64,000 nucleotides of DNA from the NCBI GenBank assembly GCA_048013815.1, contig CM106585.1, positions 3,162,001 through 3,226,000 on the forward strand, in the 5' to 3' direction. Of this stretch, positions 1-64,000 are shown in pieces. The first letter of the stretch is position 1. Each line of letters begins with the position of its first letter. Both the position numbers and the translations under genes were made by a program. The DNA comes from Setoptus koraiensis. Its lineage: Eukaryota > Animalia > Arthropoda. The notes below the pieces were generated by a model. The model did no database searches. It was not told the DNA's origin and was given only the letters and a program-made list of their open reading frames with translations.

Positions 1-280
1 AGGAAAAAATAGCACGGTGAAAGCTGTACTGTGAGAAATAAACTAGATAAATTTAGAACACTCAAAGCTTACAATGTTGATTAGTTAAATTTAGCACATA
101 GAATGCTATGCGCGCGAAAACTAACTAGACACGATTAGCACGCTCAAAGCTGAGATGCTAACTAGATGAATTTAGCACAGCAGAAGGCTAGCTGTATACA
201 ACTCGGATTTAGTGCACTGGAAGCTAGAGGCGTTAGAACTAGAAGATTGTAGTACAGCAGAAACTGCTCAACCATTCAAG

Positions 281-650
281 GTATCTAAACGTTAACAATG
301 TTAACTCTATGGGAATTCGACTTTGTTAATTTTGACAAAATTTTTTTTGTTCTCTGTGTTAAAGTATCTAAACGTTAACAATATTAACCCTATGGGAATC
401 TGACTTTGACGATTTTGACGAATTTTGATTTTTTCTCTGTGTTAAAGTATCTAAACGTTACCAATGTTAACCCTATGGGAATCTGACTTTGTTAATTTTG
501 ACAAATTTTTTTTTGTTCTCTGTGTTAAAGTATCTAAACGTTAACAATGTTAACTCTATGGGAATTTGACTTTGTTAATTTTGACAAAATTTTTTTTGTT
601 CTCTGTGTTAAAGTATCTAAACGTTAGCAATGTTAACTCTATGGAGATTT
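281..650. repeat. ~83-bp tandem repeat (~4.5 copies) inside the HINE
   Basis: GTATCTAAACGTTAACAATGTTAAC unit restarts at 281, 364, 447, 530 and ~612. Confidence 0.9.
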
Positions 651-654
651 GACA

Positions 655-945
655 GAGTTCGATGGTCACAATCCGAAGTTCGGTGGTTACAATTCGAAGT
701 TCGATGGTCACATTTCGAACTTCGAAATTCGAAATTGAAAAATTCGAATTTCCGATACTAGTTTCAGGTGCTTGTACAGAGTTCGATGGTCACAATTCGA
801 AGTTCGGTGGTCACATTTCGAACTTCGAAATTCGAAATTGAAAATTCGAATTTCTGATGACAGTTCCATCTGTACGTTCGATGTTCTGTGGTCAGTGTTC
901 GATGGTCAATGTTCGATGGTCACATTTTGAAGTTCGGTGGTTAAC
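655..945. repeat. TTCGAA/GTTCGATGGTCAC satellite block
   Basis: Dense GAANTTC/TTCGAA and GTTCGATGGTCA subrepeats; same family as 2760-3290, 7081-8070 and, inverted, 30789-34510. Confidence 0.9.
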
Positions 946-1597
946 AGGTGAAATAGCACACAACACACATAGTGCGCCATTGCGTCTTGGTGTATGTATT
1001 GAAATTATTAATTGTGGCGAAACTAACCGATAGAAGTGCACCAATTTTTGCATGCAGGCAGCTGACATGTACATCTAACTATGGTGAAAATTTGAGAAAC
1101 CTGGATCTAGTTTGTGATACTCTTTAGATGGTATGAAACGACCAAACGATCAATTTGTATAGCATACCGCACACGAGCATCTCAGCTGTACCACTATGTG
1201 GTATAGCTGAGATCTCTTGTACTCTTGGCTACCAAGTATGCATCAATTCATCGATTGCGAGCGCTAATAGGTTGTCATAAACTCCTTTGAATCCTTCAAC
1301 AATACTTTTCCACACGAAAAATTAAGCGCTCGAAATACTGATTTGATCAGTATTACTTGTTTTCGATATTTGTCGATGCACTCTGGAAGTTACAGTGTGC
1401 AGAGAGAGACTGTGTGCAGCGCGAAATTGATAATTGTGCCAAGCGAATGGAACTTTTCTTGACCTCAACACAGTCTATTTGATTTGTTGTGCTGAATTTC
1501 ATTTGATCACCACTTCGAAAAGAATATGTGCTAGCGAGCAGCACAGTGTGTTTTCTCGATTCGCGCTTTGATTGAAACACCCTTTATATTGCTTTAT

Positions 1598-1825
1598 TAG
1601 CGCTTAATTTTAATTAAGTTGCTGTTGGGGTGGTGATTATGACTACGTTTGTTCACGTGACAGAACAAATCAGTGCTTTTCTCCTTCTAGAAAAAATTAG
1701 CTCAGCGGAGGCGTTGGTGAGCATTTTGTAGGCTTCATTGTTGTGAATCTATCTAGTTTGTTAGTGCAGAGAAAGCTAGGAGGCGGAGTCATTAGGAAAA
1801 GGTCTGTGTTTTGTAAAGGTTTTGT
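1598..1825 (+). mobile_element. HINE 5' end fragment
   Basis: TT-AGCGCTTAATTTTAATTAAG (subTIR plus self-complementary extension) at 1597-1618, then CACGTG-containing conserved block. 1740-1790 is the reverse complement of ~11520-11570. Confidence 0.65.
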
Positions 1826-1946
1826 AAAACCGGAACCGTAAGTTTCCGCACTTCCGGACCACTTTCCCCAATGGTTTTGGGTCAAGATGAACCCGTACCG
1901 GAAGTTTCATCAAAATCGGGGCGGGGCACTATTCTCTACAACAACC
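1826..1946. mobile_element. Merlin terminal fragment
   Basis: Reverse complement of the first ~125 bp of the Merlin element at 61297; ends in TIR ...CTACAACAACC. Confidence 0.75.
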
Positions 1947-2352
1947 GAAGATACTTGAGAATACTTGAGAATATTACCGTCTGGGGCAAGACGAAAGGAT
2001 ATTGATCACGTTCTCTCTCAAGTACTATGTTTTGACTACTGTCTTAGATAAATTATATGATAACCAACTATTAGATTGTAAAGATATGGCCGACCAAACC
2101 ATATATAAACCCTGCATATTCTTAACAAAAATCAGTCGAACATTGGACTGGCAAGCGACTACATCAGGACTTGGACTCACGACTCACTACAGGATCGTAA
2201 CAGCGCGCAAAGAGTATTGGCCGCACTAGCGGAAACTGACCGCATGACGCATACTGACCACGTGTCCAGAAGGACGACAAGAGGACTCACCAATATTGGT
2301 TTGGGCGCATGCCTGAGTGCTCTTGTCGTCCTTGTGAACACGTGGTCAGCAG

Positions 2353-2616
2353 TCATATTCGAGATGTCACCCCTGGAGGTATGCTCAATACTTGGACACC
2401 ATTGTGGCGGAGGCCAGAAAGAAATTTAATGTTCTGATGTCCAGACCAGGTATCCATCAGTTGCAGTACCCTCGAAGGCGGGAAGTCTTCCGCATCTAGT
2501 TCCTCAACAGTTTCCCACCAAGTTCTCTTCCTCTTTTCGTTCTCGTGGCGACTTGTTTCATTCAATTCGACTTCCTTCAGATTGAGCCCCGGATATAACA
2601 CTTCGTTCACCCATTT
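2353..2616 (-). pseudogene. Probable pogo/Tigger-like (DDE_1) transposase fragment
   Basis: Minus-strand translation contains QLMDTWSGH and LSIPPGVTSRI, resembling the LLxDxxSGH and xPPxxTSxxQPLD motifs of DDE_1 transposases. It stops before QPLD and is cut by a HINE end at ~2617. Confidence 0.45.
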
Positions 2617-2617
2617 T

Positions 2618-3387
2618 AAACGCTTAATTTTAATTAAGTAGCTATTGGGATGGGTTTGGGTGCTACGTTTATTCACGTGGGTAGAACAAATCAGTGCTCT
2701 TTGATTTTTTCTCTCTGTTAAAGTATCTAAACGTTAACAATGTTATCTCTATAGAGATTTGACAGAGTTCGATGGTCACATTTCGAACTTCGAAACTGAA
2801 AATTCGAATTCCTGATGATAGTTTCATCTGCTCGTTCGATGTTCGTGGTTCAGTGTTCGATGGTCAGAGTTCGAACTTCGAAATGCAATGATCGTATCTC
2901 TGTTTCATGTTCGGTAGACGTAGTTTGGTGTTCGATGGTCGAAGTTCAAGGATCACAATTCGAATTTCAAAATTGAAAATTCGAATTTCCGATACAAGTT
3001 CTAGGTGCTTGTACAGAGTTCGATGGTTCCAATTCGAAGTTTGATGGTCACATTTCGAACTTCGAAATTCGAAATCGAAGATCTGAATTTCTGTTGACAG
3101 TTTCATCTGCTCGTTCGATGGTCAGTGTTCGATGGTCAATGTTGATGGTCACATTTCGAACTTCGAAATTGAGAATTTCCGATACTTGTTTCAGGTGCTT
3201 GTACAGAGTTCGATGGTCACAATTCGAAGTTCGGTGGTTACAATTCGAAGTTCGATGGTCACATTTCGAACTTCGAAATTCGAAATTGCTGCACTATAAC
3301 AAAGTGTGCGCCATTGACTAATTGGTGTGTCTAACTTGATTACTCATTGCGGCGAAACTGACTGTTAGAATCTTACTAAATTCCATA
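2618..3387 (+). mobile_element. HINE 5' part with satellite, truncated
   Basis: Degenerate end AAACGCTTAATTTTAATTAAG, conserved CACGTG block, satellite 2760-3290, and start of the 3' unique region (3290-3385 matches 8070-8170). Confidence 0.7.
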
Positions 3388-3894
3388 CGCCGCTACCGCG
3401 ACGACTGCGTGCGACGGAAACCCTTCGGGTAGGGTTGATGAGCGCTTCCGGTATCGGGCTGCGCCGTCTACCCTCCGCTCACATGACTGCAATCCAAACA
3501 CAGCTGCAGGTGGGAAGAGTGAACAAACCACCCAACAGAGAATGAGAAAGAAGGGATTAAATGACTGAAACAGACGTGAATACAGAGTTCAGCGAGCACG
3601 AGGCACAGAATGGGTCCGCTGACCGCAACCGCACAGGCCCGGCCACACCCCAAAATTTTGTTTAACCTCTGTATCCTATGAACCGGAAGTAATAGCAGAT
3701 TAATTTTGATTTCATCATGCTCATCTAGTTGACATCTGCCTGATTCTACATTTTCAGAGCTCTATCTCAACATTTTTGTATCTCCGGAAGTTTCCGCACT
3801 TCTGGACTACTCAATTCATAATATTGGGCCCCTGCGGGACCTGTGGGTCAAGTTTCATGATGATCGGCGCTGGGACCCAATCGCAACAACACCC
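3388..3894. mobile_element. Partial Merlin MITE (right portion)
   Basis: Near-identical to 37380-37884. Ends in TIR CCCAATCGCAACAACACCC followed by CAAAACCG, the TSD seen at 37885. Confidence 0.85.
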
Positions 3895-4790
3895 CAAAAC
3901 CGTTCGAGATATGGGCGCTAGATTTCATAGGCCCCATTACGAAGGCAATCGATGGCAACGACCAAATTCTAGTAGCTATTGACCATTTCACTAAACTCGT
4001 GGTAACGCAGGCTTGCTCACAACGTACAGCGGCAGTCGTTGCGAGATTCATCGTTAGCAACATCGTATGCAAATACGGCCCACCAGCGAATATACTAGTG
4101 GATAATGCCGGTGAGATGATTAGCAAGACGGTTTCGGAAGTTTGCAAAGTAATCGGGACCAACCATATCCGATGCACACCATATCATTCACGCGGCAACC
4201 CGTGCGTCGAAAGAGTGAATAAAAACATAACTCAGAAGTTAGCAATTCTAATAGACGACCACGACTACGATGAACAAAACTCGCCAGCAGCACTACCACT
4301 GGTCACTCTGGCGATAAACACCACCAAACATCGAACCACAGGTTACACACCGTTCGAATTAATATTCGGATATAATCCACCTTCACAAAGCGAGACCGCT
4401 AGACGATCAACAGTTTCAGACGTTTAAGCTGATAACCTGCCCAATACATTATTTATCACCCAACATCAAGCATACTTAATTATGCAAGAAGAACAAGCTA
4501 ACGAAAAAGCAAGGTTCGATAAGAATCGTAAGGTGCCGACATTTGTAATAGATTCAAAGATTCACGTTTCTCGCTGTTACGATGTCATGCGGAGCGCTTG
4601 AAGAAATACTGTAACGAAAAACCCGCTGAACAAACCACACAATTTTACGATACAAATGACCAGTAGAGGGCGTAGTAATGTGCGAGCTGCCCACTAGACG
4701 GAGCTGAATGATAGCAACACGTGGTGAACACTCAATAATCCGCCATTTTGGAAATTCCAAATTCGTGTGAGAACGTATTTGAAACAAAGA
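3895..4790 (+). pseudogene. pol: Gypsy integrase core fragment (duplicate of 37885-38710)
   Basis: Reads KPFEIWALDFIGP...VAIDHFTK...LVDNAGEM...PYHSRGNPCVERVN...TGYTPFEL (rve motifs). Frameshifted and decayed downstream. Confidence 0.85.
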
Positions 4791-5059
4791 AACGGTAGTA
4801 AGACACCAACCACCATGGCCTCTCAGAACCCTCGCTCGTACCGACAACCCCGGCCTTCGGCCGAGTAATTGTCACACACCCGAACACCAGAAACAATGCG
4901 AATGCGTGCCAGGCTGAGTGCGGCTCGTGAGACGTCAGATGTGACTCGAATTGCGTGACCGGAAGTTGGTCCAACAGTGAATGGTTGATATCTCCTGAGT
5001 GGATGATTGTAAGGGTGAGATTCTAGCTGCATGTTGACGGTGGCAACTGAACTTATTCG

Positions 5060-7080
5060 AAAATACCTAAATTTACAGTCTGAGGCACTCCTGAGGCCCG
5101 GAAAATGCTTTTCCCCGTATCTCCGGAAGTAGAAATTTCCGCACTTCCGGACCTTCAAAAACGTTCTTTGGGGCCGCTTCGCGGCCCTTGTGTGGAGTTT
5201 GAAGGGAATCGGGCTTGGTCGTTGTTCACTACTACACCCAATTCCGGTTCCGGTTTTACAAAAAAAGAGAGCTACGGCAATGAAACTCGGTTGACTGATT
5301 GATTAGAGCATGTTGATCATGCTGAACTCGTTCTTCAGTCTCTGAGACCTCCGGTTCGGGAGATATCGAGGGAATTCAGGAGATAGGAGCGTTTCTGCTT
5401 CGTGCGCTTGCACAGAACTTAATCTGGGTGCTGTAGCGAACTGGGCGTAGCTCAGATCGCGACGAAACTCACGGTGTGTGTACCTCAAGGGAGCCTGATG
5501 AAGATTTGTTCAGACCGGAAGTGTAGAAACTACAGGTTCCGGTTTTAGCTTAATCTTCGAGCTACAGTCTTGAAAGTCGGTATGTAGGTAGATTTGATCA
5601 CGATGATTCCGATGACATCAACTTCTGACAACTTCCGGTTCACAAGATATTCGGTGATAACCGCTGCAAGGGCGGCGACGGGACGGAATATCGACCAAAT
5701 ACGTGCGCTAGCAGGCCCGTACAGATCAACACAAAAGCCGGCGCCATTCCTGTTCTTGAGATCCTCACAGTCGGATGTGCAGCTTCACGATGAACAGTCT
5801 GTTCTTCTACTTACGGTCTTGTATGGATTGCAGTCATGTGAGCGGAGGAGCCTCCAGAATACGAGGCCGCAGGCCGAGTCTTCGAACTCATCAGAGGTTC
5901 ACTTCTGAATCCAGCAGAGCTGAAATTCGTCCACTTCCGGTCTTCCAAGCCAAGAAATATGCCTATATCCTGAGAACCGGAAGTTGCACAGATTTGAAAG
6001 TTATGCCATCGTGTTCAGCGTGGTCGAAAACATCGGTCTGGTGAGTTTCAGACCTCTAGCTTCAACTTAATGCTAAACCGGAACCGGAAGTTTCCGCACT
6101 TCCGGACTAGCGAATCCGGGTTGTTGAAGCGAATAGTGCCCCGCCCCGATTTTGATGAAACTTCCGGTACGGGTTCATCTTGACCCAAAACCATCGGGAA
6201 AAGTGGTCCGGAAGTGCGGAAACTTCCGGTTCCGGTTTTACAAAAAGTTGAATCTAGAGCTCTGAAATTCACTACAGAGACGTTTCAAGCTACGCTGAAC
6301 ACGATGACATAATTTTCAGCTCTGTGCGACTTCCGGTTTTCGAGATATAGAGATATTACTAGGGTTAGAAGACCGGAAGTGACCAAATTATTGCTTCGCT
6401 GCGCTCGGGGATGCACATGCGGTGTGTCTGAGAACTCGGCCTGCGGCCTCGTATTCTGGAGGCCGTCACATCTCCGTCGTCGCTCCCGCGACGACTGCGT
6501 GCGACGGGAACCCTTCGGGTAGGGTTGATGAGCGCTTCGGGTATCGGGCTGCGCCCTCTACCCTCCGCTCACATGACTGCAATCCATACACGAATGATAG
6601 AAAAAGAACGAAATGGGGACGCATGGAAGGCTCTGAACATGTATCCGGCACAGAAAAGGAGCTGCGCATCCTTAAGTGTTGAACAGAATGGGCCTGATAG
6701 CGCACGTATTTGTTCGTGCGCGCGGGTATTCCGTCCCGTCTACGCCCCTGCAGCGGTTTCATCCAGATATCTCGTCAACCGGAAGTGAGACAAATTTGAA
6801 ATTGACGTTATCGTACTCTGCGTGCTCTGATTCACATGTATAGTGAGTTTCAAGCCTGTATCTCATTTTTTTTGTAAAACCGGAACCGGAAGTTTCCGCA
6901 CTTCCGGACCACCGAGGTTATTGTTTTTGGGCCCTACGGGCCCCGTGTGTGAAGTTTCATCGAAATCTGACTGGGGCACTATTCGCTACAACACCCCTTT
7001 TCCGGTCTACAGGGGTCAAGATGTACCCGAGCCAGAAGTTTCATCGAAATCGGGGCGGGTCGCTATTCGCTACAACAACC
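5060..7080. mobile_element. Mosaic of Merlin-derived pieces (outer MITE remnants with a nested MITE)
   Basis: 5240-5420 is the reverse complement of autonomous Merlin ~63160-63350. 5080-5220 matches the second MITE family (~56350-56490, inverted). TIR ...CGCTACAACAACC ends at 7080. Confidence 0.65.
6119..6996. mobile_element. Merlin MITE nested inside another MITE
   Basis: Left TIR GGTTGTTGAAGCGAATAGTGCCCC at 6119 and right TIR GGGGCACTATTCGCTACAACACCC ending ~6996; interior matches 61297-61770. TSD only partly matching. Confidence 0.75.
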
Positions 7081-8371
7081 CAGAGTTCTCAGTTCGATGG
7101 TCAGTGTTCGATGGTCACAATTCGAAGTTCGAAATTCGAAATTGAAAACTCGAATTTCTGATGATAGTTTCATCTGCTCTGTCGAAGTTCGATGGTCAGT
7201 TTTCGTCGTTCGATGGTCAATGTTCGGTGGTCACAATTCGAACTTCGAAAATGAAAATTCGAATTTCTGATAGGAGTTACAGCTGCTTGTTCGATGTTCG
7301 ATGGTCAGGGTTTGATGGTCAGTATTCGATGGTCAGAGTTCGGTGGTCACAATCCGAACTTCGAAAATGAAAATTCGAATTTCTGATAGGAGTTACAGCT
7401 GCTTGTTCGATGTTCGATGGTCAGTGTTCGGTGGTCAGAGTTCGATGGTAACAATTCGAACTTCGAAATTCGAAAATTGAGAATTCGAATTCCTGATGAT
7501 AGTTCCATCTGCTTGTTCGATGTTCGATGGTCAGGGTTTGATGGTCAGTATTCGATGGTCAGAGTTCGGTGGTCACAATCCGAACTTAGAACTTCGAATA
7601 TCTGATAGGAGTTACAGCTGCTTGTTCGATGTTCGATGGTCAGTGTTCGGTGGTCAGGGTTTGATGGTCAGTGTTCGGTGGTCAGAGTTCGATGGTAACA
7701 ATTCGAACTTCGAAATTCGAAAATTGAGAATTCGAATTCCTGATGATAGTTCCATCTGCTTGTTCGTTGTTCGATGGTCAGGGTTTGATGGTCAGTATTC
7801 GATGATCACAATACGAAGTTCGAAATTCGAAAATTGAAAATTCGAATTTCTGATGAGAGTTTCAGGTGCTCGTTCGGAGTTGATGGTTCAGTGTTCGATG
7901 GTGGGAGTTCGATGGTCACAGTTCGAAATTCGAAATTGAAAACTCGAATTTCTGTTGACAGTTTCATCTGCTCGTTCGATGGTCAGTGTTCGATGGTTGG
8001 AGCTCGAAGTTCGGTGGTAACAATTCGAAGTTCGATGGTCACATTTTGAACTTCGAAATTCGTAATCGATGCACTATAACAAAGCGTGCGCCATTGACTG
8101 ATTGGTGTGTCTAACTGAATTACACATTGTGGCGAGAATGACCATCAAAATCTTACTAAATTCCGCACGCAAGAAATCAACATGTGTATCATGCTGGGAT
8201 AGAAATTTGGAGAACTTGTATTTATTCTCTTCTACGGCTCTTCTCGGCTACTTTGATTCGACAGGCATAGATGTTCAACTCCGACATGTTGTCACATACT
8301 CGCATCAATATTCCAACGATACTCATCTTTCCAAAAAATTAAGCGCTCGAGATACTGATTCAATCAGTATC
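7081..8371 (+). mobile_element. HINE 3' part: satellite, unique region and terminal hairpin
   Basis: Satellite 7081-8070; subTIR AAAATTAAGCGCT (~8335-8347); hairpin GATACTGAT-tca-ATCAGTATC (8351-8371). Confidence 0.75.
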
Positions 8372-8435
8372 ACTTGTATTAAATATTATTAAAAACCAAG
8401 AACAAATATATTTACATTTATACATAATATTTACC

Positions 8436-8732
8436 ATGCCCAGATACCCCAAAATGGTACGGCCAAGAGCAACCCGAGGGGTAGCAAACACGAACAGAAC
8501 GTACCCGGTACACAGGGTCTTGGACCATGAAATACGTTATCGACATCATCGATTCTATTACCTAGTAGCTTGGACTCCCGAAGGACGATATGCGGACACT
8601 TGGGAACCAAGCTACAACCTAACGAACTGCCAAGAAACTGTAGTAGTCTACTGGGAAAGAAGGGCCAGAGAAGGAATACGAAACGATGAAGCAGCCCACC
8701 CTCCGGAAATCGTGAACTGGCCCACGTGGTAA
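8436..8732 (+). CDS. Stand-alone chromodomain protein (98 aa), probably retroelement-derived
   Basis: YPVHRVLDHE...YYLVAWTPEGRYADTWEPSYNLTNCQETVVVYW matches the chromodomain pattern (Y-V-I/V-L...Y-L-V-x-W...TWEP..NL). ATG in ACCATG context; A-rich flanks. Confidence 0.65.
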   Translation: MPRYPKMVRPRATRGVANTNRTYPVHRVLDHEIRYRHHRFYYLVAWTPEGRYADTWEPSYNLTNCQETVVVYWERRAREGIRNDEAAHPPEIVNWPTW

Positions 8733-8924
8733 ATATAAAATATAAAGTAATCATAAAAATAACAAAACAAAACAAAAAATACAAAAGATCCAAAAACTAA
8801 AAAAAAAAAATATATTTACATAAAATAATAGATCAATAAAGAAAAACAAAACAAAAATTATAAAATATCGAAAAAACAAAAAAACATATACAATATTAAT
8901 CAACATATATTAACAATGGCGAAC

Positions 8925-9308
8925 AGATGAAAATATCATCAGGAATTCGAATTTCGAAGTTCGAAATGTGAACATCGAGCTCTGACCATCGAACTCTGAC
9001 CATCGAACTTCGACAGAGCAGCTGATACTATCATCAGAAATTCGAATTTTCAATTTCGAATTTCGATTTGTCACCACCGAACCCCTCACAAATTTGACCT
9101 AGTCAAATCTCCTAAGGATTGCATGCGAAATATTTTCGATTGAAGCGATAATAGACCAAGTCGAATCTACATAGGAATACATGTGTAATGTCTAACAGGA
9201 TTCTCACAAATTTGACCAAGTCAAACCTCCATAGGATTACATAGTCACGTGAATAAACGTAGAGCCCAGAACCGCATCAATAGCTACTCAATTAAAATTG
9301 AGCGCTAA
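8925..9308 (-). mobile_element. HINE 5' part (truncated satellite plus end)
   Basis: Short satellite, then the conserved ~250-bp block ending CTCAATTAAAATTGAGCGCTAA; same block at 34510-34760, 35760-36008 and 58635-58884. Confidence 0.75.
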
Positions 9309-9309
9309 A

Positions 9310-10453
9310 AAGGAATATGATGATAACTGGTACGACTACCACAACCAGGTATTCGCAATGACTTCAATGCAAAATGAGATAACCAAATGTGGTACCAAAT
9401 TGGCGAACATTATAACAGCGGCTAGAAATGGTCAAGTTGCTATCCAAGATGTAGCATATTTTATGAATTATTAAAGAAACGAAACATTCAACCTCTACGA
9501 TCTTAAAATAAACCTTCACTCAGTACGACAAGAATTTACGGAGTTTATCTCAGCACATCAAGTAGCAGATGGCGGCGGCATCAGGCTGCAATTTGCAATG
9601 ATTGTCGAATACCCTCATGCTAAAGTATATGAAATAGATCCGTTTACATATTGGGATGTTATTCAATCCCCACCAGTTTTGATGGAATACACTGGGGAGA
9701 TATGTACTATTTGATAAAAAACATAATTGCCGAAAAGCAGTGCTTGACGATAGAGCAAATATAATTTCAGAACGATGCAATAAACCAGATTACATTGACT
9801 CTAGATTGAACAAATGGAATCGGTCAACAGAAATACAGCTCAACAATATGCAACCTGAGATTAAGGTAACAAAATTCTATAATTATGTATACTGGTACCC
9901 ACTGAATATCTCACTGTATGGACACTCGCAATTCTGTCTTCCTTCAGTATTCAAACTGCCTGTTGATGTTGCCTTCAACGTAAGCGATCTCATAATTGAA
10001 TCGGTATCAATTACTTTGAATATAACAAAAAAGGATCTGGTCATTGATGATTTCCACTACAACGAATTCGATGCACCATCAATAACTGAACGACTTCTCA
10101 TAGAGAGAAAAAGAAAACTAACACTTGAACTTAAACAACTGAAAGATGAGAAAGAATTAAACGAAAGAGACATGACTAATGAAATCAAGCTGTTGAAAGA
10201 AAGCAACTCGAACTACGAGGCCACAGCAGATAATTTCCCCTGGCTAACAATCAGCTGTGCTTTAATTATGTACACATTAAGCATTGTGTGTGGTTATTTA
10301 GTATACAGATACTATCTTCAATCAACCAAATACAATCTGAAAGAAAACAAAGAGAACATACCGATGTCCGGCACAAATAAACCATGTTCGTCATGTGGTA
10401 GTAGTGCAGAAAAACCACAAACTACAAACACCAGCCAACAAGTAACGAAATAA
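9310..10453 (+). pseudogene. env: Env-like glycoprotein C-terminal fragment
   Basis: Translation gives VYEIDPFTYW...LMEYTG, then (after a frameshift) VYWYPLNISLYGHSQFCLPSVFKL, a coiled coil and a TM helix (WLTISCALIMYTLSIVCGYLVY). One in-frame stop at ~9471. Motifs align with the other env-like ORFs. Confidence 0.7.
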
Positions 10454-10500
10454 TCTAAGTATCAGTATCACTTCGACTTCCGAAGTAAAATAACATACCA

Positions 10501-10578
10501 AAAAGGAGGAAGAAAAATGTACAGTCAACTGAATAGCACTCAAATTATTACAGATACAGAATCAACTGTTAACAAGTA
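10501..10578 (+). repeat. Polypurine tract and truncated 3' LTR start
   Basis: AAAAGGAGGAAGAAAAA directly followed by TG (10518) downstream of the env fragment; cut by a HINE end. Confidence 0.5.
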
Positions 10579-11635
10579 AAACTGATCAAATCAGTATTTC
10601 GAGCGCCTAATTTTTTGTGTGGACGATTATCGTTGAAAGACTAGGAGGAGTTTATGACAACCTGTTAGCGCTCGCATCGATGAATTGATGCATACGTGGT
10701 AGCTAAGAATACCAGAGATCTCAGCTATACCACTATGTGACTCCTTTCGTCGCGGACAAGACTAATGGTACGGATGATTACAAGGATCTGTCCGCTCCTT
10801 AGCTATCACACAGTGAAGTACAGTAATGCAGCTTTGGCCGTGCTAATTGTGCGTGTGTCATAGCTGAGAAATTGTGCATCTTCAGCTATGGCGCTGTTCA
10901 GTTGAGTTATGTGCCTTTGACTGTGCTAATTGTGTGTGTCATAGCTGAGAACTGTTCAATTCTCAGCTATGACGCTGTTCAGTTGAGTTATGTCCCTTTC
11001 ACTGAGCTCATTATGATTCACTAGATCCAAGCTAGCTATTATTTGATTCTCGTGCATCCGATCTTAATCAAGTAGTAACCTTCTGCAATGCTTAATTATT
11101 CTAGTGGGCATCTCAGCTTCAAGTTCGTCACTCTCACCTAGCTCGAATCATCGCATAACTTGTGCTGCGAGACAATTGTCAACTTGAGTAGCTTCTACTG
11201 TACGGTGATCTCCTTGTCTCATGACTACTAGCTTACCGTGCGCTAGATCCTAATTGTCTACAGCTAGCCTTCTGATGTGCTAGATCAACCTAGTTCGCAT
11301 CTCAGCCTTCTCTGTATCAATGTTTTCTAGTGATTCTGCCTCCTAGCTGTTCCTGTGTTAAATTTAATGAACCAACATTTAAGCGTTCTATTGTACTGAA
11401 TTTACCTAGTTTTCGCCTTGGTAGCTTCCCTAGTGCTAAATCCAAAATCTAAACAGCTCGCATTCTCCCCTGCTAATTTTTACTAGTTAGCGTCCCAGCT
11501 TTCACTGTATAATTGATTTCTTATGACTCCGCCTCCTAGCTTTCCCTGTACTAACAAACTAGATAGATTTAGAACGATGAAACATACTAGATACTTCCCG
11601 ACGCCTTCACTGTACTGATTTCTCCTAGAACAAGT
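10579..11635 (-). mobile_element. HINE 3' portion, interrupted by another HINE
   Basis: Starts with hairpin ACTGAT-caa-ATCAGT and degenerate subTIR AGCGCCTAATTTT; 10590-10760 is the reverse complement of ~1180-1350. Confidence 0.65.
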
Positions 11636-13573
11636 TATACTGATTATACCAGTATAAGAGTGCTTAATTTTTCCAGTGAACAATCTTAGAGGTTTGGACA
11701 GTTTATTAAGAAGTGATAAGTGCTAGCTGTCACTAGAAAGTTTTTTTAGAATTTATCCTGGTGAGAACAGTTTCGAAAATTGAACATACTGTGGAAGAAC
11801 ATGTGCCACAAAATGGCCTATATCGCCAATTCTAGAAACAGAACAGTTTCGAAAATTGCACATAATGTATGGGCACATGTGATCAGAAATCACATGTATT
11901 GAATTAGCTAACATGATCCAGAATTGTCCAAAGCGCCAATACTAGAAACAGAAAATTGATAAAACTTGCACAGATCGTGTATGGCACAGTGCTTGCTGTC
12001 TCAAGAAAGTTTCAAGAATTTATCCTGGTGAGAACAGTTTCAAAAATCGCACATAATGTAATACTTGCACAAAATGTTGCGAGCAACATGCACAACACAC
12101 ACACGAAGTATCATCAAAACGGATAGGTGGGAACATGTTCAGAAATTGATGACTATACATGACATCCGTCATCCGAAATTTTTCTCTGTCTCAAAAACGA
12201 CCTATTGATGGCTGATCATACTTGCACAGAATGTTGCGAGTAACATGTACAACACACACACGAAGTATCATCAAAACGGATAGGTGGGAACATGTTCAGA
12301 TATCACGATATTCACATGACATCCGTCATCCGAAATTTTTCTCTGTCTCAAAAACGACCTATTGATGGCTGATCATACTTGCACAGAATGTTGCGAGTAA
12401 CATGTACAACACACACACGAAGTATCATCAAAACGGATAGGTGGGAACATGTTCAGATATCACGATATTCACATGACATCCGTCATCCGAAATTTCTCTC
12501 TGTCTCGAAAACGACCTATTGATGGCTGATCATACTTGCACAGAATGTTGCGAGTAACATGTACAACACACACACGAAGTATCATCAAAACGGATAGGTG
12601 GGAACATGTTCAAATATCACGATATTCACATGTGATCAGAAATCAGATGTATTGAATGAGCTAACATGATCCAGAATTGCCTATAGCGCCAATACTAGAA
12701 ACAGAAAATTGATAAGACTTGCACAGATCGTGTATGGCACAGTGCTAGCTGTCTCTAGAAAGTTTCAAAAATTTATCCTGGTGAGAACAGTTTCGAAAAT
12801 CGCACATAATGTATGGGCACATGTGCCACAATATGGCCTATAGCGCCAATACTAGAAACAGAAAATTGATAAGACTTGCACAGATCGTGTATAGCATCGA
12901 TCCACCTCCTCACAATACATTAACCTCTGCATGAGCCTGGGACTTAAAATTCAATTCACCTCCCTGAAATGTGTGTTTGGGAGGTGGACGAACCTTCGAG
13001 TCTCAAACTTGTATGTAGGTTGTTGCATGCTCAGGAGGTGAACTTATTGTTTAAGCTCAAGCTAGTCCACCTCCCAAGCATGAGTCGCCCCACGCTATTT
13101 TGAGTAGCTAAACCTATCTCGTTATAGCTTCGGTCCACCTCCTAACTAGACATGAGCCCGAGACTCAAGATTCAATCCACCTCCCTAGTAAATGTGTATT
13201 TGGGAGGTGGACGAACTTTTGAATCTCAAGCTTGAGTGTACCTCCCACCTCCCACCTCCCAAGCACATTCCTGCCTACACACTCACTAAGCACTGATTAT
13301 GCTAGTGCTAATGTATGCAAGCACACAGCGCGTGACTCTCAAGATCGAAAACTGTGAATATCCACAAATAAATCGGTACGTGGATATTCACTGGCATACA
13401 AAGTCGGAGTATTCACAAGCACACAGCGCGTGAATCACCATAGCACAATTGGTGAATATCCTATGAAATGCAAGAACTAAGTATCCACCATCATACCGTG
13501 CGTGGATATTCATGCGTGATTTATAGGATCCAACAACACTACATCATAAGCCCTTAATTAAAATTAAGCGCTA
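11636..13573 (-). mobile_element. HINE subfamily X with both ends
   Basis: Hairpin TATACTG-attatac-CAGTATA (11636-11656) plus subTIR AGTGCTTAATTTT; other end CTTAATTAAAATTAAGCGCTAA at 13553-13574; internal minisatellites. Confidence 0.65.
12062..12640. repeat. 157-bp tandem repeat (~3.7 copies)
   Basis: ATACTTGCACA(G/A)AATGTTGCGAG unit at ~12061, 12218, 12375 and 12532. Confidence 0.9.
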
Positions 13574-13586
13574 ATTACGACGAGAG

Positions 13587-16500
13587 ATGTCGAAGTCAGT
13601 CAATGCCATCGGGCAAACTGACCAAAATTCACGACAAAGTCGTAGGAAAGGAGTACCCAACCGCCAAGATAGTAGCCGAAGGCCCAGAAGCTCAGGCGAC
13701 AACGCGGGCGGGAATAATAGACAAGAGCGTAGTAGTAAAAGAAATAAAAAGCGCGAGTGCTTCAAGTGCGGGCGAACGTCCCACATTGCACGCGAGTGTT
13801 ATGCTCGCACAAAGCGCGACGGAACGCAGATTCCAACACAGCCAAAAAATCCTGATCGCGTAGCGACGATAGAGGATAACGCCAGTAAGGTTCCAACTAG
13901 AGTGAAGCAAGTCTTCAGTGGAAAAGCGCCACCCAACCTACCGTCACCTCCGAGTGAACGTGTAGGAGCGGTGCAAATCGTAGGCGCCGTGCGCAGCAGT
14001 GAAATAACTCATCCAGTTCGAATTCGCGACCGGGTCATCACGGCATTGATGGACACGGGTAGTGAGTATTCGTTAATCTCTTTAAATGTGGTAAATGAGC
14101 TGGAGTTAAGGGTCCCAAGAGGCTGTAAGGTCTTGTTGAATTCACCCGACGGGAAACCCCTGTCGGTGATTGGCATTACGAGCCAGTATGTTTGTATCAC
14201 GGTCGGCGGTAGAGACAAATGGGGTCTACACGACATGATCGTGATCAAGGATCTCGACGCCGACATGATCATTGGAAGGTCGTTAATGGACGATTTCGAC
14301 ATTTCGATTAATGTCAGGAGTCGTCGCATAATGTTCAATGATACCGAGCGTGTAGCCTCGGTAAGTGCCGAAACTCCGGTTAGAGGCGGAGTATATGCTA
14401 TCCGCGATGTGGTCGTAAGCCCCAGACACCAACAGGTTATCGAGACTAAGATCAATCGTGACGCAACGGTACTAATGAGGGGACACAGAAGCAACGAATT
14501 GATCGTCGCTAACTCGCTCGATAAGGCAGAAAACGGTAAATGCCGCGTCGTCGTGGCAAACATTACCACCGAGCCTAGACTGGTGAAGGCTGGGGAACGA
14601 CTCGCAGAGTTCGAGGTCCTCCATCGACCAGCCAGCGGAGTTCATGCAGTGGTCGCGCTACAGAAAGAGGCTGTCAAGGGGCAGAAAGCCACCATACAAG
14701 TCGGCGATGGACTAAACGACAGGCAGATACAGGAGATAAGAGCTTTAGTTGAGAAATATATGGACGTATTTAATTACGATGGGCGTCTCGGTAAGACGAG
14801 TCTAGCTCGACATTCCATAACTTTAAAAAAGGATTGCCACCCCGTCGCCGAACCCCTCCGACGCAATGCTTTAGTTGAGAGCGTCGAGATCAACCAACAG
14901 GTTAATGAAATGCTCGAGAAAGGGGTGATAGAGGAATCACAGTCCCCATGGGCTTCAGCAATCGTTTTAGTTAAGAAAAAGAATGGAAAAATGAGGTTTT
15001 GCGTAGATTTTAGACGTTTAAACGAGGTGACTGTGGAGTGGAAATATCCACTTCCTCGTATCGACGATATGATAGATAGCATGAGAGGCCGAAAGTATTT
15101 CACGTGCCTAGATTTAGCGTCGGGATACTGGCAGATTGAAATGGACCCAGTCGCCAAACCTTTGACCGCTTTTCGCACGAAGGACGGCCAGTATCAGTTT
15201 AAACGTATGCCTTTCGGGCTGGTTAATAGTGGAGCAAGCTTTCAAAAGCTGGTGGACGTGTTGTTCGCTGGAATGAAAGGCGTAGAACTCCAAGTATATG
15301 TCGACGACATTTGTGTGGCGTCGCCTTCTTGGAAAGAGCACCTCGTAGCTTTAGAAGAAGTATTTAAGAGAGTCCGCCAAGCGGGGCTCGTTGTACAGCA
15401 TGAGAAGTGCACGTTCGGATATTCCGAAACAATATTCTTGGGACATAAGATTAGTGAAGACGGGATCAGTCCCGATCCTAGTAAGGTGAAGGCAATCCAC
15501 GAGATGCCGGCACCTACCGATGTACATGACGTGCGAAGGTTCCTAGGAATGACAGGGTATTACAGGAGATTCATTAAGAACTACGCAACGGTGTCTGACG
15601 CGTTGGTAGAGTTGACGAAAAAAGACAAGCCTTTTACATGGGGGCCAAGCGAGGTTGAATCGTTTGATAGCTTGAAAAGAGCGTTGCTAGAGAATGCAAC
15701 TGTGGCGCATTATGATCCGACCAAGGAACTGCTTCTAAAAACGGATGCCTCAACCGTAGGCGTTGCAGGCATCTTGTTGCAAAAGGACGGCGACGAATTC
15801 AAGATTCTGTCATGCGTTAGCCGTCGCCTCTGTGCAAGCGAGAGGAATTATGGAATAACCGAGTTAGAAGCGTTAGCCATAGTTTTCTCGGTGCAACAAT
15901 TCAGGCCATACATTCTAGGGAGGACAGTAGTCGTTCTCACAGACCATTGCGCTCTGTGCGCGGTGGGCAAGAAAAGAATGAAGTCGAGACGATTAGAGAG
16001 ATGGGCATGTATTCTAGCGGAGTTTAGTTTGGATATAAGGTATATCAAAGGCAACAAACATGAAGACGTAGACTGCCTTAGTAGGGCGCCGATTGGCGAT
16101 GAAATTGACCATTTTCCGGCGCAGAGTGTATTTTTAGTCCTACCGGTTGACACAGATGAGTGGATCAGAGAGTATGAGAACAACGAAGAAGCGCAGAGAC
16201 TCCTAGCCGAAGGAGCCGAGATGTTTATTTTGCAAGGGGTTATATACGACAGCGATCGTAGACTGTACGTGCCTCAAAAATTTCGAAAAGGATTCCTTGA
16301 GAGGGCACATGATAGTCAACTGGCAAACCACGGTGGTATTAGCGCAACCATCGCGTTACTTAGAGCAGACTATTTTTGGCCAAGTTTAGCCGAGGACGTA
16401 GAGACTTACGTAAAGGCATGCGAAACCTGCCAGAGACGTAAGGCAGTGAGAGCGAGAGAGTTCGGTTTGATGAATTCTTTCGACGTTGCCATGCCGTTTG

Positions 16501-19121
16501 ATTTAGTGGCCGTGGACTGCATTGGTCCAATCAACCCCGGGTCAAGACATGTCATGGTCGCTATCGATGTATTTACCAGATTCGTCGAGCTAAAAGTGGT
16601 AAACAACGTATCCGCTAGCGAGTTTGCGAAATTTTTACTCGAAAATATTGTGGCGAGGCATGGTCCGCCGAAGAGTCTTTTGACGGACAACGCAGCCACT
16701 TTCGGTAGTGACACGGTTAGAGAGCTGGAGAAACTCATGATAATTAAACATATTCGAAGTACCCCTACGCACTCGCGTGGCAATGCGGTGGTAGAAAGGG
16801 TGAATCAGACGATTGGGGACAAGTTAGCTATGATCATCTGGGGAGACGACAGCTACCAGAGAGAAAATTGGCCGGAAGCTATACCTTTTGTTGCCTATTC
16901 AATTAACGTTTCGAGACATTCTTCGACAGGTTTTTCACCATTCGAACTGGTCTATGGGCGACAGCCCCAGCTAATGGATGAGACGGTCAAACAAGGGGAA
17001 GTGACCGTCCATCAGCTTTATAGTAAGCTCGTGAAATTACGATTGGAAACAGATATCAAAGAGGCGTATAGAAGCAATAAAGAGGCACAGATGCGTAGTC
17101 GACGTTATTTCAATGCTGAGCATATTCAGAGAGAGTTTAGTGTAGGTGACGTAGTATGGGTGCATAAGAAAGAGGCGAGGAGACCGAAATTGAAGCCACG
17201 GTATGAAGGCCCGTACGTCATTGTGGCTAGAAAACCGCACGACATCTATGAATTGAAACACCTAGAGTCGGATAAGAGCACCATCCTGAGACACGTAAGC
17301 GCGCTCAAGATATGCCATGGAGTGCACAGTGCTGAGTCGGAGACAGAGTCGAATGGAAGTGAAGACAGTGGAGACGAATCGAGAGCGGATGTTGATCTAG
17401 ACGCACCCGCAGGGACGGTCAACGCAGTTCGTAGTCAAGGCACTATGTATCGAGGTGAAACATGGTTGAGAGCTTTCGTGACATTGATGCTATTTTCGGT
17501 CTGCATACAACTCACGGAGACCGCCGAACATGTCTTGTCTGCCGAATCGCCCATTTTGTGGAAACGAACCGAGAAATTTGTCATCACTGGTTTGACAGAG
17601 TACGAATACATGATCGTTTTCGAATCGCCGTGTAATATCTTTATCGGCATGACGGCGGATGCGGCACTAAACAACCAATACTTTGTAGAGTGTCAGACTT
17701 TATTCAAGGCGGTTATACTTAATAAGGTAGGAGCTTGGTGCAGCATCATACCAGAAGCGGTAGCTGACGATTTCGAAATACCAAGTCAAGTGACTAAGTC
17801 TCGTTTTAGGAGAAGCGAAAACAACACAACAGAAGGTGTGAAAGAGAAGAGGCAGGTGGCCGTCGGAATTGCCGCGGGACTGTCTTTAGAGTGGTGCATC
17901 ACGAGGTTGTACGACTCGGTCTCGGGCTATTTCCGGAGGTCGTCTGACCAGGCCACTGAAGAGAACAATAGAGTTATCCAAGAAGAGATAGTGAAGATGC
18001 GAAACACTTTGAACGCATCATTGGTAATCCAAAACGCAAGGAAAGCGGTTTGGGAGGATGTTTTAAGTAACCAAGAGTCCGTTTTGGCGTCCTTGGGGAA
18101 GATCAGCGCGGCGTTTCCACATGCAACGTGGACCTCGATCTACGTGGCAAACTTAATGTACGCTCGATCGAGATACCTGGATGACATCATCCACGAGTGG
18201 AAGCGCGGGCGCATATCCGAATCATTGGGGTATTTGTTGAACTCCACGACGTTAGTGAACTTACTCCCAGCTGCAACGACAGCCAAGAGCTGCTGCCTCC
18301 ATTCCGGGAACATGGTGATGATTAAATTTTGGACAAAGAACGTTGACAGGAACTCGTTTGTGGTCACCGCCGATCCTTTCAAGATTTACACCAATTTAAC
18401 TAGACAACCGACATTGAGGGAGTACTCGGGACCCGTCCATTTGATTTACAATCGTTCTAGTGATTGTACTAAGAGTATAGACGTTGATAACAATATGTTC
18501 ATTTCAGGCAGCTGTACAGAACAGCATCACCATGAGGATTTGAGGAGTATGTGGAGACCGCTGGTCACACATGACACAATCACTGGCATTGTGCCAACAA
18601 ATGAGGCCAAAGTAGATTACAGGGCCATGCATGTATATTGCTATCCCGGAAACATAACCGTGGGAGGGGAAGCAATGAATTGCCCACCTTACGTGTTCAA
18701 AATCGATAATACAATATCATGGAATTTGACAGATCGCTCTTACGCAGCCACTCCTGATTCAATCAAGTTGCAAGCAATTTTAGGGTTTAGAACTTTCGTG
18801 CCCGTACCGTCTACGAAGATCGCTCCCGAAGGGTTGACAATCTTCGATGCCCTTAAACGCATCCAAGAGATGCAAGAAGTTTTGAGCAAGTTAGACAAAG
18901 AATCTCTTGGACTTACTGATCACACTAAGCAAATAGTGACTTTGTCCAAGCATAACGCAACCTTAGATTTCATCTTGCTATTGCTGGTCGCGATGATCGC
19001 GGTATCTGCGTTCAGATGCATCCGAAGTCGCGGAGTCTTTACGCAGACCCAAAACAGAACACAGCATCTAGGATTGAATACAATCGTCGTAGCGCCCGCG
19101 ACGAGTGCTACATCGACTTAA
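13587..19121 (+). CDS. pol: Gag(C-terminal)-Pol-Env single polyprotein (1844 aa as annotated; N-terminus truncated)
   Basis: CCHC knuckle CFKCGRTSHIAREC; protease ALMDTGS; RT LDLASGYWQ/YVDD; RNase H TDAS; integrase HH-CC, DCIGP, TDNA, ERVN, GPY. In-frame signal peptide from ~17445, basic sites RFRR/KEKR, Cys-rich ectodomain, TM (FILLLLVAMIAVSAF). Confidence 0.95.
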   Translation: MSKSVNAIGQTDQNSRQSRRKGVPNRQDSSRRPRSSGDNAGGNNRQERSSKRNKKRECFKCGRTSHIARECYARTKRDGTQIPTQPKNPDRVATIEDNASKVPTRVKQVFSGKAPPNLPSPPSERVGAVQIVGAVRSSEITHPVRIRDRVITALMDTGSEYSLISLNVVNELELRVPRGCKVLLNSPDGKPLSVIGITSQYVCITVGGRDKWGLHDMIVIKDLDADMIIGRSLMDDFDISINVRSRRIMFNDTERVASVSAETPVRGGVYAIRDVVVSPRHQQVIETKINRDATVLMRGHRSNELIVANSLDKAENGKCRVVVANITTEPRLVKAGERLAEFEVLHRPASGVHAVVALQKEAVKGQKATIQVGDGLNDRQIQEIRALVEKYMDVFNYDGRLGKTSLARHSITLKKDCHPVAEPLRRNALVESVEINQQVNEMLEKGVIEESQSPWASAIVLVKKKNGKMRFCVDFRRLNEVTVEWKYPLPRIDDMIDSMRGRKYFTCLDLASGYWQIEMDPVAKPLTAFRTKDGQYQFKRMPFGLVNSGASFQKLVDVLFAGMKGVELQVYVDDICVASPSWKEHLVALEEVFKRVRQAGLVVQHEKCTFGYSETIFLGHKISEDGISPDPSKVKAIHEMPAPTDVHDVRRFLGMTGYYRRFIKNYATVSDALVELTKKDKPFTWGPSEVESFDSLKRALLENATVAHYDPTKELLLKTDASTVGVAGILLQKDGDEFKILSCVSRRLCASERNYGITELEALAIVFSVQQFRPYILGRTVVVLTDHCALCAVGKKRMKSRRLERWACILAEFSLDIRYIKGNKHEDVDCLSRAPIGDEIDHFPAQSVFLVLPVDTDEWIREYENNEEAQRLLAEGAEMFILQGVIYDSDRRLYVPQKFRKGFLERAHDSQLANHGGISATIALLRADYFWPSLAEDVETYVKACETCQRRKAVRAREFGLMNSFDVAMPFDLVAVDCIGPINPGSRHVMVAIDVFTRFVELKVVNNVSASEFAKFLLENIVARHGPPKSLLTDNAATFGSDTVRELEKLMIIKHIRSTPTHSRGNAVVERVNQTIGDKLAMIIWGDDSYQRENWPEAIPFVAYSINVSRHSSTGFSPFELVYGRQPQLMDETVKQGEVTVHQLYSKLVKLRLETDIKEAYRSNKEAQMRSRRYFNAEHIQREFSVGDVVWVHKKEARRPKLKPRYEGPYVIVARKPHDIYELKHLESDKSTILRHVSALKICHGVHSAESETESNGSEDSGDESRADVDLDAPAGTVNAVRSQGTMYRGETWLRAFVTLMLFSVCIQLTETAEHVLSAESPILWKRTEKFVITGLTEYEYMIVFESPCNIFIGMTADAALNNQYFVECQTLFKAVILNKVGAWCSIIPEAVADDFEIPSQVTKSRFRRSENNTTEGVKEKRQVAVGIAAGLSLEWCITRLYDSVSGYFRRSSDQATEENNRVIQEEIVKMRNTLNASLVIQNARKAVWEDVLSNQESVLASLGKISAAFPHATWTSIYVANLMYARSRYLDDIIHEWKRGRISESLGYLLNSTTLVNLLPAATTAKSCCLHSGNMVMIKFWTKNVDRNSFVVTADPFKIYTNLTRQPTLREYSGPVHLIYNRSSDCTKSIDVDNNMFISGSCTEQHHHEDLRSMWRPLVTHDTITGIVPTNEAKVDYRAMHVYCYPGNITVGGEAMNCPPYVFKIDNTISWNLTDRSYAATPDSIKLQAILGFRTFVPVPSTKIAPEGLTIFDALKRIQEMQEVLSKLDKESLGLTDHTKQIVTLSKHNATLDFILLLLVAMIAVSAFRCIRSRGVFTQTQNRTQHLGLNTIVVAPATSATST

Positions 19122-19205
19122 TGAGTTTCGCAGAAGTTGTCGTTGATGTTGCATTACCCTATGTTTCGTTGTTTTTCATTTCCCATCCCAAATTTGCAGG
19201 TGTCG

Positions 19206-19652
19206 ATGTCGGAGCGAGTGTATCGAGTAGTTGCATGCAGATATTTAACAAGTGGAATACAATACGAGGTCAGTCCGCAGGATCGAAACGGAAACCTCTA
19301 TAAATCATATTGGGTTCCAGAAAGCGAATTGGAAACTTTAAACGTGATCAACGACTATTATCAAGAGAGAGGAAGCATCAACATTCCTGCTGACCCAGAA
19401 TTTAGACGGATAAGAGCCGAACGAATTTGGGGCTCTAGCTATTATCTTGCTCTGATCCCAAATACAGGAAGATCACTAAAGCGATTCCGTATAACCCTCA
19501 AAACAGTCGAGGGCTATCGAAAGCACTTTACGGTAGCGTACGGACCTTGCCTAGAGAGAGACGGAGACGGGGTTAACCTTTTCCGCATTCATTTGTTATT
19601 CGTAAGACACGAGCACCGTGACAATTCGCTACGAGTCTTAAATTTCGCATAA
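19206..19652 (+). CDS. Accessory protein 1 (chromo-like N-terminus plus PNTG/YGP domain), ~148 aa
   Basis: First ATG at 19206 (the track start at 19137 is TTG). Homologous by eye to 19654-20130 and 43910-44392. Confidence 0.7.
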   Translation: MSERVYRVVACRYLTSGIQYEVSPQDRNGNLYKSYWVPESELETLNVINDYYQERGSINIPADPEFRRIRAERIWGSSYYLALIPNTGRSLKRFRITLKTVEGYRKHFTVAYGPCLERDGDGVNLFRIHLLFVRHEHRDNSLRVLNFA

Positions 19653-19653
19653 A

Positions 19654-20130
19654 ATGGCCATGGAGTACGACAACGAGAACGGTCGCCCCCTAAAAGTAAT
19701 TGGAATGCGATGTTACGCAGGCAATAGGGTGCAATACGAGGCAACCGTCCTGTATGAAAATCAACGACCTGGTCGTGCAAGATGGTATTTTCCGGATGAA
19801 CTTCCGCAGCCAATCATCCAGGCTTACCGTGTAGAGGCCGATGTCTACAGCGCAGCAGATCGGATCAATTTCATAAGAGTGGACGAGTTTCGGGCCTACA
19901 ATTTGATAGGGACCGGCTATTTCTTGACCGAGCTACCCAACACTGGCTTTGAGATTACGCAATACAAGGTCACTCTGGTCCCTGATGACGATCGAGCACG
20001 ATCATGTTATCTAGTATACGGACCGCGTCTACACATATACCGAAGTGGAGTTGATACCGTAACACCCCACCAGGTAATGTTAGAATATGACCTCGAGAGG
20101 GAGATGTTCAGGATCGCCCGAACCGTTTGA
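19654..20130 (+). CDS. Accessory protein 2 (paralog of accessory protein 1), 158 aa
   Basis: Shares VQYE, W, YFLTELPNTG and VYGP motifs; its stop overlaps the PPT. Confidence 0.72.
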   Translation: MAMEYDNENGRPLKVIGMRCYAGNRVQYEATVLYENQRPGRARWYFPDELPQPIIQAYRVEADVYSAADRINFIRVDEFRAYNLIGTGYFLTELPNTGFEITQYKVTLVPDDDRARSCYLVYGPRLHIYRSGVDTVTPHQVMLEYDLEREMFRIARTV

Positions 20131-20140
20131 GGGGAGGGGA

Positions 20141-20432
20141 TGTTACGATGCAGCCAGTGAATGTCAATCGCAAATGCCAGCGATTGACATTCACCAACTT
20201 ATTGTTATGATTTTAAAATGAAACATAATTTGTAGGCCAGATGTCTCTCTGGAAAGTTCCAGAAAGACATCTGGCAAACGCAATCATATATATACATGTG
20301 ACACAGAGAAATAAATCTAAGCTTTGAAATTAGTATAACGTCTCTGCGTCACCCTTGTCCATTTTTATGTATTAGGCGTAGCGTCGAGCGCACAGGGAGG
20401 AGTTTGTATGGGATATGCCATGTTGTATAACA
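20141..20432 (+). repeat. G1 3' LTR (292 bp) preceded by PPT GAGGGGAGGGGA
   Basis: TGTTA...TAACA termini; purine tract at 20129-20140; AATAAA at ~20310. Confidence 0.85.
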
Positions 20433-20935
20433 ACTGTGCCATACACGATCTGTGCAAGTCTTATCAATTTTCTGTTTCTAGTATTGGCGCTATAGGCAAT
20501 TCTGGATCATGTTAGCTCATTCAATACATGTGATTTCTGATCACATGTGAATATCGTGATATTTGAACATGTTCCCACCTATCCGTTTTGATGATACTGC
20601 ATGTGTGTGTTGTGCATGTTGCTCGCAACATTATGTGCTAGTATGATCAGAAATCAATTGGTCGTTTTCGAGACAGAAAGAAATTTTGGCTGACGGATGT
20701 CATGTGAATATCGTGATATTTGAACATGTTCCCACCTATCCGTTTTGATGATACTCTGTGTGTGTGTGTTGTGCATGTTGCTCGCAACATTTTGTGCACG
20801 TATGATCAGAAATCAATTGGTCGTTTTCGAGACATAGAGAAATTTCGGATGACGGATGTCATGTATAGTCATCGATTTCTGAACATGTTCCCACCTATCC
20901 GTTTTGATGATACTGCGTGTATGTGTTGCGCATGT
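20433..20935 (+). mobile_element. HINE subfamily X internal fragment, inverted relative to 12060-12740
   Basis: Near-exact reverse complement of 12600-12740, followed by 157-bp repeat units. Confidence 0.85.
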
Positions 20936-21298
20936 CTTCTTGAAACTTCAAGTTTGCGCTCTGGAGTGGCATGTCCTCAAGAGGGAAGGTGAGGAATCTG
21001 GGATCCGAGGATGGGTAACGACGCTCGACCGGGCTCGAGAGTGGCAACTCCGGTCCGGCGAATCCAAACATTTCCAGGAGATGATTGGGCACCGGAATGG
21101 ATGGATGCTCCAACAAGTGAGGAAGGGTGATATTACTGAAGACCGGATCATGGGGGAAGAGGGACGGTAGATGACCATGAAAAGTAATATCTTGGCCAGC
21201 ATCCTCGGGAACTGGATACTGAGAAGGATCCGATATAAACAGGGAGGCTGTCCCGGCGGGAACGAGATCAGGCGGCTGAGGGGCAGCCGGCGTGCGTC

Positions 21299-21452
21299 TG
21301 TTAAGTTAGAAAGAAAGACTAGAATACTACACTCGTCTAACTCTCCACATATACTAACTTTATTTACAAATTTCACATATATATATAAGAAAGAGTGTGC
21401 ACTCTGTGCTTACAGGGTGCACCATAACTACACATGCGCATATGCGCTAACA
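21299..21452 (-). mobile_element. Solo LTR (154 bp) with 4-bp TSD CGTC
   Basis: TGTTA...TAACA termini flanked by CGTC at 21295-21298 and 21453-21456; TATA-like run and AATAAA on the minus strand. Confidence 0.7.
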
Positions 21453-21456
21453 CGTC

Positions 21457-21650
21457 TGTCACGGCCTGGCCGTGCTGAGCCCGCTGACGAGGAGTTGAGC
21501 CTATCGACTCAACTGCCTCGCAGTGTCGCGTTACGCGAGAACGAATAAAAGAGCGAGGAGAAGGATCATTCTCGTTCGAGTTAAAGGATGTATAAAGCAA
21601 AAGAAATAATAAAATATATATACAAAAATACACAAAAATCAACCTTAACA
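21457..21650 (+). repeat. G2 5' LTR
   Basis: TG...CA; identical to 27699-27892. Confidence 0.95.
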
Positions 21651-21668
21651 TGGTGCGGCAACCATTGA
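21651..21668 (+). promoter_or_regulatory. Primer-binding site of G2
   Basis: TGGTGCGGCAACC... immediately after the LTR's CA; primer tRNA not identified. Confidence 0.7.
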
Positions 21669-21761
21669 CCAGTGTAATCTAGCATTTATCATTGGTTCCG
21701 CAAAAACTGAAAGACACAACGTGAAGAAAACCACAGAGACGATACGTCTCACAAAAAAAAA

Positions 21762-24700
21762 ATGGATACTAAAGGGGATCCAAGTTCATCAAAGGATGGA
21801 CACAACGCTGAACCAAGCCAGGAACCACTTGACGAGATCGCGACAACCCTTGCGACCGTCATGCGTTCAAACCTTACTAAAGAGGCAAAAAAATTTGTGG
21901 AGCAAGTGTTAAAAGACATGAGTGCCGGCAAGAGCCCCCAAGGGTCAACTCCGCCGCCACCCATACGGAGAGTGCATGCACCTGCCCAAAGTGTTGCAGG
22001 AAATCATTCTAACCAAGGCATTGACCTAAGCAAATTAGTCCGCAAACCACGCATGTTCAACGGCTCAAATTCGACAGCCAGAGCGTGGATGGAGGAGTAC
22101 GAATTCTCCTGTGAGCTCAACTCATGGTCAGAAAGTGAGATGGTAAAGTACTTCCCTGCATATTAAGAAGGGTCAGCCCTGAGCTGGTTCAAGTATTACG
22201 TCAAGGTGCCCGCTACTGAGCAACAAGAACTGATAACATGGCAGTTCATCAAGCATAAATTTTGTAAGAACTATTTCTCAGCAATGAACGCTTCGGCACT
22301 AAGCAAGCAGATCGACGGCAAAGCACAGGGTCACAATGAACCCGTCAATGCATTCATTGCCGATATGAGAGCCTTGCTCAAAATCTACGATCCCGAAATG
22401 AGCGAAACTAAACAGGTCCTCAAAATCAGAGAACGCCTATTACCAGTGTTTCAAAAGTTTGTTTCGATAAGTGATCCTACGACATATGAAGCCCTAGTGG
22501 ATTTGTGTGTTAAAATCGAAGTGGGCGAGGAAGCCTCGCACCCGAAATCAAAGAACGTCAGTCTAGTGATCGACCGCGACAAGTCCAAAAGCGAGAAGAA
22601 CGAAAAAGGGCGTACACGTCGCAACAGGCGGGGTAGCGACAAGAAAAAGTTTACAAGAGCACCAGTAGATATGTCAAAAACTTGCTCTAGGTGTGAGCGT
22701 CATGGCCACCTAAAGCACGAGTGCTTCGCCAAGTCTAAAGCAGACCGCTCCGAGCTTCATGATAAACCGCCTTGCACGAGACCGACGAAAACAGACAACA
22801 ATGTCCAATTGCCTAAATGTGCACCAAGCACCTCTAAGGAAGCTACGATGGAGATCAAAACAATCAAACACGTAGCCACTATTGTAGGTAGCATCGAACC
22901 CGAGACAATCCCGTATATCGAAATATTCGCAAGAATAGAAGGTAGAATGATAAGCAGCATGGTCGATACCGGTGCGCTACTCACCGCCGCTATGAGCGAA
23001 GCAACTGCTCGGGCGTGTGGGTTCATAATACAACCATATCCAGTAAAGTTGAATTTAAAAGGGGCGAATGGTATCCGATTGCGTATGCTCGGCACTACGG
23101 TGCAAGAAACCGAAATAAGGCTGGGTAACATGACTAAAATTTTAAATGTCGAATACCATGTCATCCGCCACTTGCCAGTTGCCGTTATAATCGGCAAAAC
23201 TTTACTGAAGCGGTTGAGAATATGCATCCGCTGCGATGTATCTGAAGACAAGCTATCGTACATCGACGATGAAGACGACAGGCAATACGACAGAGTCATC
23301 GATCAAGCGCAACCGTCATTAACAGTATGTCCAGTGGTCACAACAGAGCAGCGACCATCTAAGAAGTCGGGGACAGTTATTGCAGCCGAGATGCAAAGAA
23401 TCAATCAACGCACCCAACAGTTCGTTAGCGTTATAGTAGAGGCCGAGCATGATATGCTGATTCGCCCTTGCAACGAATCGAAAGGGTTGAGCGTCGCAAA
23501 CGGTATATATAGCCCGTCGAGCGACAACAAAATATTAGTCATGAACACGACTAATGCTCCCATCGTAATCAAAAAGGGAGCAGTTGTGGCAAGGTACGAA
23601 ACCTTGAGTGACAGTGAGATCGCCGAATCAGACCCGGCTATCAACGCCATATTAGAGGTCGATGAAACTGGATCAACGATAGAAGTCGGCGACGAATTAG
23701 ACGAACAACAGATTCGTGAAGTGAAAGAGCTGATAGTCGAGTATAAAGACGTTTTCTCCTTTGATGGCGAGCTAGGATGCACAGAATCGTGCGAGCATGA
23801 CATAGAGTTGCTGCCTGGATCGAAACCAACGGCCGAGCCATTGCGTCGACACGCGCATGTGGAGAAAGAGGCCGTGAAAAAACAGATAAACGACATGCTC
23901 GCTAAAGGCGTGATAGAAAAGTCCTCATCGCCGTGGGCCAGCGCATATGTGCTGGTCAAGAAAAAAAACGGTCAGCTACGCTTCTGCGTAGATTACCGTC
24001 GAGTCAATGCACAAACAAAGAGAAATGTCTACCCGCTGCCACGGTTAGACGACTGCCTGGATTTTATGACAGGCAAGGTATACTTTACGCTGCTAGATTT
24101 TGCCTCTGGGTATTGGCAGATACCGATGGCTAAAAATGCGCGTGAAGTAACGGCATTTAGAACTCACGAGGGCCTATGGCAATTTAAGGTCATGCCGTTC
24201 GGGCTGACAAACAGCGGCGCGTCCTTCCAACGCATGGTGGACGCGGTATTTAGTGGGTTAAAAAACGAAGACCTCATGGTCTTCATCGACGATACCTGCG
24301 TTGCATCAAGCAGCTGGACGGAACATATGGCTGCTCTAAAAAAAGTCTTCAGCTGTATCCGCAACGCCAAATTGAAACTACAACCCCCTAAATGCAAGAT
24401 AGGCACAACCTCCGTTAGGTTCCTTGGACATCGAATATCGAAACAAGGCATTCAACCCGACGAAGATCTGGTCAAAGCCATCAAAAACTTTCCAGTACCG
24501 ACATCCGTCACCCAAGTCAGATCGTTTCTAGGCAAGGCATCCTATTATAGGAGGTTTATACCTAAGCTGGCCGAGATGTCGGGACCATTGATTGAGCTGA
24601 CGCACAAAAACGCGGCGTTCAGATGGGAAGCTGAACAAGCGAACGCGTTTGGAAAAATCAAAAGTGCGCTGAGCTCCGAGTTATGCGTCGCCTGCTACAA

Positions 24701-26738
24701 CCCAACTCTCGACACTCGGCTCAAAACAGATGCCAGTACCGAGGGGTTTGGTGCCATCTTACAGCAGCGCCACCCAAATGGGTGGATGATCGTCGCATGC
24801 GCTTCTAAAAGGTTGAGCGACAGCGAGAAACGTTATTCGGTTACAAAGCTCGAGGCGGCCGCACTCATGTGGGCTATCGACAGGTATCGAGCGTACCTAC
24901 TTGGCAGGCCGTTTACCGTGCTGGTGGACCATTGCGCCCTGTGCGTAATGGGCAAGAAGCGTCCAAGGTCACCTCAGTTAGCACGCTGGGCAATGTTATT
25001 GAACGAATACGACCTTAAAATCGAGTACGTCAAGGGCAAATTACACGCCGACGTAGACTGTTTGTCGCGGAATGCTGTCGACGAACATGATCACATCGCG
25101 GAACGGGCGATTATTTTCATCGGAATGATCATTCCGACCAACACGGACGATTGGATTAACGAATACGAAACCTCAGTGGAAGCCCAAGCTCTCCTTAACA
25201 AAGCGGCCGAAAATGAAGGAATGGTAACGATTGATGATGTGCTATACGACGCCAACAACAAATTATACGTGCCGGCTCGGTTGAGAAGAGAGTTCATATC
25301 CCGGGCCCACGATGATTTGCTTACAGGCCATGGCGGCCGCAAAGCAACATACGAACACCTCCACCGTAATTACTGGTGGCCAAGCATGGTGCTGGATATC
25401 AACAATTATGTAGATAGCTGCGCCATATGCCAACAACGCAAGGTGCCACGGCAAAGGCAAGCTGGTCATATGAGATCGTTCGAGTGTACCTCAGTTTTCG
25501 AGCTCGTCGCTATTGACTGCATTGGGCCGTTGCCACCGTCCACCAAACAGAATAGGCACATATTCGTAGCGATAGACACTTTTTCGAGGTTTGTAGAGGT
25601 GAAAGCGGACGAGGAAGTGTCATCTGTCAAATTCGCGAAATTTCTAATTGCTAATGTGGTGTCCCGATATGGCACACCGCAGCAGATTTTGACAGACAAT
25701 GCTCAAACTTTTGGAGCTGAAGTTGTAAAGGAAGTGTGCAAGCTTTTTGAAATTAAACACCTCCGATCGACTCCCTTGCATTCGCAAGGCAACGCCATTG
25801 TCGAGCGTGTAAACGCAACGATAGGCGACAAACTGGCGATGATAATAAATGGGCACGATCAATTTAGTCGAGACAACTGGGACGACGCTCTGCCCATGAT
25901 CGCATATGCAATAAACACGACCGTACACTCCTCGCTGGGAGTATCACCTTTCGAGTTGATGTACGGTCGAACACCAATTTTGTTAACTAGCGAGACAAAA
26001 GTCAAAAACATGACCGTACACCAACTGTACTCGAAAATGACAAAGTTGCAACTTGAAGCCAACATCGCTATAGCAATCAACTCCAATGCGATGGCAGCCG
26101 CAGCCGCAAAGACCAGATATGACAAAAAAAGATCAAACGTCTCGTTTAGCATAGGTGATAAAGTGTGGGTACTCAAAAATCAAGCCCGTGGCGCAAAGTT
26201 GAGTAATCGTAGCGACGGTCCCTACACTATCTCTGACGTCCGAAACAACAATATTTACGAGATGGAACACGATCAAACCAATAAAAAAATCGTGCGACAT
26301 GTTTCATTGCTACGGAAGTATGTGCCGAGAAACGACTCGAATGAGTCCGACGCAGCAAATAACTCAGACTCCACGACGACATCGCAAACCCCATCAGGCA
26401 GAAGCTCCCATTCCAGGTCATCGAGTGCGTCGAGCGTCCTTACTCAAGCGATAATGTTGATATACGCGGCAACATCAGTAATGTGTAACGGCAACATACG
26501 TCAAGAATCGCCCATCGTCTGGCGAAAGATGGAGTCAACAACGGTGCAAGGTGACAAACACTGGGACCTTGCAATCACTTTTGTGTCGCCCTGCAGAGCC
26601 TTCGTCAATGAGACGCACGACCTGTGTGAGCAATATTATCAGAAAGAAATCGTCGATCGATTAAACGGTTGGTCCATCGACTCGCGGACAAAATGCCTAG
26701 AGAAATATGGGCGGCGCTATATGTACAAGGCAGGATAG
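21762..26738 (+). pseudogene. pol: G2 gag-pol-env(N-terminal) ORF with one premature stop at 22164-22166
   Basis: ORFs 21762-22166 and 22206-26738 are in the same frame. YFPAY*EGSALSW restores a typical gag motif if TAA was TTA. Contains MVDTGA, FIDD, TDAS, rve and GPY motifs and a signal peptide at ~26450. Confidence 0.9.
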
Positions 26739-27790
26739 CTAAGCAGGCAGATTGGTTAAAACAATTCACCAAAACTTGGAAGGCCGGCATGGTGTCGACG
26801 GAACTCGGGGAAATGTTAGCTTCGCCCGAATTGACCAATATCGACACTCATTCCTCATCTGCACGAGAATGCCGGAGTTTGGGAGGATCGGTGACCGGCG
26901 TAAGGCTATCGTTCACCACGAGACTCACCGACCGAAAGTCTTACGTACTGAAGGCCGACCCGTTCGAGGTGTATACTAACCTCACAAGTCGACCTTGTCT
27001 CAGTAGATACCAAGGCAGTGAATACATGCTATTAAATGAGACGGCGAATTGTATAAAACCGCTGGCAGACTCGCATGTAGGCCCATACGTAAACTTTGAT
27101 TGTAGGACTCACAATCACGCGCCTGAGGCGGCGGAACCGTGGAAACCAGTGGCTTGTTTTAAAAACCTTAACCATATCGAGGCTAAAGAGGAAATAAAGA
27201 TCACCCAAAGTAAGGTGTTCGTTTACTGCGTAGGCAACACGATAGAAATCAACGGCCGGACACGAAGGTGCCCGCCGTACGTATTCAGCGTAGACTCCGG
27301 AGCCCAATGGAAAACAAAACACCATTCTTGGTTAACAACGGTCGACGAGAGGAAAAGCGTATCCGTGGATGACTTCAACAACTCCTTATGGAATAGTCTG
27401 CTGCGCTTTAACCCGCACCACGAAGATACGGTCCAAATGATGGATAAGATCTCGGAACTAATTAACCTAACCGAGGGCATGAACCCTGAACGGTTCCGAA
27501 CGGGTCACACATTGCCGACAGAAGACGAGGCACCCTCTATGGTAATGACCATAGTGGTCACCATTGGCCTCACTGCCATTGTATGCAGCATAGCCGCTGT
27601 GTATGTTTGGACGAAGTGTGGTGGCCAGAAGAAGGTCGGTATCTACAACGTACCAGTGTTTTCGGCTCGAAACCGCGGTACGTCCTTAGGGAGAGGGATG
27701 TCACGGCCTGGCCGTGCTGAGCCCGCTGACGAGGAGTTGAGCCTATCGACTCAACTGCCTCGCAGTGTCGCGTTACGCGAGAACGAATAA
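26669..27790 (+). pseudogene. env: G2 env-like C-terminal part, frameshifted; reads into the 3' LTR
   Basis: ADPFEVYTNLT, VYCVGNTIEING...CPPYVF and TM (MVMTIVVTIGLTAIVCSIAAVYVW) align with G1 env. Confidence 0.85.
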
Positions 27791-27892
27791 AAGAGCGAGG
27801 AGAAGGATCATTCTCGTTCGAGTTAAAGGATGTATAAAGCAAAAGAAATAATAAAATATATATACAAAAATACACAAAAATCAACCTTAACA
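27699..27892 (+). repeat. G2 3' LTR
   Basis: Identical to 21457-21650. Confidence 0.95.
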
Positions 27893-30288
27893 TGCGGACA
27901 TAGACAGGTCCGTCCAGCTGTCGTCGTTTACTAACTTTTCTGAGATTTTCTGTTGACTCTGCTGTCTTTTGGTTTCTCCTAAAGCTTGAATTTCCTCTGA
28001 AGTGAGGGATTCAAAGATACTTCTGGACACACCCAACTGCATGTTTATGCGATTTGGGATGTCACCACCCATTGCTGATTGACTAATATTAGACTTCGTA
28101 TATTTATAATTGACACCATCGATTAGGAAGGTGGCTTCCCCCTCAATGGACATTACGTAGTTAGGGCAACTGCGTTTTTCGTTGTTCACGATGATGCTGT
28201 GCCCTTGGCAGTTGACCCGAACATTATGTGCGTCGTGTTTAATTTGGATTGCGGGTCCAACTGCTGGCAGAGCCGATTGCTTTCTGCAGTCAAACGGTGT
28301 AAATGTTGTAATATTAGTCAGAGGGTTGCGGTGTGTGCAGCCTTGGCTGATCACCACACCGTCTTGGATTTCCTTTTCAAGGAGCGGCCTGAAACAGTCA
28401 GAAGTGGTGTTGTACATCACATACTCGGGCCCTGTGTACCGGAATGTACATAGTAGACCCTCATGAAGGGCTATATAGCTAAAGGGGTCTGCCCTCATGA
28501 TGACTACATGAGGACTGGTTCTGAGAAGGGTGAGTTGAATTAGGAATTCATTGTTTTGCACATTCCAATGATGCACGGTGGAGTGTTTTAGTGTGCCTTT
28601 TTCCATTATGCCCGTTATATTGAAGATTTCCAGCAGCACCAGTGGAACTTCTCCGTTCCGGTGCAACTCGCTCTTGAGCTGCTGAATCTTCTTCTTTTCT
28701 TCGTTGAATTTAGACAGTGTTTGAAATAACGCTGCGTTTATGCTGGCTTGGGCCAGTGCTATATCACCGAGGTGGTCGATGTCCCGTTCAAGTTTGCCAA
28801 CCATCGTTGCTACTTTGGTGTCAAACAGGGCTATCTTATGTTGCAGTGAGATGAGTTTGTGATCCAGTCGATTTGTCATCTCTTGAAGATTGCTGATTGA
28901 GTCCGTGCTTGATTTGTCTGACAACCAATTGGAGATAGAGAAGTAAAGTGCCGATATTGATGTGATCATGGTGAGAGCGACTGCTTCACGCGTCTTTCTG
29001 ATATTGGAGGACAAACCGAGCGCTGCGACGTTGTCTGTAACATCTTCTCTGAACCTTCGAGAACACGCTTCTACAATGCTCTGATCGAGTCTTTTGACAC
29101 CTGTCATGTTTGAAAACAGTGTTGGGCAAGGGTCGTGGAATAACAGGCGTAGGTTATAATCAACTTGCCCTTCTACATGTGCAGCGTCCATTTTTCGCCA
29201 TATTATAGGATCCTCGACATGGAAAGTACTCTCAACCGAGGTGCACATAAGCATAATGCTGCAGAGCAGAACCATTGCACAGTTCATCGCCCTAGTGACG
29301 GTGGTTGTGGTTGGTTGGGAGGCTGTGTACATTGCTACGTCTTGTAAGCCAATTTTCGACCTCATGTCTGCGTGCATCTTTGGACTCAAGGGCTTGGTCA
29401 ACATGTCTGCTTTTTGCTCAGATGATGGGATGTATTGTACTTGAAACTCCTCATTATTAAGGTTTTCTCTGATGTGTAGAAGCCGGATGTCTAAGTGCTT
29501 GGTTCGTGAGTGATACTCAGGATTTTTCATGAGTTTAATAGTCGGTTGGTTGTCCACCATTAGCTTAATTCGTTGATGGCTTACTTTCAGTTCGCTGAAA
29601 ATTTTATTGAGCCATAAAATTTCCTTGGCCGCTAGGTTGGCTGCGATTAGTTCTGCCTCGGTCGTGGATAGTGCGACCAGGCCTTGTTGTTTGCTTAAAA
29701 ACGTTATTGGTCCACCAGCTACAAAGGAGATGACTCCGCTAGTCGACCTTCGCGTTTTTATGTCGCCGGCCCAGTCGGCGTCGGAGTAGCAAACGATATC
29801 AGATTTATTGTCGGCTGTAAACATCAGTCCGAGTTGGTCAGTGCCTTTGAGGTACCTAAGTATGCGCTTGGCGGCTGACCAGTGTTTTTCAAGGGGGCAG
29901 CTGTTAAATTTGGCCAGTGTGCAAACTGCGTGTAGTATGTCGGGTCTGGTGCCACATGCGCAGTACAGCAGTGAACCAATGAGCTCCCTGTATGGAGCGC
30001 TGGTTTCAATGTCGTTTTCGGAAATTTCTTGCAATTCTTTGAGGTCAGCCATCATCGGCGATGGTGCGGGTAGGCAGTCGGCCATTTTGTATAGTTCCAG
30101 CATTCGGTGAATGTAAGCTCGTTGGTGTAGAATGGTTCTTTGCTCGTTTGATATCACTTCATATCCTATAAAACAATCTGTACTTACTTGTCTCACACTC
30201 AAGTTCAGCTTCAAGTATGCAAACAGTTCGTCGAGCGCTTCTTGGCTGGTCGAGAAGGCGACGCCATCATCGACGTAGACTATCAGCC
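27893..30288 (-). CDS. pol: Copia RT C-terminus, RNase H and in-frame env-like ectodomain (truncated at both ends)
   Basis: LIVYVDD, YRELIGSLLY...TRPDI, YSDADWAGD..TRRSTSG, STTEAE, TKHLDIR and QKADMLTKPL are Copia motifs. The same frame continues into a signal peptide (~29287), RKTR plus hydrophobic peptide, heptads and a Cys-rich domain. Confidence 0.92.
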
Positions 30289-30788
30289 NNNNNNNNNNNN
30301 NNNNNNNNNNNNNNNNNNNNNNNNNNNNNNNNNNNNNNNNNNNNNNNNNNNNNNNNNNNNNNNNNNNNNNNNNNNNNNNNNNNNNNNNNNNNNNNNNNNN
30401 NNNNNNNNNNNNNNNNNNNNNNNNNNNNNNNNNNNNNNNNNNNNNNNNNNNNNNNNNNNNNNNNNNNNNNNNNNNNNNNNNNNNNNNNNNNNNNNNNNNN
30501 NNNNNNNNNNNNNNNNNNNNNNNNNNNNNNNNNNNNNNNNNNNNNNNNNNNNNNNNNNNNNNNNNNNNNNNNNNNNNNNNNNNNNNNNNNNNNNNNNNNN
30601 NNNNNNNNNNNNNNNNNNNNNNNNNNNNNNNNNNNNNNNNNNNNNNNNNNNNNNNNNNNNNNNNNNNNNNNNNNNNNNNNNNNNNNNNNNNNNNNNNNNN
30701 NNNNNNNNNNNNNNNNNNNNNNNNNNNNNNNNNNNNNNNNNNNNNNNNNNNNNNNNNNNNNNNNNNNNNNNNNNNNNNNNNNNNNNNN
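30289..30788. other. Assembly gap (500 N)
   Basis: Run of N. Confidence 1.
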
Positions 30789-33700
30789 GAGACTATCATC
30801 AGAAATTCGAATTTTCAATTTCGAATTTCGAAGTTCGAATTGTGGCCACCGAACTTCGAATTGTAACCATCGAACATCGAACGAGCAGATGAAACTATCA
30901 TCAGAAAATCGAATTTTCAATTTCGAATTTCGAATTGTTACCACCGAATTTCGAAATGTGACCATCGAACTGTGACCATCAAATTTCGATAGAGCAGATA
31001 AAATTATCATCAGGAAATCAAATTTTCAATTTTGAATTTCGAAGTTCGAATTGTGACCATCGAACTCTGACCATGGAACTACGACCATCGAACTTCGACG
31101 AAGCAGCTGAATCTCATTTCAGAAAATCAAATTTTCAATTTCCAATTTCGAAGTTCGAAATTCGAATTGTCACCACCGAACTCTGACCATAGAACTAAGA
31201 ACACTGAACCACTAACTTCGAACTAGCAGCTGAAACTCCCATGAGAAATTCGAATTTTCAATTTTGAATTTCGAATTGTTACCACCGAACTTCGAAATGT
31301 GACCATCGAACTCTGACCCCCGAACACTGAACATCGAACTCCGACCATCGAACTCCGGCAGAGAAGCTGAGACTATCATCAGAAAATCGAATTTTCAATT
31401 TCGAATTGTTACCACCGAACTTCGAAATGTGACCATCGAACTCCGACCACCGAACACTGACAATCGAACATCGAACGAGCAGATGAAACTATCATCAGGA
31501 ATTCGAATTTTCAATTTCGAATTGTGACCATCGAACTCTGACCATCGAACACTGACCACCGAACTCCGACAGAGCAGATGAAACTATCACTAGAAAATCG
31601 AATTCTCAATTTCGAACTTCGAAGTTCGAAATGTGACCATCGAACTCTGACCAACGAACACTGACCACCGAACTCCGACAGAGCAGATGAGACTATCATC
31701 AGAAATTCGAATTTTCAATTTCGAATTTCGAAGTTCGAATTGTGGCCACCGAACTTCGAATTGTAACCATCGAACATCGAACGAGCAGATGAAACTATCA
31801 TCAGAAAATCGAATTTTCAATTTCGAATTTCGAATTGTTACCACCGAATTTCGAAATGTGACCATCGAACTGTGACCATCAAATTTCGATAGAGCAGATA
31901 AAATTATCATCAGGAAATCAAATTTTCAATTTTGAATTTCGAAGTTCGAATTGTGACCATCGAACTCTGACCATGGAACTACGACCATCGAACTTCGACG
32001 AAGCAGCTGAATCTCATTTCAGAAAATCAAATTTTCAATTTCCAATTTCGAAGTTCGAAATTCGAATTGTCACCACCGAACTCTGACCATAGAACTAAGA
32101 ACACTGAACCACTAACTTCGAACTAGCAGCTGAAACTCCCATGAGAAATTCGAATTTTCAATTTTGAATTTCGAATTGTTACCACCGAACTTCGAAATGT
32201 GACCATCGAACTCTGACCCCCGAACACTGAACATCGAACTCCGACCATCGAACTCCGGCAGAGAAGCTGAGACTATCATCAGAAAATCGAATTTTCAATT
32301 TCGAATTGTTACCACCGAACTTCGAAATGTGACCATCGAACTCCGACCACCGAACACTGACAATCGAACATCGAACGAGCAGATGAAACTATCATCAGGA
32401 ATTCGAATTTTCAATTTCGAATTGTGACCATCGAACTCTGACCATCGAACACTGACCACCGAACTCCGACAGAGCAGATGAAACTATCACTAGAAAATCG
32501 AATTCTCAATTTCGAACTTCGAAGTTCGAAATGTGACCATCGAACTCTGACCAACGAACACTGACCACCGAACTCCGACAGAGCAGATGAGACTATCATC
32601 AGAAATTCGAATTTTCAATTTCGAATTTCGAAGTTCGAATTGTGGCCACCGAACTTCGAATTGTAACCATCGAACATCGAACGAGCAGATGAAACTATCA
32701 TCAGAAAATCGAATTTTCAATTTCGAATTTCGAATTGTTACCACCGAATTTCGAAATGTGACCATCGAACTGTGACCATCAAATTTCGATAGAGCAGATA
32801 AAATTATCATCAGGAAATCAAATTTTCAATTTTGAATTTCGAAGTTCGAAATGTGACCATCGAACTCCGACCACCGAACACTGACAATCGAACATCGAAC
32901 GAGCAGATGAAACTATCATCAGGAATTCGAATTTTCAATTTCGAATTGTTACCACCGAACTTCGAATTGTGACCATCGAACTCTGACCATCGAACACTGA
33001 CCACCGAACTCCGACAGAGCAGATGAAACTATCACTAGAAAATCGAATTCTCAATTTCGAATTTCGAAGTTCGAAATGTGACCATCGAACTCTGACCATC
33101 GAACACTGACCACCGAACTCCGACAGAGCAGATGAGACTATCATCAGAAATTCGAATTTTCAATTTCGAATTTCGAAGTTCGAATTGTGGCCACCGAACT
33201 TCGAATTGTAACCATCGAACATCGAACGAGCAGATGAAACTATCATCAGAAAATCGAATTTTCAATTTCGAATTTCGAATTGTTACCACCGAATTTCGAA
33301 ATGTGACCATCGAACTGTGACCATCAAATTTCGATAGAGCAGATAAAATTATCATCAGGAAATCAAATTTTCAATTTTGAATTTCGAAGTTCGAATTGTG
33401 ACCATCGAACTCTGACCATGGAACTACGACCATCGAACTTCGACGAAGCAGCTGAATCTCATTTCAGAAAATCAAATTTTCAATTTCCAATTTCGAAGTT
33501 CGAAATTCGAATTGTCACCACCGAACTCTGACCATAGAACTAAGAACACTGAACCACTAACTTCGAACTAGCAGCTGAAACTCCCATGAGAAATTCGAAT
33601 TTTCAATTTTGAATTTCGAATTGTTACCACCGAACTTCGAAATGTGACCATCGAACTCTGACCCCCGAACACTGAACATCGAACTCCGACCATCGAACTC

Positions 33701-34510
33701 CGGCAGAGAAGCTGAGACTATCATCAGAAAATCGAATTTTCAATTTCGAATTGTTACCACCGAACTTCGAAATGTGACCATCGAACTCCGACCACCGAAC
33801 ACTGACAATCGAACATCGAACGAGCAGATGAAACTATCATCAGGAATTCGAATTTTCAATTTCGAATTGTGACCATCGAACTCTGACCATCGAACACTGA
33901 CCACCGAACTCCGACAGAGCAGATGAAACTATCACTAGAAAATCGAATTCTCAATTTCGAACTTCGAAGTTCGAAATGTGACCATCGAACTCTGACCAAC
34001 GAACACTGACCACCGAACTCCGACAGAGCAGATGAGACTATCATCAGAAATTCGAATTTTCAATTTCGAATTTCGAAGTTCGAATTGTGGCCACCGAACT
34101 TCGAATTGTAACCATCGAACATCGAACGAGCAGATGAAACTATCATCAGAAAATCGAATTTTCAATTTCGAATTTCGAATTGTTACCACCGAATTTCGAA
34201 ATGTGACCATCGAACTGTGACCATCAAATTTCGATAGAGCAGATAAAATTATCATCAGGAAATCAAATTTTCAATTTTGAATTTCGAAGTTCGAATTGTG
34301 ACCATCGAACTCTGACCATGGAACTACGACCATCGAACTTCGACGAAGCAGCTGAATCTCATTTCAGAAAATCAAATTTTCAATTTCCAATTTCGAAGTT
34401 CGAAATTCGAATTGTCACCACCGAACTCTGACCATAGAACTAAGAACACTGAACCACTAACTTCGAACTAGCAGCTGAAACTCCCATGAGAAATTCGAAT
34501 TTTCAATTTT
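30789..34510. repeat. TTCGAA-rich satellite with 900-bp higher-order repeat
   Basis: GACTATCATCAGAAATTCG anchor at 30791, 31691, 32591, 33136 and 34036 (spacings 900, 900, 545, 900), built from ~90-110-bp monomers. Confidence 0.95.
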
Positions 34511-34760
34511 GAAGTTCGATTTGTCACCACCGAGCTCCTCACAAATTCGACCTAGTCAAATCTCCATAGGATTGCATACGAAATATTTTCGAGTAAAGCG
34601 ATAATAGACCAAGTCAAATCTACATCGGAATACATGTGTAATATCTAGCAGGATTCTCACAAATTTGACTAAGTCAAACCTCCATAGGATTACATAGTCA
34701 CGTGAATAAACCTAGTCATCATCACCACCCCAATAGCAGCTTAATTAAAATTAAGCGCTA
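30789..34760 (-). mobile_element. HINE with expanded satellite; 3' end hidden in or beyond the gap
   Basis: The satellite runs directly into the conserved block ending GCTTAATTAAAATTAAGCGCTAA (34739-34761). Confidence 0.75.
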
Positions 34761-34761
34761 A

Positions 34762-35330
34762 TGAACGAAACCCGGTCCGATCGCGGGCCCCGCCCACTCG
34801 ACTCCCAGTCCTCGGTAAGAATCTTTTTTGGTTTGGTGGCCGTCAGTCGTCCCGCCGGAGGCCGCAGGCCGTAGGCGTGGACGACTGGAGGCCGAACCCC
34901 TCCTCCGGCCTGGAATGAACGCATGAATAAAGCACGCGCAACTTGTAGCAAAAAGTAATTATGCACGCGCAAGGACTCGGTGTGTGGTCGCACTATCTGC
35001 GGGCGCAGTTTCGCTCCGCGCCGCGTCCATTGGTCACGCCTCTTATGTTAAACTGATTTCATTCTGCTTCTGGGGCCTCTAGGTGCAATCTACCCTCGGT
35101 ATGAAGACGTTGGTACCCTACCCGATGTCCGTGCGGGTGGGTACGGCCGATTATACCGTCAATATGCCCTCAAATACCCTCGAATACCCAGAATGCGGTA
35201 CCTCGGGTATCTCGATAACGAAGAATTTCCGCACTTCCGGAATACCTTTTCCGGTCTCAGGGCATCATACCCTACCCAAAAATACCCAAAATACCCAAAT
35301 TGGGCGTGGTACGTGTTCCGAAGAACAACC
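34762..35330. mobile_element. Merlin-like MITE family 2, right portion
   Basis: Homologous to 56690-57290; ends ...GTTCCGAAGAACAACC, a Merlin-type TIR end, at 35330. Confidence 0.65.
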
Positions 35331-36008
35331 GAAACTGTCATCAGAAAATCGAATTTTCAATTTCGAATTGTTTCCATCGAACTCTGACCACGGAACTCTG
35401 ACCATCGAATTTCGACGAAGCAGCTGAAACAATCATCAGAAAATCGAATTTTCAATTTCGAAGTTCGAATTGTCACCACCGAACACTGACCATCGAACAT
35501 CGAACGAACAGCTGTAACTCTTATCAGAAATTCGAATTTTCAATTTCGAAGTTTGAAGTTCGAATTGTGACCATCGAACTCTGACCATCGAACTCCGACC
35601 GAGCAGATGAAACTCTCATCAGAAATCCGAATTTTCAATTTCGAATTTCGAAGTTCGAAATGTTACCACCGAACTCTGACCAAAGAACTAAGAACACTCA
35701 ACCACTAACTTTGAACGAGCAGCTAAAACTCTTATTAGAAATTCGAATTTTCAATTTTGAAGTTCGATTTGTCACCACCGAACTGCGCACAAATGTGACC
35801 AGTCAAATCTACATAGAATTGCATACGAAATATTTTCGAGTGAAGGGATAATAGACCAAGTCGAATCTACATAGGAATACATGTGTAATGTCTAGCAGGA
35901 TTCTCACAAATTTGACTAAGTCAAACCTCCATAGGATTACATAGTCACGTGAATAAACGTAGCACCCAGACCCATCCCAATAGCAGCTTAATTAAAATTA
36001 AGCGCTAA
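35331..36008 (-). mobile_element. HINE 5' part (satellite plus end)
   Basis: Satellite, then conserved block ending AAAATTAAGCGCTAA at 36008. Confidence 0.75.
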
Positions 36009-38710
36009 AAACTAAAGCAATCAGCGACATGAAACCGCCACATGACAAATCAGCAACAAAGAGCTTTATAGGCGCTGCGTCATATTATCGCAAGTTCATA
36101 TTCAAGTTTGCGGCGATATGTGATCCGATAACAAATTTAACGAAAGATGATGTTACTTTCGTATGGGATGAACAACAAGAAAAAGCGTTCAAAGAGTTGA
36201 AGAAGCTATTATTAGACGCAACAGTCATTCCTTTAGATAATCGTAAACCTATCACAATGAAAACAGACGCATCTTACACTGGGATCGCAGGCATGATGTT
36301 ACATGACGACAAAATCATAACTTGTGTGTCGAGACGACTGTACGACGCAGAAAAAAATTACTCAGTAACTGAAATCGAGGCATCAGCTCTAGTCTGGAGT
36401 ACAGCGAAACTTCGACCTTATATATTCGGTCTGAAGGTCACAGTCTGGGTAGATCATTGCGCACTATGCGCATTAGTTAAAAAGGTCACATCCCCTCTAC
36501 ATGGTAGACTCGCGAGATGGGCGGTGGTCCTGAGCGAATTCGATCTAGAATTAAAATACGTGAGTGGTAAATCACACATCGATGTAGACTGTCTATCGCG
36601 TGCTCCTGTGAACGATGATAATGACTGGCGACAGGACGCGATATTACCAATAAATAACATAAGACCTCTAGATGAGAAAGAGTGGATAACCGCATTTGAG
36701 AAAGATAGCGAGGCAATAGAACTCTTGGAGACAATAGAGAGCGAAGGAATAATTAAGTTGATCGACGACATTATCTACTCAAAAAACGACCAACTCTACA
36801 TACCAAATGACGCTCGCGAATCAGTTCTAATCGCAGCACACGCCTCACCCTTAGCCGGACACGGCGGGCATCACGCGACATTAGGAAAGGTATCCAACGA
36901 TTTTTGGTGGCCGTCGATGAAGAGCGATGTTAAAGAGTTCGTCGAATCCCGCGAGACCTGCCAGAAATTCAAAAAATCACCTATCAAATTTGGCGAACTA
37001 AACCCTATCCACGTAACAAAACCGGGTTGTTGTAGCGATTAGGTCCCAGCGCCGATCGTGATGAAACTTCCGGTACCGGTTCATCTTGACCCCAAATCAT
37101 CAGAAAAAGCGGTCCGGAAGTGCGGAAACTTCAGGTTCCGGTTTTACCTAAGGTTGCTCCTAGAGAGTTGAAACTCACCAGACTGATGTTTTAGATGACG
37201 ATTAACAGGATGACATAACTTTCCGTACTTCATCACTTCCGGTTCTCTGCTTATAGCATATCTATTGAAAGACCATAATTTGCCGAATTCAGGCTTCGCT
37301 GCACTCGGGGATGAGCATGTAATTGTTCTTAGAACTTGGCCTGCGGCCTCGTATTCTGGAGGCCGTCACATCTCCGTCGCCGCTACCGCGACGACTGCGT
37401 GCGACGGAAACCCTTCGGGTAGGGTTGATGAGCGCTTCCGGTATCGGGCTGCGCCGTCTACCCTCCGCTCACATGACTGCAATCCAAACACAGCTGCAGG
37501 TGGGAAGAGTGAACAAACCACCCAACAGAGAATGAGAAAGAAGGGATTAAATGACTGAAACAGACGTGAATACAGAGTTCAGCGAGCACGAGACACAGAA
37601 TGGGTCCGCTGACCGCAACCGCACAGGCCCGGCCACACCCCAAAATTTTGTTTAACCTCTGTATCCTATGAACCGGAAGTAATAGCAGATTAATTTTGAT
37701 TTCATCATGCTCATCTAGTTGACATCTGCCTGATTCTACATTTTCAGAGCTCTATCTCAACATTTTTGTATCTCCGGAAGTTTCCGCACTTCTGGACTAC
37801 TCAATTCATAATATTGGGCCCCTGCGGGACCTGTGGGTCAAGTTTCATGATGATCGGCGCTGGGACCCAATCGCAACAACACCCCAAAACCGTTCGAGAT
37901 ATGGGCGCTAGATTTCATAGGCCCCATTACGAAGGCAATCGATGGCAACGACCAAATTCTAGTAGCTATTGACCATTTCACTAAACTCGTGGTAACGCAG
38001 GCTTGCTCACAACGTACAGCGGCAGTCGTTGCGAGATTCATCGTTAGCAACATCGTATGCAAATACGGCCCACCAGCGAATATACTAGTGGATAATGCCG
38101 GTGAGATGATTAGCAAGACGGTTTCGGAAGTTTGCAGAGTAATCGGGACCAACCATATCCGATGCACACCATATCATTCACGCGGCAACCCGTGCGTCGA
38201 AAGAGTGAATAAAACCATAACTCAGAAGTTAGCAATTCTAATAGACGACCACGACTACGATGAACAAAACTCGCCAGCAGCACTACCACTGGTCACTCTG
38301 GCGATAAACACCACCAAACATCGAACCACAGGTTACACACCGTTCGAATTAATATTCGGATATAATCCACCATCACAAAGCGAGACCGCTAGACGATCAA
38401 CAGTTTCAGACGTTTAAGCTAATAACCTGCGCAATACATTATGTATCACCCAACATCAAGCATACTTAATTATGCAAGAAGAACAAGCTAACGAAAAAGC
38501 AAGGTTCGATAAGAATCGTAAGGTGCCGACATTTGTAATAGATTCAAAGATTCACGTTTCTCGCTGTTACGATGTCATGCGGAGCGCTTGAAGAAATACT
38601 GTAACGAAAAACCCGCTGAACAAACCACACAATTTTACGATACAAATGACTAGTAGAGGGCGTAGTAATGTGCGAGCTGCCCACTAGACGGAGCTGAATG
38701 ATAGCAACAC
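36009..38710 (+). pseudogene. pol: Gypsy pol fragment (RT C-terminus, RNase H, integrase) interrupted by a Merlin MITE
   Basis: ORF 36029-37042 (TDAS, HxxPxAGHGG, xxxCQK) joins 37893+ as PIHVTKP|FEIWALDFIG when the MITE and one TSD are removed. Confidence 0.9.
37025..37884. mobile_element. Merlin MITE (860 bp) with 8-bp TSD CAAAACCG
   Basis: TIRs GGTTGTTGTAGCGATTAGGTCCC and GGGACCCAATCGCAACAACACCC; TSD at 37017-37024 and 37885-37892. Confidence 0.93.
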
Positions 38711-40560
38711 ACAGACTTGTTGCTCGCGAATGAGGCCTGCGTATAGGCATGGTTCGGATAGCGTTGGTTTCAAACTAGTGCCTTGGAGTATTTTATCTAA
38801 GTTGTCCTTCCAGACTCGTGGGGCTTGCTTAAGCCCGTACAGGCTCTTGTTGAGCTTTAGAGTGTGGGTGTTTGGGCATTCAACTCCGGCTGGCGGTGCC
38901 ATGTATACTTCCTCATTTAGTGTTCCATGAAGGAAGGCGGTTTGCACGTCAAACTGCATTCTCTTCATTTTGTTTATGGTCGCTAAAGCAAATATTAATC
39001 GCACGGATTCGTGTCTGGCGATAGGCGCAAAAGTTTCACTGTAATCAATGCCCGCCCGTTGTTCAAAGCCACGGGCTACTAGACGGGCTTTGAACCGCTC
39101 TACTTTGCCGTCTGGCAGTAGTTTCCTTTTGAAGATCCATCTTGAGCTCAGAGGTTTTGCATTCGCAGGTCGTTCTATGATGGACCAAGTTTCGTTTGAT
39201 GTCAGAGCATCTATCTCCTCTCGGACTGCCTTTCCCCATTCTTCTGATTCTGCGCACTTCATTGCATCGGCGTACGAGGATGGTTCTTCGTACGCTACGT
39301 AGGCATTGTGGTCTCTGTTAAAGAAATTTGTGATCCCTTTAGTGATCGATCTCGTTATTGGTCGATTTGTTCGTTGTGGTGAGTGTATCTCGACGGTTGT
39401 GCTCTCGGCTGGTGCGGGTGAGGAGGTCTCGTCAGTTTGAGAGCCATCATCCTCCGAAGTGAGTGCTGGCCCATCGTCACCACTGGATGAGTCTGAGCCC
39501 TGGGATGCTCCATCATGTGTGTCGTTTCCGACGGCAGACTCAAAGTGAGTTGTCGTGCTGGTGTGATCTGCCGCATCTTCCTGTGTCGGAGCTTGCTGCA
39601 CATGGCCAGGAAATTGATGTGTTGTTTCTGTGCTTTCTGGAGTCGCTCCATCACTGTCCTTCTTGGACGTGCTTTCGGGAGGTGTAAAAATTACGTTTGG
39701 CGTTACGAGAACGCTTTGTTTGGACGGCAAAGAGCACCTGTAGGTGTTTGACCGTGCAGTGAAGCCTACCACGTAGGCTTCAGTTGTTTTCGGGTCCCAC
39801 TTGGATCCTGTCCTGGGCAGACTGAGGACTTGTGCCTTGGTGCCAAACTCAACGATGTGGCTGACGTTTGGCGTTCTCCCAAACCAAGTCTCGTAAGCAG
39901 TTTTCCCTGTTTCTTGGTTGATTGTGGTTCGGTTCAGAGTGTATACTGCAGTGTTCACTGCCTCTGACCACAGTCTATTGTTCAGGGTGCTGGAGGTGAG
40001 CATCGTCCTAGCAGTTTCAATGACTGTTCTATTCGAACGTTCTGCTAGGCCGTTTTGTTCTGGGCAGTATGGTGAGCTGGTTTTCAGGCTCACATGTTCG
40101 ATGGCCAGCATCACCTTCACTCGCTCGTTCACGAATTCGGTTCCGTTGTCCACCCACAGGGTGTTTAGCCGGAAACCTGTTTCGTTTTCAATGGTGGCGA
40201 TGAACTCTTGTAGGTATGTGGCCACTTCGTCTTTTGATTTTAGCATGTATACCGACCGGTACCTGCTGGCCTCGTCGGTAAGCAGTAGAAAGTATTTGGA
40301 TCGGCCTACGCTCTCGGGGCTGATTGGTCCAACTATATCTCCGTGAACAGTCTGTCCAACTTTGGTGGCTTTTTCGCGTTTTGAAGTCGGGTGTGACACC
40401 CGAGTCCCCTTGCCACTTGGACATTTGCCGCATTTGGAGTGCTTTTCATCTCCAATTATCTTAACGCCTGCAATCAGACCTTTTGCCACCAACGTGTTGA
40501 GCTGTTGGTTGCCAATGTGGCCGAGACACTTGTGCCATTCAGCCTTGTTCTCTCGTTGCG
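38711..40560 (-). pseudogene. pol: Copia GAG-pre-integrase, integrase and RT N-terminus
   Basis: WHKCLGH, VHGDIVGP, WVDNGTEF, PEQNGLAER, RFKARLVARGF, FDVQTAFLHG and LYGLKQAPRVW. Frame differs from gag-PR through an apparent 1-nt frameshift near 40560. Confidence 0.9.
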
Positions 40561-41808
40561 CATGACCAAAGCATTGTGGTGCTGTCTAGCGACCTGAAGG
40601 CGATACAGTCCGTTCGAGTTGATGCGCTCTCCGATGAGGATGACGGAATCCTCGCAGATGAACAGGCATGACTCGCCTTTGAAGACTATTTTCATGCCCG
40701 CACGTGTGGCTGCTCCTATCGAGATTAGATTCACTGAAAGTCCAGGTACGTATAGCACCCTGGACAATCTGAATCTACTCTCTCTGCCGTTTGCGAGTTC
40801 GCCTTTCAGGACTAATTGGCCCACTCCTTTTGCCAATATTGTATCGTTGTTTCCCATCTTCACAACGCTGCCCTGGTTGAACTGCTCGTAGTTGCTGAAG
40901 CCATCAGTGCTTCTCGACATGTGCGCCGATGCCCCCGAATCCGCAAACCACGTATCTTCAGACTCATGAGGTGGAGATAATTGGGGCTGAATATCGTTGA
41001 TGGCCATGAAGGCTACATTGTCTGGTGTGTCTGTCTGTCTGGACTCACCCCGGTTACTTCGCTTCCTATCATTGTATGCCTTCTTTCTGCACTCCGAGAT
41101 CCAGTGGCCGGGCTTCTTGCAGTAGAAGCATTCCGAGTCCTTCTTCGTTGTTTCGGACCTTCTTTTTGCCACTGGGTTGGTGTCACCTATTCTGGCCTCA
41201 GACAATAATGCTGCCTCTGCTGTTGCGTTGGGCCTTCTTGCCTTGAGCTGAGCCTCATCTTGAATTAATCGGTCGATGAGGTTGTTCAGGGTTTTGTCCG
41301 CCTGGCTGGTGGCATTCCATGCACGGGCGAAGCCGTCAAACTGGTCGGTCAGGCCACCAACAAGTCGAGCACGGATGAGTCGTTCCGACACGACTTCTCC
41401 TGTGCTCGTTATTTCGCTAGCTGTTGATTCAACTCTTCCTATCCAGTTTGCCATGTTCTCATTCGGCTCCATCTTCATGTTGCAGAAGGAGTTGATGAGA
41501 GCTTCTACGTTGCCTTCTCCGCGCAGCTCGTAGACGCTGGCGAGTCTAGCCCATATCTGATGGGCTGTCTCACACGTCATGACCTTGGTCACTACCTCGG
41601 GCTCGAGTGCACTGGCTAGTATGACCTGGGCCTCCGCATCTCGGTCCACAAACTTTGAATCATTCTTGTCGGGTTGGTTGAAGATGATGTCTTCTAGTTT
41701 TCGACTGGCTATGATGCGCTTCAGTTGGAACTTCCAACTCTGATAGTTTTTGCCATTTAATCTTGGCACACTGACGTTCTGATTTGTCTTAGAGACTTCT
41801 TCTGACAT
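40474..41808 (-). CDS. gag: Copia gag and protease
   Basis: LNGKNYQSWKF gag start, CFYCKKPGHWISEC knuckle, WFADSGASAHM protease, VLYVPGLSVNLISI. Confidence 0.9.
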   Translation of the reverse strand: MSEEVSKTNQNVSVPRLNGKNYQSWKFQLKRIIASRKLEDIIFNQPDKNDSKFVDRDAEAQVILASALEPEVVTKVMTCETAHQIWARLASVYELRGEGNVEALINSFCNMKMEPNENMANWIGRVESTASEITSTGEVVSERLIRARLVGGLTDQFDGFARAWNATSQADKTLNNLIDRLIQDEAQLKARRPNATAEAALLSEARIGDTNPVAKRRSETTKKDSECFYCKKPGHWISECRKKAYNDRKRSNRGESRQTDTPDNVAFMAINDIQPQLSPPHESEDTWFADSGASAHMSRSTDGFSNYEQFNQGSVVKMGNNDTILAKGVGQLVLKGELANGRESRFRLSRVLYVPGLSVNLISIGAATRAGMKIVFKGESCLFICEDSVILIGERINSNGLYRLQVARQHHNALVMRNERTRLNGTSVSATLATNSSTRWWQKV

Positions 41809-41810
41809 GC

Positions 41811-41892
41811 TGACTTCGGCTTACTGACTTTGGCTTGCTAACTTCGGCTTGCTAACTTCGGCTTGCTGACTTCGGCTTGCTAACTTTGGCTG
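41811..41892. repeat. 14-bp tandem repeat in the Copia 5' UTR (~6 copies)
   Basis: T(G/A)ACTT(C/T)GGCTT(G/A)C units. Confidence 0.85.
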
Positions 41893-41915
41893 TTAACCGC
41901 TTAGAAATTGTCAAA

Positions 41916-42221
41916 TGTAGTACTGATTGATGCTGGTTTTATTGATAGAATTCTGAACAACGTATATTTTGTTTTTAAACAAAAATGGTGTTAGTGCAGT
42001 TTTTACACAAGAGTATGTGTCAATGTTCCTGCAGTGTGCAGTTCTATTTATACGCGTGTGTGTGGCCAATTAGTGACACTCGGCCCTTAATTGCTATTGT
42101 CTGGGGTAATAAATGGTCACACGGACGTGGCCATTTTATTACCCCAGATGGGACAGGATGGGATGCCTACTGGCCTGTCCCTGCATCAAAGGAGCCGCTG
42201 CGACAGACTAGTGGCACCACA
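41916..42221 (-). repeat. Probable Copia 5' LTR (~306 bp)
   Basis: Minus strand TGTGGTGC...GTACTACA (imperfect terminal inverted repeat), with TATAAATA then AATAAA in the expected order. No canonical PBS seen and the partner LTR is absent. Confidence 0.5.
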
Positions 42222-43804
42222 AATTAAGATGAGGATTGTTTATTCAACAAGTACCGTTTAAATATAGATGCGAGTATGTGATAATATGTCGGAGTTGAAC
42301 ATCTATGCTTGTCGAATCAGAGTAGCCGTAAAGATGACATAATAAATACAAGTCATGCTGGTCCAAGGCAATCACAAAATGGTCGATTGTCGGGACGTTC
42401 AATGCTGGCAAGGCATATTGGGACTGGCTAAACCCAGAAGTATTCAATATGCTGTTCGCTTTGGCCCGAGCCAAAATCAAGGATAAATCAATTTCTCGGG
42501 CAATCTTGGGCACCTTTCCATATAGTCCGAAATTGTTGTCAAGGAGACAAACAGATGAACAACGTCCGGAGCATATGTAGAGTTAATAATGCTACATTGG
42601 AGGTGATGAAACTCAACGGATTCAGGCAAACACTTGGCCAAGGACGCTTCGACGTAATTCTTGACAACATCGCGCTTTTTCAGCAGGTCGTTCTGGCATA
42701 GGCTCAAATACTCTTGATTGGCTCTGTCCAAGAGGTATGGCAAGTGTAATGTTTAGATACTTTAACATGTTAATCGAGAGACTCAAATCTCCATAAGGTT
42801 AACATGTGTAATGTTTAGATACTTTAACATGGTAATCGAGAGACTCAAATCTCCATAAAGTTAACATGTGAAATGTTTAGATACTTTAACACAGAAATTG
42901 AGAGACTCAAATCTCCACAGGGTTAACATGTGTAATGTTTAGATACTTTAACATGTTAATCGAGAGACTCAAATCTCCAGAAGGTTAGCATGTGTAATGT
43001 TTAGATACTTTAACAAAAAAATTGAGAAACTCAAATCTCCATAAGGTTAACATGTGTAATGTTTAGATACTTTAACACGGGAATTGAGAGACTCAAATCT
43101 CCACAGGGTTAACATGTTTAATGTTTAGATACTTTAACATCAATCAACCATTGATCAAATTGGACTAAGGTGCTGCGAAATTCCCCATCATTGAAATAAC
43201 CTTCTTCGTGCTCAACCAACAAATGATCTCTAGTCTCATTGTAGAACTCGAACCACGAATGTAAACAAGCTACAGAGCCAGCTATCTACACACGAGACTT
43301 GTAATCAACAATTTGTAAACAAGTAAACGAGCCAGGTATCTACACACGAGACTGTGAAGCAACAACATGTAAACAAATTTTGAACAGCTAGAATGTGATG
43401 ATGAGGTGGCAGACTTAGATTAAGATCATGTCTGTAGCTTATTGTGTGCTAGGGAGCGTAGCGACTTGAGTCTTTATCAAGCTGTAGCTTACTGTGTGCT
43501 GAGGAGGTTGAGCGACTTAAGTCTTAAACTAGTGTGTATCCTACTGTGTGCTGAGGAGGTGGAGCGACTTAAGTCTTAATCAAGCTGTAGCCTACTGTGT
43601 GCTGAGGAGGTGGAGTGACTCAATCAAGCTGTAGCCCACTGTGTGCTGAGGAGGTGGAGCGACTTAAGTCTCATTCAGGCTGTAGCTTTCTGTGTGCTAA
43701 GGAGGGGGCGTGACTCAAAATTGTAGGCTTGTGTGTGGATTGCCTCCTCCATTTAGGATCCAACATCACTACATCATTAGCGCTTAATTAAAATTAAGCG
43801 CTAA
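42222..43804 (-). mobile_element. HINE copy Z (3' end lost at the Copia junction)
   Basis: Perfect palindrome TTAGCGCTTAATT-aa-AATTAAGCGCTAA at 43777-43804; 62-bp repeats related to 281-650; 42250-42330 is homologous to 8235-8320. Confidence 0.7.
42745..43140. repeat. 62-bp tandem repeat (~6.5 copies)
   Basis: TGTAATGTTTAGATACTTTAACA unit at 42745, 42807 and onward. Confidence 0.9.
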
Positions 43805-43909
43805 AAACAAAAATTATCATCAAATCAACCTACAGAATCAATACACAAACAATCAACTGAATTCGCACCAAGGAAATAACTACATAACTACGTTCAGTAG
43901 GAATAATGA

Positions 43910-44392
43910 ATGGCATCCACTCCCAGAAAAATCAGCGCTGTACGAGTAGTGAACAACGACATACAATACGAAGTCAGTTATTCAGTATGGACTTCTTTGC
44001 TGGGCAGAGCTACTGAAAATAAGTGGGTCCACGCTGATGCAATAGAAAGGGCAGATCTTATTCGCGAATTTGGATCCGAGATATCATCATCGGAAATTCC
44101 TGAGTATCAACGTACATCTGAAATCATTATTACAGCGCATCAGTTAACACCACTACTACCGAATCATTATTATGCGAAAATACCAAATACTGGCATCGAT
44201 CTACTAAATTTTGTCATAGCAGCAACAGTCGAAGAAGGTCGAACAAAATGCAAAATTGTTCAATATGGACCATGTGCCATGATTAATGGCTACGGTTTTG
44301 ATGTACAGCGGAGGCATGTCTTATTTTTGAAATACTTTCCTCGAATCGATGAACTAACAATTGAAAATTCATGTGGTCTATTAGAATTATAG
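43910..44392 (+). CDS. Accessory protein 3 (same family as the G1 accessory ORFs), 160 aa
   Basis: IQYEV, KW, YYAKIPNTG and VQYGPC motifs; followed by purine tract GAAGAGGGCA and TGTTAT at 44408. Confidence 0.72.
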   Translation: MASTPRKISAVRVVNNDIQYEVSYSVWTSLLGRATENKWVHADAIERADLIREFGSEISSSEIPEYQRTSEIIITAHQLTPLLPNHYYAKIPNTGIDLLNFVIAATVEEGRTKCKIVQYGPCAMINGYGFDVQRRHVLFLKYFPRIDELTIENSCGLLEL

Positions 44393-44407
44393 ATCTTGAA
44401 GAGGGCA

Positions 44408-44593
44408 TGTTATAATATCAAGATATATAATTCATACATCTGTTAAAGTAATCATGGACATGTGTTGTATCCATTTACTCAACTCATTACTATATAAACC
44501 CAGAATTTTTAAATAAAAGTTGACAAAATACGAATTCTGACAGTCTTGCGAAATTATTTATTGTGGCTCAATCGGGTATTGTAATCTGAGACA
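44408..44593 (+). repeat. Putative 3' LTR remnant
   Basis: TG start after the purine tract, with TATATAAA and AATAAA inside; right boundary uncertain. Confidence 0.4.
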
Positions 44594-44594
44594 T

Positions 44595-46333
44595 TTTGAT
44601 TTATTTTGTCACACTCTATAGCTGCTTTGAACAGACCAAACGACTTATTCTCATAGCACACCGCACACAGGTCGCGCGCTATGACACAGAGTGCGCCATT
44701 GCTGACTTTTTGTGTCTCGAAAAATCATTCATTGTGACTAAATTGGGTATTATAAATTCACCAAATTTTGTACGCAAGCAGTCAACATGTGTATCTAGCT
44801 ATAGTGAAAATTTACGCACATTTACTTAACTATGGTGAAAATTTGAGAAACCTGGGTTGTTCTAGCGATTAGGTCCCCAACCGGATCTTGATGAAACTTC
44901 CGGTATAGGTCTATTCTGACCTAACTAAGACGAAAAAAGTGGTCCGGAAGCCAGGAAACTTCCGGTTCCGGTTTTACATAAAGTTGAAGCTAGAGCTCTG
45001 AAATTCACTACAGAGACGTTTCAAGCTACGCTGAACACGATGACATAATTTTCAGCTCTGTGCGACTTCCGGTTTTCGAGATATAGAGATATTACTGGGG
45101 CTAGAATACCGGAAGTGACCAAATTATTGCTTCGCTGCGCTCAGGGATGAACATGCGGTGTGTCTGAGAACTCGGCCTGCGGCCTCGTATTCTGGAGGCC
45201 GTCACATCTCCGTCGTCGCTCCCGCGACGACTGCGTGCGACGGGAACCCTTCGGGTAGGGTTGATGAGCGCTTCGGGTATCGGGCTGCGCCCTCTACCCT
45301 CCGCTCACATGACTGCAATCCAAACACAGCTGCAGGCGGGAGGAGTGAACGAACCAACCAACAGAGAAAAAGAAACAAGGGGAAACATAGAGACATAATG
45401 AGATGAATGCTACACCAGAACACTTGATCCATCCATTTGCTGTAATAATTTTCATCTCAAATTTTAATATCACACTAATTCGTTGATATTCAGGGTTAAA
45501 ATGACCGAAACAGACATGGATACAGGGTGTTGCGCGCACGCGGCACAGGATGGGTCCGCTCGTCGCGACCGCACAGGGCCCGGCCACACCCTTTTTTGCG
45601 TTAAACAGCTATATCTAGGTAACCGGAAGTGGCAGAAGATTAATTTTGATTTCATCGTGCTCCGCTAGGCGTCATCTATCTGATTATGAATTTTCAAAGC
45701 TCTATCTCAATCTTTTGGTAACTCCGGAACCGGAAGTTTCCTGGCTTCCGGTCTACTCATTCCATGATATGGGGCCCCTACGGGGCCCATGTGTGGAGTT
45801 TCATCGAAATCTGAGTGGGGACCTAATCGCAAGAACACCCGAAACCTGGATCTAGTCTGTAATACCCTATAACTGGTCTGAAACGACCAAACGACCAATT
45901 CAAATAGCACACCGCACACGAAGCACGCGCTCCAGCACACAGTGCACCATGAAATACTTGATGTATCTATTTAAATTATTCATTGTAACAAAACTGAGCG
46001 CTAGAAATGCACCAATTCTTGCATGCAGGCAGCTGACATATTTATCTAACTATGGTGAAAATTTGAAACACTTCGATCTAGTCTGTCATATTTCTCTGAC
46101 CCGTCAAAAATCCCTCAATCACACATAGAATAGCACACAACACATCTGCTCCGTCCTATAACACATAGTGCTCCAATGCATCTTGGTGCATCTATTGAAA
46201 TTTTTAATTAAGCCAAAACTGAGCACTGGGAATGCACCAATTTTCGCATGCAGGCATCTGACATACTTATCCACCCATCTTAACAATTATATTTCATCAG
46301 CACTGTCAAAGTCACTTAATTCAGTCATAATAT
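44595..46333 (+). mobile_element. HINE 3'-region repeats (host sequence for a MITE and for G3)
   Basis: Blocks matching 950-1170 (CATGCAGGCAGCTGACAT...TATCTAACTATGGTGAAAATTTGA) recur at ~44600-44850, 45849-46080 and 46130-46270. Confidence 0.6.
44855..45840. mobile_element. Merlin MITE (986 bp) with 8-bp TSD GAAACCTG
   Basis: TIRs GGTTGTTCTAGCGATTAGGTCCCC and GGGGACCTAATCGCAAGAACACCC; TSD at 44847-44854 and 45841-45848. Confidence 0.93.
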
Positions 46334-46608
46334 TGTAGCAGGATACACTCAAGTTATTTCTATTCACCCTTTATTTCTTGATTATTATAATTACTTATTT
46401 ATTATGATTGTAATAATTTGCTAAAAGATGCCTCTTTCTGTGTACAAAGCCCTTTTATATCTTTTGTTCAGACAGTAGCAGACGCTACTGTCTGATGACG
46501 TCTGCTCTTATCAACACATCACATCTCCTTGTGGCTTGCGCAACTCGCGCCATGCCACAATGGTCTCAATGACATCTTGATAACTCGTCCTGATGCCTAC
46601 CCGTCACA
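46334..46608 (-). repeat. G3 3' LTR
   Basis: Minus strand TGTGAC...GCTACA; PPT at 46609-46620. Confidence 0.9.
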
Positions 46609-46639
46609 TTACTCCTCTCCTGTTGAATAAGAGTTGCCC

Positions 46640-48091
46640 TCAACTCTTGGTATCGTCGTCATCTTCCTCCGACTGTTGAACGACGTGTGCTATTATCGGT
46701 CTGTTTCTGTACCTCCTGGCAACGATCCAAGATGCTATGCAGACTAATCCCGTAAGCAATATAACAGCCAAAGCTTGTTGTGTCTTGGTGAGCATGTTTT
46801 GCGTGTCCAGCAACATATTTTCTTGTGATTCCCATGTATATGATAGACTGTCTAAATCAATCGTAGGATTGAATTTAAACTTGACCATTTCTAGTAACTC
46901 CCTCATAGGTGCCAGATCTTGTTTGAGGTGTATCTGTCCAAACTCGTAGGTGTGGCCTTCAATCATTACTGGCACATTAAGAGCCAATTTAAATGGTTTT
47001 ACAGGGCACGGATATGTCTGGTTATACACTGATACGTTATAGGGATAGCAATAAATTACCAACCCATCTATATCCTGTAAAACCTGAATCGCATCGTGCG
47101 GGGTCAGCTTACTCTTGGGCAACTTTCTTGTTATCTTCCATTGATCGCTTTGTACAAGGTTATCGATACACTCAAGGTGTGGTGATAGGTACGCCATATT
47201 TCCATTAATTTCCAGATGACCCACCTGTGTTAAAATAGCACAGCTTTTGTTCGTATTGAAAACAAAAGTCTTGGGACCATGATACTCGATTACATCATAG
47301 AAGGTTCCGTTTTCCCTGAGTACTCTAAAAGGCTGAATTTTCATGATTTTCAAATGTTTGCTCATTAAATTAATAGTAAATTCTAATTCGGCTTGACTTC
47401 TTAATTCATCTAACCGACAACTCAACGGTTTTCCCGAATTGAGGAGGCAATCCCCAGAGCAATATGTGTTGAGCGGGATGATGCTAAATATTGCAGGGTT
47501 CAGGATATCCCTGTCCCAATCTCTCCCAATCGCCTCCAACATCATTTTCAGAGTAGTTAATCTGGCTATAGCACTGGCCATGTGCATGGTTGCGTCATTA
47601 TTGTAATCTATATAGCGGTACAGTGTCTGATTGACTTGGTCTACTCTCATAGCTAAATTCTTTAAATTTTGGTCTTGCGTTTTTACTGTCCCCATCACGT
47701 CTTGTATAACGCTCTTCAAAATCAGGATCTCCTTGGTGGCGGCCTCGTGAGCTGAGTCTATTGAGTTAAATTTGATCTCATTTCTTATAGTGGTTGCTGC
47801 TGTTGCCAAAAAATTGAACGCTACCGAGCCTATTAGTATTGCTGGTGCCAACAATAATGGGACTATCCGTTTTATCCTGAGATGAAACGCTCTCGGCTCC
47901 GCTACGATTTCTCGTTTACTTTTCTTCTTATTCTTGTTGTTGAATATTTCTCGAATTGCAGTAATCAAAGGGTCGGTCGGTTTCAATTTTAGACTATTGA
48001 ACTTCGTTATAAAGTCCGCATCGGTTTCCACATTGTCATGGTCTCGTTGATGCGTAACTGATCCGTGACTCTCCCCCCTACCGCCTTGCAA
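46640..48091 (-). CDS. env: G3 env-like glycoprotein (frameshifted from the polyprotein)
   Basis: RIKR site followed by hydrophobic IVPLLLAPAILIGSVAFNFLA, heptads, IYCYPYNVSVYNQTYPCPV and TM (ALAVILLTGLVCIASWIVA). Confidence 0.85.
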   Translation of the reverse strand: MQGGRGESHGSVTHQRDHDNVETDADFITKFNSLKLKPTDPLITAIREIFNNKNKKKSKREIVAEPRAFHLRIKRIVPLLLAPAILIGSVAFNFLATAATTIRNEIKFNSIDSAHEAATKEILILKSVIQDVMGTVKTQDQNLKNLAMRVDQVNQTLYRYIDYNNDATMHMASAIARLTTLKMMLEAIGRDWDRDILNPAIFSIIPLNTYCSGDCLLNSGKPLSCRLDELRSQAELEFTINLMSKHLKIMKIQPFRVLRENGTFYDVIEYHGPKTFVFNTNKSCAILTQVGHLEINGNMAYLSPHLECIDNLVQSDQWKITRKLPKSKLTPHDAIQVLQDIDGLVIYCYPYNVSVYNQTYPCPVKPFKLALNVPVMIEGHTYEFGQIHLKQDLAPMRELLEMVKFKFNPTIDLDSLSYTWESQENMLLDTQNMLTKTQQALAVILLTGLVCIASWIVARRYRNRPIIAHVVQQSEEDDDDTKS

Positions 48092-51000
48092 AATCCTCTC
48101 AACGGCGTTTTAAGATCTTCTTCAATCATTTTGTAACAAAAATTAATACTCTGATTGATAGATTCCTTAGATCCCATCATATGTGTTTCCAGTGACCCAC
48201 AAGGATCTTCGTAGTTTAAAACGACAACTGCTCGCTGGTAACCAGTAATTACGTTCTCTCCGGTTGATTTGTAAGTTATAAAATTTGTTAATGTAAATGG
48301 TCCGTCCGCGATGCTCCCTGCTACAAGACACATGAACAACATGATTTGGAGTACATTTCTCCCCAATTTTTCATATACCAGCGTCTTCGGAGCAAACCTA
48401 ACTCTTGAGGAGCGTCTTGGTGTTGCCGCTACACTAGTTTCATTGGAGCCGTCTGCCTCCTCATTAGAGGGACTAGACAATGGTGTTTCGTACACATCAT
48501 CAGATGAATGGTCCTCCTCCAGTGCCTCTTCTCTTATTATCGTGTCGTCATCACCGTCATCTAGTTCCACCGCGCTACTAGATTCTCCGCCCTCTTCCAG
48601 CGAGAAAGACGCGTTTTCCGTACTGTTTATTACCCACTCTGGAAATACTTCTTGATCATCTTCTACCTCTTCGTTGTCATCGCCAGTTACTTCCTCAGCG
48701 ATAAGTTCCTCGCTGAGTTCACCATAATTTATGTACTCTGACTCTAGTCCATTGATGACATCGCCGTCGCAATCCTGTTCTTCGGTCTCATCTGGATCAT
48801 GCTGTGTCGCAATTTGATCTGGCAAGTTCCTCACGTGAAATTTCTTCATTCTCGAAATGTGAACCGAGTCCTTTTTTGTTTTTGTACCGTCTTGACTCCT
48901 CACTTCATATACCAACGGAGATATCTGTCTTAAAACTATGAATGGACCTCTCCATCGATGCAGGAGTTTTGTCGACATGCCCACCTTTCTTACTGGCGTG
49001 AATACCAGAACCAAATCTCCTGTTTTGAACTCAAAGCTTTTTCGCCGCGTATCGTGTTGCGCCTTCTGTCGTAGTGACGCTCTTTTGTTATTGTCCGCTG
49101 CTATCCCCTTTGCCTGGGTCAAAAACTGAAGCATACTTTCAATATACTGGTCTTGAGCTTCCACCCCCGTGGTTTTGTGGACGTACGCTGAGTCAAAGGG
49201 GAGCTTTAATTCCCTACCGTAAACTAAGAATGCTGGTGCATAACCTGTTGATTCCTGCACAGAGGTGTTATAGGCCATGGTCAAAAAGGGTATGCTTACA
49301 TCCCAATCGTCTTGTCGAACGTTGGTTTGTTTGGCAATCATGGTGGCAAACGTTTTATTGGCTCTTTCAGTTAACCCATTGCACTGGGGATGGTATGCTG
49401 TGGTCCTAATGTGTTTCGACGATACTAACGCAAAGATGTTTTCGGCTAATCTTGAGCAAAAGTTACTTCCCCTGTCTGACAAAATTCTTAACGGGCTGCC
49501 ATGCCTACACACGATGTCCTCCACAAAAAATTTCGCTACATCCCAGGTGGTCGCGGACCTCAACGCTTTGCATTCAACATATTTGGTAAAGTAGTCTGTA
49601 GCTAGGACTATCCATTTATTCCCGCTGCTTGACGTTTTGAATGGGCCCATCATATCGATGCCGACTAATTCGAACGGCCCTCCTGTGTTTATGGGTACTA
49701 ATTGTCCCGCCGTTAATGTCGTGGGACTATTTTTTGTCTGACAGTCCACGCAGGTTTTCACATAGTGCGCTACCTTTTCATACATTTTGTCAAAGTAAAA
49801 TCGCTCTGCCACTCGTCTCATAGTTTTAGTTCTACCGAGGTGGCCTCCAAACGGGTCATCGTGGCAGGCTCTGAGAATGTCAATTATCCTTGTTTGCGGA
49901 ACACATATAACCAATTTCGGCCCCGTTCCTGTGTCTATTGCTCTGTGTAATACATTGTTGATCAGAACGAATTTTTGGTCAACTCCTTCATTTCTACCAT
50001 CGTCACTCATCCCACTTATGATTTTATTTAGTTGTTCGTCCTCTCTTTGCTCATTGATAAAGTCAATCGGGAGTTCCGCCTCTACGGCATTGCAATGTAA
50101 TGTATTTCGGGAAACATAATCGGCGTCTTCATGATGACGGCCGCTACGATATTTTACTTCATAGTTGTGGCTTTGTAGCTCTAATGCCCATCGAATCAGC
50201 CTAGGCGGCAACTGTCGTTTATTTTTGATCCAGCATAATGCGACATGGTCGGTGACGATAATGAACTTACTGCCACTAAGAAAGTGTGATAACTTTTTAA
50301 TAGCCCAAACTGCTGCTAATAACTCCTTCTCTGTAATTGTGTAATTTACTTCCGCTTTTTTCAATGATCTGCTTATGTAATAAACCGGGTGATACCCATC
50401 GTCATATTCCTGCAACAGGATTGCTCCTATGCCATCGTTGCACGCATCCGTACGGAGCTCAATAGGTAATTTCTCATTGAAATGTCGTAATACAGGATAT
50501 TCGCAGAGTTTCTTCTTGATCAGATCGAAAGCCCATTGCTCCTTTTCTCCCCAGCTAAATTCTCGGCCCTTCTTTGTTAATTCGTGCAAGGGCCCCGCAA
50601 TAGTAGAGAAGTCCTTAATAAACTTTCGATAGTAAGAACTCGAACCTAAAAATTGTCTAACTTCTTTGACCGAAGCAGGTGCTAGTTTATCCGCGATTCC
50701 CGCCACCTTTGATTTGTCCATCGCTATGCCTTGACCGTTAACAACGTGACCCAGAAACTCAATCTCCTCGATACCAAACTTGCATTTAGACGGTTGCAAT
50801 GTCAGGCCAGCCTCACAGATGGCACATAATACTTCATATAAGGAAACCAAGAAATTGTCAAACGTACTACCAAACACGATTATATCGTCCAGGTATACAA
50901 GACAGTGCTTATATTTTAGTTGTCCTAAAATGATGTCCATTGCTCTCTGAAATGTTGGGGGAGCATTCATCAAACCCATTGGCATGACTTTAAACTCAAA

Positions 51001-52848
51001 CAACCCATCATGTGTTATTATAGCCGTCTTCTTCTGGTCGATGCTCCTAATTGGCACTTGATAGTAGCCAGAGTTCATATCAAGAGCTGCATAAAATTTG
51101 GTATCTGTTAACGCACTCAATAAATCGTCAATATTTGGTAATGGATAATTATCCCGCTCAGTTACTGCGTTCAACGCCCTGTAGTCACAACAAATTCTGG
51201 TTTTCCCATTCTTTTTCTGTACTAACACGACTGGGGAACTCCAGGGAGAATTTGAGGGTATAATAATTCCCAATTTTAACCACTCAGAGATCTGCTTCTG
51301 AATTTCCCTGCGCTGTGCCGGAGAGTATCGATAAGGATGTTGGCGTACCGGTGCGACGTCTTTTGTTCTAATAGCATGTTCCAAGATTTCGGTGGACCCT
51401 AACTGGCCATTGAATGCGAACATTGCGTCGAAACCTCGCAGTAATTGCACCAAACACCCACTCTGTTCTTCGGTTAAATTGTCACCAATTTCGAGGGTTT
51501 GACCCTTCCTTAATTCTACATGCTTGGTTTCAGCGTTAACCGCATTTACGTTGACTTCCACCACCGCTCCTACCCCAAGACCTGAAGGGGATTTAGAGTA
51601 GCTAACATCCTTTTGTTTTGGTGCTTTCAAGAATAATTCGCCCATTTCATAATTTACGATCGCTCCTGTTGCAGAGGCAAAATTACTTCCTAAAAGGGCC
51701 AAGTAACTCATCTGCTTGACAATAATGAACGTTATAATCACTTCATGTATTTCCTGGTCGGCTCGATACTTCACTTCGACGTCTACCTCGCCAACTGTTT
51801 CTAATATTGTCTTCCCTACGCTGGTGATTTTGTACAACGTGTACGGCCGCTTCCTTACATTTAATTGTTCTGCTAAGTCCAGCCGCATTAGTGAGACTGC
51901 CGATCCTGTGTCGAACAGACACTTCACATCTACTTCATGGATTGTTACATCCAACATTATCAGCCCGACCTGTCTATTGTTATTGCTGCGCCAGTTCGCG
52001 CTGGCACTGCCTGCCGAGCTTCGTTCGTTACTATTCGACCGGTACTTGACAGCTGTGTTTTCACCAATGTGGGATCCGACCGCGTTACTGTTTTGATGAT
52101 ACGGGCAATAACGGGCAATGTGACCGTATGCTCCGCATGAATAACATCTTGGTCGACCTTGTGCGGTTCGGCTCGGAAATGATTGTTGCTCTCTGTTAAA
52201 TGACGGCGAACTTGCCCTTGCTGCAAAATTTCTACGGATAGCCTCCGGGTTGGAGGCAGTCTCGTTGACTGGTTCGGGGTTGGTGCGTAACCGCGACTCA
52301 ACTTGCTTCGCTAATCGCAACAAACTTTCGTAGTCAACAATGTCTGCTCCTAATAACGCATTCCTGTACTCAGGCCGCATTCCTTTTATAACTTTGTTCA
52401 CGAAGTCTCCAAGATCCAAATTTTTGTTTACTCTATTGGCAAGATGTTTTTTACTAGTGATGTAACTTATCATTGTCTCAGCCGCTCCCTGTCGTCTTTC
52501 TTCGAATTTTTTCTGGTTATGCGCTTTCTCGTCTCCCTCCATGTAATGGTTCATGAGCATTGTTTTGGCCGTTCCCCAGTTTATCAACTTTCCTTCTTTA
52601 TCTAGTTTCCCTTGGATATCATCCTTGAAGAACTCTCTTGCGGAACCTGCTAAGTGCACCGGCAGCTTCCTTAGCTTGATTTCTTCGGACCAATTGAACG
52701 AGTCTGCAATCGTTTCGAAATCGTCCAACCAATTGATAATATCATTGTCGGCCTCTCCCTTAAAGGGGCTCAGTCGGGTAGTTGGAATAAGCCCGGTGTT
52801 AACTGATTGTTCAGCCTCACTTGTTTCCGGCGGAAGTTTAGGCGGCAT
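48007..52848 (-). CDS. pol: G3 gag-pol-env(N-terminal) polyprotein, 1613 aa
   Basis: Gag WLDDFE..A....W; CYSCGAYGHIARYC; LFDTGS; LDMNSGYYQ/YLDD; TDAC; HDDPFGGH, IDMMGP, SDRG, ERAN, GPF; acidic spacer; signal peptide at ~48360. Confidence 0.95.
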   Translation of the reverse strand: MPPKLPPETSEAEQSVNTGLIPTTRLSPFKGEADNDIINWLDDFETIADSFNWSEEIKLRKLPVHLAGSAREFFKDDIQGKLDKEGKLINWGTAKTMLMNHYMEGDEKAHNQKKFEERRQGAAETMISYITSKKHLANRVNKNLDLGDFVNKVIKGMRPEYRNALLGADIVDYESLLRLAKQVESRLRTNPEPVNETASNPEAIRRNFAARASSPSFNREQQSFPSRTAQGRPRCYSCGAYGHIARYCPYHQNSNAVGSHIGENTAVKYRSNSNERSSAGSASANWRSNNNRQVGLIMLDVTIHEVDVKCLFDTGSAVSLMRLDLAEQLNVRKRPYTLYKITSVGKTILETVGEVDVEVKYRADQEIHEVIITFIIVKQMSYLALLGSNFASATGAIVNYEMGELFLKAPKQKDVSYSKSPSGLGVGAVVEVNVNAVNAETKHVELRKGQTLEIGDNLTEEQSGCLVQLLRGFDAMFAFNGQLGSTEILEHAIRTKDVAPVRQHPYRYSPAQRREIQKQISEWLKLGIIIPSNSPWSSPVVLVQKKNGKTRICCDYRALNAVTERDNYPLPNIDDLLSALTDTKFYAALDMNSGYYQVPIRSIDQKKTAIITHDGLFEFKVMPMGLMNAPPTFQRAMDIILGQLKYKHCLVYLDDIIVFGSTFDNFLVSLYEVLCAICEAGLTLQPSKCKFGIEEIEFLGHVVNGQGIAMDKSKVAGIADKLAPASVKEVRQFLGSSSYYRKFIKDFSTIAGPLHELTKKGREFSWGEKEQWAFDLIKKKLCEYPVLRHFNEKLPIELRTDACNDGIGAILLQEYDDGYHPVYYISRSLKKAEVNYTITEKELLAAVWAIKKLSHFLSGSKFIIVTDHVALCWIKNKRQLPPRLIRWALELQSHNYEVKYRSGRHHEDADYVSRNTLHCNAVEAELPIDFINEQREDEQLNKIISGMSDDGRNEGVDQKFVLINNVLHRAIDTGTGPKLVICVPQTRIIDILRACHDDPFGGHLGRTKTMRRVAERFYFDKMYEKVAHYVKTCVDCQTKNSPTTLTAGQLVPINTGGPFELVGIDMMGPFKTSSSGNKWIVLATDYFTKYVECKALRSATTWDVAKFFVEDIVCRHGSPLRILSDRGSNFCSRLAENIFALVSSKHIRTTAYHPQCNGLTERANKTFATMIAKQTNVRQDDWDVSIPFLTMAYNTSVQESTGYAPAFLVYGRELKLPFDSAYVHKTTGVEAQDQYIESMLQFLTQAKGIAADNNKRASLRQKAQHDTRRKSFEFKTGDLVLVFTPVRKVGMSTKLLHRWRGPFIVLRQISPLVYEVRSQDGTKTKKDSVHISRMKKFHVRNLPDQIATQHDPDETEEQDCDGDVINGLESEYINYGELSEELIAEEVTGDDNEEVEDDQEVFPEWVINSTENASFSLEEGGESSSAVELDDGDDDTIIREEALEEDHSSDDVYETPLSSPSNEEADGSNETSVAATPRRSSRVRFAPKTLVYEKLGRNVLQIMLFMCLVAGSIADGPFTLTNFITYKSTGENVITGYQRAVVVLNYEDPCGSLETHMMGSKESINQSINFCYKMIEEDLKTPLRGFCKAVGGRVTDQLRINETMTMWKPMRTL

Positions 52849-53883
52849 CGTCCAAACTAATTAACAATAAGAAGTATTCTTTACAAGTCCTTAATAATTC
52901 CTTCTCCGCTTCCTTTGTACTATGACTGTCTTTGTAATACTGGTTAGATAGTATCGATGTGTTACTAAATAGTTCCCAGGGGGCGTTTTGTATAAACAGT
53001 AAGATTTCCCTTCTTTCCCAGCAATACAGTTTGTCCAACGTCGTTGTGGCCGTGCGCCGAACTGCCTCCAATTTACCAAATCCCAGTACTTTCTGTTGTA
53101 CGAGGAAGATGATGACAAAGAACAGTTTCAATACTCGGATCGCTTCTAAGACTTTGTCGATATGACTCGTTTCTTCTAGTGTTTTCACAATTCGCAACCA
53201 AATATAAATTTTAGAGTGATCGATGGCTGATATTGGTGCCTGACGGATCAGAGCTCCGTTTTTTCGCAGGAAATATAGTTCCAGAATTCGGTGTCAAAAT
53301 CTTGAGCTTGTTCACGACAAACGTGATCAAGGTATTCACTCAATAAGATCGGTGCTTTGCTCTCTGTACTTTGCTCTTCTTGCTGTCCTTGCTCTACTTG
53401 CACTTCTAATGTATCCTCTAGCTCACAATAACTATGTGATTCGATGTTGTCTATGATACTTGATGACTGTTCTACACTGCTATAACTTGATGTATCCGAG
53501 ATATCCGAATATACGAGGTCGGTAACGTTCTGAGTAAGCACCTCAAAATTAAGTTTACTCAAATAAACTGTTTTCTTGCTGTTTGCGGTTTTAAGCGCTT
53601 GGTACCACGCTTTATTCAAGTAATAGATGTTACCTTCAGAACAATATATTTCAAGTGTTCGCACTTCTTCTAATTCTATTGCACGATAACCTGTGATCTT
53701 GACTATTTGCTGGTCGGGTTCCTTTAGCTGTACGAATAGTTTTTCAAACTGCTCTTGGATTTTATTTTCTTCGGATACTTCACAGTGTTTGTCGAGACAC
53801 GCAGCCTCAATAGAAGCGAAAATTATTTCTAATTGGTTTATCGCCTTTACAATACTAGTGGTAAGTTCGTGTTCCACACTCAC
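52838..53883 (-). other. Two stop-free reading frames (53248-53883 and 52838-53197) in the G3 leader, lacking ATG
   Basis: 211- and 119-codon frames between the PBS and gag; the track starts are GTG and TTG; no recognisable domain. Confidence 0.35.
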
Positions 53884-54069
53884 TCGTTAATATTCAATCT
53901 TAGTTCGCAGACTGGCTAAGTATAGATCAATCTCCATAAGATTTCACACTTGCTTTAATCTTCGAGCACTGTCACTTCCTACACAATTATAGTCACTATT
54001 CACTGTATTTTCGATTTGATTCTCTATCTTCTTTCTTTTCTTCCCTTTTTCTTGAACACTTCTCTCTCA

Positions 54070-54088
54070 CATCCACCCGTTGACGCCA
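54070..54088 (-). promoter_or_regulatory. Primer-binding site of G3
   Basis: TGGCGTCAACGGGTGGATG on the minus strand, 3 nt from the LTR end. Confidence 0.7.
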
Positions 54089-54091
54089 AAA

Positions 54092-54366
54092 TGTAGCAGG
54101 ATACACTCAAGTTATTTCTATTCACCCTTTATTTCTTGATTATTATAATTACTTATTTATTATGATTGTAATAATTTGCTAAAAGATGCCTCTTTCTGTG
54201 TACAAAGCCCTTTTATATCTTTTGTTCAGACAGTAGCAGACGCTACTGTCTGATGACGTCTGCTCTTATCAACACATCACATCTCCTTGTGGCTTGCGCA
54301 ACTCGCGCCATGCCACAATGGTCTCAATGACATCTTGATAACTCGTCCCGATGCCTACTCGTCACT
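54092..54366 (-). repeat. G3 5' LTR
   Basis: Matches 46334-46608 with 2-3 substitutions; abuts the gap. Confidence 0.9.
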
Positions 54367-54367
54367 A

Positions 54368-54867
54368 NNNNNNNNNNNNNNNNNNNNNNNNNNNNNNNNN
54401 NNNNNNNNNNNNNNNNNNNNNNNNNNNNNNNNNNNNNNNNNNNNNNNNNNNNNNNNNNNNNNNNNNNNNNNNNNNNNNNNNNNNNNNNNNNNNNNNNNNN
54501 NNNNNNNNNNNNNNNNNNNNNNNNNNNNNNNNNNNNNNNNNNNNNNNNNNNNNNNNNNNNNNNNNNNNNNNNNNNNNNNNNNNNNNNNNNNNNNNNNNNN
54601 NNNNNNNNNNNNNNNNNNNNNNNNNNNNNNNNNNNNNNNNNNNNNNNNNNNNNNNNNNNNNNNNNNNNNNNNNNNNNNNNNNNNNNNNNNNNNNNNNNNN
54701 NNNNNNNNNNNNNNNNNNNNNNNNNNNNNNNNNNNNNNNNNNNNNNNNNNNNNNNNNNNNNNNNNNNNNNNNNNNNNNNNNNNNNNNNNNNNNNNNNNNN
54801 NNNNNNNNNNNNNNNNNNNNNNNNNNNNNNNNNNNNNNNNNNNNNNNNNNNNNNNNNNNNNNNNNNN
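54368..54867. other. Assembly gap (500 N)
   Basis: Run of N. Confidence 1.
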
Positions 54868-55290
54868 CTACTCTTGTCTAGTTTTATCTACACTAGCATT
54901 AACAGTGCTGAGAAGCAGAAGTCATTCTGACTAGCTTCTACTGTTCTACAATCTTCTATTTCTGACGCCTCCAGCTTCCAATGCACTAGATCCGGATTGT
55001 ATACAGCTAGCCTTCTGCTGTGCTAAATTCATCTAGTGAGCATCTCAGCATTGAGCGTGCTAATCGCGTCTAGTTAGTTTTCGCGCGCATAGCATTCTGT
55101 GTGCTAAATTTAACTAATCAACATTGTAAGCTTTGAGTGTTCTAAATTTATCTAGTTTATTTCTCACAGTACAGCTTACACCGTGCTATTGTATTTCTAG
55201 TTAAAAAAAGTACTGATTTGTTCCACCACGTGAATAAACGTATCCATCCGAACCCACATCAATAGCTACTTAATTAAAATTAAGCGCTAA
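54868..55290 (-). mobile_element. HINE 5' part
   Basis: Reverse complement of 1-270; ends CTTAATTAAAATTAAGCGCTAA. Confidence 0.75.
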
Positions 55291-56325
55291 AAATCGTGAA
55301 TTTTGTGAGAAACAGAACAGAAGGCTTTGACGATCATCGGTAGTCTGTGAGCCCAAAGCAAAAATACCCGACGTTCTTAAAGCATGTCACGATGACCCAT
55401 TTGGAGGGCATTTAGGAAGAAATAAAACAATGAAGCGGGTGGTGGAACGATTTTATCTTGATAAAAATGCGGAAAAGATCATGCAGTATGTAATAACGTG
55501 CTTAGATTATCAAACCAAGAACAGTCTGTCAACACTTACAGCGGGGCAACTGATGCCGATCAATACGGTTGGGCCATTTGAGATGATAGGCATCGACATG
55601 ATGGGGCCCTTCGAGACATCGGCTAATGGTAATAAGTGTATAGAGTTAGCGACAGATTATTTTACAAAATATGTGGAGTGCAAGGCTTTAAAGAGCGCTA
55701 CTACATGGGACGTCGCGAAGTTTTTCGTTGAAGACATTGTTTATCGACATGGGAGCCCTGTACGCATATTATCCGATCGAGGCTCAAACTTTCGTTCTAG
55801 AATAGCAGAAAATATTTACGCCTTGGTATCATCGAAACACGTAAGAACAACCGAACAACAACAAACGAACGTGAAGCAGGATGATTGGGTTATAAGTATC
55901 TCATTCTTAACCATGGCCTACAATACTTCACCCCAAGAATCAACTGGATATGCACCAGCTTTCTTAGTCTATGGTAGAGAATTAAAACTTCCCTTTGACC
56001 TGGCTTACATACATAAATCAACCGGATGCGCTTCGATTCTTGACACAAGCAAAAGAGATAGCAGTATGAAACAATCTAAGAGCGTCTCTGAAGCAAAAAG
56101 CTCAGTATGACAAACGTCGAAGAGAATATGAATTCAAAACTGGCGATCTTGTGTTGGTATTTGCGCCAGTTCGGAAGATAAGAATGTCGACGAAGCTACT
56201 TCATCGCTGGCAGGGCCTTTATGGGATTATTAAGCAATTTTCTCCCTTGGTATATGAAGGGGAGAGTCGGGGTAAGAGAAAGTCGAAAAAGGCGTCTGTT
56301 TACATATCCAGAATAAAAGAATTTC

Positions 56326-57319
56326 GGGTGTTCTCCGAAAAGACGACACACTCCGATTTCCTTCAAACTTTACACATGGGCCCCGAAGGGGCCCAAAAGA
56401 ACAAATAAAGTGGTCCGGAAGTGCGGAAATTTCTACTTCCGGAGATATAGAAAAATGCATTTTTCGGGCCTCGGAGGGGCCTCAGAGCGAAAATTTCTGT
56501 AAGATTGTCTAGGTCCACATGCTATCTATGTGACAAGCGTTGAGATAAATCTTCTACATCAACTCGTTCGCGAGATATTCTATAATAAGTACAAGTCACA
56601 CTCCCGGTTATGAAACTGATGTTATTCGGCTGTACTACCAACTAGTTACGGTCTCTAAAGCAAGTTCACACCCCATATAGAAGAAACCCGGCCCGATCAC
56701 GGGCCCCGCCCATTCGACTCCCAGTCCTCGGGAAGAATCTTTTTCAGTTAGGTGGCCGTCAGTCGTCCCGCCGGAGGCCGCAGGCCGTAGGCGTGGACGA
56801 CTGGAGGCCGAACCCCTTCTCCGGCCCGGGCCCAAGATGCATGGCAGAAGGAAGGGCTATTGTAATGCCTTGAACCCTGGCCCTGAACCTTTATTAGTAG
56901 GATTCCTGGCCGGGGCTAGGACGTCAGGCTTTGCCTGAGGTGTTACTCTTTTCCGGTAGTACGATCCCAAAAGTATGGGGTATATCCTTTAATTGATTAT
57001 GCGCAGTTTCAATTCGTGCCGTGCGCATCGGTCACGCCTCTTCAGTTTGACCGCTTTTATTTTCTTCCTTGAGCTTCTAGGTACAATCTACCACCGGTGC
57101 GAAGACCTTAGTACCCTTCCCGATGTCCGTGCGGGTGAGTACGGCCGACTATACCGTCAATATGCCCTCAAATACCCTAAAATACCCAGTATGCGGTACC
57201 TCGGGTATCTCGGGTACGGGAAATTTCCGCACTTCCGGAATACCCATTCCGGTATCAGGGCATCATACCCTACCCATAAATACCCAAATTGGGGTGTGTC
57301 GTCTTTTCGGAGAAGCCCC
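56326..57319. mobile_element. Merlin-like MITE family 2 (~994 bp)
   Basis: TIRs GGGTGTTCTCCGAAAAGACGACACAC and GTGTGTCGTCTTTTCGGAGAAGCCCC; degenerate 8-bp TSD AGAATTTC/GAAATTTC; shares CCGGAAGTGCGGAAA subterminal motifs with Merlin. Confidence 0.75.
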
Positions 57320-57774
57320 GAAATTTCATGAAAGAAATCTCTTTGACAAGGCGGGGTCATGCACAAGCACGAACAACACCAATAGGCAAGATACGGAGCA
57401 AAATTACGTAGCGGACGACACGCCTATCAATTCCCTGGAATCAGGTTCGACTGACGTAGTTGATGACGAACATAATACGGAAGAAATCTTAATGATGACG
57501 TAAGGACGGATGAAAAAGATGAAGGTGAAATGGACGCAGTGTGGAATGATGATACGTTAGAAAATTGGGAATCCTGGATCAGTAGTCTGTCACCCGTGCC
57601 TGAAAATGAATAACCAACAGCCGCAGTGGTAGAAGAACAGGACAGCAACGAATCAGTTACGTTGGTTGGAAAAGAGTTGTTGGAAGACGACCAGTCCTCG
57701 GATGAAATCTATGAAACTCCTATGGGCGTTCCTGATACCACGGAAACAATTGCACAGGAGGAGGGGGAACAAGT

Positions 57775-58883
57775 AATACTGATCAAATCAGTATTTCGAG
57801 CGCTTAATTTTTTGTGTGGACAAGTATTGTTGAAGGATTCAAAGGAGTTTATGACAACCTGTTAACCACCGAACTTCAAAATGTGACCATCGAACATTGA
57901 CCATCGAACATCGAACGAGCAGATGGAAATGTCATCAGAAATTCGAATTTTCAATTTCGAATTTCTAAGTTCGAAATGTGACCATCGAAGTTCGAATTAT
58001 CACCAGCGAACTTCAAATTGTGACCATTGAACTATGTACAAGCACCTGGAACTCGTATCGGAAATTCGAATTTTCAATTTCGAAGTTCGAAATGTGACCA
58101 TCGAACATTGACCACCGAACTCGGACCACCGAACTTCGACAGAGCCGATGAAACTTTAATCAGAAATTCGAATTTTCAATTTCGAATTTCGAATTGTTAC
58201 CACCGAACTTCGAAATGTGACCATCGAACTCTGACCCCCGAACACTGAACATCGAACTCCGACCATCGAACTCCGGCAGAGAAGCTGAGACTATCATCAG
58301 AGAATCGAATTTTCAATTTCGAATTGTTACCACCGAACTTCCAATTGTAACCATCGAACTTCGGACACTGAACTACGAACATTGACGGAGCAGCTGAAAC
58401 TATCATCAGAAAATCGAATTTTCAATTTCGAATTGTTACCACCGAACTTCGAATTGTGACCATCGAACTCTGACCATCGAACACTGACCACCGAACTCCG
58501 ACAGAGCAGATGAAACTATCATCAGAAATTCGAATTTTCAATTTAGAATTTCGAAGTTCGAAATGTGACCATCGAACTCTGACCACCGAACGAGCAGCTG
58601 TAACTCCTATCAGAAATCTGAATTTTCAATTTTGAAGTTCGATTTGTCACCACCGAACTCCGCACAAATGTGACCTAGTCAAATCTCCATAGGATTGCAT
58701 ACGAAATATTTTCGAGTAAAGCGATAATAGACCAAGTCAAATCTACATCGGAATACATGTGTAATATCTAGCAGGATTCTCACAAATTTGACTAAGTCAA
58801 ACCTCCATAGGATTACATAGTCACGTGAATAAACCTAGTCATCATCACCACCCCAATAGCAGCTTAATTAAAATTAAGCGCTA
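57775..58883 (-). mobile_element. Complete HINE (~1.1 kb) inserted in an A-run without TSD
   Basis: Hairpin AATACTGAT-caa-ATCAGTATT plus subTIR at left, satellite, then conserved block and AAAATTAAGCGCT at right. The flanks rejoin as collinear G3-like coding sequence. Confidence 0.85.
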
Positions 58884-59473
58884 AAAAGTGGCGACACCAC
58901 GACGATCAACAAGGGTTAGGTATGCACCAAAGGCATTAGTGTATGAAAGACTAGGACGGAATGTGTTACAGCTAATGATGGTTGTGTGCCTGATAACTAA
59001 GAACAATGCAGAAGGACCATTTACGTTGACTAATTTCATAACTTTCAGGTCAACCGGAGAGAATGTCATCACCGGCTACCAGCGAGCTGTGGTCATCTTA
59101 AATTACGAAGGCCCATGTGGTTCTCTGGAATCGCACATGATGGGTTCTAAAGAGTCCATCAATCGGAGCATCAATTTCTGCTGTAAAATAATCGAAAGCG
59201 ATCTCAAAACGCCATTAAGAGGCTTCTGTAAGGCAGTAGGGGGGAGAGTAAAAGACCAGTTGCGCATTCTACGAGACAGTGAAGACAAGAAGTTGGATTA
59301 CAGACTTCATAAGCGAAAGACCTGTTGCATTTAGGGTCTCCAGAATCAAACTGGTCTGACATACATGAATATATAGTATTTTCGCGATCGGAAGAGCCTC
59401 CTGATCACGATTATACCAATTGGGGTATTGTATCTAATAGCGCCACACTCCTATATCAATAAAACTTCATACT

Positions 59474-60218
59474 TAGGGCCCGCAGGGCCCCCTGACAACA
59501 GTTTGACTAGTCCGGAAGTGCGGAAACTTCCGGTTCCGGTTTTACATTAAAATTGAGATACGGACTTGAAACACTCTGTACATCTAGATGGAAGCATGCA
59601 AAGTACAATACAGCAAATTTCAAGTCTGAACAACTTCCGGTTGACGTGATATTTGGTGGAAACCGCTGCATGGGCGGTGACGGGACGAAATTTCGACCAA
59701 ATACGTGCGCTAGCAAGCCAGTACAGTTCAACACAAAAGCCTGCGCCACTTCCAGTTCTCGAGATTCTCACAGTTAGATGTTCAGCTTCACGATGTACAG
59801 TCCGTTCTTCTGTCGTGTATGGATTGCAGTCATGTGAGCGGAGGGTAGAGGGCGCAGCCCGATACCCGAAGCGCTCATCAACCCTACCCGAAGGGTTCCC
59901 GTCGCACGCAGTCGTCGCGGGAGCGACGACGGAGATGTGACGGCCTCCAAATTACGAGGCCGCAGGCCGAGTTCTCAGACCCATTGCATACTCATTCTTG
60001 AGCAAGGCGTAGCTCCAAATTTGCCACTTCCGCTCTTCTTACGCCAAATATATCTCTAAATCTGAAGAACCGGAAGTCGCACAGTCGAACTTCATGTGAG
60101 ACCGGAACCAGAAGTTTCCGCACATCCGGACTCACTTTTCCGGTTCATTGGGGTCAAGATGTACCCGTACCAGAAGCTTCATCAGAATCGGGGCGGAGCA
60201 CTAATCGCTACAACAACC
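59474..60218. mobile_element. Merlin MITE, inverted, one end truncated
   Basis: TIR CTAATCGCTACAACAACC ends at 60218; GC-rich core in reverse at ~59815-59980. Confidence 0.75.
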
Positions 60219-60500
60219 GATTGATGAACTGTCAAATCTGACACCTGCGCAAACGATGAAAGGCCGTCATCTGGAATATCACTGACAAGGTAAACCTCTT
60301 TTCCGGGTACACTCAAATGAAACAAACTCTGGCCGAAATCGACTCTCCAGATTAAACTGGACAAGAAAAGGTCTATTAGAAATCCACGTTTTTTGAAATT
60401 TTTGCAATAATGACAACAATTTTTTTTTATCTTTTAGAATTACTAGGCTATTGGAGCTGAATTATATAACATAGAAATTATACTGATAATATGAATTTTT

Positions 60501-61192
60501 GGTTGTTGTAGCGATTAGGTCCCAGCGTCGATCATGATGAAACTTCCGGTACAGGTTCATCTTGACCCAAAACCATCGGAAAAAGTGGTCCGGAAGTGCG
60601 GAAACTTCCGGTTCCGGTTTTACCCAAAGTTGCTTGTAGCGAGTTGAAACTCACGAGAATGACGTTCTTGATGACGATTAACAGAAAGACATAACTTTCA
60701 GCACTGCATCACTTCCGGTTCTCTAGTTATAGCGATATCTCTAGAATTGAGAGACCAGAAGTTGCCGAATTCAGGCTTCGCTACACCCAGGGATGAGCCT
60801 GCAATTGTTCTTAGAACTCGGCCCGCGGCCTCGTATTCTCGTATTCACATCTCCGTCGTCGCTCCCGCGACGACTGCGTGCGACGGGAACCCTTCGGGTA
60901 CGGTTGATGAGCGCTTCGGGTATCGGGCTGCGCCCTCTACCCTCCGCTCACATGACTGCAATCTAAACACAGCTGCAGGCGGGAAGAGTGAACGAATCAC
61001 CCAACAAAGAAAGAAGAGATTAAATGACTGAAACAGACGTGAATACAGAGTGCAGCGAGCACGAGGCACTGAATGGGTCCGCTGACCGCAACCGCACAGG
61101 CCCGGCCACACCCCAGAATTTGGTTTAACCTCTGTATCTTATGAACCGGAAGTTAAGGCGGATTAATTTTGATCTCATCATGCTCCGCTAGG
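60501..61192. mobile_element. Merlin MITE, right end truncated
   Basis: Starts GGTTGTTGTAGCGATTAGGTCCCAGCG and is collinear with 37025-37715. Confidence 0.8.
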
Positions 61193-61296
61193 TAGTGAAG
61201 TGAGTTTAGCTGTATCCGCGCGCTAGTCGTCTGACTAGTCGTACTAGAGTAGAGAGAGCCGCGCGGATACATAGGCGGCTGGTTGTTCCGCTCTTT

Positions 61297-63451
61297 GGTT
61301 GTTGTAGCGATTAGCGACCCGCCCCGATTTTGATGAAACTTCCGGTACGGGTTCATCTTGACCCAAAACCATCGGGAAAAGTGGTCCGGAAGTGCGGAAA
61401 CTTCCGGTTCCGGTTTTACAAAAAGTTGAATCTAGAGCTCTGAAATTCACCACAGAGACGTTTCAAGCTACGCTGAACACGATAACATAATTTTCAGCTC
61501 TGTGCAACTTCCGGTTTTCGAGATATAGAGATATTACTAGGGGTAGAAGACCGGAAGTGACCAAATTATTGCTTCGCTGCGCTCGGGGATGCACATGCGG
61601 TGTGTCTGAGAACTCGGCCTGCGGCCTCGTATTCTGGAGGCCGTCACATCTCCGTCGTCGCTCCCGCGACGACTGCGTGCGACGGGAACCCTTCGGGTAG
61701 GGCTGATGAGCGCTTCGGGTATCGGGCTGCGCCCTCTACCCTCCGCTCACATGACTGCAATCCATAGACGGAAGTAATAGGATGGTTGAAAATAAGAGAA
61801 AGAAGAGAAAAATTGAGACATAATTTCATTTAAATTTATTCTGTTATCTTTATTAATTTGAGTAGTTGTACAAAAGGATCTTGGCCAGACTGATGACATC
61901 CACGGCGCCATATGTATTCAGCCAGGTGAGTAGACACCCTGGCGTGGCGTCTACCTCCTGGTCCGAAATCCCGCCGGAGAGCCCTCCATTGGGACTCGAT
62001 ACGCTGGGTGTGAGTCCCATCATCGGCTACGAACTCTTCCGAGTGGTTGACCACTCGGTGTTCGTAGCCTAGGGCTTCTAGGCCACTGTAGGCCGCCCAG
62101 CCATCCGTGTGGATGACGCTGCCCGAGCGGACGTGTCGCTGGATGATCGGCTCCAGGTCCGCTCTCGAGCGGCCTGGGCAGATCTCCATCGCGACCGCCC
62201 CGTCCTCGTCGATCATACCGAGCACCCAGGTGCGGCCCGGTATGACTCGGCCGCGGTTATATTTCCGCCGGCCGATCAGCGCCTCGTCCACCTGGACGAT
62301 TTTCCCCCGGCCACCGATCATAGATCGGGGCCATGGCTTGGGGGCCACGTCCACCACGAACTCGCGGAACATCGTAAACCATCTTGCGATGGTCGTCTTG
62401 GCGACGATGTCTTCCGCCTCAAAGAGGCAGTTCCGCTGGGTAGCCTCGTAGCTGTCCCCATTGGCAAAACAAAGTGCTAACATGAGCACTTTGCCAAGGG
62501 GTAGCCTTGTGTCCTCGAAGGCGGTGCCCCCTAGAGCTGACAGTCTGTCGTCACATCGGCGACAGCGCCAGAAGAGCTTGCCTTCGATGACTTCGAGGCT
62601 CCGTGGCTTTCTGTGGATCCGGCATTGCTTGCGGGTCCCGAGGATCCCGGCGTCCATACACCATTGGGCACATGCTAGGGTATCCCCCAAATGTGCCTCA
62701 CGGTACAGACGAACCGGACCCCAGTGACCCCTCAGCATTGGTGCCGGTATCGAGTCCTGGCTCTCCACCTCGGTATATTCGTCGGTCTGCGAATCTTTAT
62801 CCATTGTAGTGCCTGTAGATATTGGGTGAAAAGAGAAGAAATGGTTAGTGAAGAAAATGGTCCAATGTGTGCATCCCTATATATGAACAGAGCGTACCAA
62901 TTGATTACAGTTCGTACAGGGCGTTCTTTAATTGTTCATTTGTCTCCTGACATATCTAATTGAGGCAAATCATCATGAATCGTTCCACCAAGTCATTAGT
63001 TAAGAAAATTTTCATAGAATTTCAGCATTGGAGGTTCTATGTGGCGTTAATGCCTCAGATCCCCCCGAAGTATCCTGCTGAGCATACCCCTGGCACAGAA
63101 TCAATTCTGCGCATGATCAGAATTAAGTCCGCACACGCTCAGAATTGAGTCTGCACATGCTCAGATTGAGTTCTGTGCAAGCGCACGGAGCAGAAACGCT
63201 CCTATCTCCAGAATACCCTCGATATCTCCCGAACCGGAAGTCGCAGAAACTGAAGAATGAGTTTAGCATGATCAGCATGCTCTAATCAATCAGTCAACCG
63301 AGTTTCATTGCCGTAGCTCTCTTTTTTTGTAAAACCGGAACCGGAAGTTTCCGCACTTCCGGACCACTCAAACTGTTGTCAGGGGGCCCTACGGGCCCCA
63401 TGTGTGAAGTTTCATCGAAATCTGACTGGGTCGCTAATCGCTACAACACCC
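61297..63451 (-). mobile_element. Full-length Merlin DNA transposon (IS1595/IS1016-related), ~2.15 kb
   Basis: 24-bp TIR GG(T/G)TGTTGTAGCGATTAGCGACCC; flanking duplication CGCTCTT(T/A) (CCGCTCTT at 61288-61295 and 63451-63458); intact transposase. Confidence 0.93.
61836..62804 (-). CDS. Merlin/ISXO2-like DDE transposase, 322 aa
   Basis: N-terminal CxxH...CxxC; GG.GKIVQVDE..IGRRKYNRGR, WVLG, IHTDGWAAY, VNHSEEFV...GTHTQRIESQW and HLAEYIWRR are IS1595/Merlin motifs. Confidence 0.93.
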   Translation of the reverse strand: MDKDSQTDEYTEVESQDSIPAPMLRGHWGPVRLYREAHLGDTLACAQWCMDAGILGTRKQCRIHRKPRSLEVIEGKLFWRCRRCDDRLSALGGTAFEDTRLPLGKVLMLALCFANGDSYEATQRNCLFEAEDIVAKTTIARWFTMFREFVVDVAPKPWPRSMIGGRGKIVQVDEALIGRRKYNRGRVIPGRTWVLGMIDEDGAVAMEICPGRSRADLEPIIQRHVRSGSVIHTDGWAAYSGLEALGYEHRVVNHSEEFVADDGTHTQRIESQWRALRRDFGPGGRRHARVSTHLAEYIWRRGCHQSGQDPFVQLLKLIKITE

Positions 63452-63574
63452 CGCTCTTACTGTAGAGTCATTCTAGATTGTAGCTCAACGAGTACACATA
63501 CATTTGCAATAAACTATCTTAAATCATAACAATACAATCTAGAATCTGTTTAAAAGTATCAAATACATCGAATT

Positions 63575-64000
63575 ATGGCAAAAAAGAGGGTCAACCAGAC
63601 TGCACAAGAGAACTCTTCTGCCAATGAGGCTCTGATTGAGACTATTGAGCAGAAGTTCGAGTCTATGTCGTCTGTTCTGGCTAGTCTGGTTACACGTTTG
63701 GAGGATATCGAGAAGTCGAGAGAGTACGAGGTTCCAAGACCAACACCTACCAAAGCGATGGATCTTGATAAGAAGAGAAGTCTTAAGATCAAGAGATTCA
63801 CTGGCGACGATCAGTCAGCTACTGGAGCCCAGTGGCTACTTCACTATGAGAGACTCGCGGATGACTATGGCTGGTCCGATCAATGGAAGTCAGATAACCT
63901 GCTCTCTCATTTGGATGGTGTCGCCCATCGCTGGCTATGTTCTTGCGCACCAGATAGAAAGCCATGGTCTGAGATGAAACAACTCTTTGAGAAGAGATTC
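63575..64000 (+). CDS. gag: Retrotransposon gag N-terminus, open at the window edge (absent from the ORF track)
   Basis: MAKKRVNQ...KIKRFTGDDQSATGAQWLLHYERLADDYGWSDQWKSDNLLSHLDGVAHRW...WSEMKQLFEKRF fits the F.G...WL..YE......W......L...L.G.A..W capsid pattern also seen in G2 and G3. Confidence 0.8.
   Translation, partial: MAKKRVNQTAQENSSANEALIETIEQKFESMSSVLASLVTRLEDIEKSREYEVPRPTPTKAMDLDKKRSLKIKRFTGDDQSATGAQWLLHYERLADDYGWSDQWKSDNLLSHLDGVAHRWLCSCAPDRKPWSEMKQLFEKRF

Follow-up and report, generated by a model that had tools for sequence, protein, structure and literature searches.

Chromoviruses are Ty3/gypsy elements in which a chromodomain is fused to the C-terminus of integrase, and the chromodomain is the textbook route by which Ty3/gypsy elements reach heterochromatin, as an integrase fusion only. 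The methyl-lysine cage of a chromodomain is made up of three aromatic residues, which in fly HP1 are Y24, W45 and Y48, and cage-deficient variants exist among the chromoviral chromodomains. Complex retroviruses place accessory genes between env and the 3' LTR. Integrase-fused chromodomains also occur in some metazoan env-carrying Ty3/gypsy elements (PMC13524379), additional open reading frames (ORFs) are known in bdelloid rotifer LTR retrotransposons (PMC5408684), and plant LTR retrotransposons carry aORFs (PMC7264820). Our full-text literature searches turned up no report of a chromodomain gene standing by itself behind env, nor, in the papers found, of an accessory protein that bears a chromodomain.

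In the 64,000-nucleotide stretch of DNA analysed here (the window), two small genes, A and B, lie at the 3' end of a Ty3/gypsy element that we call G1 (Table 1). Like chromoviruses, G1 is a Ty3/gypsy element that encodes a chromodomain-family module. Unlike chromoviruses, it keeps this module outside pol in a separate small post-env gene, its integrase being without a chromodomain, and the module comes in two or three paralogues that are always joined to a new beta domain. HP1/CBX, Rhino, Oxpecker and Polycomb chromodomains, the sole profile relatives in the PDB, share the register of the module and its conserved core Trp and helix Tyr; unlike the HP1 family, A and B have no cage residues, hinge or chromoshadow domain, and their partner domain is unrelated to anything known. 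As small extra 3' genes, presumably expressed from spliced RNA, they resemble the rotifer and plant aORFs and the accessory genes of complex retroviruses, and we found no sequence relationship between A or B and any named accessory protein. We conclude that A and B are probably genuine accessory genes, anciently duplicated, of an env-carrying Ty3/gypsy (errantivirus-like) lineage, and we have high confidence in the description of the genes and their domains.

Table 1. Coordinates of G1, its accessory genes, their paralogue and other features, in nucleotides of the window.
Feature	Position	Strand	Description or basis
G1, retained part	13575..20432	+	NC-PR-RT-RNaseH-IN-env-like ORF, A, B, PPT, 3' LTR-like end
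Single 1844-aa ORF	13587..19121	+	Pfam matches, translation
Env-like part	17445..19121	+	558 aa from internal Met
Splice-acceptor-like site	19170..19199	+	Polypyrimidine tract ending in CAG
ORF A	19206-19652	+	148 aa, basic, pI 9.3
ORF A N-domain, chromodomain-like	19215-19370	+	Residues about 4-55
ORF A PNTG/YGP beta domain	19398-19646	+	Residues about 65-147
ORF B	19654-20130	+	158 aa, acidic, pI 5.5, paralogue of A
ORF B chromo-like part	about 19684-19839	+	Alignment to A
ORF B beta domain	about 19876-20124	+	Alignment to A
Polypurine tract (PPT)	20131..20140	+	Directly 3' of B stop codon
3' LTR-like segment	20141..20432	+	292 bp, TG..CA; TATA-like box at 20287, AATAAA at 20310
Paralogue C	43910..44392	+	160 aa, 31-32% identical to A, found by tblastn
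Purine-rich run after C	44398-44405		
LTR-like stretch after C	from 44408, perhaps to about 44593		TG-initiated
G2	21457-27892		Ty3/gypsy
G3	46334-54365	-	Full-length env-carrying Ty3/gypsy
970-aa ORF	27887-30799	-	No Pfam match
Ty1/copia element	38684-41808	-	gag, integrase, RVT_2
322-aa ORF	61836-62804	-	ISXO2-like DDE transposase domain
157-159-bp tandem array, left of G1	11719-12896	+	
157-159-bp tandem array, right of G1	20433-20935		Inverted, 92% identical
22-nt motif	1597-1618, 2617-2638	-	
22-nt motif	9287-9308, 13553-13574, 34740-34761, 35987-36008, 43783-43804, 55269-55290, 58863-58884		
Repeat X, shared 5' edge	1326-1360	-	
Repeat X, shared 5' edge	10572-10606, 57769-57803		
109-bp satellite	30792-34519		About 33 copies
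109-bp satellite	7092-7997		Inverted
109-bp satellite	58087-58550		
1.3-kb direct duplication	3388-4720, 37378-38710		99.4% identical

The long frame of G1 runs through a zinc knuckle, protease, reverse transcriptase, RNase H, an integrase and an env-like tail, and the Pfam matches RVP_2, RVT_1, RT_RNaseH, Integrase_H2C2 and rve follow one another in the Ty3/gypsy-type order. An earlier note, made from the letters of this DNA, had described the integrase as having no chromodomain, and we agree, as Pfam Chromo has no match anywhere in the 1844-aa ORF at E<=1. The integrase instead ends in an SH3-like module (residues 1187-1243). The env-like part has a hydrophobic N-terminus, nine N-glycosylation sequons, one furin-like site, 12 Cys and a C-terminal membrane span, and is homologous to the post-pol ORFs of three other Ty3/gypsy elements in the window. 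No Pfam family matches it, and we call it env-like because "env" is here a reading from such features. The polypurine tract and the LTR-like segment that close G1 are arranged as in the neighbouring element G2, which is fully bounded. Within the window we found neither a 5' copy of the LTR-like segment nor a primer-binding site, and gag lacks its capsid part. G1 is thus a 5'-truncated copy, and the absence of an LTR pair and primer-binding site is for this reason uninformative about its family. Apart from the one truncation, the retained part has no stops or frameshifts. Truncated G1 is flanked by inverted copies of a tandem array with a 157-159-bp unit, the right copy of which directly follows the 3' LTR-like end.

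Both ORFs are open on the sense strand between the env-like region and the polypurine tract, and their paralogy, which had been proposed by eye, is borne out by BLASTP (24% identity over 147 residues, E 2e-11). A single nucleotide separates the A stop codon from the B ATG. The remaining five frames of A and of B each hold 6-12 stops, and a stop-free run of at least 148 codons is rare among 5000 shuffles of the 925 nt (P = 0.005). G1 looks young, its 1844-aa frame being still open, so that the open state of A and B tells little when this one copy is taken by itself. The motifs quoted in the earlier note are present in both proteins, with one correction, as V-x-YGP fits A only and B has V-YGP.

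Relatives of A and B are few and divergent. A word search with A alone returned nothing, and a profile of A, B and the third paralogue in the window, C, returned two 148-aa proteins. When 1.84 billion representatives, irrespective of length, were searched exhaustively with the profile, 13 matches resulted, eight of them relatives and five of them long proteins; the latter we rejected as spurious, as they come from bacteria and consist of repeats, with domains of the PASTA, fn3 or propeller type. The family as known from these searches comprises 12 proteins, namely A, B, C and nine relatives that are singletons from Logan or ENA assemblies, and a word search with the 12-member profile found no new members. 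All are 148-168 aa long with full-length frames, they are 19-73% identical to one another, and R12, W36, P85, G113 and P114 are invariant among the 12. The beta domain turned up in no cellular protein among the 1.84 billion representatives.

In a neighbour-joining tree three groups stand out, all at 100% bootstrap: A-type (A, P0001, P0002), B-type (B, P0003, P0004) and D-type (P0006, P0007). A longest contig of 4466 bases is given for one protein of every type, and a longest contig of 3291 bases likewise for one of every type; these equal values, on which the point depends, are most simply read as two further elements in each of which three paralogues are neighbours. Because A- and B-type orthogroups recur in other elements, the A/B duplication predates at least three element lineages. 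A and B are each 36-48% identical to their own orthologues, and between the same two contigs A-type proteins are 73% identical, against 45% for the B-type and 38% for the D-type. Identity among A, B and C is 23-32%, a divergence at which synonymous sites are saturated. The earlier note had taken the retention of both frames despite strong divergence as a sign of selection, and the recurrence of both orthogroups with full bootstrap support supports that argument, the long-term keeping of both copies being the best evidence available here for selection.

The N-terminal domain had been described as chromo-like from its sequence pattern, and the family profile agrees. Searched against the PDB at E<=10, the 12-member profile matched 17 entries, every one a chromodomain (HP1, CBX1/3/5, Polycomb, Rhino and Oxpecker) and all in one register over profile positions 5-61; the E-values are marginal, at 0.01-0.3 with a best of 0.0095. 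One relative, P0010, passes Pfam Chromo, as its score of 28.5 bits exceeds the curated cut-off of 25.1 and the match covers the whole model. The family profile recovers P0010 from end to end at E 2.5e-7. Taken singly, A, B and C have no Pfam match at E<=10, and A and B have no PDB sequence match. Homology to the chromodomain (PF00385) is thus a statement about the family as a whole, as judged from its sequences, and does not extend to a single-sequence match for A, B or C.

The predicted structure is in keeping with this assignment. An AlphaFold model built with 12 sequences reached a pLDDT of 89.6 and a pTM of 0.82 (pLDDT 70 with five sequences), and its strands at residues 5-14, 17-25 and 35-38, followed by a helix at 47-55, give the strand-strand-strand-helix order of a chromodomain. 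One caveat is that a Foldseek search with the whole two-domain model had no chromodomain among the best 50 matches, and nothing better than E 0.01. The invariant or near-invariant residues of the domain (R12, Q19, W36 and Y51) occupy core positions.

What the domain has lost is the cage. When the cage columns are anchored on the natural sequence P0010, they (the first being the least secure, as its register is our assumption) are aromatic in 0/12, 2/12 and 1/12 members and in neither A (gap/P/L) nor B (gap/V/P), while the core Trp is kept in 12/12. As the cage is not conserved, reading of methylated histones in heterochromatin finds no support here. The predicted fold of the N-terminal domain is chromodomain-derived, and a methyl-lysine reader is not what its sequence predicts.

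The second, uncharacterised domain of the earlier note is also real. AlphaFold predicts six to eight strands and no helix for residues about 65-147, and this half holds the strongest conservation in the family (P85, N86, T87, G88, G113, P114 and D124). Its conserved Gly, Pro and Asn residues resemble turn positions, none of the conserved residues form a set suggestive of catalysis, and we read the domain as a putative binding module. It has no sequence relative in Pfam or the PDB, and Foldseek searches of the PDB and BFVD gave no usable fold match for either model. The top PDB match in both runs was PUR-alpha repeat I-II (E 0.01, probability 0.66, 20% identity), and a PUR-alpha or Whirly-like fold was rejected at a TM of 0.19 and an rmsd of 14.9 A. 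An origin of the C-terminal half by duplication of the chromo-like half was likewise rejected (hhalign probability 0.3%). Nor is the C-terminal half a chromoshadow domain, as it is all-beta, contains no helix and has no PDB or Pfam relative. The PNTG/YGP domain would be a new protein domain, with a confident predicted structure and no relative found.

The layout of signals around A and B suggests how both could be expressed. The splice-acceptor-like site ends 7 nt before the A ATG and is the sole such site in positions 17000-20200 under a simple rule; by this rule, the 10 nt behind such sites take up only 0.6% of the + strand. The A ATG has a weak context (t at -3, t at +4) and the B ATG a strong one (a at -3, g at +4). 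Only one ATG lies inside A, in a weak context and opening 22 codons, compared with 8.6 per 448 nt in pol-env, 13 in B and 13 in C; the depletion in A has P = 0.015 under synonymous codon resampling. Such an arrangement is typical of bicistronic mRNAs that are read by leaky scanning, and it suggests one spliced mRNA for A and B; termination followed by reinitiation would be an alternative to leaky scanning. No splice donor can be named because the 5' leader of G1 is missing.

Taken as a whole, the explanation of A and B that we favor is a probable one. Both genes would be expressed late from a spliced subgenomic mRNA with its acceptor just before the A ATG; ribosomes would often skip the weak A start, cross the nearly ATG-free A gene and initiate at the strong B ATG, such that a single mRNA would give rise to both proteins. 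Each protein would be a compact two-domain unit, with a cage-less, divergent chromodomain packed on the new all-beta domain, and basic A and acidic B would act as a non-enzymatic binding pair, perhaps a heteromer. Such a pair would link the replication or integration machinery, or the integrated DNA, to host chromatin proteins, acting in trans via protein or nucleic-acid contacts and with no reading of histone methylation. The chromatin role by itself is tentative, and the targeting-adaptor and anti-silencing roles offered in the earlier note are candidate roles. The TE-rich surroundings count against our explanation to a degree, as they would equally fit any heterochromatic graveyard. If it is true, a chromatin-contact function would be deliverable in trans in an env lineage whose integrase has no chromodomain, and an accessory-gene layer with retrovirus-like, spliced bicistronic expression would be added to elements that are usually seen as gag-pol-env only. 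It is conceivable, if somewhat doubtful, that chromatin contact was split from integrase into two or three co-evolving stand-alone proteins that serve as a trans-acting tether or anti-silencing shield; were that so, these proteins would represent a new class of retroelement accessory protein as well as a new domain family.

Other functions could be served by the same architecture. A cage-less chromodomain might mimic HP1/Rhino-type proteins and compete for their partners or for chromatin sites on the element, in which case A and B would be anti-silencing decoys that blunt heterochromatin-based (e.g. piRNA-guided) repression without steering integration. In favor of this are the PDB profile matches to HP1, CBX1/3/5, Polycomb, Rhino and Oxpecker chromodomains, and the faster divergence of B- and D-type proteins (45% and 38% identity vs 73% for the A-type) might occur in host conflict. 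Yet a second domain of the chromoshadow type is lacking, as the C-half is all-beta with no relation to the N-half, and with the cage lost, competition for methylated histone tails is improbable, leaving the decoy unlikely in our judgement. The strong basicity of A-type proteins (pI 9.3-9.8, net charge +5 to +11) would suit a different role, in which the chromo-like barrel binds element RNA or DNA for export, packaging or chaperoning of unspliced RNA, and the best Foldseek PDB match, PUR-alpha repeat I-II at E 0.01, is a single-strand-binding fold. However, a TM of 0.19 with an rmsd of about 15 A is no fold match, B-type proteins are acidic, and the element already has a zinc-knuckle nucleocapsid; we regard a nucleic-acid-binding factor as quite unlikely.

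It might also be argued that A and B have no function, as remnants of a captured host gene or as chance frames that are open only because the copy is young. The other frames of G1 are intact as well, as expected of a young copy, and the family is very rare in databases. Against this stand the 12 members, which at 19-73% identity all have complete frames, 148-168 aa long, and share their invariant positions, the recurrence of three orthogroups, and the lack of any cellular protein with the beta domain among the 1.84 billion representatives, and we consider an absence of function very improbable.

Paralogue C stands without pol or env, and is followed by a purine-rich run and then by an LTR-like stretch; no 5' LTR was found for it. 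The LTR-like ends of G1 and C do not align beyond their first bases, and we reject kinship between them. Searches of the window by tblastn with all relatives and by six-frame HMM gave only A, B and C, with no further or degenerate copies, and a third G1 paralogue in the window is rejected on the same grounds. G2 and G3 have env-like genes, yet no A/B-like genes. G2 has identical 194-bp LTRs and a TGG-initiated primer-binding site, its env-like ORF extends into the 3' LTR, one interruption lies between its gag and pol frames, and its ends showed no matching target-site duplication. G3 has 274-bp LTRs that are 99.3% identical, and only about 30 nt lie between its env-like ORF and 3' LTR, which leaves it with no accessory gene. 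The 970-aa ORF is distantly similar to the integrase C-end and env-like part of G1, and appears to have been cut by the insertion of G2, as it stops exactly at the edge of the G2 3' LTR.

The window also contains a repeat, X, whose 3' edge is a 22-nt motif with a perfect palindrome. The motif has nine copies in the window, where none would be expected by chance, and X contains tandem arrays. Behind each + strand copy of the motif that could be read lies a Ty3/gypsy piece that is truncated at its 5' end and has the orientation of the motif: G1 from the zinc knuckle onward, RNase H-integrase, integrase, post-integrase and env-like pieces, and paralogue C, which the 3' edge of X precedes by about 105 nt. 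Two of the three 5' edges of X start 0 or 57 nt after the polypurine tract that closes the preceding retroelement piece, so that units of X plus retro-fragment run head to tail. Candidate identities for X are a satellite carrier of the Helitron/Helentron type, a target for site-specific insertion and a leader-body junction. The 109-bp satellite has higher-order periods of 211 and 320 bp, and all its arrays stop at an X-type motif.

Neither tRNA nor Rfam matches were found in the window. Its Ty1/copia element is split over two overlapping ORFs. The transposase domain of the 322-aa ORF (Pfam E 6e-22) is unusual in a eukaryote-like repeat landscape, and the 1.3-kb direct duplication includes an integrase-coding fragment.

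Follow-up and report, generated by a model that had tools for sequence, protein, structure and literature searches.

The 64,000-nt stretch of Setoptus koraiensis DNA analysed here (the window) probably contains a broken copy of a Ty1/Copia retrotransposon whose pol frame continues into a predicted F-type class I envelope protein (Env). This copy would belong to a set of Copia lineages whose env genes were likely traded with Gypsy elements in the distant past. It is found on the minus strand as two fragments, which are composed of the following parts:

41900..42249, minus strand: candidate Copia 5' LTR, with a TGTTG start at 42,249 and internal TATA-like and AATAAA motifs recognised by eye; its 3' end is approximate
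40474..41820, minus strand: Copia gag, zinc knuckle and protease ORF, with an ATG at 41,808 (Pfam Retrotran_gag_2, 5.5e-24; zf-CCHC; Pol_BBD, 6.8e-22)
38712..40585, minus strand: Copia integrase and 5' part of RT (Pfam gag_pre-integrs, rve, SH3_retrovirus, and RVT_2 positions 1-163 at 7.7e-46)
29288..30288, minus strand: 3' part of RT, RNase H and Thr-rich spacer, 37% identical over 314 columns to the Copia polyprotein P0002
27893..29287, minus strand: predicted F-type Env ectodomain of 465 aa, in frame with pol and ending short of the anchor

The fragment at 27,893-30,288 harbors a frame open from 30,289 down to 27,890 (800 codons), limited upstream by an N gap at 30,289. Its RT portion corresponds to RVT_2 positions 166-243 (E 0.003, under the curated Pfam cut-off), and the absent part of RVT_2 is supplied by the second fragment of the same strand (38,712-42,249), which carries the LTR candidate, gag, protease, integrase and RVT_2 positions 1-163. 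The Pfam order Pol_BBD, gag_pre-integrs, rve and RVT_2 is that of PR-IN-RT-RH with a Copia-type RT, and the gag, combining Retrotran_gag_2 and zf-CCHC, is also of Copia type. An earlier note on this DNA, made from its letters, had proposed a Copia element with an in-frame env, and the Pfam Copia domains together with the 800-codon frame bear this out. The motifs that it listed were found in place: RNase H ends with ADMLTKPL (29,410-29,387, minus strand), and is followed in the open frame by a Thr-rich spacer, the Env methionine at 29,287 opening a signal-like peptide, and RKTR. Base composition does not set env apart from pol (GC3 of 0.51 and 0.52, respectively).

A single LTR candidate is seen, at ~41,900-42,249, and the 3' LTR and PPT are absent from the window. 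The bases that follow it (41,888-41,899) resemble, as we take it, the complement of the tRNA-Asn anticodon arm, a likeness that would presumably suggest hemivirus-like half-tRNA priming; the contigs of runs X1 and X3 do not agree with the window at position 41,899, and no tRNA genes were found in the 64-kb window. The pol frame is broken near 40,540-40,585, where the contigs of X1, X2 and X3 display no indel rows; since the break is common to these three runs, the main form of the element is likely dead. The local copy, broken and with its env truncated in the window, is likely dead as well.

The stretch is present in six of the twelve listed runs, from four studies; no RNA run carrying it was found among the listed runs, and 159 pattern matches in metagenome contigs gave no confirmed case. 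Contigs were compared from X1, X2, X4 and X5 over 26,400-30,289, and from X1, X2, X3 and X5 over 38,450-42,660. X1 and X4 derive from one sample, possibly the source, and X2 and X5 from other studies, the contigs of X2 being closely like those of X1. The RNase H-env junction (~29290-29410), singled out earlier as the place to look for a misassembly, is bridged by contigs in all four compared runs, from three studies, with lengths of 1,164 nt (X1), 5,985 nt (X2), 227 nt (X4) and 205 nt (X5, depth 3). Fragments of repeats make up the window as a mosaic, and its join at 27,892/27,893 is supported by none of the listed contigs; it might be asked on these grounds whether RNase H and env were brought together by chimeric assembly or by an isolated nested insertion. 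For this junction, such a reading is refuted by the contigs, by 63 independent Copia pol-env proteins and by the congruence of their pol and env clades (see below), and we leave it virtually no chance.

The end of env in the window is a different matter. The last codon and stop of the ORF (27,892-27,887) lie inside the 3' LTR of the Gypsy element G2 and, env being cut at 27,893, the window holds no transmembrane anchor for it. Beyond 27,893, the env contigs of all four runs carry on with other letters. The G2 LTR is a separate 194-nt contig at ~2x interior depth in both X1 and X2, and its right flank in these contigs differs from that in the window; this alternative flank opens, by eye, with the same four letters that precede the G2 5' LTR, as expected from a target-site duplication. 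In the contigs listed, the continuations and the alternative flank indicate that the join at 27,893 likely arose by misassembly or by an uncommon rearrangement, with the caveat that contigs lose rare variants. Both the env continuation and the alternative G2 flank were sought within the window and neither was found there.

In the X2 contig of 5,985 nt, the order is 41,900-42,249, 822 nt absent from the window, 27,893-30,288 and 38,712-41,128, and the same 822-nt link is found in a 2,740-nt contig of X1. From these paths, the two Copia fragments form one element in the reads, and env extends past 27,893. The 822 nt correspond to 274 codons, as compared with 242-279 residues past the equivalent cut point in the nine closest relatives, and would encode an anchor and an extra Cys-rich domain as in those relatives. 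That env leads on into the 5' LTR is probably due to collapse of the two LTRs and pruning of their flanks; a circle with one LTR or a tandem array may also account for it. At 42,249, the edge of the LTR candidate, the contigs of X1, X2 and X3 depart from the window; the 5' flank of the element is a repeat with a depth above 5,000. Other forms may coexist. A contig of X3 follows the window across 38,712 by 30 letters, one below the bridging rule, and a truly interrupted Copia copy may be present in that sample. An element with an internal deletion also seems to be present in X1, where one contig stops at 29,183 and, by eye, its loose end matches sequence close to 39,214.

Within Env, the following features are delineated:

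29222..29287, minus strand: signal-like hydrophobic peptide, with a Kyte-Doolittle peak of 1.96, the sole peak of at least 1.4 in Env
28928..28999, minus strand: basic site RKTR (28,999-28,988) and putative fusion peptide
28655..28906, minus strand: predicted heptad helix, residues 128-211, from AlphaFold secondary structure (pLDDT <50 here)
28100..28591, minus strand: Cys-containing β-rich domain, the best conserved part of Env

The signal peptide is assigned by hydropathy alone. The RKTR site is present as had been claimed, but the hydrophobic peptide said to follow it stays under 1.4 in a 19-residue hydropathy scan, making the putative fusion peptide only moderately hydrophobic. Heptad repeats and a Cys-rich domain had also been read from the letters; a long helix and a β-rich Cys domain are indeed predicted by AlphaFold, but the model, built from a 4-row alignment, is poor (mean pLDDT 41, pTM 0.25), with an F-like order of elements. 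Five sequons are found in the Copia Env, and near-invariant residues in a 67-row family alignment are F269, Y284, G286, C298, C317, C360, C374 and P375.

Pfam returns no match in the Copia Env, and its Fusion_gly family is recognised in one of the 67 family members only (E 0.0016). Three tests, each weak alone, are concordant and point to an F-type (paramyxo/pneumovirus-like) fold. The top ESM Atlas clusters, mostly viral, are those of Fusion_gly (0.96, with 218 of 256 features shared), followed by Baculo_F clusters (0.90-0.91); the recognition value of 1516, below the 2300 guide, makes this score weak evidence. A Foldseek search of the PDB with the model gave 46 listed rows, all of them pneumo- or paramyxovirus F (best E 3e-5, TM-scores <0.2). 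Finally, the 67-row family profile matches paramyxovirus F0 (E 2e-6), mostly over the fusion-peptide/heptad part, a region that also matches designed coiled coils and an ERV-K chain; a 4-row profile retrieved nothing useful from the PDB. Between the class I fusogens suggested at the outset, paramyxovirus F and baculovirus F, these results favour the paramyxo/pneumovirus type. The Copia Env and the F proteins of RSV, hMPV and henipavirus share the same predicted order of signal, F2, basic site, fusion peptide, heptad helix and β-rich domains, and pneumo/paramyxovirus F proteins are its best structural and profile matches, yet identity reaches only 8-14%. Unlike viral F, the Copia Env is the tail of a retrotransposon polyprotein, and its closest relatives add a hydrophobic segment and a ~200-aa Cys-rich helical domain.

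Three further env-bearing elements, G1, G2 and G3, all Ty3/gypsy by Pfam, are present in the window:

17445..19121, plus strand: G1 env, in frame with G1 pol
26436..27790, plus strand: G2 env, in two frames
27699..27892, plus strand: G2 3' LTR, a copy of the 5' LTR at 21,457-21,650, which gives the Copia env its apparent stop
46640..48357, minus strand: G3 env, in two frames

BLASTP aligns the Copia Env with that of G1 at E 3e-18 (20% identity over 500 columns) and with that of G2 at E 4e-14. Local scores with the Copia Env amount to 217 for G1, 155 and 95 for the two halves of G2, and 101 and 59 for those of G3, and each of these scores was reached by none of 500 shuffles. The BLASTP and shuffle results place the homology between the Copia and Gypsy Envs far above chance, and the resemblance to the Gypsy Envs that the earlier note had seen by eye is real. 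Two env fragments also occur in the window: one at 9,310-10,453 matches the G1 env across a frame change, and one at 58,960-59,268 is 81% identical to the start of the G3 env. Compared with the Copia Env, the stretch at 9,683-10,450 fails the shuffle test (332/500).

A word-index protein search returned nothing at near length and only P0002 at longer lengths, which was the first independent Copia gag-pol-env protein to be found. An HMM profile search then matched 1,083 representatives; the 7-row profile leans towards Copia, as its rows include the Envs of the window copy and of P0002. Among the best 150 of these 1,083, BLAST of the region upstream of env assigned a Copia pol directly upstream to 63, a Gypsy pol to 29, and no pol to the other 58. 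The Copia pol-env layout is thus recurrent, not a one-off. Pfam, applied to 25 Copia-labelled proteins, identified RVT_2 in 20, Pol_BBD only in one (P0075, degenerate) and nothing in four short ones; in 22 Gypsy-labelled proteins, it identified Gypsy-type domains in 18, nothing in four and RVT_2 in none. Single ORFs of at least 1,770 aa account for 29 of the 63 Copia pol-env proteins.

Motifs were counted in the 60 Copia relatives with a recognisable RNase H end, three being dropped. A hydrophobic stretch just after RNase H scores at least 2.0 in 46 of them and 1.73-1.99 in the other 14. A basic site followed by a hydrophobic peptide is observed in 44/60, and a C-terminal hydrophobic anchor in 53 of the 56 that are long enough. 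Nine close relatives of the window Env (P0007, P0010, P0011, P0014, P0015, P0017, P0038, P0041 and P0110) possess, after the anchor, a second hydrophobic segment and a Cys-rich domain of ~200 aa (C-terminal 210-240 aa) with six invariant Cys, and three other relatives end sooner, 31-77 residues past the equivalent of the window cut. This extra domain is modelled as a helical bundle (pLDDT 63) and may be a second exported protein. No Pfam match was obtained for it in P0007 or P0015, the best Atlas value was 0.77 and the best PDB profile E-value 0.24. Foldseek gave no match at E 0.001 in a viral structure library, a structure search gave generic helical-bundle matches only (Z up to 6.6), and no similarity to the env profile was detected. 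These results show neither a known nor a new fold. In-frame tails are also observed after Gypsy-linked or unassigned Envs in P0033, P0035, P0062, P0065, P0074, P0082, P0083, P0089, P0100 and P0115, which by eye resemble the N-terminal part of Env, repeated in shortened form and equipped with a separate signal and a hydrophobic end; the tail of P0064 looks exonuclease-like by eye.

The closest matches of the window Copia Env are Copia-linked: P0012 (40% identity), P0017 (35%) and P0011 (35%). The earlier note had gone further than homology and proposed that one env had moved between the superfamilies in this very host. A recent acquisition from co-resident G1 or G2 agrees with the presence of three env-bearing Gypsy elements in the same window with the same in-frame pol-env layout, and with the shared-region score of the window Env, which is 163 with G1 and 139 with Copia P0002. 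Against it, the 20 best BLAST matches, at 30-45% identity, are Copia-linked or unassigned Envs, the first Gypsy Env appearing at rank 21. Furthermore, uniting the window Env, G1 and G2 in one clade is rejected (AU p 4e-12), as is a clade of its whole group with the G1/G2 group (p 2e-9, the G1/G2 group having been named after a tree was seen). The same-host swap is not supported for this copy, whose Env is 30-40% identical to other Copia Envs and ~20% to that of G1, and a recent origin from G1 or G2 is very improbable.

The more general part of the claim, that env has crossed between the superfamilies, stands, although not as a single move in this host. Copia env monophyly is rejected with p 1.6e-40, and with p 2.7e-40 when a mixture model and Pfam-backed labels are used; since the Copia Envs are not one clade, env likely moved repeatedly between Copia and Gypsy. 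In a 97-row env tree, which omits the 58 unlabelled rows, the Copia label needs eight changes, six of them forced by starred branches, versus 27 when shuffled. Five changes are needed in a 30-row IQ-TREE tree, and five, of which four are forced, in a 24-row mixture-model tree with Pfam-backed labels, both sets having been hand-picked after the 97-row tree was seen. The clade of the window Env is sister to Gypsy P0034 (support 100/99 and 98/96), the Env of Copia P0009 nests with those of G2 and Gypsy P0006 (99/96), and Copia P0090/P0131 are sister to Gypsy P0150/P0122 (100/99), both of the latter labels being from BLAST only. If any swap between Gypsy and Copia was comparatively recent, the strongest candidate is P0009, whose Copia label comes from BLAST and motif with no Pfam match. 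When 51 Copia rows, without P0075 and 13 rows with short upstream parts, are placed in an RT/RNase H tree, the env clades are recovered almost perfectly, with eight label changes (minimum seven, shuffled mean 30). Taken from these trees, env likely stays with its own pol inside lineages, yet crossed between Copia and Gypsy several times, long ago. The env trees are unrooted, with ~20% identity between clades, and comprise neither exogenous viral F proteins nor env-less Copia elements, and for these reasons give neither the direction nor the dates of the moves.

Such trees, holding no viral F proteins and no root, would also accommodate separate captures of F genes by Copia and by Gypsy from a pool of unsampled invertebrate viruses. 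The mostly viral nature of the top Atlas clusters is in line with this, as is the env of the rotifer element TelKA, described as paramyxovirus-derived in the available part of PMC5408684. Separate captures are harder to reconcile with the strongly supported direct sister relationships between Copia and Gypsy Envs at several places, and with the use by both of the same env position and in-frame signal junction. We regard this alternative as unlikely, but as one that retains some weight beside exchange between the two superfamilies.

The mechanism proposed for an uninterrupted element is drawn from what is established for viral polyproteins and for class I fusogens. As an internal signal, the hydrophobic stretch that follows RNase H would direct Env into the ER, and signal peptidase would free it from Gag-Pol; alternatively, Env might be produced from a spliced or internally started RNA, the Met at 29,287 preceding the signal. 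Env would then be glycosylated, and a furin-like cut at the basic site would expose the fusion peptide. Held by its C-terminal anchor, it would provide a fusogenic envelope to budding capsids, and the resulting particles could fuse with and enter other cells, for example from soma to germ line. An animal setting of these Copia elements is suggested by analogy, from where F-type env retroelements are known.

A different use of the F-like Env, in which the elements are non-infectious and Env serves an intracellular or host-interaction role such as particle trafficking or superinfection block, would agree with the ICTV description of pseudovirid particles as non-infectious and intracellular (PMC8515867), with the modest hydrophobicity of the fusion peptide here and with the failure of the basic-site rule in 16/60 relatives. 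Conservation of the signal, cleavage site, Cys scaffold and anchor across at least five divergent clades speaks against this role and fits selection on fusion, and we consider such a role quite unlikely. A wider proposition can be made, on which we are evenly divided: that the Pseudoviridae hold several old and widespread lineages of enveloped, cell-to-cell infectious animal elements, drawing on one F-type env pool swapped with Ty3/gypsy, the window lineage adding a second exported protein, Cys-rich, that might serve in attachment or host modulation.

F-type env is already known in Gypsy, and it is the Copia lineage with a predicted F-type envelope that appears to be new. The F-type ENV Ty3/gypsy errantiviruses (Chary & Hayashi, eLife 2026, PMC13524379) share with it, as described in the accessible part of that paper, an F-like env after pol, a signal, a furin site, a fusion peptide and an anchor, as well as an env diverging together with pol; G1-G3 fit this description. 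They differ by their Ty3/gypsy pol (RT-RH-IN), in contrast with the Copia pol found here (IN before RT, RVT_2), which makes the exchange one across superfamilies. In the available parts of PMC13524379, all elements are classed as Ty3/gypsy, the supplement files contain the word "copia" 0 times, and env-like ORFs of Ty1/copia-like elements appear in one general clause only. The plant Sireviruses share a Copia pol and an extra downstream gene, but their env is a putative third ORF, found in plants only (PMC8515867), whereas env here is in frame with pol, not a separate ORF, and F-like. Whether the env-like ORFs of plant copia and gypsy elements encode envelopes is called unclear in the part of PMC5408684 consulted. 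Rotifer TelKA, the BEL/Pao element Roo and lokiretrovirus are LTR retroelements with a paramyxo/pneumovirus-like F, and none of them is Copia according to the accessible sections of PMC5408684 and PMC13524379. The ICTV profile describes pseudovirids without an extracellular phase and names env for plant sireviruses only (PMC8515867). The literature searched yielded no account of Copia elements with an F-type env, with Repbase, GyDB and most subscription journals lying outside the search, and none is described in the available portions of PMC5408684, PMC6563192, PMC12440569, PMC8672886, PMC2774666 and PMC13269885. If true, an F-type env in Copia lineages would mean that the last of the LTR superfamilies also has retrovirus-like members, and that env genes crossed more than once between the two most distant LTR groups. 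Such repeated crossing bears on how often retroviruses arise.

Other features of the window were also recorded. Small ORFs at 19,125-19,652, 19,642-20,130 and 43,910-44,392 look chromodomain-like by eye, the first two following the G1 env; Pfam gave no match in those at 19,125-19,652 and 43,910-44,392. A 24-nt hairpin motif occurs at 13,549-13,572, 34,736-34,759, 35,983-36,006, 43,779-43,802 and 58,859-58,882 (0 expected), and at least three of these five copies are followed abruptly by a fragment of an unrelated element; the motif is either an element terminus or a mark of assembly join points. Between the two halves of the Copia element, a satellite (30,789-34,500) has units of 95-130 nt and, at a higher order, an exact repeat of 900 nt. 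Finally, an IS1595/ISXO2-like DDE transposase is encoded at 61,836-62,876 (Pfam 7e-22); eukaryotic relatives of this type are named Merlin.
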